Assembly (NCBI GenBank): GCA_002269645.1
Contig: NIVC01000162.1
Span: forward strand, 372,001-436,000
From: Macrostomum lignano
Taxonomy: Eukaryota
Length of the DNA stretch: 64,000 bases
Direction of reading: 5' to 3'
Part shown: positions 1-64,000 of the stretch, piece after piece
How the letters are laid out: each line of letters starts with the position of its first letter
Position numbering within the stretch: the stretch's first letter is position 1
Translations under genes and position numbers: made by a program
The notes under the pieces: generated by a model
Databases searched by the model: none
What the model saw: only the letters and a program-made list of their open reading frames with translations
What the model was told of the DNA's origin: nothing

Positions 1-456
1 TTCCTATCTCCGTAGTGTATTTTCCGGCAAAAGTCTATGGTTCTTCTCTGCTTGACTGTCCATTTTCTATAGTCTATGGCCAAGCCAGTCCTTTAACCAT
101 TTGTCCGGATGAACAATAAAAATCGAAAGTTGAAGCACTGCAAGCGATGCACCAAACAACGTTGGGTAGCAAATAAAAAGTCACAACAATAAATAGCAAA
201 GCATTTGACTATTGGCTAAGACAGAATAATTGCCAAAAGCTAATAATCTTCTTCAGGCAGACACTATGCCCCTCAACCAAGAGTTAGCAGACCATACTAG
301 AGTTGTTAAAATCGTCATTCATCATTATAGATCAATTTAACCGCATGCATTTCGTTAGCAACTAACTAGACTCTATATAATAGACAATAAATGCTTCATC
401 ACAGTGCGAGCACAACAGCTATTAGCAGAGAATAGTCAGTTTTACTGAGGCCTCAC

Positions 457-3400
457 CTCCAACGAGATCTGCTCGTCCTCCGCTGAATAAGGAACATAAA
501 GCTTAACGTTAGCATGTAAGATAATAATAGCTGAACATCTCAAAGTCTTAATTAATAGCTCCCGACTACTAAAATAATAATAATGAGTGGAAAAGTCAGT
601 CAAGTTAGCTGTGCACAGGGCAGCTTTGAGCACACGCGCGCTTCTGATTAGAAACACGGCCGGTCTGAGCTAAAATTAGACTCCCGCAATTAGTCCACGC
701 GTGCTTCTCCCTCACTCCCTTACTCCCACCTGCAGGGGATAGCTCTTGTTGCTAGGGAAACGGATTAGGCCTAGCAGGTGTAGATAGCACAACAAACAGT
801 GGCGAGGGAATAGTACGAGAGAGTAGCACTGAACCCGAGATGAGGGGTAAGAGAGGCAAGCTGTACACAAGCTGTTTTGCTAAGTAAAATAATACAGTAA
901 AATTCGCACTCAACTACTCACAGTATTCCGCGTGGAATTCTTTGCCGCTGAGAATGTGATGCAGCAGTGTTTTCATCTTGTACGGACTCAGGCCTAGCAG
1001 GTGCTCGGTGGCCTCTTCAGCTGCGGGGGGGGGGGTTACTTGGCTAGTTCAGGATATTTATAGGCTGTTAATTTGGTTGGAATCTGGACTCGCTGACTAG
1101 CAGCAGTCGCAGGGACCTCTGGTGCTGCTCCTCTGTAGCGTTTGAAGAAACAGAGCTGCCCCCCTCTTTAGCTGCCCCCTCTTTAACTGCCCCCATCTTT
1201 AGCTGCCCCCTGTAGCTGCCCTCTGTAGCTGCCCCCTGTAGCTGCCCTCTGTAGCTGCCCACTGTAGCTGCCCCCTCTGTACATGTAGCTGCCCCCTGTA
1301 GCTGCCCTCTGTAGCTGCCCCCCTGTAGCTGCCCCCTCTGTAGCTGCCCTCTGTAGCTGCCCCCTCTGTAGCTGCCCTCTGTAGCTGTCCTCTGTAGCTG
1401 CCCACTGTAGCTGCCCTCTGTAGCTGCCCCCTGTAGCTGCCCCCTCTGTACATGTAGCTGCCCCCTGTAGCTGCCCTCTGTAGCTGCCCTCTGTAGCTGC
1501 CCCCTCTGTAGCTGCCCCCATCTTTAGCTGCCCTCTGTAGCTGCCCCCTGCAGACCTACCGGAGATATTCAGCGCCCTGGCCATCTCGGAGCCCATGACC
1601 TGGATGACCAGGCCCACCCGGATCCTGTACATGCTGGCCAGCAGCTGCGGCTCAGTCCTAGCCAGCATGCTCAGGTACACCAGCAGCTCCTGGGTGAGCA
1701 CGCCAAGTGTTGGATCGCTGTCGCTGGCTGTCCGAATCAGCTGAGCGAGGGCGGCGCCTCCGCGCGGCGAGCTGATCACTGTCTCGCGCGGCTCCGGCGG
1801 CAAGCCGACAGTCACCTGGGCGTATCGATTGTCGGGGACAATTAAGGACGCGTACTTCAGCTATGGCAGATTCGAACCCCTGACCCTACGAGTATGATAT
1901 TCGAACCCCTGACCCTACGAGTATAAGATTCGAACCTCTGACCCTACGAGTATAAGATTCGAACCCCTGACCCTACGAGTATGATATTCGAACCCCTGAC
2001 CCTACGAGTATAAGATTCGAACCTCCAACCATACAATTATATTCGACATTCGATTTTTTCAACTCAAACTTCAAGTCACACACTAGAAGAATAATAAAAT
2101 CAAATAGAAAAATATAAAATATAAAATCCACACTCACGTGCTTCTGTCGGACCAGCAGATCAGTGAGAAACATTGGCAATTTCTCAACTCGCTTGTCCAG
2201 CATTCCGGCCGTGTAGCGAATCAGCCACCACTGGCAGAGCGAGCCGGCCCGCTCGTACAGCTCCTTGACGAGGTCGCGCACTGTCACCGGCTGGCCGCTG
2301 CCGTTGGCGTCCTCCCAGCCTGTGCTGTAGTCCAGGCCTCTGCGTTGGCGCAGGCGGAGGCGTTAAGTATTTTTTAAATCTCGTCCCATAAGTGTACAGC
2401 GGCCCTGACTTTCTATTCGTCAGGCATGTACACTCTCTGTGCCTTGGGGGTTGTTGGAGCGAGAGTCAGACGCGTTTACCGCTGACCTACTTTGACTCCG
2501 TATTACTAAGTAGTAAGTAACGAATATGGCGGCTATTTTCCTGTGAAGAACTCAACTAGATGTTTCATTACTTCACTGCAAGATAAGAAACAGTCACGTG
2601 ACAATCTGTAAATCAGTGCGCGGGAGGGAACAAATGTACATTAGTCAGCCAGGCTATAAATAAATGTACATAGCTGGCCGCTCCGATGCGTTATTCGGAT
2701 GTACAATAAAATTAGGGTTAAGAGGACAGATAAAAACAGCCAATAGGAATCTAAGGAGTAAGACATTCAGCCAATCTCACTTTGTATGGTACAGATGAAA
2801 CAGCAGGTCGAACTGTTCGTACAGATGGTCGGACTGGGCCAGCCGTTTCAGCAGCTGCTGCTCGTTCATGCTGGCCATGCAGTTCCCCGAGTCGTGCTGG
2901 TCAGTGGCCCTAGCGCAGTGCACCATTCGCTTCATGCTGTCCACGCTGTCCTCGTTCAGCATTGTGGGGTTCTTCAGCCGGTGCGTCACTGCGGAGGGGT
3001 TGGGGCAGCAAGGGTCAGCACTGACTCACTGCTCATCATTGACTGCAGCTGCCTGACTCACTGCTCACCATTGACTGCAGCTGCCTGACTCACTGCTCAC
3101 CATTGACTGCAGCTGCCTGACTCACTGCTCACCATTGACTTAAGGTTAGAAGAGCAAGTTAACTGAAGCCTGATTTAGTGTACTTCTAATCTGATCTAGT
3201 GTACTTCCAATCTGATCTAGTGTACTTCCAATCTGATCTAGTGTACTTCCAATCTGATCTAGTGTACTTCCAATCTGATCTAGTGTACTTCCAATCTGAT
3301 CTAGTGTACTTCCAATCTGATCTAGTGTACTTCCAATCTGATGTAGTGTACTTCCAATCTGATCTAGTGTACTTCCAAATTGATATCAAAGCACACTTCA

Positions 3401-6400
3401 ACCCTGATGTAGTGGGCAGCTGTTAGAGAAACATGGAAAAAAGACACTGCAAAATGAAACACCGTGCATTGAAAAAATGAATTCATTAAAAAAATACCGA
3501 ATGCACGCATCATACTACTGATATGGGTTTGCCAGTACAGTAGCTACCTGTAGTTTCCTCGGCCACACGCCTGGACTCGTTAATCATCTCGTTAAGATTG
3601 GGCACCATGCCGAGCAGGCCGAAACCCGAGCTGCGACGCCGGCGGGACGGCTGCACGCCGCTGGCTGGGACTGCCGGAAAATAGGAGGGGCCAGCTGTAT
3701 ATACTACTGCCAGCGACAGGCGTGCACATTGGGCGGCAAATTTTAGTAACAGCAAGTACAGACAGTGACCGGCCGCTTCTAATAGCAGAATTTAAAAAAA
3801 CGTCTTATTGTCTTATTGAGATATTCCCTTGTAATAATTACTGTCATTACCCATGAACGAAATCGGATTATTTATGACCAGGTTATCCCTTTCCATAACG
3901 ATCAGGTGTGGTGAAGAGTTGATAGATCAGACAGGTGTGTGTAGTGAAGAGTTGATAGATCAGACAGGTGTGTGTGGTGAAGAGTTGATAGATCAGACAG
4001 GTGTGTGTAGTGAAGAGTTGGTAGATCAGACAGGTGTGTGTAGTGAAGAGTTGATAGATCAGACAGGTGTGTGTAGTGAAGAGTTGATAGATCAGACAGG
4101 TGTGTGTAGTGAAGAGTTTAGATCAGACAGGTGTGTGTAGTGAAGAGTTGATAGATCAGACACGTGTGTGTAGTGAAGAGTTTAGATCAGACAGGTGTGT
4201 GTAGTGAAGAGTTGATAGATCAGACAGGTGTGTGTGGTGAAGAGTTGATAGATCAGACAGGTGTGTGTAGTGAAGAGTTGATAGATCACACAGGTGTGTG
4301 TGGTGAAGAGTTGATAGATCAGACAGGTGTGTGTAGTGAAGAGTTGATAGATCAGACAGGTGTGTGTAGTGAAGAGTTTAGATCAGACAGGTGTGTGTGG
4401 TGAAGAGTTGATAGATCAGACAGGTGTGTGTAGTGAAGAGTTGATAGATCACACAGGTGTGTGTGGTGAAGAGTTGATAGATCAGACAGGTGTGTGTAGT
4501 GAAGAGTTGATAGATCAGACAGGTGTGTGTAGTGAAGAGTTGATAGATCAGACAGGTGTGTGTAGTGAAGAGTTGATAGATCAGACAGGTGTGTGTGGTG
4601 AAGAGTTGATAGATCAGACAGGTGTGTGTAGTGAAGAGTTGATAGATCAGACAGGTGTGTGTAGTGAAGAGTTGATAGATCAGACAGGTGTGTGTAGTGA
4701 AGAGTTGATAGATCAGACAGGTGTGTGTAGTGAAGAGTTGATAGATCAGACAGGTGTGTGTAGTGAAGAGTTGATAGATCAGACAGGTGTGTGTAGTGAA
4801 GAGTTGATAGATCAGACAGGTGTGTGTGGTGAAGAGTTGATAGATCAGACACGTGTGTGTAGTGAAGAGTTTAGATCAGACAGGTGTGTGTAGTGAAGAG
4901 TTGATAGATCAGACAGGTGTGTGTGGTGAAGAGTTGTTAGATCACACAGGTGTGTGTGGTGAAGAGTTGATAGATCAGACAGGTGTGTGTGGTGAAGAGT
5001 TGATAGATCAGACAGGTGTGTGTAGTGAAGAGTTGATAGATCAGACACGTGTGTGTAGTGAAGAGTTTAGATCAGACAGGTGTGTGTGGTGAAGAGTTGA
5101 TAGATCAGACAGGTGTGTGTAGTGAAGAGTTGATAGATCAGACAGGTGTGTGTGGTGAAGAGTTGATAGATCAGACAGGTGTGTGTGGTGAAGAGTTGAT
5201 AGATCAGACAGGTGTGTGTAGTGAAGAGTTGATAGATCAGACAGGTGTGTGTGGTGAAGAGTTGATAGATCAGACACGTGTGTGTAGTGAAGAGTTGATA
5301 GATCAGACACGTGTGTGTAGTGAAGAGTTTAGATCAGACAGGTGTGTGTAGTGAAGAGTTGATAGATCAGACAGGTGTGTGTGGTGAAGAGTTGATAGAT
5401 CAGACAGGTGTGTGTAGTGAAGAGTTGATAGATCAGACAGGTGTGTGTAGTGAAGAGTTGATAGATCAGACAGGTGTGTGTAGTGAAGAGTTGATAGATC
5501 AGACAGGTGTGTGTGGTGAAGAGTTGATAGATCACACAGGTGTGTGTGGTGAAGAGTTGATAGATCACACAGGTGTGTGTGGTGAAGAGTTGATAGATCA
5601 GACAGGTGTGTGTAGTGAAGAGTTGATAGATCAGACAGGTGTGTGTAGTGAAGAGTTTAGATCAGACAGGTGTGTGTGGTGAAGAGTTGATAGATCAGAC
5701 AGGTGTGTGTAGTGAAGAGTTGATAGATCAGACAGGTGTGTGTGGTGAAGAGTTGATAGATCAGACAGGTGTGTGTAGTGAAGAGTTTAGATCAGACAGG
5801 TGTGTGTAGTGAAGAGTTGATAGATCAGACAGGTGTGTGTGGTGAAGAGTTGTTAGATCAGACAGGTGTGTGTGGTGAAGAGTTGATAGATCAGACAGGT
5901 GTGTGTGGTGAAGAGTTGATAGATCAGACACGTGTGTGTAGTGAAGAGTTGATAGATCAGACACGTGTGTGTAGTGAAGAGTTTAGATCAGACAGGTGTG
6001 TGTAGTGAAGAGTTGATAGATCAGACAGGTGTGTGTAGTGAAGAGTTGATAGATCAGACAGGTGTGTGTGGTGAAGAGTTGATAGATCAGACAGGTGTGT
6101 GTAGTGAAGAGTTGATAGATCACACAGGTGTGTGTGGTGAAGAGTTGATAGATCACACAGGTGTGTGTGGTGAAGAGTTGATAGATCAGACAGGTGTGTG
6201 TGGTGAAGAGTTTAGATCAGACAGGTGTGTGTAGTGAAGAGTTGATAGATCAGACATGTCTTTAGTGAAGAGTTGATAGATCAGACAGGTGTATGTGGTG
6301 AAAAGTTGATAGATCAGACAGGTATTTAGTGAAGAGTTGATAGATCAGACAGGTGTGTGTAGTGAAGAGTTGATAGATCAGACAGGTGTGTGTAGTGAAG

Positions 6401-9400
6401 AGTTGATAAGACAGGTGTGTGTAGTGAAGAGTTGATAGAGCAGACAGGTGTGTGTGGTGAAGAGTTGATAGATCAGACAGGTGTGTGTAGTGAAGAGTTG
6501 ATAGATCAGACAGGTGTGTGTAGTGAAGAGTTGATAGATCAGACAGGTGTGTGTAGTGAAGAGTTTAGATCAGACAGGTGTGTGTGGTGAAGAGTTGATA
6601 GATCAGACAGGTGTGTGTAGTGAAGAGTTGATAGATCAGACAGGTGTGTGTGGTGAAGAGTTGATAGATCAGACAGGTGTGTGTAGTGAAGAGTTGATAA
6701 GACAGGTGTGTGTAGTGAAGAGTTGATAGATCAGACACGTGTGTGTAGTGAAGAGTTGATAGATCAGACAGGTGTGTGTAGTGAAGAGTTGATAGATCAG
6801 ACAGGTGTGTGTAGTGAAGAGTTGATAGATCAGACACGTGTGTGTAGTGAAGAGTTGATAGATCAGACAGGTGTGTGTAGTGAAGAGTTGATAGATCAGA
6901 CAGGTATTTAGTGAAGAGTTGATAGATCAGACAGGTGTGTGTAGTGAAAAGTTGATAGATCAGACAGGTGTGTGTAGTGAAGAGTTGATAGATCAGACAG
7001 GTGTGTGTAGTGAAGAGTTGATAGATCAGACACGTGTGTGTAGTGAAGAGTTGATAGATCAGACACGTGTGTGTAGTGAAGAGTTGATAGATCAGACAGG
7101 TGTGTGTAGTGAAGAGTTGATAGATCAGACAGGTGTGTGTAGTGAAGAGTTGATAGATCAGACAGGTGTGTGTGGTGAAGAGTTGATAGATCAGACAGGT
7201 GTGTGTAGTGAAGAGTTGATAGATCAGACAGGTGTGTGTAGTGAAGAGTTGATAGATCAGACACGTGTGTGTAGTGAAGAGTTGATAGATCAGACAGGTG
7301 TGTGTAGTGAAGAGTTGATAGATCAGACAGGTGTGTGTAGTGAAGAGTTGATAAGACAGGTGTGTGTAGTGAAGAGTTGATAGATCAGACAGGTGTGTGT
7401 AGTGAAGAGTTGATAGATCAGACAGGTATTTAGTGAAGAGTTGATAGATCAGACAGGTGTGTGTAGTGAAGAGTTGATAGATCAGACAGGTGTGTGTAGT
7501 GAAGAGTTGATAGATCAGACAGGTGTGTGTAGTGAAGAGTTGATAGATCAGACAGGTGTGTGTAGTGAAGAGTTTAGATCAGACAGGTGTGTGTAGTGAA
7601 GAGTTGATAGATCAGACACGTGTGTGTAGTGAAGAGTTTAGATCAGACAGGTGTGTGTAGTGAAGAGTTGATAGATCAGACAGGTGTGTGTGGTGAAGAG
7701 TTGATAGATCAGACAGGTGTGTGTAGTGAAGAGTTGATAGATAACACAGGTGTGTGTGGTGAAGAGTTGATAGATCAGACAGGTGTGTGTAGTGAAGAGT
7801 TGATAGATCAGACAGGTGTGTGTAGTGAAGAGTTTAGATCAGACAGGTGTGTGTGGTGAAGAGTTGATAGATCAGACAGGTGTGTGTGGTGAAGAGTTGA
7901 TAGATCAGACAGGTGTGTGTAGTGAAGAGTTGATAGATCAGACAGGTGTGTGTAGTGAAGAGTTGGTAGATCAGACAGGTGTGTGTAGTGAAGAGTTGAT
8001 AGATCAGACACGTGTTTGTAGTGAAGAGTTAATAGATCAGACACGTGTTTGTAGTGAAGAGTTGATAGATCAGACAGGTGTGTATAGTGAAGAGTTGATA
8101 AGGCAGGTGTGTGTAGTGAAGAGTTGATTAGTTTATCATTAACATAATAATTTAGTTAGTATAATTAAACAAAGTGAGCTGTTTTGGCCAGCAAATATTC
8201 ACGATTATATAAAGAGACTTCCACAAAATCATTTTATGACTAATAATCGTGTGGAAAAATACTTCAGTAGTTTTAGCCCTGTCGCTGCACTTTCGGAGTT
8301 ACTAGCAATTTTAGCTACTGAGAGTAGAGTAGCTTGAAAAAAGCGATAAAAAAGGAAGACAAATGAAATGAAAATGTTGAACTTTGCTTAGGGGTAATTT
8401 TTGGTTAAATAAGTTGACCACAGACAGGCAAACATATTTTAAAGCACAAAAATAAAATAATAATATTTGAAAGTAAAAACTCAAAAATTAATAGAACACA
8501 ATAGCAATTGAAATTAAGGCTGCGTGCTGTGATTTTCACGAAAATTTACATACACAGGAGACTGAGCATTCAGCAGCTAATAGTTCTGTATGGGATTTTA
8601 CTGTCTCAATAATGCAATAAATGCTGAGCAGGGTGCGCTCGTAATGTTAGATAATTAGTAATATCCGTACCTGGTCCCGCTTTTGATTCCGGGGAACCAA
8701 CTTTGAACTGAACAGCTATAAATATAATGAGGACAAAACAGCAAATTTATCAGAATGCACAGGTTTAAACAGACTGGTAAGTTGAGCGAATTTGTGTAGC
8801 TTAAAATTCGGTAAGATCTACTTAGAGTAGTACACAACAACTCAAAAAAGTAAAAAAAGATACACATACACAAGTTAAGACTGCAAAATGAAGCACGAAC
8901 AAAAGTTTGCACTAATTCAAATTCAAAATGGCACTCAAGTATTACTCACAAATCAAAATGGCACTCAAATATTACTCACAAATCAAAATGGCACTCAAGT
9001 ATTACTCACAAATCAAAATGGCACTCAAATATTACTCACAAATCAAAATGGCACTCAAATATTACTCACAAATCAAAATGGCACTCAAATATTACTCACA
9101 AATCAAAATGGCACACAAATATTACTCACAAATCAAAATGGCACACAAATATTACTCACAAAAAAAAAGGCACACAAAGAATGGTCACAAATCAAAAATG
9201 GCACACAAATAATGGTCACAAATCAAAAATGGCACTCAAATAATACTCACAAATCAAAATGGCACACAAATGTTACTCACAAATCAAAATGGCACTGAAA
9301 TAATGGTCATAAATCAAAAAAGGCACACAAATAATGTTCACAAATCAAAAATGGCACACAAAAAATGTTCACAAATCAAAAATGGCACACAAAAAATGTT

Positions 9401-12400
9401 CACAAATCAAAAATGGCACTCAAATAATACTCACAAATCTAAATGGCACACAAACGTTACTCACAAATCAAAATGGCACTGAAAAAATGGTCATAAATCA
9501 AAAATGGCACACAAATAATGTTCACAAATCAAAAATGACACACAAATAATGCTCACAAATCAAAAATGGCACACAAAAAATGTTCACAAATCAAAAATGA
9601 CACACAAATAATGTTCACAAATCAAAAATGGCACACAAAAAATGTTCACAAATCAAAAATGACACACAAATAATGTTCAAAAAACAAAAATGGCACACAA
9701 ATAATGTTCACAAATCAAAATGGCACACAAATAATAGTCACAAATTAAAAAATGGCAGACAAATAATAGTCAGTTTGTTCAAAATGGCACACACAACTGG
9801 CAGAAATTCGAACTTAAATACCAATCGAAGAATTCGCAAAACAATCGAAGAATTCACAAACATATAAATTTTCGTCGCTCACCTTCCTCGTCGCCGAACG
9901 GTTCGCCTTCGCTCTCGCCGTCGGCGTCAGCGGCCGAGAGGCTGGACAGGGCCAGCTCTAGAGCGGCGGCGCTGCTCAGTACGACGGATTTTTTACGAGC
10001 GCTAACGCTGCCAGCTCGGAAGCGCATGGCAATTGCGGCGGCGTCGGCGGCAGTGGCAGAGGCGCCGGAGCCCAGGCGTGTGCGGCCGCGTCGCCGGCCT
10101 TCGACGGCGGCCTTGGCCTTGGCCAGCTCGTCGTCTGCGTTTTGCGGCGTGGGGAAGATAAAATAGTTGAAAGATTTTGTTCAAAACTTGCTTAAAAAAC
10201 TCCATGCATATCCTAAGTAGTCTACTTTCGATGCCAGTGAGTAGCATCTAAAGCTTTTAATACGGAGGATTAAAGTTAATGTTTTTAGCAAACGATACTG
10301 CAGTTAAAATTGAATGCCATTAAAAGCAGACAGGCAGCACGTAGCAGCACTCACCGCCCTGTCCTTTATCCAAAAAAGTCATGTTGGTGACGCAGCTGGT
10401 GTCAACAAAGTCTGCCAGTTTTCCGAGCGTGACCCTGAGCAGTTGGTACAGGGTATTGAATGCACTGATCTGTATAATTGTTTAATAAATCAAAAAGTCT
10501 AATTGCGTAGAAAATAGATTATACGATTTGGGATGAGATGAGATTTTATGTCTGGGATATCTGAAAAGAGCTTTTTATACCTAGAAGGAGATTTTGATAT
10601 CAAGAATGAGATTTTGATATCTAAGATGAAATTTTTATATCTAGCATGAGATTTTGACACAAAGAAAGAGATTTTGATATCTAGTATGAGATTTTGGTAT
10701 CTAGGATGAGATTTTGATATTTAGAATCAGAGTTAGAATCAGAGATTTTGATATCTAGGATGAGATTTTGATGTCTAGGATGAGATTTTGATTTTTAGAA
10801 TGATATCTCTAGAGCGTTATGGACAAACATACAAACAAACAAATATTAGAGATTAAGTATATTTAGATTTTGACATCTAGAATGAGATTTTGATATCTAG
10901 TATGAGATTTTTATGTGTAGCCTGAGATTTTGACATAAAGTAAGATATTTTGATATCTAGAATGAGATTTCTAATTCTTATTTTGACAATAAAAAATACC
11001 TGGTGCCATTGATGTAGCCGCTCTGCAGCTTCTTAATAGTGCTGTACAGCGAAGGTGCCTGCTCGCTGGAGTCCGCATTGAAGTACCAGTGGTACACGGG
11101 TATGATGAACAGCGGCCGGCCAACAGCCGACCAGGTGCGCCGCAGGAAGGCCACATCAGTGCGCAGCATGTCTAACAGAAAGTCCAAGTCCAGGCTCAGG
11201 TAGAACGAATGATGATCGAGGAACTGCGGAGTGAAGGCCACGGTGCGCTGGCCAACGATGTACAGCTTGCTGGTCGCCAGGATGCCAACCTCGCTGGACT
11301 GGCGGCCGCTGAGGCCCAGCTGGTGGCACTTGCCCAGGTGCCGATAGAAATGACTCAACACCTTGGCCGGGAACACCCGGATCTTGGTTTCCTTGTACAT
11401 CTCGGCAAAGTCTTGCACCTGCTTCAGTCCGAATCGGGTCTCCAAGGTGCCACGGATTTTGGCGTCTTCGGCAACCACCACAACCTGAAATTGGATCGCT
11501 TCATCAATCAGATTTCTACCTTTCTGACGCGGGGGAGTGGGTTATCGAGAGAGGTGGCAAGAAATTACAGATTCTAGGGAAGAGATTACAGATCCCAGGG
11601 GAAGAGATTACAGATTCCAGGGGAAGAGAGATTACAGATTCTATGGAAGAGATTACAGATTCTAGGGAAGAGAGATTGCAGACCCTAGGGAAGAGAGATT
11701 ACAGACTCTAGGGAAGAGAGATTACAGATCCCAGGGGAAGAGATTACCGATCCTAGGGGAAGAGATTACCGATCCTAGGGAAGAGAGATTACAGATTCTA
11801 TGGAAGAGAGATTACAGATTCTAGGGAAGAGATCACAGATCCTAGGGAAGAGAGATTACAGATCCTAGGAAAGAGAGATTACAGATCCTAAGGAAAAGAG
11901 ATTACAGATCCTAGGGAAGAGAAGTTACAGACCCTAGGGAAGAGAGATCACAGATCCTAGGGAAGAGATTACAGATCCCAGGGGAAGAGATTACCGATCC
12001 TAGGGAAGAGAGATGACAGATTCTAGGGAAGAGAGATTATAGATTCTAGGGAAGAGAGATTACAGACCCTAGGGAAGAGATTATAGATTCTAGGGAAGAG
12101 ATCACAGATCCTAGGGAAGAGAGATTACAGATCCTAGGGAAGAGATTACAGATCCCAGGGGAAGAGATTACAGATCCCAGGGAAGAGATTACAGATCCCA
12201 GGGGAAGAGATTACCGATCCTAGGGAAGAGAGATTACAGATTCTAGGGAAGAGAGATTACAGATCCTAGGAAAGAGAGATTACAGATCCTAAGGAAAAGA
12301 GATTACAGATCCTAGGGAAGAGAAGTTACAGACTCTAGGGAAGAGAGATTACAGATCCCAGGGGAAGAGATTACCGATCCTAGGGGAAGAGATTACCGAT

Positions 12401-15400
12401 CCTAGGGAAGAGAGATTACAGATTCTAGGGAAGAGAGATTATAGATTCTAGGGAAGAGATCACAGATCCTAGGGAAGAGAGATTACAGATCCTAGGAAAG
12501 AGAGATTACAGATCCTAAGGAAAAGAGATTACAGATCCTAGGGAAGAGAAGTTACAGACCCTAGGGAAGAGAGATCACAGATCCTAGGGAAGAGATTACA
12601 GATCCCAGGGGAAGAGATTACCGATCCTAGGGAAGAGAGATTACAGATTCTAGGGAAGAGAGATTATAGATTCTAGGGAAGAGATCACAGATCCTAGGGA
12701 AGAGAGATTACAGATCCTAGGAAAGAGAGATTACAGATCCTAAGGAAAAGAGAATACAGATCCTAGGGAAGAGAAGTTACAGACCCTAGGGAAGAGAGAT
12801 CACAGATCCTAGGGAAGAGATTACAGATCCCAGGGGAAGAGATTACCGATCCTAGGGAAGAGAGATGACAGATTCTAGGGAAGAAAGATTATAGATTCTA
12901 GGGAAGAGATCACAGATCCTATGGAAGAGAGATTACAGATCCTAGGAAAGAGAGATTACAGATCCTAAGGAAAAGAGATTACAGATCCTAGGGAAGAGAA
13001 GTTACAGACCCTAGGGAAGAGAGATCACAGATCCTAGGGAAGAGATTACAGATCCCAGGGGAAGAGATTACCGATCCTAGGGAAGAGAGATTACAGATTC
13101 TAGGGAAGAGAGATTATAGATTCTAGGGAAGAGAGATTACAGACCCTAGGGAAGAGAGATTACAGACTAGCGAAGAGAGATTACAGACCCTAGGGAAGAG
13201 AGATTACAGATCCTAGGGAAGAGATTACAGATCCCAGGGGAAGAGATTACAGATCCCAGGGGAAGAGATTACCGATCCTAGGGAAGAGAGATTACAGATT
13301 CTAGGGAAGAGAGATTATAGATTCTAGAGAAGAGAGATTACAGATCCTAGGAAAGAGAGATTACAGACCCTAGGGAAGAGAGATTACAGATCCTAGGAAA
13401 GAGAGATTACAGACCCTAGGGAAGAGAGATTACAGACTAGGGAAGAGAGATTACAGATCCTAGGAGAGAGAGATTACAGATTACAGACCCTACAGGCAAG
13501 AGAGATTACAGACCCTAGGGAAGAGAGATTACAGACCCTATAGGGAAGAGAGATTACAGACCCTAGGGAAGAGATTACAGATACAGAGGGCATACGTCAT
13601 GGATAGGATGGGGGAACATTGAAAAGAGAGCAGCTGAGCAGCAACCCACCTGCACCACCAAGTCGGGCTTAGCCTCTAGTCCCAGGCGCCTCCCGATTGG
13701 GTCAATCTCTTGCGGCCGCAGGAATTTGTCGCGCAACAGCTGGCAGATGACGTACAACGATTGAGTCCACAGGTGCGGCAGCGCACCAACCGGGTGGCGA
13801 TCCTGGCTACCCGGAGCGGCCCGCTCTGCTGCAACCAGGTGCCCTGGAACGCTGTAGGACTCGGGCATCTGCGGCAGTCCGTCAGAGTTCAGCAGAGCCA
13901 GCCGGTCCAGCAGGCGGGCGAAGCGGTCCGCCCGCTCGTCAGAGTCGGCGAACTGCGCGTCCAGCAGCTGGTAGCAGAGGAACAGGGGCCACTCGCACTC
14001 GATGTTCTCGAACTGGCGCAGCTCCCAGGGCTCGTAATAGAGCCGGTTAGGGTCCTCAACAGCTGTGCGGTAGCCGTCGCGCAGGAAGCGCCGGTAGCCG
14101 TACCTGGGGTGGGATTTCCGATGGATGATTATTAAGGGATTAGCGAGGCTGAGACTCGGAAAGGAAGGTTAAAAGCAATTTTAAAACTAACTAGGATAGA
14201 ATTTTATTTAATCGGATGGGAAATGGTTGGGATAAAGAACAGGATGGATGGAATGGGGAACAGGATGAGGAAAAGGATGGATGGGATGGGGAACAGGATA
14301 AGGAACAGGATGGATGGGATGGGGAACAGGATGGATGGGATGGGGAACAGGATGGATGTGATGGGGAACAGGATGGATGGGATGGGGAACAGGATGGGAT
14401 GGGGAACAGGATGGATTGGATGGGGAACAGGATGGATGGGATGGGGAACAGGATGGATGGGATGGGGAACAGGATGGATGGGATGGGGAACAGGATGGAT
14501 TGGATGGGGAACAGGATGGGATGGGGAACAGGATGGGATGGGGAACAGGATGGGTGGGATGGTGAGCAGGATGGGATGGGGAACAGGATGGATGTGATGG
14601 GGAACAGGATGGATGGGATGGGGAACAGGATGGGATGGGGAACAGGATGGATTGGATGGGGAACAGGATGGATGGGATGGGGAACAGGATGGGATGGGGA
14701 GCAGGATGGGATGGGGAGCAGGATGGGATGGGGAACAGGATGGGATGGGGAACAGGATGGGATGGGGAACAGGATGGGATGGGGAACAGGATGGGTGGGA
14801 TGGGGAGCAGGATGGGATGGGGAACAGGATGGGATGGGGAACAGGATGGGATGGGGAACAGGATGGGTGGGATGGGTAGCAGGATGGGATGGGGAACAGG
14901 ATGGATGTGATGGGGAACAGGATGGATGGGATGGGGAACAGGATGGGATGGGGAGCAGGATGGGATGGGAACAGGATGGGATGGGGAACAGGATGGGATG
15001 GGGAACAGGATGGGTGGGATGGGGAACAGGATGGATTGGATGGGGAACAGGATGGGATGGGGAACAGGATGGGTGGGATGGGGAGCAGGATGGGATGGGG
15101 AACAGGATGGATGTGATGGGGAACAGGATGGATGGGATGGGGAACAGGATGGGATGGGGAACAGGATGGGATGGGGAACAGGATGGGTGGGATGGGGAGC
15201 AGGATGGGATGGGGAACAGGATGGATGTGATGGGGAACAGGATGGATGGGATGGGGAACAGGATGGGATGGGGAACAGGATGGATTGGATGGGGAACAGG
15301 ATGGATGGGATGGGGAACAGGATGGATGGGATGGGGAACAGGATGGATGGGATGGGGAACAGGATGGATTGGATGGGGAACAGGATGGGATGGGGAACAG

Positions 15401-18146
15401 GATGGGATGGGGAACAGGATGGGTGGGATGGGGAGCAGGATGGGATGGGGAACAGGATGGATGTGATGGGGAACAGGATGGATGGGATGGGGAACAGGAT
15501 GGGATGGGGAACAGGATGGATTGGATGGGGAACAGGATGGATGGGATGGGGAACAGGATGGGATGGGGAGCAGGATGGGATGGGGAGCAGGATGGGATGG
15601 GGAACAGGATGGGATGGGGAACAGGATGGGATGGGGAACAGGATGGGTGGGATGGGGAGCAGGATGGGATGGGGAACAGGATGGGATGGGGAACAGGATG
15701 GGATGGGGAACAGGATGGGTGGGATGGGGAGCAGGATGGGATGGGGAACAGGATGGATGTGATGGGGAACAGGATGGATGGGATGGGGAACAGGATGGGA
15801 TGGGGAGCAGGATGGGATGGGGAACAGGATGGGATGGGGAACAGGATGGGATGGGGAACAGGATGGGTGGGATGGGGAACAGGATGGATTGGATGGGGAA
15901 CAGGATGGGATGGGGAACAGGATGGGTGGGATGGGGAGCAGGATGGGATGGGGAACAGGATGGATGTGATGGGGAACAGGATGGATGGGATGGGGAACAG
16001 GATGGGATGGGGAACAGGATGGATTGGATGGGGAACAGGATGGATGGGATGGGGAACAGGATGGATGGGATGGGGAACAGGATGGATTGGATGGGGAACA
16101 GGATGGATGGGATGGGGAGCAGGATGGGATGGGGAGCAGGATGGGATGGGGAACAGGATGGGATGGGGAACAGGATGGGTGTGATGGGGAGCAGGATGGG
16201 ATGGGGAACAGGATGGGATGGGGAACAGGATGGGTGGGATGGGGAGCAGGATGGGATGGGGAACAGGATGGATGTGATGGGGAACAGGATGGATGGGATG
16301 GGGAACAGGATGGGATGGGGAACAGGATGGGATGGGGAACAGGATGGGATGGGGAACAGGATGGGATGGGGAACAGGATGGATTGGATGGGGAACAGGAT
16401 GGATGGGATGGGAGCAGGATGGGATGGGGAACAGGATGGGATGGGGAACAGGATGGGTGGGATGGGGAGCAGGATGGATGGGATGGGGAACAGGATGGAT
16501 GTGATGGGGAACAGGATGGATGGGATGGGGAACAGGATGGATGGGGTGGGGAGCAGGATGGGATGGGGAACAGGATGGATGGGGTGGGGAGCAGGATGGG
16601 ATGGGGAACAGGATGGATGGGGAACAGGATGGGGAACAGGGTACACTGATAGGACACACTATACGAGTGAGATAGGGTGAGGAATGGGATGGAGAGTAGC
16701 AGTACAGTAAAAGTACGATTCCCCTAACACTGAACAAAAACAAGATCCTAGCGCTAATTAGTCAGGCGCTTGATGCTCTCACCTGCCCTGTAGCATGCTG
16801 TCAATGCAATTCCTAGTGCTGGCAACCAGCTCTTCCCTATCCACAGCGAATGCCGGATAGCCAATAACAGCCAGCAGGCCAGCGTCAGTCTCCTTAGAGC
16901 AGCTCTCCCTCGGCAGCATGGTGTCCAGCACGGCCGCGCAGTTCTGCGAGTCGTCAGCCATCACGTGGATAAACGATCGACAGCCGCCCGAGCTGCCGTA
17001 CAGGTCGAGCTCGGACAGCGCCTCCAGAGCCGCCTTGGTCATGCCTATAGAGGTGGAGTTGAGCTCCGGCTGGCCATTGTTAGTCTTGTCGCCTCGTTCC
17101 CACACGCCGTAGTCGCAGGTCATATAGGCCGCGTCAAGGTAGAACACAAGATTCTGTACGAATGCGGTCTCTTCGGCTGTGTAAACAAGCACCAAGCCTG
17201 AGGCGGTCATCTGTGCCAGGGCTAGTACGTACAGGGCGACAGCGTCAAACTGCAGGTGGCCATAGTTGGAATCGCCAGTGACTGGCGACAGGCTGCTGGC
17301 TGAGAACTTGCAGTGCAGCGCGTCCAGTGGCTGCCTGGTGTGCTTGAACCGCTCCACCTGCGCAGTGGGTTTGTGCTGGGCATCGTTAATAACAAAGCCC
17401 AAAGGCATTTGCGGTAAAATGGAAAAAAATCTGTTAGATTAGAAGTTTAGGTCTCGTGAAGTTTAGGTCTCGTGAAGTTTAGGTCTTGTCAAGTTTAGGT
17501 CTTTTCAAGTTTAGGTCTTTTCAAGTTTAGGTCTTTTCAAGTTTAGGTCTTTTTAAGTTTAGGTCTTTTTAAGTTTAGGTCTTTTCAAGTTTAGGTCTTT
17601 TCAAGTTTAGGTCTTTTTAAGTTTAGGTCTTGTGAAGTTTAGGTCTCGTGAAGTTTAGGTCTTGTGAAAGCGCCCCCTCCCCGAATCCATCTGGACGCGC
17701 GAGGAATCGAACCCGGGACCGTTTGGGCGAGAGACACACTTCACCAAAGCATCAAGGTAAGACAGCCGCTAACGGGAGCGCTTGAAATTTACAAAGAAGC
17801 CAGCAATAATTAATAGATATTTAGTGTCTGTGAGTTCTAATTTAAACACATTCATCACCTTATCAGCCTGACGCATCATACAGGCCAGCAGGCTCCGCAT
17901 GCACTTGATAGTCCGACCTTCGAGGTCTCGCAGCCTAGCCCTGTCCTGGTCCTCTTCGGCCACCTTTTTGAAGGCCAAAGCCAGCGCCCAGGTGCACATG
18001 GCAGCGTAGGTGTTGTCCCGGATGTAGGCATGATCGCTGCTGGGCGTAGATGGTATCAATCCCGTGATGTCATTCTGCCTGGCCAGCACAGTCTTCAGCA
18101 CCAGGCTGTGGTAATAGTCCAAATTCTTTCTGGGCTCTGGCGACGA
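457..18146 (-). CDS. PHKA: Phosphorylase b kinase regulatory subunit alpha, multi-exon, partial at both ends
   Basis: Hand-spliced exons (minus): 18146-17859, 17357-16783, 14103-13650, 11484-11000, 10434-10355, 10134-9883, 8715-8671 (tentative), 3670-3548, 2988-2781, 2339-2138, 1815-1560, 1020-922, 482-457 (tentative). All introns are GT-AG and phases agree. Alpha-type motifs: [67 protein letters not shown]. Start exon not identified; the gene continues beyond position 1. Confidence 0.95.
1153..1551. repeat. Irregular 13-15 bp minisatellite (ctgtagctgccc...) in PHKA intron
   Basis: Tandem copies of gtagctgccctct / gtagctgccccct are directly visible between exons 1560 and 1020. Confidence 0.9.
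1869..2025. repeat. 29-bp tandem repeat, about 5.5 copies, containing a Pol III B-box-like motif on the minus strand
   Basis: ttcgaa recurs at 1871, 1900, 1929, 1958, 1987 and 2016. The minus strand reads ggtcaggggttcgaat. Confidence 0.85.
3021..3139. repeat. 32-bp tandem repeat, about 3.7 copies
   Basis: ctgactcactgctcaccattgactgcagctgc starts at 3021, 3053, 3085 and 3117. Confidence 0.85.
3175..3378. repeat. 21-bp tandem repeat, about 9-10 copies
   Basis: Unit tagtgtacttccaatctgatc. Confidence 0.9.
3902..8128. repeat. 33-bp minisatellite, about 128 copies (4.2 kb), PHKA intron
   Basis: Unit agtgaagagttgatagatcagacaggtgtgtgt with recurring variants (agt/ggt, 2-bp deletion gagtttag, caggtg/cacgtg). 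Confidence 0.97.
8915..9790. repeat. 30-31 bp A-rich minisatellite, degenerating rightwards
   Basis: Unit caaatcaaaatggcactcaaatattactca. Confidence 0.9.
10590..10972. repeat. About 20-bp degenerate tandem repeat
   Basis: Unit gagattttgatatctaggat with substitutions. Confidence 0.8.
11560..13578. repeat. 21-24 bp purine-rich minisatellite with an approximately 225-bp higher-order repeat
   Basis: Unit gggaagagagattacagatccta. The variant cctaagg recurs at about 11887, 12288, 12514, 12739 and 12964. Confidence 0.93.
14232..16640. repeat. G-rich 17-21 bp minisatellite (ggatgggatggggaaca), 2.4 kb
   Basis: Directly visible. It accounts for the 800+ aa low-complexity ORFs in all three minus frames. 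Confidence 0.95.
17443..17668. repeat. 16-bp tandem repeat
   Basis: Unit aagtttaggtcttttc, about 14 copies. Confidence 0.9.
17696..17750 (-). mobile_element. tRNA-derived SINE head fragment
   Basis: The minus strand has GGTCCCGGGTTCGATTCC (B box and T arm) about 30 nt after a degenerate A-box-like TGGTGAAGTG. No full cloverleaf. Confidence 0.4.
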
Positions 18147-18220
18147 CTGAAGGTGTACAAGTGGGCAGTGCAAACTTATTCAATGCTGAACAAGAGCATG
18201 TATTAGCCTTGTAGCATATG

Positions 18221-18460
18221 CCAGGGGGAACCTAGGGCTTAGAGTGTCAGACTCACAACTTGAAGGTCAGGGGGGCGTTTGATTCCCAATCCCATTGGAC
18301 CAATTTGTGTCCATGAGCAAGACACTTAACTCTGCATTGCTTCAGTTTACCTAGCTGTGAAATGGGTGCCAGCATTAGCTGGGGTAATTGAAGGTGTGCT
18401 GTGACCCCCCAGTTCATGGACTGAACAGCCATATGCAGCCTTCAGATATGCCACACAATA
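18221..18460 (+). mobile_element. tRNA-head SINE with CORE-like domain
   Basis: Degenerate tRNA-like head (gtcagactcacaacttgaaggtcag...gtttgattccc), then gtgtccatgagcaagacacttaactctgcattgcttcagtttacctagctgtgaaatggg (18307-18366), which resembles the MIR/CORE consensus as recalled. Confidence 0.65.
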
Positions 18461-19101
18461 TAGCTATGGCTGAGCTTTTTCAACCTTTTAATTGCTTACA
18501 TTAGCTAATATCAGTTTTCATCAAGAATATTTGACTATTTAGCATGATCCCATTTAAATCTTTTCATATTTCTAAATCAATTGTTTTATGCACTTAATTA
18601 AAATGAATTCCTAATTCATTATATATTACTATTGTCTATAACTATTGCAAATAGGCAAAGATGAATTGCCATTTTGGACATAGATAAGCAAAGACTAGTA
18701 AATTAATTTCTTAGAAACAGTTAGAAACTTGAGTTCTTGACTTAAGAATCATTGTTTAAGCAGAATAGTCATATTTAAGCTTTAAAGTATAATAAATAAT
18801 TAGAAATTGTCCTGTCACTAAGCATAGCAATGATATGATTAATACCTTTATTGAATTTATTGTTGATATATCTATTGCCATGCTAAATTACATATAGCAG
18901 TTTCTTATGGTCATGACAAAAAAAATTTATGACTATATTTACAATTACATGTCTTTTTTGTTTTTTTTAATATCATATCATTTTTTTCATGTCTTTTTCT
19001 AGCTTCATTTCTTTATCTTTATCTTTTATTTACATATATGTCTAATCTTCCTGGTTTATATTAGCTGTGCTTACTTACTTCCTGACTTATCTAATATAAT
19101 T

Positions 19102-19180
19102 TTGGGTAAATGGTATGTATGAGTAGGCCTAACTACAATTATATTGTTAAGACTAAATGCCTTGTCATCTAATTAGTACT
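19102..19180 (+). repeat. Dispersed repeat fragment, second copy at about 54711-54785
   Basis: Both copies read tttgggtaaatgg...ttaag(a/g)c(t/c)aaatgcct...tcatctaattagtact. Confidence 0.6.
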
Positions 19181-19866
19181 AATTAGTATCTAGAGTCGAG
19201 ACTAGAGGTAATTAAACAAAGATAATTTATTTCATATATTATAGACTATTAGAGCCTATACTTTACTCTAAAAAACATTATTTATGCCAGTGCCAGCATG
19301 CATTTGGCTTGCTTGATGAGCATTCTATACATTAGGTTCTAGCATATTTTCTAGCATGCACTCAAGATAATCCTAGGTATAGAGTATAGACAATAATACT
19401 TAGCTATATACTTTATATCATTGAATATAATCATTTTCTAGTTATTTTTAGAGTAATTTTGTTGTTTGCTGATGTTTGTAGGGCCTAGTTGATTACAAAA
19501 CAAATGGTTTTAAAAAAGTTTATTGACCAACTTTTTATTTTTAATTAAAATAAAAAACTGCACAGTAGGCCTATATTAACTTATATATAGTTAACAATAC
19601 AATTATTTGTTTTTGTTGGTTATGGATATCTTGGCAAAAAATAATAAATGCCAATTTTAATTTACAAAAGTATAAAGTTTTAAAATCAAATCTATTGCAT
19701 CGTTCTTTCGAAAAAATTTATTCACTTTTTATTACTTGCAGTTGAAAAGGCTCTACTTATTATACCATATGTTTACAATTTATTAAAGGACTAAAAATTA
19801 AATTAAAAAAATTAAATGTCAACCGGCTGACCGACTGATTTTTCAAGCTTAAATCTGTGGCTCAGA

Positions 19867-20126
19867 GGGCCTTTTCATATTACCAATTCCAGAACCAGAA
19901 TCGGTTCGGAATTCCAAGAAAAACAGCAGTATAACTATTAAACTCTGTTAATATTTGACTGCCTTAACAACCTAACTTAGCACAATTTTTCACTTTCTTC
20001 TTGGCGATTGTCATTCAATAATAAAAACATTATAGCACGTATCTCCCTCTAGTTATGGAGACAAAAAGTTATACTTCACAAATTGGTTCTGGTTCTGGAA
20101 CCAGAGCAAGCAATATGAAAAGGCCC
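19867..20126. mobile_element. 260-bp MITE with GGGCC termini (PIF/Harbinger-like)
   Basis: TIR gggccttttcatatt (19867) and aatatgaaaaggccc (ends 20126), subterminal ttccagaaccagaa inverted motif, flanked by aga on both sides (possible 3-bp TSD). Confidence 0.7.
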
Positions 20127-20345
20127 AGAGTCTACGTATTGCTTAATCGAACCCTAAACAAATTCTATAAACAGGATTCTACTTTAAAAGTATTTTAGGA
20201 ACTAAACACAAAGCTATGGTATATACATGGTATTCCACTGAATTATCTCTGCTTGACTTTGTTAAAATAAAAAACATTAAAGTGCACAATGATCGTGATT
20301 CTTTTCTGTTACGAAATTGTGTATCATAACGTTATATCAATTTAT

Positions 20346-20381
20346 CAAGGACTTCTAGACTAGCTAGTCTAGAAGTCCTTG
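20346..20381. other. Perfect 36-bp palindrome
   Basis: caaggacttctagactag followed directly by its reverse complement ctagtctagaagtccttg. Confidence 0.95.
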
Positions 20382-22159
20382 CAATTTATATTAACTCATT
20401 GTGAACAAAATAAAAAACTAGCATGCTTAAATCAAGAGATCCGTCGTTACTTTCTTCTGTTTTACTATGATATCAAACAAAAATTTTGTTGTGTTAGGAA
20501 TAGTATGCTTGTTGCATACTCTACTATTACTGTGTCATAAAGTGATATGTAATTCTATTGTTGGCATTCTGTTGTGGCTCCGGCTTTATATGATGATCCA
20601 CTGATGATTTTTTTACGGCCCAGCATTAACTTATCCCAATGACAGCCTAATTTTGCTGAATAAACTTTGTAGCGCAAAAATGTTTGCACTGATCGAGTCT
20701 GAGGATGATCGACCAATTTTGGATGGAGTAGTTATAAATTAAATGCAGTACCTATATTTGAATGTACAAACATTTGGGCAAGTACGGAGTTAGTTTCTGA
20801 AGACGCCTTGGAACATTGACAGAATAGTGCAGTGGATTTTCTTTATGTGCTTCAATAGCTGGAGCTCTGCTTGTCCAACAACTGAAACTTACGAACCCGC
20901 GTATTGCATTTGCGTTTTTTAACTTTTTATTTTCATATACTATACTAGCCTCCCGAGTAGTAGTTTAGTAAGTAGTTTAAATTGATATTTAGTTTTTGCC
21001 GGAACCGAATGGTACATGTATATAATTTATGAGTCGATTATATAATCATCATATAATCTTTAATCATGCATTTTTAGATTTTCATGTACACATGTAGTAT
21101 TACCCTGGGGTTGTTACATAATTAGATTAGTTCTAGCATCATTATTATGCGCATATCGGTTTAATGCAAATATTTCTTGAACTACATAAAATTTTTACCA
21201 TTTACCTTTCTGGGTAAGCTCAGCTGCGAGTCTGTGCACATGGTATGCATGTAAATGTTGTATAAATTTAAATTAATAATCCATGCAGTAAATTTGGTTG
21301 AAAAATTGTTGATTTCAATTTGAAACTCTCACAGCGTAACTAGCTCAAAAGGCCACTACTTGTATAATTCGTACAAAATGAGAGTGATGTATTATAGCTA
21401 GCTAGCAGTAGAAGATACTGTACAGTAGTAGTGTACAGAAGATACAGAAGCACAAGGATGAGACGGAAGCGCTGCGACAGCATCGACCCAAGCAGCCTTA
21501 TCTGCAGAATAAACTGACTTTGACAGGAAAGAAACCCGCGAGGGCCTTGAGAGCTATAGCTTGAGCGCTCTTGAAAGCATCGGAAATGAACCAATATCCG
21601 AATTTGCCCTTTTCCCGCATTCCCGCACCGTCAGATGGGGCTGGGCAACCTGTGCCCCTCGTCCCTACCCATGCAATCAATACATGGCTGATAAAAGTGC
21701 AACGAGTTATACTAGAAACAGACGTTCAGAGCTGAGAATTAAGACATTGTCTAACCCTAGAAGGCTGTGCCAGCAGGTTCAGATTTACGCTCGTATAGCG
21801 TATAGCGATATCTTATGACATGCTTTCCCCTCTGTTGTGAACTCTATTCATAGGCTGCTTTGCACTCTTTAATTAACTCGCGTGTTCGTCCATCATCAGT
21901 TACCGTAGCGATCGCTCCCTGAGACTGCTTGGACATTCTCCCTGTGATCCGCTTCCTCTACTCTTCAGACTTTCCTCAGAAAATCAAACTGTAGTTATGC
22001 GTCTTCCTCTCCTCCACCTTTTTACTCTTCCCTACAGTCTCCCTCTCCCCTATCTTTTCACTCTCCTCTACAGTCTCCCTTTTCACTATCTTCTCACCAA
22101 GGACTACTAGACGAAGACTACTAGACTATAAAGAAGCGTTCTTAGAGATCCTTGCTTCT

Positions 22160-22500
22160 CACTCTCTCCTACCGTCTCCCTCTCCCCTACCGTCTCCTTC
22201 TCCCCTACCGTCTCCTTCTCCCCTACCGTATCCTTCTCCCCTACCGTCTCCTTCTTCCCTACCGTCTCCTTCTCCCCTACCGTCTCCTCCCCTACCGTCT
22301 CACTCTCTCCTACAGTCTCCTTCTCCCCTACCGTCTCCTTCTCCCCTACCGTCTCACTCTCCCCTACCGTCTCACTCTCCCCTACAGTCTCACTATCCTC
22401 TACAGTCTCACTCTCCCCTACCTTCTCACTCTCCCCTAACGTCTCACTCTCCCCTAACGTCTCACTCTCCCCTACCGTCTCACTCTCCCCTACCGCCTCA
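22160..22500. repeat. 18-bp pyrimidine-rich tandem repeat
   Basis: Units ctccttctcccctaccgt / ctcactctcccctaccgt. Confidence 0.88.
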
Positions 22501-23431
22501 CCACGGCATGGCTCACTCTCCCTCCCATTCTAGCTCTCCTCTCGCCCGCTCTTTACTCACATTTTCTTCATACTGGCTCAAATCTGTGGACCTGCAGCAC
22601 TCTGTTTCTGCATAGCATGCAGTCAACTCTAAATACTACTCGTACAAATATCTATGGCCAGATCCGTCTCACAGGCACCCGATGTCTTGAGAATGGAAGC
22701 AGTTTGAAACCGCTCCTGTCTCATTCCAGATCTTTGCTACAGTTTCACTGCAAGCAGGCAATTTGCTTGTCTTTCCTAACTAGTTGCAGCACCCGCTACG
22801 TACCATAACTACGAGCGTATGGCCTGAATTATTATTATTTTCACTTGGAAAGACCTCCAGGGGTGGCGCCGCAGCGACCCTGGCAGTCCAACTGGAGATA
22901 AAGCGATTTGCGGCCTTGCACTGCATTGCACCAAAAATTTAATCAGTACGTGTATCAAAAAATATAAGCAAATTAGCGAATTAGCGAATTGACCAGAAGT
23001 AAATAAGTGACTCTGAACTGCTGGTTCCAGTTTTTTAAATGACATTTCAATGAGAAGAGAATACGTCAATATGGCGTACATTTTATGGCATTCCTGACAT
23101 TGATGATGCATCAGCTCTAGCGAATCTCTTCAACAAGACATGAGTCCAGTTTCTTCTGCCCCATGGGACACAGCTGCTCTGCATGGCTCGAGATGCAACT
23201 TGCTTAAATGTCCACAAAGTCCTTTGATCAAAGATTTGAGACTGCATGTCTTTTGCTAAGCAAGTCAATTTGCCTTTCAAATGAGCAGGTATAGAAAAGC
23301 AATTTTAATAGCATACGAGACACCGAAAATCCCTGCTGTGCATGTGTGTCCTTCAATACTTGAAATGGGAGCTCAGACATGACTGTTGCGGTGTCAGGCT
23401 CTGACACTCACTGTCACAATGAAGCAGTGTC

Positions 23432-25132
23432 ACATCTGACACAGTCTGCTTGTCTCTGACACAGGGCGCCTGCCTACATCTGACACAGTCTGCTTGTCTC
23501 TGACACAGGGCGCCTGCCTGCATCTGACACAGTCTGCTTGTCTCTGACACAGGGCGCCTGCCTGCATCTGACACAGTCTGCTTGTCTCTGACACAGGGCG
23601 CCTGCCTGCATCTGACACAGTCTGCTTGTCTCTGACACAGGGCGCCTGCCTGCATCTGACACAGTCTGCTTGTCTCTGACACAGGGCGCCTGCCTGCATC
23701 TGACACAGTCTGCTTGTCTCTGACACAGGGCGCCTGCCTGCATCTGACACAGTCTGCTTGTCTCTGACACAGGGCGCCTGCCTGCATCTGACACAGTCTG
23801 CTTGTCTCTGACACAGGGCGCCTGCCTGCATCTGACACAGTCTGCTTGTCTCTGACACAGGGCGCCTGCCTGCATCTGACACAGTCTGCTTGTCTCTGAC
23901 ACAGGGCGCCTGCCTGCATCTGACACAGTCTGCTTGTCTCTGACACAGGGCGCCTGCCTGCATCTGACACAGTCTGCTTGTCTCTGACACAGGGCGCCTG
24001 CCTGCATCTGACACAGTCTGCTTGTCTCTGACACAGGGCGCCTGCCTACATCTGACACAGTCTGCTTGTCTATGACACAGGGCGCCTGCCTGCATCTGAC
24101 ACAGTCTGCTTGTCTCTGACACAGGGCGCCTGCCTGCATCTGACACAGTCTGCTTGTCTCTGACACAGGGCGCCTGCCTGCATCTGACACAGTCTGCTTG
24201 TCTCTGACACAGGGCGCCTGCCTGCATCTGACACAGTCTGCTTGTCTCTGACACAGGGCGCCTGCCTGCATCTGACACAGTCTGCTTGTCTCTGACACAG
24301 GGCGCCTGCCTACATCTGACACAGTCTGCTTGTCTATGACACAGGGCGCCTGCCTGCATCTGACACAGTCTGCTTGTCTCTGACACAGGGCGCCTGCCTG
24401 CATCTGACACAGTCTGCTTGTCTCTGACACAGGGCGCCTGCCTGCATCTGACACAGTCTGCTTGTCTCTGACACAGGGCGCCTGCCTGCATCTGACACAG
24501 TCTGCTTGTCTCTGACACAGGGCGCCTGCCTGCATCTGACACAGTCTGCTTGTCTCTGACACAGGGCGCCTGCCTGCATCTGACACAGTCTGCTTGTCTC
24601 TGACACAGGGCGCCTGCCTGCATCTGACACAGTCTGCTTGTCTCTGACACAGGGCGCCTGCCTGCATCTGACACAGTCTGCTTGTCTCTGACACAGGGCG
24701 CCTGCCTGCATCTGACACAGTCTGCTTGTCTCTGACACAGGGCGCCTGCCTGCATCTGACACAGTCTGCTTGTCTCTGACACAGGGCGCCTGCCTGCATC
24801 TGACACAGTCTGCTTGTCTCTGACACAGGGCGCCTGCCTGCATCTGACACAGTCTGCTTGTCTCTGACACAGGGCGCCTGCCTGCATCTGACACAGTCTG
24901 CTTGTCTCTGACACAGGGCGCCTGCCTGCATCTGACACAGTCTGCTTGTCTCTGACACAGGGCGCCTGCCTGCATCTGACACAGTCTGCTTGTCTCTGAC
25001 ACAGGGCGCCTGCCTGCATCTGACACAGTCTGCTTGTCTCTGACACAGGGCGCCTGCCTGCATCTGACACAGTCTGCTTGTCTCTGACACAGGGCGCCTG
25101 CATACATCTGACAGTCTATTTGTCTCTGACAC
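23432..25132. repeat. 44-bp highly homogeneous minisatellite, about 38 copies
   Basis: Unit catctgacacagtctgcttgtctctgacacagggcgcctgcctg, very few variants. Confidence 0.97.
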
Positions 25133-25441
25133 AAAAGCTATTCAATAAGGTGCACCGATAGCTTCCCACTCAATCAAAAACACTCTCAATCAATCAACAA
25201 CAACAATTTCTACATTTTTCCAACCAATCCATGCAGTATGTCTCTGGCCCACGATACTCAGAAAGTTTTTACAATATTAAACTACGGCTTTTAGAACACA
25301 AAGCAAGTGTGACGACCCCACCACCCAGCCTGCTGCAACCCAACTCTTATGCACTACTTGATTTGAGAGTTGGTTGGCTGTGCATGAACCGTGAACGTGG
25401 AAGATTGAAAACGGAATGAGGCCGGTTTTCCAGCGAATCCC

Positions 25442-25577
25442 CCAATGACTCAGCCAACACCACCCCAACGCCCCAATGTCAAGCCAGCGCACTGCATGAG
25501 CCAATAAGCGGCCAGGCGGCCTTAAAACCGGTTTCGGGAAATCCCCTGCCAGCCCCTGCATTTCTAGTGTATAAAAG
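25442..25577 (+). promoter_or_regulatory. Probable glutamine synthetase core promoter: three CCAAT boxes and a TATA box
   Basis: CCAAT at 25442, 25473 and 25501; TATAAAAG at 25570-25577; ATG at 25684. Confidence 0.55.
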
Positions 25578-25683
25578 CAAAAGCATAAGTAGAAAACCCG
25601 CAAATCTGATCATAGCCCGGACTTTGCTGCAACTGAACGTTTGAAGTTGATATCTTTCACCAAAAACAGGCCAGACAATAGAC

Positions 25684-28600
25684 ATGCTCGGCATTACGCA
25701 GACAACGAATAAAACTACTCTTCTGGTGAGTCGCGAGAGGTTTTATCGAACCATATTACTTACATGGACGTTGTTAGACAGCTAATAATACTTTTAACTA
25801 ATTCTAACAACAGAGGTACTTGGCGCTGCCACAGCCGGAGGACAAGGTCCAGTGCATGTACATCTGGATTGACGGTACCGGAGAGAATTTGAGAGCAAAA
25901 ACGCGCACAGTTGATTTTGTACCGAAACAGGCGACAGGTGAGCAAAATCAAAAATGGAGTTCTCGTCTTTGTTTTAGTTCAAAATTCCGGCCGAACTTTG
26001 ATGAACTTACAGGCATGACCCCGAGCTCCATTAAGCTGCGCCATTTCCACTTCAATTTTATTGCGACCACTTTTCCCAGGGGGGTCAGCTGACCCCGTTT
26101 GACACCCCTGACGGCTGGCTCCGCCATTGAGTAAAGTTCTGCTCTCCCTTCCATCTTGCCGCATTCAATTCAATTCAAACAGTTCAATTCTTTTTTCTGA
26201 AATTTTCAAGGGAATCTAGATTCTCGAACCTCTGAATTTCTCAGGGGTCAGGTGACCTTTTTTGACCCCCAAAATCTGCCGTTGCCTTGATAATTATCTT
26301 TATTCGTAGATCATGGGGTAAATTTTTCGTCTCCTATGTGGTTGCTTGTCATTTTTTGTATCTTATAGAGTGCAAGGTACTGACTGATTATAATCTTGAT
26401 TAAGTGAACTTTGCGATAATGAAAACAATTTTCCTTCACAAACATTCTCTGTGAAAGTTTTAGCCTGTACTCCTTTGCATTTCGGCTGAATTAAAACTGA
26501 ATTATCACTGCACGGGTCGCTTGCGTGCTCCACAGCTGACTGGCTATGTACATTGTCAATGTACGGGGCCTCGTGTCAGTTATACAAGGGAAAGAAAGAG
26601 GGTTGACTGGGACTGACTTCGGGCTGAAGTGGCAGGCCCCCACCCCCTCCCTAGCGGACTTGTAAGTAGCGATGAGAAAACCCTCCTGAGGGGCGGGGGT
26701 GAAATAGCTCGGGTTTCCTAACTGTCACGCGTTGTCCGCGTGACCAACAAAATTTACCGGACTAAGCTGGTTCCACCCCGTGCGACGTGTGCGAGCCCCG
26801 TCAAGGCGAGGCGACCTGCCTTTTCAAAATCTTGATTCCTATGGCATGGCATGGGTCTATTTATTTCTAAGATACACACAGCAATATGAAAAAATTCCAC
26901 CCAAGATCATCAGTGTCCACTTTTTCTAAGATCTCGGTCCAACGTCCAATTGTGACGAAATTCACACCACGACTGCCGGTGCTTGTCTCGGCTGAATGCA
27001 AATTGCGTCACCACTCTCACCAGGCCCTAGCTTAGGCTGGTGAGGAGGGGTACGAGATTTACGAATCCCATCTCGTATGAGAAGTTATGGTTAGAGTTGG
27101 ACTTAAGTTGCAAGTTGTTGACAACTGCATGGTTTCGTGGTATGATTAAAGACCTCATTCTCAGCATGCAGCATAGGGGTGGTGACAGAACTACTTTAAG
27201 CAGTCCCTACCTTCAAAACTCCTTGGCCGTAGTTTGGATTAGAACAGTGGGACCTTGCTATCGGACCACAACCCAAGCTACCAATTCTCCATCTAAGGCG
27301 GGTGCCCCTGAGAGGGTGATGGCTGATCCCCATGTCTGATCTGAGCTAGCAAAAGTGCCTGGCAAGACTTTTAGACAATGTTCGTACTATGCTACTGATA
27401 GTAGGGAGAGTTGAGAAGCTAGAGGAATAGTAATCACAAATATGACGCCAATGAACTAACTTAACTGTTTTGACAATTGTACTCCTCTTTTGTGAGTCTG
27501 GCGTCATTGGTTCCCATTTTTTGTGAGGCTGAATCCTACTTTCTCTCCCCTGACACTCACTTTGTCGCTTAACGTCACTGCTAACTACCTTGGTCGTACG
27601 TTGTGCAGCTTCAGCCCCCCATAAAGAATAAAAAAGTTGCATAACTCCCCCCGCAGAGCTGCCAATCTGGAACTTCGATGGCTCCAGCACCGGGCAGGCG
27701 GAGGGCCACAACTCCGATGTCATGATCCACCCGGTGGCCCTGTTCAAGGACCCGTTTCGCGGCAACAACAATAAGCTGGTGCTGTGCGAAACCTACCGCC
27801 ACGATGGCGCGGTGCATCCTAGTAACAAGCGCAACTCCTGCAACCAGGTGATGCAGAAAGCCAAAGGTTTCGAGCCCTGGTTCGGCATTGAGCAGGAGTA
27901 CACTCTGCTGGACACGGACCTGCACCCCTTCGGCTGGCCTAAGAACGGCTTCCCCGGGCCGCAGGGTCCCTACTACACCGGGGTGGGCGCCAACAATGTC
28001 CACGGTCGCGACATTGTGGAGTCGCACTACCGGGCTTGTCTGTACTCGGAGATCAAAATCTCCGGCGAGAACGCTGAGGTCATGCCGGCGCAGTGGGAGT
28101 TCCAGGTGAGGTTGCCGCCACTCTTTCACAACGGTTTAGTCGCTGCTGGAAGAAACAGTAGTCATGTGACTGCTCTCAACCAATAGCGACCTACATGTGT
28201 GTGTGTGCAAGAGAGAACGCCGCGCCAGGCACTATCGAGACTGCAATGACTCATCGAAGTGCCAATGGACGCAATTACTAATAATTTTAATGAAATTTCA
28301 CTCTGTGCCAAAAACAGTTGTCTTCCGATTATAAAAGCCAAACATACTGCTTTCAGTAGGTAGAATGACGCTGTACAATGCAAGCGTTCTCGCTTCTATT
28401 TTCAGGTTGGCCCGTGCGAAGGCATCAGCATGGGCGATCACCTGTGGGTGGCCAGGTTCCTGTTGCACCGGGTGGCCGAAGACTTCGGCGTTGTGGTCTC
28501 CTTCGACCCCAAGCCGATGCCGGGCGACTGGAATGGCGCCGGCGCCCATGCAAACTACAGCACCAAGGAGATGCGCGCGCCAGGCGGCATGAAGGCCATG

Positions 28601-29256
28601 GTGGAGGCCATCGAGAGGCTGGGCAAGCGGCACGCCGCCCACATCAGGGCCTACGATCCCAACGGCGGAAACGACAACCGAAGGCGGCTCACTGGCCGGC
28701 ACGAGACATCAAGCATCGATAATTTTAGCTATGGTGAGCTCGCTTAGGGCCAGGTGGGGCACTAACAGGTGCCCTAAAGCTTGCCCCTGAGATTAAAGCG
28801 ATCGAATGTTAATTAGTTAGTTCACTGGATGTGAACAGCCGATCCAGCAGCCAGGGACGGTGCATTAGATCAGTGCGGCCGAGTGCAGAATCGACCCGTG
28901 GAACCGTCGAGTGGGGGACTCTAGCGATAGAGAGTCGGACGACGCGTTCTAGCGCTAAGCTGCTCTGCCCTAAGCAGCCAAATCATCAATGTGTCATTCC
29001 AAATCCAGGGGAATGGGCAGCAGTGCCTCAGCGCCAGGGTGCCCCGCAGCATTGCCGATTATATTTTTAATAACTCTACCTAAATTCGCGCCCCTCCGCA
29101 GGCGTGGCCCACCGAGGCTCGTCCATCCGCATCCCGCGTCAGTGCAGCGACGACGGCTGCGGCTACATCGAGGACCGGCGGCCTTCGTCCAACTGCGACC
29201 CGTACTCGGTCACCGAGATGCTAGTCCGCACCACCTGTTTGAATGAGACCGACTAA
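25684..29256 (+). CDS. GLUL: Glutamine synthetase (eukaryotic type II), 5 exons, 365 aa
   Basis: Exons 25684-25725, 25814-25937, 27657-28105, 28406-28733, 29102-29256 total 1098 nt, in frame, GT-AG. Motifs [67 protein letters not shown]. Confidence 0.97.
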
Positions 29257-29811
29257 TTCTCCAAAAGTGATCTTACCGTAATCAACTGTTTAGTATAGAA
29301 GCGCTGACTGCCCTGCCCAGGCCTGCTTGTTATTATTAAAAGTACATCTGCGTCAGGTATGCACCGAGCTTCGGGTCATATCATACGTGTTCTTATCATC
29401 TATGAGTACTAATCTGTCCTATCAGAATCCCAATGCCAGTTATAATCAATGCCTCAACATTAAAGTTTTAACTTCACCCCCGATGACTAACATTTCGCTT
29501 ATCATTAACCTGAGGTAGTTGCTTAGAATTATAACAAAATATTTTACAAATTTACCCTATCTGTCAAGACTTTTTCGTATCTTTGCGCTGTGTCTGTCTC
29601 TCATGTAATTTGCATAAACTTTTCTTCATTGTTTAACTTTTAACCCAAATAGTCATTAATCTTTAAAATAATTATGTTTTAATATTTCCGTACAAAATAT
29701 TTTGCTTCCAATTAAATAAATAATTATCCTCCACACTAAGTACAAACTCGTTCAGTGTCGTGTCGTTTCGGACTACAAAATCCTTCAGACTCTGACCCAG
29801 GCCACTCAGAA

Positions 29812-30440
29812 CAGATTCAGACCCTGACACAGATTTCTGAGACCCTGACAGATCTCTGAGACCCTGACACAGATCTCTGAGACCCTGACACAGATCTCTG
29901 AGACCCTGACACAGATCTCTGAGACCCTGACACAGATCTCTGAGACCCTGACACAGATCTCTGAGACCCTGACACAGATCTCTGAGACCCTGACAGATCT
30001 CTGAGACCCTGACACAGATCTCTGAGACCCTGACACAGATCTCTGAGACCCTGACACAGATCTCTGAGACCCTGACACAGATCTCTGAGACCCTGACACA
30101 GATCTCTGAGACCCTGACACAGATCTCTGAGACCCTGACACAGATCTCTGAGACCCTGACACAGATCTCTGAGACCCTGACACAGATCTCTGAGTTCCTG
30201 ACACAGATCTCTGAGACCCTGACACAGATCTCTGAGACCCTGACACAGATCTCTGAGACCCTGACACAGATCTCTGAGACCCTGACACAGATCTCTGAGT
30301 TCCTGACACAGATCTCTGAGACCCTGACACAGATCTCTGAGACCCTGACACAGATCTCTGAGTTCCTGACACAGATCTCTGAGACCCTGATACAGATCTC
30401 TGAGACCCTGACACAGATCTCTGAGACCCTGACACAGACC
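29812..30440. repeat. 21-bp minisatellite, about 30 copies
   Basis: Unit gaccctgacacagatctctga. Confidence 0.95.
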
Positions 30441-31598
30441 CCTGTGTGGTCCTGAACCCACATTCCATTCATACCAAATCACTTTATGCTTCATTTCGAA
30501 GCTGTCGATACAATACAGCTACCAGTTCACAGAAATTCAAGCGATAGCTACTACTGCACACTTTGACAGTAGTAAATTATGGAAATTTTGCAACAGTATG
30601 CGTAGTAAAAGAACAACCGGATTGAATTCGGAATTCCCACCGCACCGGACACAAATCAGTTTCGACCAATTGGGCTGCCAGCTACACCTGCTGACATTCA
30701 AGTCGTGACGACAGGTGTAGATTGATTAATAGCTTGCTTTTAGAAGCAGCAAGCCGGAGATCTGTGGTGCAGAACTGGGTCGTTTATCATCTCGGAAGGT
30801 TCCGGTTAGTCAAAACCATGAACTACCAGCTGCATACCTGATACCTGATTAGTAAACTTCTTGCGGACTCGTCTTCATGCATCCACTTATAGTTGTTGAC
30901 TGGAATTGATGGCCATGGCAATTAATAATAAGATGTGGCACATACAAACTGGATTGATGATGCACAGTTTTTTTCTCCTGTGGATTAAATGCTGGCACGG
31001 AGTTCTTATCGCCGCCGAGTACAACAGCAGTAGCTTTAAGTCGGTTGTCTTAGAAATGACCTGGAGGCCAGTAAGTAATTCGGATATTTGTTCTTTTGCT
31101 GTTGCATTTTGTATTCTTTCTAGAGAATACTGGTTATACTGGAGCATATATTAAAGGCACTAGCGACACGACAAATATCCAGCCTCCGGCATGTCGCTCT
31201 TCTGTCTTGTTGTCTGAATCTCTGTCTAAGTGTCTTAGTTTCTCAGTCTCTCAGTCTGTTAGTGTCCTAATTAGCGCCCTTCTTAGTGTCTTATTGTCTT
31301 AGTGCCTAGTGTCTTAGTGTCTTAGTGTCTTAGTGCCTATTGTCTCAGTATTCTAGTGTCTTAGTATCTGTCCTAATGTCTTAGTGTCTTAGCGTCATAG
31401 TGCCTTAGTGCCTTAGTGTTTTTGTTTCTTAGTGTCTTAGTGTCTTAGTATTCTAGTGTCTCAGTATCTGTCTTAGTGTCTTAGTGCCTTAATTCCTTAG
31501 TGTCTAATAAGTGCCTTGTCTTAGCGTCTTGTGTCCTAGTGCCTTAGTGTCTTAGTGTCTTGGAAAATGAATCCGAAAATCAACATAATGTAAGTAAA

Positions 31599-31630
31599 GA
31601 CGCGTTTCGCACTCCTAGGTGCATCTTCAG
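31599..31630 (-). ncRNA. Minimal type I hammerhead ribozyme (Penelope-type), left arm
   Basis: The minus strand reads CUGAAGA-U-GCAC-CUAGGA-GUGC-GAAA-CGC-GUC, with palindromic ACGCGU in place of stem III. Confidence 0.75.
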
Positions 31631-31813
31631 GTTTATTTTTTCAACAACGAAATTAAACAGGTTTTGCGAATAAATATGTGGAGTTGGTTGTAGGTAAACA
31701 AGAAAAATTAGAAAAATTATTGAACAAATCGATATTGGAGAACACATGAGTTAGTCCGTACGGCAGAGTGAAGTCCGGGGGCGGAAAGAATGTACACCCA
31801 GTACTCTCTCTCA

Positions 31814-32140
31814 TCAAAAGACACGTAGTAGGTGACCCGCGCCACTATGTTGGAGTTGTGTGTTTAGGCTGGGTGACTGGGCTTTTATGTGCATGGCCTC
31901 AAGAATTCTAAGTTTGAAGTCCGACTGACATTGGTCGATGATTTTAAAGTGCTCGTTTGGGTTGCAGTTAGAGCAGCTACTACAGTGCAGTAAGTGATCT
32001 TGTATAGCAGACGGTTTGAGCCAGTGCTCCCTGGTTCTGGTGTGTAGGTGTCTTTTAGTTTTCCCCACGTAGGAGACGCTCTGGTCAACAGAGCAGTTGA
32101 ATTGATAGACGACACCAGCACGCAGAGCACGGGGGACACA
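31814..32140 (-). CDS. Penelope-like element GIY-YIG endonuclease domain, 5'-truncated (no RT)
   Basis: VPRALRAGVVYQFNC...SYVGKTKRHLHTRTREH...LEAMHI...PSLN. The stop codon lies inside the pseudo-LTR. An in-frame ATG at 32497 reads through the 12-bp repeat into this domain. Confidence 0.85.
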   Translation of the reverse strand, partial: CVPRALRAGVVYQFNCSVDQSVSYVGKTKRHLHTRTREHWLKPSAIQDHLLHCSSCSNCNPNEHFKIIDQCQSDFKLRILEAMHIKAQSPSLNTQLQHSGAGHLLRVF

Positions 32141-32480
32141 CGGCCGGCGGCTGGGCCGGCGGCTGGGCCGGCGGCTGGGCCGGCAGCAGGGCCGGCAGCA
32201 GGGCCGGCAGTAGGGCCGGCAGCAGGACCGGCAGCAGGACCGGCAGCAGGACCGGCAGCAGGACCGGCAGCAGGGCCGGCAGCAGGACCGGCAGCAGGAC
32301 CGGCGGCAGGGCCGGCAGCAGGGCCGGCAGCAGGGCCGGCGGCAGGGCCGGCGGCAGGGCGAGTGGCATGGCGAGCGGCAGTGCGAGCGGCAGGGCGAGC
32401 GGCAGGGCGAGTGGCAGGTCGAGCGGCAGGGCGAGCAGCAAGGCGAGTGGCAGGGCGAGCGGCAGGGCCAGTGGCAGTGC
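32131..32480. repeat. GC-rich 12-bp repeat (cctgctgccggc / cctgccgctcgc on minus)
   Basis: Directly visible. It encodes PAAG/PAAR, or Cys/Arg-rich runs, depending on frame. Confidence 0.85.
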
Positions 32481-32576
32481 GAGCAGCTGTCTCGCATGGA
32501 ATTAAAACTTTGGACTGTCTATCAGACGCCGTCCGCTTAGGGCTAAAACTGGTGCCGCCGCGACCCGCCTCTTTGC

Positions 32577-33472
32577 TCAGTTTTTTGATTCGGCAGCCAC
32601 CGAGCTGTGTTGCAGCTTTGAGTGGCTCCCTTCGCAGATGCGGCAGATGTGGGCGAAATTGCAGGTGTGTCTGTGACAGCCTTTGTTGCTATTGAACAGG
32701 CCGCAGATGACCTGTCCAGCGGATGACAGCTGGCCCCTGCTACGGTGACCCTGGACTCCTTGACCGACCGCGACTGGGCCAGCAGCTCGCAGGTTTTTGG
32801 GCGCCGTCATATGCTTGATGATGAGGTTCAGATCGGGGCTGTCCCAGTCGCGCTGTCGCGAGTGCTGCTGCAGCCTCATGTCCTGGTCGTACTGGAGCAC
32901 CACCTTCCAGTCGTAGCCAGCGTCGATCAGCTCGCCGATGTGGATGTTAAAGTTGAGGTAGGCGTTCAGACTTTTGCAGTCGGGCTGTCCATCCGTACCG
33001 GGCGCCACCAGCTGGCCGGTCTCCAGCAGTCGCTGCATGATCCGCGCGTTGGCAGCCACCCACTGGCCGAAGTTGACTCCGGACAGGCTCGGCGTTGCGC
33101 CTTTCAGAGTCAGGCGACCACGATCCTGTGTCAGCCATCCTCCCAACTGCTGCCTCTCGTCCAGAAATTCCGGGATGAGCAGCGCTGATGGGGGCCGCTG
33201 GGCTCCGGCCGAATCAAACCTCGGTTGTCGGCTCTGGTCCCCGAACAGGCTGGCGTAGATGTCCGGCCCTCCTCTGGCCAGCGGGGGCGATGCGGCGCCA
33301 CTGCGGATCGACTGCACTTCATCCCGCAACTGGGCCTCAGCCTTCTGCAGTTTAAGCAGCTCGATCCTCTTCTGAGTCTGCCGAATCTGCGCTTCTGTGG
33401 CCTCCTCCGCTGGCGCAGCCCGGCGCACGTCATCCTCGTCCTGGTCGTCGTCACCGTCGTCATCGCTGGAGA
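32577..33472 (-). CDS. DIRS/Ngaro-type gag-like ORF1 fragment, truncated at the 5' end by the pseudo-LTR
   Basis: Motifs FGQWVAANARIM, YDWKVVLQYDQDMR and a C-terminal CGLFNSNKGCHRHTCNFAHICRICEGSH zinc finger. The frame is open up to the arm junction (VSSDDDGDDDQDEDD) with no native ATG. Confidence 0.7.
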
Positions 33473-33681
33473 CGGGTCACCTACTACGTGTCTTTTGATG
33501 AGAGAGAGTACTGGGTGTACATTCTTTCCGCCCCCGGACTTCACTCTGCCGTACGGACTAACTCATGTGTTCTCCAATATCGATTTGTTCAATAATTTTT
33601 CTAATTTTTCTTGTTTACCTACAACCAACTCCACATATTTATTCGCAAAACCTGTTTAATTTCGTTGTTGAAAAAATAAAC

Positions 33682-33713
33682 CTGAAGATGCACCTAGGAG
33701 TGCGAAACGCGTC
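33682..33713 (+). ncRNA. Minimal type I hammerhead ribozyme (Penelope-type), right arm
   Basis: ctgaaga t gcac ctagga gtgc gaaa cgc gtc; predicted cleavage after C33713. Stem I pairing is short and imperfect. Confidence 0.75.
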
Positions 33714-34454
33714 TTTACTTACATTATGTTGATTTTCGGATTCATTTTCCTTTTACTAGCCAAGCGAGCTACACTACCCGATTTCTACTTAGTGTCTTGC
33801 GTCCTAGTGACTTAGAGCCTTAGTATCTTACTGCCTTTAGTAGTGTTTTAGTGTCTTAGTGCCTTAGGGTCCTAGTGTCTAGTATCTGTCTTAGTGTCCT
33901 AGTGTCTTAGTTCCTTAGTGTCTTAGTGCCTTAGAGCCTTAGTGTCTTAGTTATATCTTAGGGCCTGTCTGTCTGTGTTAAGTGTCCGTATTAGTGTCTT
34001 TTAGACATCTGTCTGTCGACAGTCCGTCACAATGATTCAGCAAAAATCATTTGAGAGTAGAAGGCATTACCGTTAAACATAAGCGTTTAAAACAAATTAA
34101 AAGAAAAAACCTGTGTTATTAGTATGGCCAGAGCAGGCAAATGAGGTCTAGCAGTGCTTTATATACGGTTAAATAAAGTAATTGCTTAATCCGCAATTTC
34201 ACTGCACATTGATGACGTTTGCCAGAATGGCTAGCTCTAAGCAGCTTTGGATCAGAAGGCTAACTTTTTTCGAATACTAAAAACCATTCAATAGAGTGCA
34301 ATAAATAATAACAAAACCTTTAAATTTGTACATCAACAGTACAGCGAAGCATAATGTATAATAATGTATTAATTCCTCACTTTCGCCCGGCCATATGACT
34401 ATAGAAATCCTATTTTAGTCCAGCGCAATAAAACCAAATAAATGCGTTTCTGCA

Positions 34455-35215
34455 GTCTATGGCCGGGCCTAATAAGGGAATAAATACGATTCTGTAGTTT
34501 ATGGCTGAACCCAATTCGGGAATAAATACGTTTTTTGTAGTCTATGGTCGGGGCCAATAGGGGAATAAATACGAATCTGTTGTCTATGGCCTGGCCCAAC
34601 ATGGGAATAAATAAGGTTCTGTTGTCTATGGCCGGGCCAAATTGGAGAATAAATAAGATTCTGTTGTCTATGGCCGGGCCAAATTGGAGAATAAATAAGA
34701 TTCTGTTGTCTATGGCCGGGCCAAATTGGAGAATAAATAAGATTCTGTTGTCTATGGCCGGGCCAAATTGGAGAATAAATAAGATTCTGTTGTCTATGGC
34801 CGGGCCAAATTGGAGAATAAATAAGAATCTGTTGTCTATGGCCGGGCCAAATTGGAGAATAAATAAGAATCTGTTGTCTATGGCCGGGCCAAATTGGGGA
34901 ATAAATACGATTCTGTTGTCTATGGCCGGGCCGAATTGGAGAATAAATAAGATTCTGTTGTCTATGGCCGGGCCAAATTGGAGAATAAATAAGATTCTGT
35001 TGTCTATGGCCGGGCCAAATTGGAGAATAAATAAGAATCTGTTGTCTATGGCCGGGCTAAATTGGTGAATAAATACGTTTTTTTGTAGTATATGGCCGGG
35101 CCCAATAGGGGAATAAATACGATTTTATTGTCTATGGCCGGGCCGAATTGGACATCTCCCCAAATTTATTCCCCAATTTGGGGAATAAATACGTTTTTTG
35201 TAGTCTATGGTGGGG
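34455..35215. repeat. 42-bp minisatellite with degenerate edges
   Basis: Unit tctatggccgggccaaattggagaataaataagattctgttg. Confidence 0.9.
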
Positions 35216-35639
35216 CCCCAAAAGTAAAAATCTTTTCAGCAGCTAAGCAGATTCAAGTTTCTTATAGTGCAATGCATAATTAATAAAAACAGTCAATACA
35301 ACCTGCGCTTCACAGCGATTCCCTCCCTTTACTGAATACTGGGCGCTGGGGTCCAGCTATGAAGCAAATACAAAGTTGTTAGGGTCTAAAAGAAACGAGA
35401 AAAAGGATTTTTATATGCGTCTCTACATAGCACGTAAAAAAATAAGCATTTAGCTGGGACAACATGACAAAACCATTACTCTTAATTTGTTTTAAATGAC
35501 ATGAAATTAAACAAGCTATAGGCTACAGGATGCTTAGATGACAATCGTAGATGGGGTGCATGTCATGAGAGTAACAAGAAGTCACTTTTAGATAAATTTG
35601 AGAAAATAAGCAAAATTTGTTTTCAGATGGCATGAGAAA

Positions 35640-36525
35640 ACAATAAATAAGTTTTTGATGACGTCAGAATATCAAGAAATGAGTTTCGGATGAGGTCAGA
35701 AAAACACAAAAAATGAGTTTTGGATGCCGTCAGAATGACAAGAAATGAGTTTTAGATGACGTCAGAATAACAATAAATGAGTTTTAGATGAGGTCAGAAT
35801 GACAAGAAATGAGTTTTGGATGAGATCAGAATGACAAGAAATGAGTTTTGGATGACGTCAGAATAACAAGAAATGAGTTTTAGATGAGGTCAGAATGACA
35901 AGAAATGAGTTTTGGATGAGGTCAGAATGACAAGAAAAGAGTTTTGGATGACGTCAGAATAACAAGAAATGAGTTTTAGATGACGTCAGAATGACAAGAA
36001 ATGAGTTTTGGATGACGTCAGAATGACAAGAAATAAGTTTTAGATGAGGTCAGAATGACAAGAAATGAGTTTTGGATGAGATCAGAATGACAAGAAATGA
36101 GTTTTGGATGACGTCAGAATAACAAGAAATGAGTTTTAGATGAGGTCAGAATGACAAGAAATGAGTTTTGGATGAGGTCAGAATGACAAGAAATGAGTTT
36201 TGGATGACGTCAGAATAACAAGAAATGAGTTTTAGATGACGTCAGAATGACAAGAAATGAGTTTTGGATGACGTCAGAATGACAAGAAATAAGTTTTAGA
36301 TGAGGTCAGAATGACAAGAAATGAGTTTTGGATGAGGTCAGAATAACAAGAAATGAGTTTTAGATGAGGTCAGAATGACAAGAAATGAGTTTTGGATGAG
36401 ATCAGAATGACAAGAAATGAGTTTTGGATGAGGTCAGAATAACAAGAAATGAGTTTTAGATGAGGTCGGAATGACAAGAAATGAGTTTTGGATGACGTCA
36501 GAATAACAAGAAATGAGTTTTTGAT
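35640..36525. repeat. 32-bp minisatellite, about 28 copies, just downstream of the Wnt gene
   Basis: Unit agaaatgagttttggatga(c/g)gtcagaatgaca. Confidence 0.93.
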
Positions 36526-36702
36526 GATGTGAGCACAGAAGAAATGAGTTTTAAAACCATGAGTTCGGAGAGCATGAGAAACAAGCAGACAGTTGACGTT
36601 GATTCGCACACTAATAAGCACATTAATATCCTCTTGTTAAAAAAATGACAAAAAACTGCCTCCTTAGAGACGGCTTGTCACTCGGAGACCCGCCCAAGTC
36701 AG

Positions 36703-39700
36703 TCACGGCCTGTACAGTCGGCAGCGGTGCGTCCGCACTCGGGTCTCGCACTGTTGGCAGTCCACCCTGATCGGGTTGGACTTCATCTGGCAGCGGCACC
36801 ACTCCCGCTGGATGATGTACATTGGCGCAAAGTTGAACTCGCCGCAGCACAACCTCTCGCAGGAGTTCGGCTGCCCGGCCGCGTCGATAGTGGCGTTGCA
36901 CTGGCGGTCCTGGACGCCGTAGTAGCCGTCGTGTCTGCTTGCCGTGCAGTAATCCGGCTGAGGTCGCCAGTGCACCAGGTCCTTCTTGCCGACCCGACCT
37001 CGACTGCGGCGTCCAGCGGCTCGCCAGTTGATCGGCACCAGCTTGCCAAACCTGTCCGCTCGGCTGGACCGTCTTGGCGCTGCTTGGCTCGGTGGTTTCC
37101 TGCGCCGCTCAGTCGGGGTGAACAGCTGCACCGGTTTGCTGTCTTGCAGCAGCTGGCGCAGGTTCGCCTCCAGCTTGCCAGAGAGGCGGCGCATGCCTTT
37201 GATGCAGATCTGCTTGGTGCACGAGCCCGACACGCCCAGGCAGTGGCAGATCCTCACCTGGCTGTGGCGGGCCGCCTGGCAACGGCGTGGGTTGGGGAGT
37301 TCGCGCTGGTGATGAAGGAGTCTGGATCGTGGGTTGTGGGATTCGTGCTCGGTGATGAAGGAGTCTGGATCGTGGGTTGTGGGATTCGTTCTGGGTGAAG
37401 GAGTCTGGGAACGGATTGAGTTGGGGAGTTTGCACTGGTTGATGAAGGAGTCTGGGAACGGGTTGGGTTGGAGAGTTCGCGCTGAGGATGAAGGAGTCTG
37501 GATCATGGGTTGTGGGATTCGTGCTGGGTGATGAAGGAGTTTGGATCGTGGGTTGGGATCCGTGCTGGGTGATGGAGTCTGGGAACGGATTGAGTTTGGG
37601 AGTTTGCACTGGTTGATGAAGGAGTCTGGGAACGGCTTGGGTTGGGGAGTTCGCGCTAGGGGATGAAGGGGTCTGGATCATGGGTTGTGGGATTCGTGCT
37701 GGGTGATGAAAGAGTCTGGATCGTGGATTGTGGGATTGGTGTTGGGTGATGGAGTCTGGGAACGGATTGAGTTGGGGTTGGGGAGTTCGTGCTGGTTGAT
37801 GAAGGAGTCTGGGAACGGGTTGGGTTGGGAAGTTCGCGCTGAGGGATGAAGGAGTCTGGGGATCATGAGTTGTGTTGGGGAGTTTAAACTGGTTGATGAA
37901 GGAGTCTGGGTAGTGAGCTATGGAGTTCGTGCTGGGTGATGAAGGAGTCTACATATTTATTTTTATTGAAAATAAAACTATAAATTCTATTCGGAAGCAA
38001 GTGTTACGCCATTCTACTACAGGGGTTACAGCTCCAACAGGCCAAGTATCGTGCTAAGCGCTCACAATCTGGCCAGCCCTCCTGTTGTGCACGTTGACCA
38101 GCATTGGCAGCGGCAGCGGCCCCCCAACCGCTCTAAGGTTGGCCCTCGTGTCGGCGAAGAACTGGCGAACTCTTCGACTGGCCAACCGCAGATTGTCGTC
38201 GCAGGACGGCAGAGAAATCCCGCCGTATTTCTGCCCGAGCGTCTCCGGGCTCAGCGTCCGCAGCTGCTGCTGGCCGCGGTCGACGCTGCGGCCGGCGCGT
38301 CGGCGCGAACTCCAAGCCGTGGCGTCGTCGGCGCCACCTGGCGAGGACAGCACGGTAGGGCGGGAGCTGACGGACCGGCAAGGGCAGTTCAGGCCCGGCT
38401 GGCCGCGCCGACACGCCAGGGCCAGCTCCTCCACGGCCTTGGCGGCTGCCATCGCCCAGACAAAGCCGGCCTGCGGGTAGCCTTGGGAGGCAGGGGGTGC
38501 TGGTTCGGGTAGTTGGGGATTGCGTTTGCGATAGGACAGATAGCTAGGATCATTCGCACTAGATGCTGCTAGGATGCCCGTAGCAACTAATGAGAAGCCA
38601 TCGATAAGCTGACAAGAGGCTAATTAGACGCTAAGAGAAGCTGACAAGAGGCTAATTAGACGCTAAGAGAAGCTGACAAGAAGCTAAGAGAAGCTGACAA
38701 GAAGCTAAGAGAAGCTGACTAGAAGCTAATTAAAAGCTAAGAGAAACTAAGAGAAGCTGACTAGAAGCTAAGAGAAGCTGACTAGAAGCTAAGAGAAGCT
38801 GACTAGAAGCTAAGAGAAGCTAAGAGAAGCTAAGAGAAGCTGACTAGAAGCTAATTAAAATCTAAGAGAAGCTAAGAGAAGCTGACTAGAAGCTAAGAGA
38901 AGCTAAGAGAAGCTAAGAGAAGCTAAGAGAAGCTAAGAGAAGCTGAGAGAAGCTAAGAGAAGCTAAGAGAAGCTAAGAGAAGCTAAGAGAAGCTAAGAGA
39001 AGCTAAGAGAAGCTAAGAGAAGCTAAGAGAAGCTAAGAGAAGCTAAGAGAAGCTGAGAGAAGCTAAGAGAAGCTAAGAGAAGCTAAGAGAAGCTAAGAGA
39101 AGCTAAGAGAAGCTAAGAGAAGCTAAGAGAAGCTAAGAGAAGCTAAGAGAAGCTAAGAGAAGCTAAGAGAAGCTAAGAGAAGCTAAGAGAAGCTAAGAGA
39201 AGCTAAGAGAAGCTAAGAGAAGCTAAGAGAAGCTAAGAGAAGCTAAGAGAAGCTAAACAAAACACACTATATAAACCTGAGTGTGTATCGGCTATAACAG
39301 TGCTTCCCTCAATAAATCGTTTTTCTCTACGCTACTGGCCTCCAAATTTTACAGATTTTCATTTTCCATCTTACCCACAGTAAATTTCTTTCTAGCTTCA
39401 TACTACGCATTTCACTTCGGTGGCGGCTGCCCCCCCCCCCAGCCCCCTTGTGCCGCGCTCTGCGTAACCGCATCAAAGCATCAAAATTCCAGAAATAAAT
39501 GGCTTCATAAATCACTTTAGTCTGTGAGGGGGTTGCCACAGACTTCTGGTTGGGATCAGCTAGACAAGGTGAATTGTACGGGATGTGCGGAATGGGCTGC
39601 AGCATTGGTTCCTATATTGATGAATGTGCTCGCGGTGCTAAGCCGAAAACAGCAACTTCTTTTGCCCAGCTGCAGTGCAGAGGGGTCAGTCGGCATTCGA

Positions 39701-42700
39701 ATTTTCTATAGAGTAAATGCACTACTTGGCAAAACCAAACTATAAAACTTTGCTGAGCTCTTCTAATAGTTGGAAAACTCCCATCTTTGAAAAGACTATG
39801 GAGACTGCAATCCTCAGTTCACTGAGCCTGCAATCCTGAGTTCACTGGGCCTGCAATTCTCAGTTCATTGCATAAGGCTGTAGTCCTCAGTTCACTGAGT
39901 TAGAAGCAGTTAACCCTAGGTAGAACACAATCCCAGGTAGAACCACAACCCCAAGTAGAACCAAAACCCCAGGTAGAACAACCCCAAATAGAACCACAAG
40001 CCCAGGTAGAACCACAAGCCCAGGTAGAACCACAAGCCCAGGTAGAACAACAACCCTAGGTAGAACCACAACCCCAGGTAGAACCACAAGCCCAGGTAGA
40101 ACCACAAGCCCAGGTAGAACAACAACCCTAGGTAGAACCACAACCCCAGGTAGAACCACAACCCCAGGTAGAACCACAACCCCAGGTAGAACCGCAACCC
40201 CAGGTAGAACCGCAACCCCAGGTAGAACCGCAACCCCAGGTAGAACCGCAACCCCAGGTAGAACCGCAACCCCAGGTAGAACCGCAACCCCAGGTAGAAC
40301 CGCAACCCCAGGTAGAACCACAACCCCAAGTAGAACCGCAACCCCAGGTAGAACCGCAACCCCAGGTAGAACCACAACCCCAGGTAGAACCACAACCCCA
40401 GGTAGAACCACAACCCCAGGTAGAACCACAACCCCAGGTAGAACCACAACCCCAGGTAGAACCACAACCCCAGGTAGAACCACAACCCCAGGTAGAACCG
40501 CAACCCCAGGTAGAACAACAACCCTAGGTAGAACAACAACCCTAGGTAGAACCACAACCCCAGGTAGAACCACAACCCTAGGTAGAACAACAACCCCAGG
40601 TAGAACCACAACCCCAGGTAGAACCGCAACCCACAACCCTCCGTCAATGACCTGAGCTCACCAGTGTTTAAAAAATCCTCTTCAAAGGTGCAGTTCCACC
40701 TGTGGTGCTGGAACATGACCTGGCAGGCCCGGTAGCCATTCACCAGGCCGCTGTGCGCCAGTCGGTCAGCCACGCTGCCGGCGCGGCAGAGGTTGCGCAG
40801 ACGCGGCGTCAGGTCAGCGGCGGTGCACAGCTCGTCGGGCACATGCTTGAGCAGCTGGTAGAATGAGGTCGAGTCCATGGGCGGCTGCTGCCTTCTGAAC
40901 TGCGACCGTCTGTGGAACAATGAGAGAACCAGCTGTTACCCCTCTGACTGTTTCCCAGACAGCTGCTGTCCCCTCCGTGACTGTTTCCCAGACAGCTGCT
41001 GTCCCCTCTGTGACTGTTTCCCAGACAGCTGCTGTCCCCTCCGTGACTGTTTCCCAGACAGCTGCTCAGCTGCTGTCCCCTCCATGACTGTTTCCCAGAC
41101 AGCTGCTGTCCCCTCTGTGACTGTTTCCCAGACAGCTGCTGTCCCCCTGTGACTGTTTCCCAGACAGCTGCTGTCCCCTCTGTGACTGTTTCCCAGACAG
41201 CTGCTGTCCCCTCCGTGACTGTTTCCCAGACAGCTGCTGTCCCCTCCGTGACTGTTTCCCAGACAGCTGCTGTCCCCTCTGTGACTGTTTCCCAGACAGC
41301 TGCTGTCCCCCTGTGACTGTTTCCCAGACAGCTGCTGTCCCCCTGTGACTGTTTCCCAGACAGCTGCTGTCCCCTCTGTGACTGTTTCCCAGACAGCTGC
41401 TGTCCCCTCTGTGACTGTTTCCCAGACAGCTGCTGTCCCCTCTGTGACTGTTTCCCAGACAGCTGCTGTCCCCTCTGTGACTGTTTCCCAGACAGCTGCT
41501 GTCCCCCTGTGACTGTTTCCCAGACAGCTGCTGTCCCCTCTGACTGTTTCCCAGACAGCTGCTGTCCCCTCTGTGACTGTTTCCCAGACAGCTGCTGTCC
41601 CCTCTGTGACTGTTTCCCAGACAGCTGCTGTCCCCTCTGACTGTTTCCCAGACAGCTGCTGTCCCCTCTGTGACTGTTTCCCAGACAGCTGCTGTCCCCT
41701 CTGACTGTTTCTCAGACAGCTGCTGTCCCCTCTGTGACTGTTTCCCAGACAGCTGCTGTCCCCTCTGTGACTGTTTCCCAGACAGCTGCTGTCCCCTCTG
41801 ACTGTTTCTCAGACAGCTGCTGTCCCCTCTGTGACTGTTTCCCAGACAGCTGCTGTCCCCCTGTGACTGTTTCCCAGACAGCTGCTGTCCCCCTGTGACT
41901 GTTTCCCAGACAGCTGCTGTCCCCCTGTGACTGTTTCCCAGACAGCTGCTGTCCCCCTGTGACTGTTTCCCAGACAGCTGCTGTCCCCCTGTGACTGTTT
42001 CCCAGACAGCTGCTGTCCCCTCTGTGACTGTTTCCCAGACAGCTGCTGTCCCCTCTGTGACTGTTTCCCAGACAGCTGCTGTCCCCTCTGTGACTGTTTC
42101 CCAGACAGCTGCTATCCCCTCTGTGACTGTTTCCCAGACAGCTGCTGTCCCCTCCGTGACTGTTTCCTAGACAGCTGCTGTCCCCTCTGTGACTGTTTCC
42201 CAGACAGCTGCTGTCCCCCTGTGACTGTTTCCCAGACAGCTGCTGTCCCCCTGTGACTGTTTCCCAGACAGCTGCTGTCCCCTCTGTGACTGTTTCCCAG
42301 ACAGCTGCTGTCCCCTCCGTGACTGTTTCCCAATAATATATAATAATAATATTATATTATATTATTAATGAATATTTTCGAACGCCTGTTGCCATCAAGT
42401 GAAATAAATTTGCACGTGGTTTCCCGCGCTCTCAACAGGATTCGCACGCTGTGGCCCCAATTTAATTATTGATTATTACGCAATCCAATAAACCTTGCCG
42501 CTTTCTGAATTCCCTTTCCGAGTTGAAGCATTTTTCGCACCTTGTAAACGTGCAGTTTCAAAGGCGAGGTTGTCAAACAGAGCTTGTTCGGTTGGTGCTA
42601 ATAGCAAGCTAATCAGACTGACTCGAATGGCACCCGTGACTGCAACTTGCAGTGCGTGTAACATTTGTTTATGCATACTCATGCTGCCTGCAAGCCTCAC

Positions 42701-44536
42701 CTGTTGAGTCTCGCGAAAATTTTTGAAGCCTGCCAGTCTATAGTAGGTTTCTTAACTGTTGGTACTTAAGAGATTTTTCACATTCTCAGATATCTGCAGA
42801 ACTCAAGCTGATGAACTGGTTCGATCGTTGCATAATGTACATCTTGCCTGCACACTCTGTGCTTTTCACTGCCAATTCTATGCAAAACCTGACTGATCTT
42901 TCTGAACTCACTCGCTCTTCATCTCTGAACGTCTCCCCTTCATCTCTCTGACACCGTCACACCTCCATTTCTGATGCCTCACTTCTGACACCTCCGTTTC
43001 TGATCCCTCACTTCTCTGACACCTCCTTTCTGATGCCTCACTTCTCTGACACCTCCGTTTCTGATGCCTCACTTCTCTGACACCTCCGTTTCTGATGCCT
43101 CCTCTTTCTGATCCCTCACTTCTCTGACACCTCTTTCTGATCCCCCACTTCTCTGACACCCCCTTTCTGATGCCTCCTCTTTCTGATCCCTCACTTCTCT
43201 GACACCTCCTTTCTGATTCCTCACTTCTCTGACACCTCCTCTTTCTGATCCCTCACTTCTCTGACACCCCCTTTCTGATGCCTCACTTCTCTGACACCTT
43301 TCTGATGCCTCACTTCTCTGACACCTCCTTTCTGATCCCTCACTTCTCTGACACCTCCTTTCTGATCCCTCACTTCTCTGACACCTCCTTTCTGATGCCT
43401 CACTTCTCTGACACCCCCTTTCTGATGCCTCACTTCTCTGACACCTTTCTGATCCCTCACTTCTCTGACACCTCTTTCTGATCCCCCACTTCTCTGACGC
43501 CTCCTCTTTCTAATCCCTCACTTCTCTGACACCTCTTTCTGATCCCCCACTTCTCTGACACCTTTCTGATCCCTCACTTCTCTGACACCTCTTTCTGATC
43601 CCTCACTTCTCTGACGCCTCCCCTTTCTGATTCCTCACTTCTCTGACACCTCCTCTTTCTGATCCCTCACTTCTCTGACACCTCCTTTCTGATCCCTCAC
43701 TTCTCTGACACCTCTTTCTGATCCCCCACTTCTCTGACGCCTCCTCTTTCTAATCCCTTACTTCTCTGACACCCCCTTTCTGATGCCTCACTTCTCTGAC
43801 ACCTCCTTTCTGATGCCTCACTTCTCTGACACCTCCTTTCTGATGCCTCACTTCTCTGACACCTCTTTCTGATCCCTCACTTCTCTGACACCTCCTTTCT
43901 GATGCCTCACTTCTCTGACACCTCTTTCTGATCCCTCACTTCTCTGACACCTCCTTTCTGATGCCTCACTTCTCTGACACCTCCTTTCTGATGCCTCACT
44001 TCTCTGACACCTCCTTTCTGATGCCTCACTTCTCTGACACCTCCTCTTTCTGATGCCTCACTTCTCTGACACCTCCTCTTTCTGATCCCTCACTTCTCTG
44101 ACACCTCTTTCTGATCCCCCACTTCTCTGACGCCTCCTCTTTCTAATCCCTTACTTCTCTGACACCCCCTTTCTGATGCCTCACTTCTCTGACACCTCCT
44201 TTCTGATGCCTCACTTCTCTGACACCTCCTTTCTGATGCCTCACTTCTCTGACACCCCCTTTCTGATCCCTCACTTCTCTGCCAACCTAGTTCTGATCCC
44301 TCACTTCTCTGATCCTTCCTCACTTGTTTCTTTACTTTTCTGATCCCCTCCTTTCCGCACTTACTCCCGAACACCTAGCGCCTCATCAGTTGAAGTGCTG
44401 CCACTCAACAGTGATCATATACTCACCGAGCTACAGTTGGCCCAGCCAGCAAAAGCAAGCAGACCGCCGGAAGCAGCACAACTGGTAGATGGCTCCGCCG
44501 CAGCTTAAAGTTGCTTTCGAACTGCGAGTTCGCCAT
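36703..44536 (-). CDS. WNT: Divergent Wnt-family ligand, 4 exons, 448 aa
   Basis: Exons 44536-44427, 40909-40662, 38481-38066, 37275-36703 total 1347 nt with consistent phases. Signal-peptide-like N-terminus, [37 protein letters not shown] and C-terminal cysteines. Subfamily not assignable by eye. Confidence 0.93.
37305..37950. repeat. Complex degenerate tandem repeat in Wnt intron 3
   Basis: Recurrent gatgaaggagtctgg and gggattcgtgctgggt modules. Confidence 0.8.
38600..39254. repeat. 10-bp repeat (agaagctaag) in Wnt intron 2
   Basis: Directly visible; becomes homogeneous to the right. Confidence 0.95.
39916..40635. repeat. 18-bp minisatellite, about 40 copies, Wnt intron 2
   Basis: Unit ccaggtagaaccacaacc. 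It is preceded by a short 23-bp repeat at about 39797-39900. Confidence 0.95.
40935..42331. repeat. 31-33 bp minisatellite, about 43 copies, Wnt intron 1
   Basis: Unit gtgactgtttcccagacagctgctgtcccctct. Confidence 0.96.
42905..44345. repeat. About 30-bp pyrimidine-rich minisatellite, Wnt intron 1
   Basis: Unit tctgatgcctcacttctctgacacctcctt with indel variants. Confidence 0.93.
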
Positions 44537-46645
44537 AAGGATTCGACAGGCCTGTCAGCCGATCCTGCTCCTTGAGTCTTCAGGCGCAGCTAATAGTTTA
44601 ATATTTATTTAAAGCAAAACAGTGCGCAATGTCACCTTGTAATTGCTCTAGTCAGCAACCACGGTGAGTAAAGTTATAAATTTGACTATCAGTCAAGCGC
44701 ACCCCCCCCCACCGAGGAACATGCGGTGAATGGCTTTGGGGGCGTTCGCAGCCAACCCCCGATGAAGTCTGGCCTGCAGCCAATTAAAACTGACCGACCT
44801 CGTGAAGAGCTGCCAGCGAGAGCTTCGAGTGAGCGAAATTTATTATCTCGTTATCCACTCCAGCAGTGCTGATAATACTGCAATTGAACCGCGAATTCCC
44901 TTTTTTAGTCAGAAACTTTCAAAATACCTTTCAATACTTACATGTAGGACGATACAGAATTGCCAGAAAAAATCTGCTTACATGTTATACTTGCATGTGC
45001 ATGTAAATTTGAAATCTTAACCTGATCAAAGGTTAGTAATATGAAATTGTTAAACATTCAAAACTGCATGTACGAGTACGAGTGCATGTGTACACGTATA
45101 AAAATGATCAGCTGGACAAAAGATCACGGATCAGTGTTCGCGTTCTTACGCTCTACTTCTTTTACAACTGCATTCATTAGTCAATTGTTATTGACTTCAT
45201 ACAAGAAAATGTTTTTAAAAAAAGCTAAAAATACCAATCCCAGAGTAATAATCCTAACAATCCTATTTTTTCCAATCCCAGAGTAATACCAAAATGGTGA
45301 GTCTCTCATTTGACTTTGATTTGTAAATTTGGCAAAATTGAATAAAAATAGGCGTAATAATAGGCGTCTAGGAGGAGATACGCGTTAAACCCGGCCGGTC
45401 GGTTCACTCAGCTTTTTTAGATATAAGAAGAAGAGAAGAGAAGAAGAGAAAGAAGAAAGAAGAAAGAAAAAGAAGATTACAATGCTGCTCAATATTCGTT
45501 TTTTTTGTTTTAATGTCTATATACCACTGCACTCCCACTCGTGGTGCGATATCGCAACATCGCACTAATAAAGCCAGAAAAACCTCATTAATCACTCACT
45601 AAAGCCGATTTTCTTGTGCGTTTATCTATGGGATATATCGCAGAGGTCCAATGTTACATGTAATAACATCATGGGTGCTAATTTATCCAGAAACGCCCGA
45701 AACAAAATTCAAACGGCAAAATTTTGCAGACATCTGTGTGGCAAAGCGATCATAAAGTGTGACGATAATAAAAATGTTCGTCAAAACTGCGAAAAATATA
45801 TAATGACCTGTTTTTGTAACAGTTTGCTATCCATATCCATAATCTATATCTATAAATTGTTATATTACGTAATAAAATCAAATTTACTACATTCCAAGAC
45901 AAGCGTGCAGGTCGGTTTGAAAAATGTCGGTTAGTTGCCAATTGCCATGTTACACACGGTTTCTTCTTAGTTTTTTATGATGCAGAAAACAGACTTTGAC
46001 GAAACTGTATAGAAAACAGCGATGAATCGAAGGCCAAGAGATAATCTAATTTTGAGGCAACTTTTATTATGAAACTTCTACTTTTAAATTTGGAAGATGT
46101 CAAACAGGTTTGCAAATTTTATTATACTCGCTAAAATTGGGTTAAAATTGCCAGTAGGCAACAAAGTTATCTAAAGTCCAGTAAAATTTAATCTGCACCA
46201 AAGCATGTATAGATTGCTATTCATGCATCATTATTTATTTATTTATATAAAGTTACAAATGGGGATGATCAGCACTCAGAGTCAGAATTTTAGAAGTTAA
46301 AGTAGCTGTCGAATCAGTTCATTTCGAAACCTAGATCAATTGATCAACTGGTCTTTAATCAATTGAAGATTTTATTGTTTGCTTTACAGATTATTGAGTT
46401 ATACACCAACTTGTCTATTTATCTTAAGCAGAGATGTTTCTATGGATTCATGTAAGTTCAACTTAAATTGAGAATGGTATTTAATAGCCAGTAATTAGTA
46501 TATTTTTTAAATTTAATCCAAAAATGAAATACAGATGGAGTATTCTTGATATTAAAAAAATAATTTATTAGTACTTTGTATTATTTTATTCAAAGCAAAG
46601 TTAGTACAAAATTTTAATAAATTAAGCTCTTCTCCTTACTTGCAG

Positions 46646-49600
46646 GCCACCAATTTAAACAAATCACCTGGCATTCCATCGGATCTAATTGTTGTCATGG
46701 CAACAAGGCATTGCTCTGCTCCTATTCCAGCACACAGAGCAGATTCCCTAGCCAGGGCCACAGGGCCTGCCCAAACTGTGGCATTGTGGGGACTCTGGCT
46801 CCGCTCAGTGCAACCTCGGCATTTGTGCGTTGCTCCAACTGTCGCCAGTTCTTCATCAACAGGTCGACTGTTGCTGCAGCCACTTTTGATGACGTGGCAG
46901 GTGAACGGGCGGCAGCTGCTGCCGCTGCAGCTCGGACATTATCCAACATCATTGGGAGTCGGAGAATTCCTTATCCCAGGGAGGTGAGTTTGTTGCTAGG
47001 GCACTCCTTTATCGCTCAACTACTCTGGCGCCATTTCTCATTCTAAACGCCATTTTTTATTTTTAGCTCCATTTCTTATTCCATTCTCATTACATATCGG
47101 TAATATGTAATCTAGGTTTCGTACACCAATTATTTACATTGACGTCTGTTAAATAAAAATTATTAATAACTACATGTAACAATAGATACAGACTACTCAC
47201 AGTATAAACATGCAAAAACTTGCGTTAGATACGCGCCCACCTCGACCAGTACGTAGTGGGTCAGGAGTCCGCAAAGCGCCTGCTGAGTGTGCAGGCATAT
47301 GCACACTACCGCAGGCTGCAGCACAATCTGCTTGGCCCCGACAAGCCCGAAGATCAACTGGAATCACAGCTGACACCTCTTTCGAGTAAGATTTCGGTTT
47401 CGAATCTTTTTTCAGCATTCGTTGCTATACCGTGTATTTTTCGTGACCTTCACTTGTACCAGCAATTCTCACCCCTGCCTATATATTCTTCTAGAAGCAG
47501 CTGACGAATCAAAATTTCTATCTGCTTTGATGCAGCGGCAGCAGATGCCTGTTGATGGGATTAAAAAGTTCCTCTCATTTAGAGGTAAGCTTAGTTTATA
47601 AGCTAGTATTAGCTTATTATTATAATGCGAAATAAGCACTATAGCAGGTGTTACGGAGTGGCGCCAGCAGATATGTTACAGAGTGGCGTCAGCAGGTGTT
47701 ACAGAGTGGCGCCAGCAGATATGTTACAGAGTGGCGCCAGCAGGTGTTACAGAGTGGCGTCAGCAGGTGTTACAGAGTGGCGTCAGCAGATGTTACAGAG
47801 TGGCGTCAGCAAGTCTTACAATCCTGCCGCTCTCCCCTTTTCATCAGGCATTCTCCGGGCGTTTGGCTTTGAGCGGAAACAACAACCGCTGCAGTCGCCG
47901 CCGCAGTCTGCAAGAAGCCCAGTTCGGCTGTCCAAGAGCAACGTGCTGCTCATCGGTCCGAGCGGCTCCGGCAAGACCCAGCTGGTCCGCGCCCTGGCCC
48001 GCTCGCTCCGCGTACCCTTCGCCGCCTGCAGCTGCGCCGGCCTCACCCAGACAGGCTATTCCGGCGAGGGGGTCCAGTCGGCGCTCGCCGGCCTCTTGAG
48101 CGCCGCGGGCGGCTGTCCCAGCCGGGCTAGGACTGGCGTGCTGTTCTTGGACGAGATTGACAAACTGGCTTCGTCAGCGTCTTCTGGCTTAGCAGCGGCC
48201 GAGGTTCAAGGAGATGTCGGCGGCGTTGGCGTTCAGCGGGACCTGCTGCGTCTGCTGGACGGCGCGGAGGTCGGCGTGTGCACCGCCGGTGAGCGAGACG
48301 ATCTGGTGCAGCCCTTCGCACTGTGTGAATAGTAACTGATGGCTGTGTGAATAGTAGCTGTTGGCTGTGTGAATAGTAGCTGTTGGCTGTGTGAATAGTA
48401 GCTGTTGGCTGTGTGAATAATAGCTGTTGACTGTGTGAATAGTAGCTGTTGAATGTGTGAATAGTAGCTTTTTGGCTGCGTGAATAGTAGCTGTTGGTTG
48501 TGTGAATAGTAGCTGTTGGTTGTGTGAATAGTAGCTGTTGGTTGTGTGAATAGTAGCTGTTGGCTGTGTGAATAGTAGCTGTTGGCTGTGTGAATAGTAG
48601 CTGTTGGCGGTGTGAATAGTACCTGTTGGCTGTGTGAATAGTAGCTGTTGACTGCGTGAATAGTAGCTGTTGGTTGTGTGAATAGTAGCTGTTGGCTGTG
48701 TGAATAGTAGCTGTTGGCTGTGTGAATAGTAGCTGTTGGTTGTGTGAATAGTAGCTGTTGACTGCGTGAATAGTAGCTGTTGGCTGTGTGAATAGTAGCT
48801 GTTGGCTGTGTGAATAGTAGCTGTTGGCTGTGTGAATAGTAGCTGTTGGTTGTGTGAATAGTAGCTGTTGGTTGTGTGAATAGTAGCTGTTGGCGGTGTG
48901 AATAGTAGCTGTTTGGCTGTGTGAATAGTAGCTGTTGACTGCGTGAATAGTAGCTGTTGACTGCGTGAACAGTACATGTAGTTTCAACGACAATTACTGG
49001 ATACATGACTGTCTGTGTCCATAATAGAGCGAATCTGTCTGGCACACTTCAGTGCATCTGGACAAATGATAGGATATGATGCAGCTAACGTGTCCGCTGC
49101 CCGTCTTTAAACTATTGATAAGATTCGGCGAACACCGTTCAATTGGACACCAACGACATTCTGTTTGTGGCGTCGGGCACCTTCACCGGCCTCTCAGCTA
49201 TTGTTCGCCGTCGCGAGGCCAAAGCTGGCGCCGCCACCAATACCAATAGAGAGTATTTGGCCATCTCGAGCGACGAGGAGGTCAGCAGCGCTCTGGCGCG
49301 GATGCAGCCGCCTGACCTGGTGCAGTTTGGCCTGCTGCCCGAGCTGGTTGGCCGGCTGCCAGCCGTCGGGTTGCTCGCCAGCCTGCGCCCGGCCGAGCTG
49401 GCCCGCTGCCTCACCGAGCCGCGCGACTCGCTGGCCCGCCAGTACCACAGCCTGCTGGCCGCTGACGGCTGCCGGCTAGTGCTGGAGCCCGGCGCCGCTC
49501 TGGCAATCGGCGAGGCGGCCGCGCGGCGTGGACTGGGCGCCAGAGGCCTGCGAGCAATCTTTGAGGCCCTGCTAATCAAAGCGCGCTTTGAAGCGCCCGG

Positions 49601-49718
49601 CGCCGGACAGGCAAGCGAAGTGCGCCTCACTGCCAACTGCTGCCGGGTGCTGGGCGAGTCGGGTGCCGGCCTGCCTTTTCTTGGAAACGGCCCGATTAGA
49701 AGGGATCAGGACGATTAA
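46646..49718 (+). CDS. CLPX: Mitochondrial-type ClpX AAA+ chaperone, divergent, 5' end uncertain
   Basis: Exons 46646-46983, 47229-47385, 47495-47584, 47848-48288, 49123-49718 with consistent phases. C4 zinc finger CPNC...[12 protein letters not shown], Walker A GPSGSGKT, Walker [23 protein letters not shown]. Possible upstream exons 46390-46451 and 44629-44663. Confidence 0.92.
47646..47812. repeat. Short tandem repeat in ClpX intron
   Basis: Recurrent gttacagagtggcg(c/t)cagcag. Confidence 0.8.
48320..48968. repeat. 22-bp minisatellite, about 29 copies, ClpX intron
   Basis: Unit gctgtgtgaatagtagctgttg. Confidence 0.93.
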
Positions 49719-52700
49719 CTGAGAAAACCAAACTTAAGAAGAACACTAACCGCTAACTATAACGACGAAGTTATTTAATTTAATAATTGTGTTAATCTTG
49801 CCAACTATTTTATTTTCTTTACACAATTTTTGACATCAATTTCCAAACGTGCGTTTATTTTATTTTTATTTTTCTTAATTCCCTTTATTTTGCTACGAGT
49901 AGACGATATACTCTAAATGTTCGGTTCGGTTGAAGAACACTACAATAAAACTTTTAAAAATGCTATCGTGTGTTTTTTTGTTTTAAAGAACAAAGTTCCC
50001 TTTATCGAGATTTATCTAGTGGAAATCGTCAATACGAGCGTAATGTTGCAATTTTAGTTGCGTTTCCGAACTTCTGTACGAAGTCGAGAGGTGACCGCAT
50101 GCACAGAATTTAAACTGTCATTTAAATTTTATATAATGCTGCTCATATTTACATAAAAGCTCTACAAGAATCACGCAGTTCTAAAAGGGCCTGTTAACTC
50201 AAGCTCATAAAGTGGAGCCCGTGTAATCCATGTAGACAAATGATACGTCATTCAGCTCACAGTGACACCAGGAAGCATGGTTTAGGAAAAAAGCGACAAA
50301 AATTGGACTTGAAAATTACTATATTAACTGAAAGTATGGCTTACACGCAAATGTACTGAGCTGCCCATCTAGTTATTCTAGTAATTTGTGGTTTGTACGA
50401 AGCGACTATTAATAAATAAATTAGTTTCGAATTATAACATCTTTTGGACGCGCAGTACTTATATTTCAGCGCAGTAGTTTATCTTAAACTGTAGTGACCT
50501 CGGCTAGCATTAATTGATCCTTAGCGATACAATTAGAAAGATTTTAGGCTACTTTAGGCTAATTATACGTTTCTCCGCGAATTATCGGGTGGTGGCAGCG
50601 ATCTACTATTATAGTACTATATGCTCAGCAAATTTTAGTTTTTTATATATGGAAAGAGATTCTCTCCGTAGTGCAGGAGTCAGGAGTCGCCAACATTGCA
50701 ACAGGTTGCTCAGACAGATCAGGTTGGTTCATGGAGAAAGCACTAGACTCACTCAACCAAATGTAAAGGTAACATACAGCAAGTCTACCAGTTTCATTGT
50801 TTAAGTAAGGCCTCAGGTTTAGAGCTTAGAATGAAAGGCATATCATAAAATGCAGCTGAGAAGATCTCCCAAAGAAGTCCTGGCATGGCTGAAATTAAAG
50901 TGAAAAACATTTAACATATTTTACTTACATTTAAGTCTAAAAAACTTCTACTAAAGCAAGTTAAGAATTTATTGGTATATTAAATATACAATAGTATAAA
51001 AGGAAACACTCCTGCTAGGCATTTAAAGCCAGTTTGTAAACAATAAAATATATAATAAAATAATGCTTTATTCTAATTTTTTAAAAAGCAAATATATCAG
51101 GTTTTGCATTTTTAACTTTTAATATGTTCTAAGTTCTTAAAGCTCATAATGTGAGTTTTAAATGAAATAAATGTAACAAATAATGCAAATGAAAACATAT
51201 TGCAATTATACATTTTAAAGAACAGTGCAAGTCACATTTTATATAGCTTTTTACATTGCAAATTATATGAAACTAGAAAGTTTAAGTTTAAAAAAAGTTA
51301 TTACCTGTTTTACTTGCTACTTGTTAATTATTTAGCAATTTACATTATATATATACTTAAAAGTGCATAGTGATGGCTATAATAAACAGTATCATTATCA
51401 GTAATCATAAGGTAGATTATCACTTAGCTAAGGCCCAATGGCTTTTGTAAAAAAGCATATATCAGTTTCGAAGTAATTCTAAGCTGTAAAGCTGTACAAA
51501 ATTTTATATTTACATTATATTTTTATTACTACGTCATTAGCAAAAAATCAAATAGGCCTAAGACACGGACAGTTAAATATAAATAGCAATCTGAACTAGA
51601 CTACAAATTATGCCTCAGAACAAAAATATAGTTAAACAAGAGCGAGGGTGGATAAAGCTATTTTATAAAAAAACTTGATAGACACCTTTATTTGTCATTC
51701 TATTCAGTAAAATTATTTAAACCTCAGTCTCATGAGTCATTTGCCTATTCATAAGCCGTGGCTTATAAAACAAAGCATATATCTAGAATCCTCGATCGAT
51801 TATTGTTCATAAATTAGATAAGCAGAAAATTGATGCTAGACGTTTGCAATGCTTGAAATACAGAAGTCAGTAATCAATATCTAAATCTCATATTTAATTC
51901 AATCCAAAAAAGTTTGCTGATATTTCACATCCGTAAGAAGAACCAGGCCAAACATCAATAATAAAGTACTTATTAACATGAAACTGATAACTAAATTAAC
52001 GAGAGTATTTCAGAACACAAACAGGCGCGACGTAAACAAAGTAAGCAGTTTAACAAAATCCAGCTTAATATTTATTTAAAAAATATCTATTGCAATATTT
52101 ACCTAACTTTTTCAGATAAAAACTACTTTTACGGGTTTGTATAAAACATTTATTTTTAAAATACTATATTTAGTTTCTGATTCTGCGTCCGTACAGTTCC
52201 GTAAAAGTGAAGATTAACAAATGGGTAGGAAATTTATTAAGAGGTGTATTTTGTGCTTTAAAAATGTTTTTTTGAGACCACTTAACGGAAATATAAAAAT
52301 TGTATAAAAAAATTACCAATTAAAACAACAAATTTTTTTCTACATTTTCCGACTCCCCAGTTTTGACTTTAACCGGTTTGTTTCAATTGTTTGAAATGCC
52401 TCAAATCCAGCACCGCAGAAAAAAACTAAATTATCCTAAGAAACTAAAATATCCTTTATCTTTAATGCCTAATAATTGACAACAATCCTTACTTTTGATT
52501 TTTGTTATTGTCTGATCAATACCTATATGCATTCTGTTTTGACGTTGCAGAACTTTTTTCTGGAGATTAGTATTGAAATCCTGTCTCCCTGCCAGCGCTC
52601 CCCTGTGACGCCAACTTATTTTTCATCACCTACGGTATCAATCAAATTGCTATACATCAAGTTTATATTCATACAATACTTGTTTTTCAATTTCTTACTT

Positions 52701-53808
52701 AAATACTTTTTGCTTTGTTAATCGTTAAAGATCGTTTGAAGTTTCGTAGAAAAAATTTAGGCGCTTTTTCAAATACTATATTTTGCGAAACTCGAACGTA
52801 CTTATGCAGGAATATTTCCTTCTACTCTTGAATTACTATTTAGTTTGATTTATTGAAATTTATTAAATACATTGAAATATATTGGCCAAACAGGCTTCTT
52901 CAATAAAGATTAATAAAGACTAAATGTAGTTTATTTTATATACCAGTCAACATGTTTTTTATTTAAACATTTTTTTATATTCAATTCAATGCCAATAATT
53001 TTCATTATAGACAACCATTACAGCAAACTCTAGAAATTTGCGTAATCTGTAACTATAGCTGTAGGCTAAATAATTGCTATAGCCATAATTTCTAATAAAA
53101 ATATTGTTGCAAAAGTGCTGCTCCCATAATTTACCATAACCCATAACCATAATGATGGCAAAACACTATAGTCTAGACTAGAGATCTATACTTTCAAGAT
53201 AATCAAGATTAAGTGGCAGCCTAAGTAGCATCTATGAGGGCTATCCCAAAAGTAGTATTACTTTTCAATATATCTTCTTTGATGATTCAAATAATATAGT
53301 TTTAGGCAATTGCACAATTCTACAAATACAAATGTAATATTTGTTGGTTTCAAGATATAATGCTGAATTATGACATGAAAAAAATTGTATTAGTTTTTGG
53401 TCCTGAAATAACAAATTTAAATTATAGTTTATAGAAAAAAGTATCTAGAATTGTTTTTTTATATATAAGCAAATAAGATGTTTTAATAGGTATGATAGTC
53501 ATTTAGACATTATACTTGCAATAATATGCTTATATAGAGACAAAAATGCTTTTAAATTCCTGTGAATTTTGTTTGTCTAATCATCTGAAGTGTTTTTAAA
53601 AGATAAAATATATATCTATTATAAAATAAAAAATGGAACAATTTGCTTGTCTGGAATTTTTATATTCAACTTGTTTTACTATAATGGTCATAGTGTGATA
53701 GTTATAGCCTTTGGTGTTAGCAGTCAGTGAACTTTACAAAATTAGAGTGCAACTATACTGACTATCTCTATACATCATGGCAATAACCCATATGGAGCTG
53801 AAGCATAG

Positions 53809-54459
53809 GGTGCGTGGTCATTTCGTCAAATGACTTTAAAATAAGTAGCAAAATAAGTTTTATAAATGGCTGAAATTAATTTATAGTTTATTTTTAATAC
53901 TTATAATTTACTAGTAATTTTCAGATTTAGAATTAGATTTAGTCTTTTTATTTTTTATTTTGCTTATCGCAATGTTTCCAAGAAATACAATCATTCGTAT
54001 ATAATCTTTAATTGAATCTACGTAGTGAGCTGTGAATGGGATTTATAATTTGTGCGCGTGTAACTTACTTATAATAAGTAAAATAATTCCAACTCGACTA
54101 ATTGCTTTTGAGCTTTGAAGCTTTGAGACGGTTAAGAGATAGTATGGCGTCTGCCATATCATGATGAAAATGCATTGAATTCATTCAATTACGTAGTTTA
54201 ATAAATATTGTATTTTCTAATATTCAGGAAACAAAAATATTCAGAAATTACTTGTTTAAGTCATTACTACTAAGAAATGATCCCGATATCTTAATCACTA
54301 TTATCTCAAATATCTCAAATCTCAAATTAATGACAACAAACTGACATATTTAGACTTATTAAAACTTTACTATTCGTTGGCAGACGAAACGACTGTATCA
54401 TATTCTTGCAGATGAAAGGGTGGCAGACAAACTGGCAGTAGACGAAATGACCGTCAACC
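53809..54459. mobile_element. 651-bp non-autonomous DNA transposon with 8-bp TSD
   Basis: TIRs ggt....ggtcatttcgtc at both ends. aagcatag is duplicated at 53801-53808 and 54460-54467. Confidence 0.75.
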
Positions 54460-55439
54460 AAGCATAGGCCCTATAGCTATCTATAAACTATATTTATTTC
54501 AATCATTGCTCATTTGCATATTGCTTGAATATTGTTGACTGTTTATTCATCATATCAAATTGTATTCTGAATTGCATCAAGTCATAGCACCTTCTAGATC
54601 AGTCTGAACAATGATAGCAAGTCTTATAACAGACAACAGATTATATCACAATGATTATACTTGTTCAGGGCCTACAACTCTATCTGCTTTTGAATTTTAA
54701 ATTTTGCATTTTGGGTAAATGGCAGGAATAAATACAAGTATAACTATATTATTAAGGCCAAATGCCTCATCATCTAATTAGTACTGTGTAGATTACTTGT
54801 TTTTTTCCAGGTGAGCATTTTTGCAACATATTGTTTGGGCCCCTTGCCAACTAGCTAGATTGGTCAGCTTGGCTAGGTGTTGCGCATGTATGATCTTTGA
54901 AGTCCCTTTAGTCTGCCAAGGCACAAACTAAAAGAAAAATGTCTAGCTAAGAGTTTTATAGTCAAAGACATATATACCTTGGCATTTGGTACAAAAAATC
55001 CTATGATGATTGTAGCTAACTTCGTAGAGTTCTTTCTAATAGCCCATACAACATAATATAAACCAAATTTTATTAACTAAAGCTTAAAATTACATACAAA
55101 GAACTAAACTTTCATGTATTTTAAAGACAATAGGTCAAAAAAGCTACCTTTTTAGCTTTTTAATGATATAATAGCTGCATTGCAATTTTTCAACTTTAAA
55201 TCAAATATCTGTTGCCCTATAAATTCCATATTGGAAAACAAGATTGCAAGAGCTATAAAAGACCTATTTACAAGAGCTGCTTAATAAGTTCGCGGATAAT
55301 CCCATTTCCCTTTGCCCAATTCTCATAAAATTTGACACTTCCCCCAAATTTTCATAAAAGCTGTGCAAAATTTTAGCTTGATTGGCTAAAATGCTGTGAT
55401 GCAATGGCCAAAGAAGCAGTGAAACTCCGCAGGTTGCGC

Positions 55440-56499
55440 TGAGTCTCATTAATCGAGATAGACTAGTCGCAATTCTTGTCCAATTTCGTCTTGGCTTGTC
55501 CGCTTCTGAGTGCGTGCAGATGCTTCAAGCAGCCCTTGGCAATGAAGCCCCATCTCTGACAATGGTCCACAAGTGGTTTGCTTACTTTCGCTGCGGCTCT
55601 GTGTCTAAACAACAATGACTGGGAAGGTTGTACAAATGTAGCCATTACTGACACAACTGTGGCCGCTGTCTGGAGGCTGCTGGACGAGGACAGACACATA
55701 ACAGTTCGAGAGCTCGAGAAAAGTGTGGGGATTTCGGATTCAAGCATCGTTTCCATCTTGCACGATCACCTCGGCATGAGGAAGGTGTCTGCGCGCTGGG
55801 TCCCCCACAACCTGGACCCAAACCAGATGCGGGCTCGGGTCGAGTTCTCGAACTTCATGCTCGAAAAGTTCGACGCAGGAGCTTCAAAACTGGTGGATAA
55901 CATCATCACTGGTGACAAAACCTGGGTCTACTTGTATGACCAGAAACCAAAGAGCAGAGCCGGCAGTGGATCGCAAGAGAAGAGGACGCGCCCATCAAGT
56001 TTCGTCGCAAGCGAAGCATCGGGAAAGTCATGGTGGCAGTTTTCTTCAGATGATGCGGCATCCTGCCACCCGTGCTGCTCAAGGATGGCGCCACAGTGAC
56101 CGGTGAATGGTACTCAACCGTCTGTCTGCCACAAGTGCTCAAAAGTCTCGCTCAGCAGCGTCCAAAGACGAGAGAACGTGGGATTCTGCTGCATCACAAC
56201 AATGCACCTGCACACTGTGCCAGGGTGACCCAGCAGTTTCTCCAGTCGACTCAGCTGACGCTGCTGCCACATCTGGCTTACTTACCAGACCTCGCGCCCT
56301 CTGACTTTTTCCTCTTTCCCAGGATCAAGAAGAACTTGAAGGGAAAGCGATTTGGTTGCCGTCAAGAGCTGGAAAATGCGCTGAGAACTGAGCTGGAGAG
56401 TGTCTCACAGCTGGAATTGAGAGCTGTTTTAAAGCTTGGTTTCATTGCATGAAAAAATGCATGGAATTGGCTGGAAATTATGTTGAGAAACTTCATTAG
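55440..56499 (+). pseudogene. Mariner transposase pseudogene
   Basis: Fragments in several frames: KVSARWVPHNL, IITGDKTW, LLHHNNAPAH (catalytic D replaced by N), PDLAPSDFFLF, GNYVEK. Frameshifts and stops are present. Confidence 0.9.
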
Positions 56500-56590
56500 G
56501 TTACTGCTTATGCAGGTAAAATTTTGGGCAAATCAGATGAGCAGAAATGGGATTTTCCATGAACTTATTAAGTTATATAAGTTATAATTA

Positions 56591-58247
56591 CAGTCATGCA
56601 CAAAAGTAAGTACACCCCAAGCAAAAATTGAGAAAAACTGTTAAAATTTCTGAACCGTCAGCTGTATTACAACAAAACTGCATCACAATGATCCTTATTG
56701 ACTGGCATTTATTTTGACACATCAAGCTTTAAAAAACTCTTTGTGGCTACAGAGCTATGGCAAAAAATTCTCAAACACACCTGTGCAAAAGTAAGTACAC
56801 CCTGTCTTAATACTTTGTAGCTCCACCTCGTGCAGCCACCACAGCCAAGAGCTGCTTGCGGTAGCCATTCACCAGCGCAGCGCACCTCTCAGCGGGCACT
56901 TTCCGCCACTCCACGATGCAGAATTCGGCCAATTCCCGCAGATTCTTCGGCTTCCTCGCGTGAACCATCTTCTTGAGATCCGTCCACAGCATCTCAATCG
57001 GATTCAGGTCAGGGCTCTGGCTTGGCCACTCCATGACCTTGATGCGCCTCTGCTGCAGCCATCGCCGAGTTGCAGCGCTCGTGTGCTTGGGGTCATTGTC
57101 CTGCTGCAGTGTCCAAGCTCGTCCAAGACCGAGGTCATGCACTGATGGCTGCAGGTTTTCATCAAGGATCTGCTGATACACAGCCGAATTCATCTTCTCG
57201 GTGATGTGCATCAGCCTGCCGGTGCCAGCAGCTGCAAAGCAGCCCCACAGCATGATGCTGCCACCTCCGTGCTTGACTGTCGGCTTCAGGTGTTTCTGCT
57301 CAAATGCGGTGTTCGGCTTGCGCCACACGCGCTGCTTCTCATTCCTGCCGAACAGCTCAATCTTGGTTTCATCAGTCCAAAGCACTGACTGCCAGTAGCT
57401 GTCTGGCTTGCTCAGCATCGCATTAGCAAACTGCAGCCTGGCATCGCGATGTCGCTGCTGCAGCAGAGGCTTTTTTCTTGGAATGCAGCTGCGGAGGCCC
57501 GCGCGGTTCAGGGCTCGGCGAACAGTAGTCCTGTGCGGCAATAAGCCAGCTGCATTCAGCATCTGCTGCAGCTCGCCTGATGTTGCATTCGGGTTTTGGC
57601 TGACCTCTTGCGTGAGTTTGCGCAGCGCGCGAGCTGAAATTTTACTCGGCCGGCCACTGCGAGGCAGAGATGCTGTGGTGCCGTGCTGCTTGTACTTTGC
57701 GATGATGCGCCTAACTGTTGATACATGCACATTGAAGGCAGTCGATATCCGCTTGTAGCCATCGCCACTATTGTGAGCTGCTACAATGCGATTTCTTAAC
57801 TGAACTGACAGCTCCTGGCCTCTTGGCATTGTCCTGGCGTGTATCAAGTCAATGACGAAGCGGCTGCATTGCACATAAGCTTTATAGTAGCATGAAAACC
57901 AGTAGTTGAGCCGATTGAGGGCAAGGGCAAGCAGGACTAAAGTCGCTGGTGACGTAACAGGCAGTGAGGCGGCTGGCAATGTACTTATGGTGGCTCGCAT
58001 CTGCACAGAGGAGGTTATACTGGTAGTAAAGGGCAGGGTGTACTTACTTTTGCACAGGTGTGTTTGAGCATTTTTTGCCATAGCTCCGTAGCCACAAAGA
58101 GTTTTTCAAAGCTTGATGTGTCAAAACAAATGCCAGTCAATAAGGATCATTGTGATGCAGTTTTGTTGTAATACAGCTGACGGTTCAGAAATTTTAACAG
58201 TTTTTCTCAATTTTTGCTTGGGGTGTACTTACTTTTGTGCATGACTG
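56591..58247 (-). mobile_element. Tc1-family transposon, 1657 bp, IR/DR-type 214-bp TIRs, TA TSD
   Basis: TIRs 56591-56804 and 58034-58247 with 4 mismatches seen by eye. The direct repeat caaaagtaagtacacc occurs at the outer and inner end of each TIR. TA on both sides. Confidence 0.97.
56807..57829 (-). CDS. Intact Tc1 DD34E transposase, 340 aa
   Basis: Starts MPRGQEL at 57829. Paired-like N-terminus, GRP motif, WTDETK, QQDNDPKH then exactly 34 residues to E in SPDLNPIE, ends GGATKY. Confidence 0.95.
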   Translation of the reverse strand: MPRGQELSVQLRNRIVAAHNSGDGYKRISTAFNVHVSTVRRIIAKYKQHGTTASLPRSGRPSKISARALRKLTQEVSQNPNATSGELQQMLNAAGLLPHRTTVRRALNRAGLRSCIPRKKPLLQQRHRDARLQFANAMLSKPDSYWQSVLWTDETKIELFGRNEKQRVWRKPNTAFEQKHLKPTVKHGGGSIMLWGCFAAAGTGRLMHITEKMNSAVYQQILDENLQPSVHDLGLGRAWTLQQDNDPKHTSAATRRWLQQRRIKVMEWPSQSPDLNPIEMLWTDLKKMVHARKPKNLRELAEFCIVEWRKVPAERCAALVNGYRKQLLAVVAARGGATKY

Positions 58248-59215
58248 TATAAGCAGCCCTCATATAGCAAAAAATATGCCTCCATGGCTTATCAAATGCC
58301 CAGGGAATAAAATTATATTTACTCCTTAAAATGTATATATCAAGGTCTAGAGTTATATGTGTATACATTAGGAGCAAAAATTCCTATGAAAACAAGTAGC
58401 TATTGAGAAAAAAGTATAATTATACATAAATATACATGTTTAACTAACTTAAAAACATAAAGTTTTCACTAGTCAATAAAGTTTTAATTTTTGGTCTTGT
58501 GGTAATCTACTAATGGAATTGCCCTTTAGCACAGTTTTATAGTGGCAATTCTCTTCTTTATATAAACTTTAATATCTTTTAAATCAGACAATGGAAACAA
58601 AAGTTACAAACTAAAATGTAGTAGCAGTTTGACTATAGACCTATAGTAAGTTAACAAGCTAGAAAAGTTTTGAAGTGGAAGCTGATAAATGGGTAACTGG
58701 CTGCAGTAAATGTGTAAAAATGACTATAGTAAGTAATTGCATTAGACCCATGCGCTAATAAAAATTGCGCATAAATCTTGGCTACACTTTGCTCTATCCT
58801 CCAAAGGGTATAAATCTCACTCCCCTGAGCAACACTTGAATGCAAATCTATGATTTTTGATGCAACAAAAATGGGGAACAAAAAGCAATGAAGCTGAAGC
58901 CCAATGGGAAATATTCTACTGCTTTAAAAGTTTTATGGTTCTATAAGTTTTTCCATAGATCTCTCTTTGAATCAAAGTTGATTCTTATAAATCAAAAGTC
59001 ATAAGTCCTCTTTGACGACAGGTACAAAGCCATCATAAACAGCAGTACATTTAGAACTTTTTTACAAGTTTATTACCACTATAAAATTATGCTATTGCAA
59101 TGACAATATGGATTATCTGATATGCTTCAGCCAATCATAATTACTTTTTTTCTACTTGCATGAGCAATTTCCGCTGAGCTTTTGTTTTACTTAAATTGCT
59201 TAATTAGTTGAAGCA

Positions 59216-60248
59216 ATGTCCGCCGCTAAGCGAGTCAGCTCCACAGCTGTGAACTGGGCCCGTCTGGCCCAGCACACCCCCGCCCAGCAGGCTGATGCTA
59301 TGCGCTCTGTGCGCTCCCGTTGCGAGACTCTGGTTGCCAAGGTCAACAGTTTGCCAGCCGATAAGCCGGCCATTGACTGGGCCCACTTCGCCAAGACTGT
59401 GCCAGCGCCAGGTCTAGTGGACAAATTTCGCAAAGAGTATGAGGCTTTCAAGGTTTGTGAGGGCTGTGTGCTGCGGCTTGGACTGGTTGCTAGGGGAGAC
59501 AACTGCTTATGGTTGCTAGGGGGGGGGAACTGGTCGTTAGAGGGAGAGGACTAGTAGCTAGGCGAGGGGATGGTAGCTAGGGTGGAAGGACTGGTAGATA
59601 GGGGGGAGATAAATGGTTGCTAGGGCAGATAAATGGTTGCTAGGGGAGATAAATGGTTGCTAGGGGGGAGAATTGGTAGCTCGGGGGATGACTGGTTGCT
59701 ACCGGAGACGGTATTGGTTGCTAGGGGCGAGGACTGGTTGCTAGGGTGAGAGTACTGGTTGCTAGGGGCGAAGACTGTTTGCTTGGGAAAGAGAACTGGA
59801 AGGTAAGAGAGTTGTAGCTATGGTAATCGTAAATCGGTCAGTGATGACGGAATTAAACGGTCAGTCTGGTTTAGCTAGACCTTCCCAATGCCGCTCAAGA
59901 CCAACCAAGACCACCGGCTCCAACCTGTCGCAGGTGCCGTACCCGCGCGACACGGAGGGCTGGCACGAGCTGATTGACGAGCAGCAGAAGCGTCAAAGCG
60001 AGATTCTGTCTAAGAGCCAGGCCCTCCTAACCGAGGTGCACGACGCCGCCAACTCCTACCTGAAGACTCTGGACGAGAAGATTCCGCCCAGAGACGAGTG
60101 GACCATGGAGATGTTGTGCCTGTACTTCCCCGGCACCCTGTTCGACGCCAACAATCCGGACTTCAACAGGACGCCGAACCTGCCAGAGTACACCGAGGCT
60201 CCTAACAAGAACCGAGTCCCTGGCACCGGCCTGCTGAGCAAGCTGTGA
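59216..60248 (+). CDS. ATP5PD: Mitochondrial ATP synthase Fo subunit d, 2 exons, 183 aa
   Basis: Exons 59216-59452 and 59934-60248 (phase 0, GT-AG). Motifs VNWARLA, LPADKPAIDWAHF, GLVDKF, KVPYPRD, PRDEWTMEM...FP. Confidence 0.9.
59480..59790. repeat. Degenerate about 20-bp G-rich repeat in the ATP5PD intron
   Basis: Recurrent tggttgctagggg. Confidence 0.75.
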
Positions 60249-60759
60249 AGTTGAAGGCTTGTTGCAAAAACGCGCAACTGACTACTGATTAGTAGATGTC
60301 GGCCATCCCTATGCTGCAGAAAATATCAATATACAGTACAATATATGTTATGGAAGATTGCCTGCCACCACTGCAAAGCTTTGCTATCTCCAGGTCTAGT
60401 AATTAGGTTTGTTTCGGGTCTCTCATCAGTGCATAGTTAGTAGGTTTAATTCAATTTTCAGTAGCAATTCTTATTTTAATAGATCTTATCAACTAGTAAG
60501 TTTGTTGTTTTGCAAAACCACGCAAACTTATTTATTTTGCTTACTATTTAGCGCACTTCGCAACTTGTCATCTAAATAACTCTTAGAAGATAAAAAATAT
60601 AATTATGAATAAATTTGGCAACTTTGAAGCAACTAGCAAAAATATGGTTTGAATGGTAACATCTTTTTATTATTCAATTTTTTGCGAGTCCTGCGTATAT
60701 CAAGTTTCCTTGTTTTTTAATGACATGCCGCTTAGGGTGCCCTATAATACTATTAGTAG

Positions 60760-63632
60760 CCTTTAAACCAAAGTTGAACTGCTCGGGGTGGCTTTGGTCT
60801 CGTTTCTGAACAGTAGAAAGACCACGCTATTTTTCCCCATGGGGAAACACCACGGGGTGTATTTCAAATACACACGACCCATTTTACGATAGCTCGCAAA
60901 CCGAATAACCGATTTTCGTAAAAGTCCACCATTTGGATCAGAATTTTCCGCCCTTTCCGACGAACCAACTTTCAAAGTCATCCGACGTCAGCATCAAGGT
61001 ATTCAACTATTCTTGTCGAAGACACTGGTGGCAAGGACAACCAACACTACACTGTATAATAAACCTTTATGATGAATCCATATTGGCTCAATAATTTGGG
61101 TCCATCTGTCGTAGAGGCTTTTGTTCTCAGCATCCCAGGCACCAGGGTCCCCTTCATCACCGTCTGGAGCAGCGGCGGCGACCGTCGGGACCCTCAACAA
61201 AAGCACCGATTGGTATCTCAGAGACGGCTGCGTTCCCAAAACTGGAATGGAAGAATCCTCTTCTGCATGCAGCATTCAGTCAGTAGACATATTCAGTGAA
61301 TGAAATGGACGATGGCGACCCTCTAGGCTGACCTGTAGACATACAGGCGACCTTCGGGACCTTCAACGGAGTGCCACCACGAGGCCCCGACGAGCTGACA
61401 CCCCCAACATCGTGCTTTTTCTATCAAGGCACCAAACCAGGCATGTCTGCATATTATACAATGGTCCTAAACCATGTTCAGCATTCAGCTTTGTCTGGAC
61501 GACCTTCGGGACCTTCAACGAAGTGCCACCACGCGGTCCTGACGAGCTGGCACCCCTATCATCGTGATTTTTCTATCAAGGCACCAAACATGCAGGTATT
61601 CTTTTGCACCATGTTAAATTCGAAACTGCTGAACATCGTCAGCGGACTGCCGCAACGGACAAGCTGTACGGCAACGGACGCCTGTTGGACAACTTTGTCA
61701 GTCAGCTACGCCATCGTGTTCTTTCCTGGCCGTACCTCTGCGTCGACGAAACTCTGGTTGTCTACTGGGGTGTGTGTGGACTGTGACTTCACGGTCTTTC
61801 TGAAGGAGAAGCCCGTCGCAATGGTGCCAAGCTGTTCCTGCTGACATCGGCTGGGAATCCAGAGATTCAGGATGACATGGACATCCGCTATGTGTCCAAT
61901 GCGGAAATCTGCACTGGCAAAGGAACACTGCTGTCCACTACTTTTGCATCAGAGGAATCCGATGCTCGGCTGGCCAAGGGCTCAGAGGTGTGGAGTGGTG
62001 AGCAAGTTGTTTGCCACTTGGCTGATCCATTCAGATGACACTGGTACAGGAAATTGGGATTCACGTTTCTTGGAACAGTGATGCGCACTTGTGGTGGCCT
62101 GCCAGCCGATCTCAAGAATTCAACTCAAATCATGGCTCCACACACAAGCGAATTCCGGTTTTCTGAGGAGCCCACGTGTGTGCCCTACTGCCCCAAGGCG
62201 GGCCGAAACGTGATGTTGCTGTCCACCATGCATCACGATAGACAATTGCTTCCCAATGGCAAGACTGTAGCAATAGGCACGTACTACAATTCTACCAAGA
62301 GTGGCACGGACACCTGCAACAGGATGTTCCGCACATCCGACTGCTAGCGAAAGTGCGACTCATGCGAGAAGGCAATCTTCTCCGGCGGCGTACTCAACAT
62401 AGCAGCTGTGAATGCCGCTGCTATCTGAAGACTGGCGCACCCGGAGCTCTGCACCTCGCCGACTATCGCAACGAGTTCCAGCGCAAGGCAGTTGCGCAAC
62501 TTCTGCAACCTCTGATCGAGGAGCGCTCGCAATCAGCCGCTCTTCTTCAGAATCTGTCCAATCATCACCGGCTGATGTTCCAGCTCGCAGGTTGTCGAAT
62601 CAACGACGAGCAAATGAAGGAACAGGCACGTGAAGCGGCGGCTGTGGTGTCAGTTGGTGGCAGAAAGCGCTGTGCAACATGCGCGAGACAAAAGTCAAAG
62701 GACGAGAAGCGTGCCTTGAGTGCGACCACAAGGAAGTGTTGCATGTGTGACGAAGGAATTTGCCGAAGACACACTGCGATGGAAGAGACAGTGAGTCACC
62801 ATTACTGCGCACGTTGTGCACCAAATTAAATAGTGCCAATTGACTCCGCTTTTGTGTCTATGTGTCGGTGTTTAGATCCTTCCGCTCTGAATATGCTGTA
62901 ATATCATTTTGGACAAATTAAATATTTTATATTCTTCAGGCGCCAATTAAATCTGTAACTCTCCGATTTAACATGGTGCAAAAGCATTGTATAATACGCA
63001 GACATGCCTGGTTTGGTGCCTTGATAGAAAAAGCACGATGTTGGGGGTGTCAGCTCGTCGGGGCCTCGTGGTGGCACTCCGTTGAAGGTCCCGAAGGTCG
63101 CCTGTATGTCTACAGGTCAGCCTAGAGGGTCGCCATCGTCCATTTCATTCACCGATTATGTCTACTGACTGAATGCTGCATGCAGAAGAGGATTGTTCCA
63201 CTTCAGTTTTGGGAACGCAGCCGTCTCTGAGATAACCGATCGGGTGCTTTTGTTGAGGGTCCCGACGGTCGCCGCCGCTGCTCCAGACGGTGATGAAGGG
63301 GACCCTGGGGCCTGGGATGCTGAGAACAAAGGCCTCTACGACTGATATGCATAGTTTGTTAAGCCGACATGGTTTCATGCTGAGATTTTGTGAGCAGAAA
63401 ATTTCTGCCAATGTTGGTGGTTTTTTGCCACCGGACACCCTGAGGAGAATCGTTGAATATCTCGACGATGCCGATTTTTCTTGATTCTCAAAGTTGTTTC
63501 ATCGAATAGAGCGGAAAATTTTAGCCGTGTTCTGTATTTTCATGGCAATTGTTAGAATATTTTTGGAGATACAGACAAAGGAAAAATGTGTGTATTTGAA
63601 ATACACCCCCATGGTCTTTCTACTATTAAAGG
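60760..63632 (+). mobile_element. piggyBac-derived element with long inverted arms
   Basis: Near-identical inverted segment 61108-61463 / about 62987-63342. Diverged homology continues out to cctttaa...gtagaaagacc ends, with the palindrome GTGTATTT(C/G)AAATACAC at 60857 and 63590. No clear TTAA TSD. Confidence 0.75.
61604..62829 (+). pseudogene. piggyBac transposase pseudogene, 5'-truncated
   Basis: Frameshifted fragments LCVDETLV, FLKEKP, GAKLFLL, TFLGTV, YCPKAGRNVMLLSTMH, YYNSTKSGTDTCNRM and a C-terminal Cys-rich domain CATC...CCMC...ICRRH...CARC. Confidence 0.9.
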
Positions 63633-63732
63633 AAGACGACGTTCTTCATAAAAAAATTTTACAACCAGCGATTCGAAACCAGGGAAGCCTTTTCTGTTCT
63701 TGTCGGTCAAATGTCCTGGGAGCGCGAGATTT

Positions 63733-63843
63733 TCCCACAGGAGGATTCCCCGCAGGAAGCTTTCCTACAGGAGGGTTCCCCGCAGGAAGCTTTCCTACAG
63801 GAGGTTCCCCACAGGAAGCTTTCCTACAGGAGGGTTCCCCGCG
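63733..63843. repeat. 30-bp tandem repeat, about 3.5 copies, with an internal near-palindrome
   Basis: Unit gcaggaagctttcctacaggagggttcccc. Confidence 0.85.
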
Positions 63844-64000
63844 AGAATTAGGGTTTGCTTTTGTAGTTTCTCTAATGGTAAGAAACTTTAGCGAAGAAAG
63901 AGAACGGGTTCATTCGACCCATTTTTCTAAACTTAGCAGTGTTCTGTCAGGTGTTAATCTTTTAGTATCCTTTGAAATATAACATTGTTTCCGTTAGCAG

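What the first reader, a model, noticed from the sequence alone, without database searches (positions are those of the whole stretch)
31562..33787. Young chimeric retroelement: inverted hammerhead-bearing Penelope arms enclosing DIRS gag plus GIY-YIG nuclease
Seen: two 278-bp arms, identical by eye, in inverted orientation. On the minus strand the interior is a 5'-truncated DIRS/Ngaro-type gag ORF, a Pro/Ala repeat, then an abrupt switch near 32140 to a Penelope GIY-YIG domain whose stop lies in the arm. There is no RT and no tyrosine recombinase. An 11-bp direct repeat flanks the unit inside an 8-bp repeat tract. Known: Penelope elements have pseudo-LTRs that can be inverted and carry hammerheads, while DIRS elements are a separate order. 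Inference: Penelope RT jumped templates onto a DIRS RNA, producing a non-autonomous hybrid that may be mobilised in trans, a retrozyme-like vehicle with protein cargo. A read-through transcript would fold into a 278-bp panhandle.
Basis: partly seen in the sequence, partly recalled or inferred. Interest (0 to 1): 0.85.

Follow-up and report, generated by a model that had tools for sequence, protein, structure and literature searches.

The report
Penelope insertion carrying a DIRS-type gag
A very recent insertion made by a Penelope-like retrotransposon copied only its own tail end and then continued onto the gag gene of an unrelated tyrosine-recombinase (DIRS/Ngaro-type) retroelement, leaving a real but probably dead, one-off hybrid.

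Summary
Two perfect 278-nt inverted arms (31562-31839, 33473-33750) enclose, on the minus strand, an intact but N-terminally truncated gag-like ORF, a 12-nt tandem array, and the C-terminal GIY-YIG endonuclease of a Penelope-like element (PLE), whose stop codon lies in the left arm.

Relatives of the gag sit directly upstream of DIRS/Ngaro-type RT, RNase H and tyrosine recombinase. The endonuclease is 50% identical to the C-terminus of a PLE RT-EN ORF. Rfam finds no hammerhead, but each arm carries a minimal PLE-type hammerhead motif. The same architecture, with covariation, lies downstream of the endonuclease in five other PLE loci.

The inverted truncated copy, the 37-bp tail on one end only and the satellite target are all published PLE insertion signatures. 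The Pro/Ala array reads in the -1 (pol) frame of the DIRS-type element and probably came with the gag, so there is one inter-element junction, near 32141.

Best reading: one PLE insertion event that made a chimeric cDNA. The "retrozyme-like vehicle mobilised in trans" idea is not supported:
- each transcript carries only one sense hammerhead;
- there is no tandem copy;
- the gag has no start codon.

Copy number could not be tested. Interest is moderate to low.

The parts
31281..31561 (.). Left flank: 8-bp satellite (TCTTAGTG)n, the insertion target. Its last 11 bp (31551-31561, CTTAGTGTCTT) recur at 33788-33798.
   Evidence: The satellite period makes a 3-bp and an 11-bp TSD indistinguishable.
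31562..31839 (-). Left arm: the 3'-terminal 278 nt of the PLE, continuous with the body. It holds the last 23 nt of the EN ORF, the stop codon and about 250 nt of 3' UTR. The outer end (31562) is the presumed RT start site.
   Evidence: 100% inverted repeat; EN ORF runs into it; PMC11167929 for the meaning of the outer end (inference).
31599..31630 (-). Minimal PLE-type hammerhead motif, CUGAAGA-U-GCAC-CUAGGA-GUGC-GAAA-CGCG-UC. It has an intact core, one extra nucleotide after A9, a G10.1-C11.1 pair, a 4-bp helix II and a palindromic ACGCGU helix III. Helix I is weak (UUUA/UAAA, offset by one).
   Evidence: criteria from PMC4209133. Rfam is negative.
31814..32140 (-). C-terminal GIY-YIG endonuclease domain of a canonical PLE (VVYQFNC...YVGKTKRHL...REH...LEAMHI...LN...LLRVF*). 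The stop codon is at 31814-31816.
   Evidence: Pfam PF01541, E=5e-4, below the cut-off. 50% identity over 106 aa to the end of the RT-EN ORF of L006. 38% identity to P0151.
32141..32142 (-). Inter-element junction. The last array unit breaks off after GCCGGCC, and PLE protein homology starts at 32137.
32142..32487 (-). 12-nt tandem array, about 29 units in three sub-types. It reads (PAAG)n/(AARP)n in the -1 (pol) frame of the DIRS-type element and was probably carried in with the gag.
   Evidence: Close relatives L001 and L003 also have short-unit arrays directly after gag.
32580..32586 (-). A AAA AAC heptamer abutting the gag stop codon: a putative -1 ribosomal frameshift site into the pol frame.
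   Evidence: CAAAAAACTGA is invariant at the gag end in the window, L001, L003, L014, L015, L016 and L017. In L014 and L015 the -1 frame leads into the RT.
32577..33472 (-). gag-like ORF1 of a tyrosine-recombinase retroelement, lacking about 45 N-terminal residues (SAP domain and start codon) but otherwise intact. It comprises a coiled coil, a conserved core (ANARIM...YDW...YD.DMR...W) and a C-terminal CCCH zinc finger plus CxxC..H.
   Evidence: Genomic context of relatives.
33473..33750 (+). Right arm: an inverted, 5'-truncated copy of the same PLE 3' end, joined head-to-head to the truncated gag. The hammerhead motif lies at 33682-33713 (+).
   Evidence: This architecture is described for PLEs in PMC8557442 and PMC3846280.
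33751..33787 (+). 37-bp one-sided extension ('tail') beyond the right arm. It is unique in the window.
   Evidence: PLE tails of 30-40 bp at one end: PMC8557442; equated with the stretch between two RT start sites in PMC11167929. That it is PLE sequence is inferred; no parent element was available.
33788..33950 (.). Right flank: continuation of the 8-bp satellite.

Best explanation
One recent insertion event by the machinery of a canonical (C-terminal endonuclease) Penelope-like element into an 8-bp satellite.

Proposed steps (the architecture is shown; the steps are inferred):
1. Reverse transcription started at the PLE RNA's internal start site.
2. It copied 578 nt of PLE 3' end (3' UTR with the minimal hammerhead, then the GIY-YIG coding part).
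3. At about 32141 it continued on RNA of a DIRS/Ngaro-type element, inside the low-complexity array at the start of that element's pol frame.
4. It ran through the frameshift site and gag and stopped at 33472, before the gag N-terminus.
5. A second, short cDNA (278 + 37 nt) of the same PLE 3' end, primed on the other target strand from the neighbouring start site, was joined head-to-head. This produced the inverted arms and the one-sided tail.

The product has no RT, no recombinase, no usable gag start codon and no downstream tandem copy. It is most likely a dead-on-arrival chimeric retrocopy, not a new mobile family.
For: PLE identity of the outer parts:
- The EN is 50% identical to the C-terminus of an RT(YVDD)-EN ORF in L006, including the shared ...LL(N/R)VF* end. 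It also matches L007, a partial-tandem PLE, and L009.
- A minimal hammerhead lies 184 nt downstream of the stop.
- The same architecture lies about 120-170 nt downstream of the EN match in L006, L008, L010 and L011, and 103 nt downstream in L009, where it falls inside the end of the ORF. These motifs show C3-G8 to U3-A8 covariation, compensatory helix II changes, a bulge after A9 and palindromic helix III.
- The motif occurs nowhere else in the window. Shuffles give 0.05 strict motifs per window.

DIRS-order identity of the cargo:
- L015 has gag, RT (YLDDFL), RNase H and YR in a row.
- L002 has gag followed by RVT_1.
- L014 has gag followed by the RT N-terminus.
- P0010 combines SAP, gag and YR.
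- The A AAA AAC site is conserved, and its -1 frame leads to the RT.

Single event:
- The arms are identical.
- PLE sequence lies on both outer sides, DIRS sequence only inside, and the same satellite lies on both flanks.

Match to published PLE biology:
- Inverted 5'-truncated copy, 30-40-bp tail at one end and microsatellite bias (PMC8557442).
- Both target strands cleaved and extended, and two RT start sites that define the tail (PMC11167929).
- Foreign genes and simple repeats captured between pLTRs, attributed to template jumps (PMC3846280).
Against: - No parent PLE or DIRS-type element is in the window and the genome could not be searched. The template switch itself, the PLE origin of the 37-bp tail and the single-copy status are therefore unverified.
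- Helix I of the hammerhead is weak, and Rfam does not call the motif.
- The TSD cannot be scored inside the satellite.
- Identity of the arms could be maintained by gene conversion, so youth is likely but not proven.
Confidence: 0.7

Rival explanations
1. The chimera already existed as DNA. A 5'-truncated PLE copy had inserted into the internal tandem array of a DIRS-type element, which fits the PLE preference for simple repeats. A read-through transcript of that nested locus was then copied here by PLE RT. No template switch occurred.
For: The junction lies exactly at the edge of a tandem array. PLEs favour micro- and minisatellites (PMC8557442). Relatives of this gag carry arrays right after gag. 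The end product would be identical.
Against: In the Anolis PLE, RNA 3' of the RT start site is required (PMC11167929). A solo truncated copy would lack that RNA unless it sat in tandem. No such source locus is in the window.
Confidence: 0.2
2. The unit is one member of an actively propagating non-autonomous family: PLE ends carrying a DIRS gag cargo, mobilised in trans.
For: The arms are identical and the ORFs intact. PLE pLTRs can mobilise foreign cargo in trans in Adineta vaga (PMC3846280). Non-autonomous PLE derivatives are known (PMC8557442; bioRxiv 10.64898/2026.07.22.740005).
Against: There is no second copy in 64 kb. The arms are inverted rather than direct, so each transcript has only one sense hammerhead. 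There is no tandem copy 3' of the RT start site. The gag lacks its N-terminus and a start codon. The array is out of frame with the EN.
Confidence: 0.12
3. Assembly artefact: a mis-join or fold-back that creates a false inverted repeat or a false PLE/DIRS junction.
For: Perfect inverted repeats and repeat-rich surroundings are hard to assemble. PMC8557442 notes that PLE structures cause assembly problems.
Against: The architecture reproduces specific PLE hallmarks that an artefact would not invent: a tail on one end only, arms ending at the satellite on both sides, and 1.6 kb of unique interior. The junction at about 32141 sits at the end of an array, not inside it.
Confidence: 0.06
4. The gag-like ORF is the normal ORF1 of a PLE family, and the unit is simply an internally deleted PLE.
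For: Some PLE clades do have an ORF1 with a coiled coil (Fig. 1 legend of PMC8557442).
Against: Every relative with readable context is followed by a DIRS/LTR-class RT (YLDDFL), RNase H and/or a tyrosine recombinase. The conserved frameshift site leads into that RT. The full-length PLE in L007 has no such ORF. tblastn with PLE proteins matches only the EN part.
Confidence: 0.02

Closest known systems
Canonical EN+ Penelope-like element insertions (Penelope/Poseidon type) with an inverted 5'-truncated copy and a 'tail'
   Same: C-terminal GIY-YIG EN. Minimal hammerhead in the terminal repeat. Inverted truncated copy at the 5' side. A 30-40-bp extension at one end only. Insertion into a simple repeat (PMC8557442, PMC3846280, PMC4209133, PMC11167929).
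   Different: The body is not PLE beyond the last 578 nt. The RT and the rest of the ORF are replaced by sequence from another retroelement order.
Penelope-mediated capture or mobilisation of foreign sequence in Adineta vaga (NRPS and LRR genes, non-coding inserts, N-rich repeat inserts; PMC3846280)
   Same: Unrelated sequence framed by PLE terminal repeats, including an inverted one. A simple-repeat tract lies at the capture point. Template jumps were proposed there as the cause.
   Different: There the cargo lay between two direct pLTRs plus one inverted pLTR and shared no internal PLE sequence. Here the cargo is fused to the PLE EN coding region, only one direct 3' end and one inverted copy are present, and the cargo is a gag of a DIRS-order element.
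DIRS-order retroelements with gag-RT-RH-YR order (Ngaro-like), e.g. the element at L015 10001-13777
   Same: Homologous ORF1 (coiled coil, conserved core, CCCH finger, ...KN* end) and the A AAA AAC site at the gag stop.
   Different: No RT, RNase H or YR. No DIRS-type terminal repeats. The SAP domain and start codon are missing.
Animal non-LTR retrozymes (PMC7229834; bioRxiv 10.64898/2026.07.22.740005)
   Same: PLE-related hammerhead-bearing sequence without its own RT.
   Different: Retrozymes are small, non-coding and arranged as direct tandem copies, so two sense ribozymes can excise a circle. This unit is 2.2 kb, carries ORFs, and has its two motifs on opposite strands.
Chimeric retrocopies made by template switching of LINE reverse transcriptases (e.g. 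U6-L1 chimeras; from general knowledge, not checked here)
   Same: The 3' part comes from the retroelement and the 5' part from another RNA, inserted as one unit.
   Different: The enzyme class is different (PLE), as is the insertion signature (inverted arm and tail). The acceptor is another retrotransposon's RNA.

Membership tests
Penelope-like elements (canonical EN+) | PLE/TERT-related reverse transcriptase | tested here: not met
   tblastn with three PLE RT-EN ORFs matches only 31817-32137. The 1633-nt interior is fully accounted for by other parts. The unit is a PLE-derived fragment, not an autonomous PLE.
Penelope-like elements (canonical EN+) | C-terminal GIY-YIG endonuclease homologous to PLE endonucleases | tested here: met
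   50% identity over 106 aa to the end of the L006 RT-EN ORF, and 37-39% to L007 and L009. The Pfam GIY-YIG match is weak.
Penelope-like elements (canonical EN+) | Pseudo-LTR or inverted 5'-truncated copy framing the insert | tested here: met
   278-nt perfect inverted copy of the 3' end. No direct pLTR is present.
Penelope-like elements (canonical EN+) | 30-40-bp 'tail' at one end only | tested here: met
   A 37-bp unique extension at 33751-33787 beyond the right arm only. That it is PLE sequence could not be checked without a parent copy.
Penelope-like elements (canonical EN+) | Hammerhead motif in the terminal repeat | tested here: met
   The motif meets the min-HHR traits listed in PMC4209133 and is conserved in position and architecture in five other PLE loci. 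Rfam models do not detect it. Cleavage was not tested.
Penelope-like elements (canonical EN+) | Target-site duplication | tested here: inconclusive
   An 11-bp repeat is present but lies in an 8-bp periodic satellite. A 3-bp and an 11-bp duplication are equally compatible.
DIRS-order tyrosine-recombinase retroelements (DIRS/Ngaro) | Tyrosine recombinase | tested here: not met
   No match to the L015 YR anywhere in the window.
DIRS-order tyrosine-recombinase retroelements (DIRS/Ngaro) | DIRS/LTR-class RT and RNase H | tested here: not met
   No significant match to the L015 or L002 RT or RH in the window.
DIRS-order tyrosine-recombinase retroelements (DIRS/Ngaro) | ORF1 (gag-like) homologous to that of YR elements | tested here: met
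   489 relatives in the representative library. Context in L015, L002, L014 and P0010 shows RT, RH and YR downstream. The frameshift heptamer is shared.
DIRS-order tyrosine-recombinase retroelements (DIRS/Ngaro) | DIRS-type inverted terminal repeats with an internal complementary region, or split direct repeats | tested here: not met
   The only terminal repeats are the PLE-derived arms, which contain the EN stop and the hammerhead.
Retrozymes (non-LTR, animal) | Two or more hammerheads in direct orientation, so that one transcript can be cut to a unit and circularised | tested here: not met
   The two motifs are on opposite strands: 31599-31630 (-) and 33682-33713 (+).
Retrozymes (non-LTR, animal) | Small non-coding unit in tandem arrays | tested here: not met
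   The unit is 2.2 kb with two long ORFs and is single in the window.
Retrozymes (non-LTR, animal) | Circular RNA | not testable with these tools
   No RNA data are available.

The most novel reading that the evidence does not exclude
The hybrid is not a one-off. Copies with the same about-32141 and 33472/33473 junctions exist elsewhere in this genome. That would make it a non-autonomous element built from two retroelement orders, spread by PLE enzymes, and direct evidence that PLE reverse transcriptase recombines RNAs of unrelated retrotransposons into new mobile units.
Probability: 0.12. Interest if true: 0.6.

Novelty: new member of a known kind. Interest (0 to 1): 0.33.

Why it matters
The unit is a clean, unmutated example of how Penelope-like elements insert: cDNA from both target strands, two start sites 37 nt apart, and a preference for a satellite target. 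It also shows that their reverse transcriptase, or its template, can join RNA from a different retroelement order.

Such young chimeras help define PLE template-switch junctions and the minimal 3' sequence that is copied. I found no earlier report of a PLE/DIRS hybrid, though that rests on a single keyword search. As a single, probably inert copy it has little consequence for the host beyond a potential 278-bp double-stranded RNA hairpin if it is transcribed.

A side result is the description of a large gag family of tyrosine-recombinase retroelements. It has a SAP domain, a coiled coil and a CCCH finger, no Pfam model for its core, and a conserved A AAA AAC frameshift site.

Tried and rejected
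Searches that gave nothing useful:
- Rfam at gathering score and at E<=10 found no hammerhead.
- The MFE fold of the 3' region is no better than shuffles, as expected for a dimer-dependent minimal hammerhead.
- Pfam gave no hit on the gag.
- A PDB profile search matched only the CCCH finger. A PDB search with the EN found nothing.
- The word-indexed homologue search found 1 to 3 hits per query.
- The metagenome scan with the gag alignment found nothing (after one search failed for lack of conserved columns). The viral-contig scan found nothing.
- Exact-protein look-ups of both window ORFs and of P0010 found nothing.
- Pfam on the short RT-like fragment of L004 found nothing.
- The sigma-70 promoter and terminator scan is irrelevant for a eukaryote.
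- ARAGORN found no tRNA. The tail's faint resemblance to a tRNA 5' half was dropped.

Readings considered and rejected:
- Arms as DIRS inverted terminal repeats. They contain the PLE EN stop and the hammerhead.
- In-situ nested insertions. PLE sequence lies on both outer sides and the satellite is continuous outside them.
- A gag-PA-EN fusion protein. The three parts are in three different frames.
Full report
**Observation**

The two arms are real and exact: 31562-31839 and 33473-33750, 278 nt, 100% complementary, 1633 nt apart. The next base on either side no longer pairs. Nothing else in the 64-kb window resembles the unit.

Read on the minus strand, the interior holds three parts:
- An ORF open from the arm junction to a stop at 32577-32579.
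- A 12-nt tandem array of about 29 units at 32142-32487.
- A 108-codon GIY-YIG domain at 32140-31817, whose stop (31814-31816) is inside the left arm.

The unit sits in an 8-bp satellite. Beyond the right arm there are 37 unique bases (33751-33787) before the satellite resumes. The 11-bp flanking repeat exists. In an 8-bp periodic tract it cannot be told from a 3-bp duplication or from chance.

**The endonuclease and the arms are Penelope-like**

Pfam gives only a sub-threshold GIY-YIG hit. A scan of metagenome contigs found eight loci that encode relatives.
- In L006 the match is 50% identical over 106 residues. It forms the C-terminus of a 358-aa ORF with PLE-type RT motifs (LRYVDDIF, LKFT.E, PFLD, LPYIG) and the same ending (...LLNVF* against ...LLRVF*).
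- L007 is a partial tandem of an 825-aa RT-EN ORF, the classic pseudo-LTR arrangement.
- L009 is similar.

Back-searching these ORFs against the window matches only 31817-32137. PLE homology therefore begins exactly where the array ends. The conserved block that precedes the GIY motif in PLEs (LPYIG...VVF...K) is absent.

**The hammerhead motif**

Rfam does not report a hammerhead, at gathering score or at E<=10. Each arm nevertheless carries CUGAAGA-U-GCAC-CUAGGA-GUGC-GAAA-CGCG-UC in the sense orientation of the PLE.

The motif has every trait that Cervera and De la Pena list as emergent for minimal PLE hammerheads (PMC4209133):
- a G10.1-C11.1 pair;
- a palindromic helix III/loop 3, here ACGCGU, which suggests action as a dimer.

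A simple descriptor run on all fetched loci finds the same architecture on the coding strand just downstream of the EN match: about 120-170 nt in L006, L008, L010 and L011, and 103 nt in L009, where the motif falls inside the end of the ORF. In the window it starts 184 nt after the stop codon. These motifs share the one-nucleotide bulge and show:
- core covariation, CUGA.GA or UUGA.AA (the published U3-A8 variant);
- unrelated but pairing helix II sequences, with compensatory changes between L010 and L011;
- different palindromes (ACGU, AACGUU, AGCU, ACUAGU).

In the window the descriptor hits only the two arms. Block shuffles give 0.5 loose and 0.05 strict hits per window. Helix I in the window copy is weak (UUUA/UAAA, offset by one). 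Catalysis is untested. Metazoan PLE hammerheads are poor ribozymes in vitro in any case (PMC4209133, PMC11167929).

**The gag-like ORF belongs to tyrosine-recombinase retroelements**

It has no Pfam match, but an exhaustive HMMER search finds 489 relatives. The closest (42-59% identity in the alignment; P0001-P0004) align end to end. They show that the window copy lacks only the N-terminal about 45 residues, which in relatives are a SAP domain. All invariant Cys and His residues and the ...KN* end are retained. The C-terminus is a CCCH-type finger.

Context decides the family:
- In L015 (NCBI assembly GCA_002269645.1) the gag is followed at once by an RT (SPLGAIPK..., YLDDFL), an RNase H-like ORF and a tyrosine recombinase (HGLRRGGAT...W...Y).
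- In L002 it is followed by an RVT_1 RT.
- In L014 it is followed by the RT N-terminus.
- P0010 joins SAP, gag, RT N-terminus and recombinase in one model.

This is the gag-RT-RH-YR order of Ngaro-like members of the DIRS order. No PLE locus shows this ORF.

**The array probably came with the gag**

The gag ends in an invariant CAAAAAACTGA in all seven loci examined. In L014 and L015 the -1 frame from A AAA AAC runs straight into the RT. That makes a -1 frameshift site likely (inferred; not assayed).

In the window the same -1 frame reads KKLSKEAGRGG...CETAART and then (AARP)n/(PAAG)n through the whole array. Two close relatives also have short-unit arrays immediately after gag, open in that frame: 21-bp units in L001 and 18-bp Pro/Ala-rich units in L003.

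The Pro/Ala repeat is thus best read as a variable low-complexity start of the DIRS-type pol frame. This leaves one inter-element junction, at about 32141/32142, where the last unit breaks off after GCCGGCC. The array is in frame with neither gag (which stops before it) nor the EN (where it reads Cys/Arg/Pro/Ser).

**Mechanism**

The published PLE insertion signature matches this unit point by point:
- "a 30- to 40-bp extension (tail)" at one end;
- microsatellite insertion bias (PMC8557442; also PMC3846280).

In vitro, an Anolis PLE protein cleaves and extends both target strands. It starts reverse transcription at two adjacent internal sites, and the stretch between them is the tail (PMC11167929).

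I therefore infer one event:
1. A long cDNA started at the site that corresponds to 31562. It ran through 578 nt of PLE RNA, continued on DIRS-type RNA within the array, and ended in gag at 33472.
2. A short cDNA started 37 nt further out on the other strand (33787) and ended after 315 nt.
3. The two were joined head to head.

Capture of foreign genes and of simple-repeat tracts by PLEs, attributed to template jumps, is documented in Adineta vaga (PMC3846280).

I cannot separate a template switch from copying of a pre-existing chimeric transcript, in which a truncated PLE had inserted in the array of a DIRS-type element. The Anolis requirement for RNA 3' of the start site argues mildly for the switch. 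In-situ nesting is excluded, because PLE sequence is on both outer sides and the satellite is continuous outside them.

**What the unit can and cannot do**

It has no RT, no YR and no direct repeat. On either strand a transcript carries one sense hammerhead and one antisense copy, so retrozyme-like excision and circularisation is not expected. The sense 3' end stops at the start site without a tandem copy. The gag has lost its start codon, and its first in-frame ATG is about 145 codons in. I rate it as dead on arrival.

A read-through transcript would form a 278-bp perfect hairpin. That follows from the sequence and might feed RNA silencing; it was not tested.

Zero differences in 278 bp put the divergence between the arms below about 1.1% (95% bound, my calculation), unless conversion homogenises them.

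**Limits**

The genome is unknown and could not be searched. Copy number, parents, empty sites and read support are all open. A literature search for PLE/DIRS chimeras found nothing specific.

**Verdict**

The 'new mobile vehicle' reading is not supported. This is a new instance of a known kind of event, a PLE-made chimeric insertion, and it is of moderate-to-low interest unless further copies exist.

Noticed in passing
window 32580-32586 (-); L001 1213, L003 1240, L014 1145, L015 11110, L016 1275, L017 1220: An invariant CAAAAAACTGA lies at the end of the gag-like ORF in all seven loci. The A AAA AAC heptamer is a classic -1 slippery site, and in L014 and L015 the -1 frame runs directly into the RT. 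A gag-pol frameshift seems to be a family trait of these SAP/CCCH-gag tyrosine-recombinase elements.
   Followed up: partly
L001 1253-1323; L003 1402-1533; window 32142-32487: Close relatives of the gag are followed within 30-150 bp by short-unit tandem arrays (21-bp, 18-bp, 12-bp units) that stay open in the pol (-1) frame. This suggests a fast-evolving low-complexity segment at the start of pol in this lineage.
   Followed up: partly
window 33688-33732 (+) and its mirror in the left arm: An ATG overlaps A9 and the start of helix II of the hammerhead, the position where the Anolis PLE ORF starts (PMC11167929). Here the frame closes after 14 codons (MHLGVRNASLLTLC*), so the parent ORF start, or an intron, lies elsewhere.
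   Followed up: no
window 1-64000, e.g. 3906-8128, 11560-13582, 14214-16632, 23433-25133, 40945-42332: The window is packed with unrelated minisatellites (35 TRF rows at score >=200). They include a 33-bp unit repeated 129 times and a 44-bp unit repeated 39 times at 99% identity. Several produce long spurious ORFs.
   Followed up: no
window 56807-58081 (-): An uninterrupted 424-codon ORF that by eye looks like a Tc1-type transposase (HTH region, DDE-type motifs...GGATKY*); no search was run on it. It suggests an animal genome with recently active DNA transposons.
   Followed up: no
window 31082-31180: A 33-nt imperfect inverted repeat about 400 bp left of the unit gives a weak, far sub-threshold match to the mir-9461 model (23 bits against 84; E=0.09). 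It is probably chance.
   Followed up: no
window 34437-35152 versus arms 31663-31679 and 31734-31750: The 42-bp minisatellite to the right shares two 17-nt stretches of 76-82% identity with the arm. This is short and probably chance (families D8 and D9).
   Followed up: no
L015 1-182 and 14210-17157: The contig that carries the complete gag-RT-RH-YR element also has a second tyrosine-recombinase fragment at its start. It also carries several ORFs of unclear, possibly viral-like, origin next to the element.
   Followed up: no
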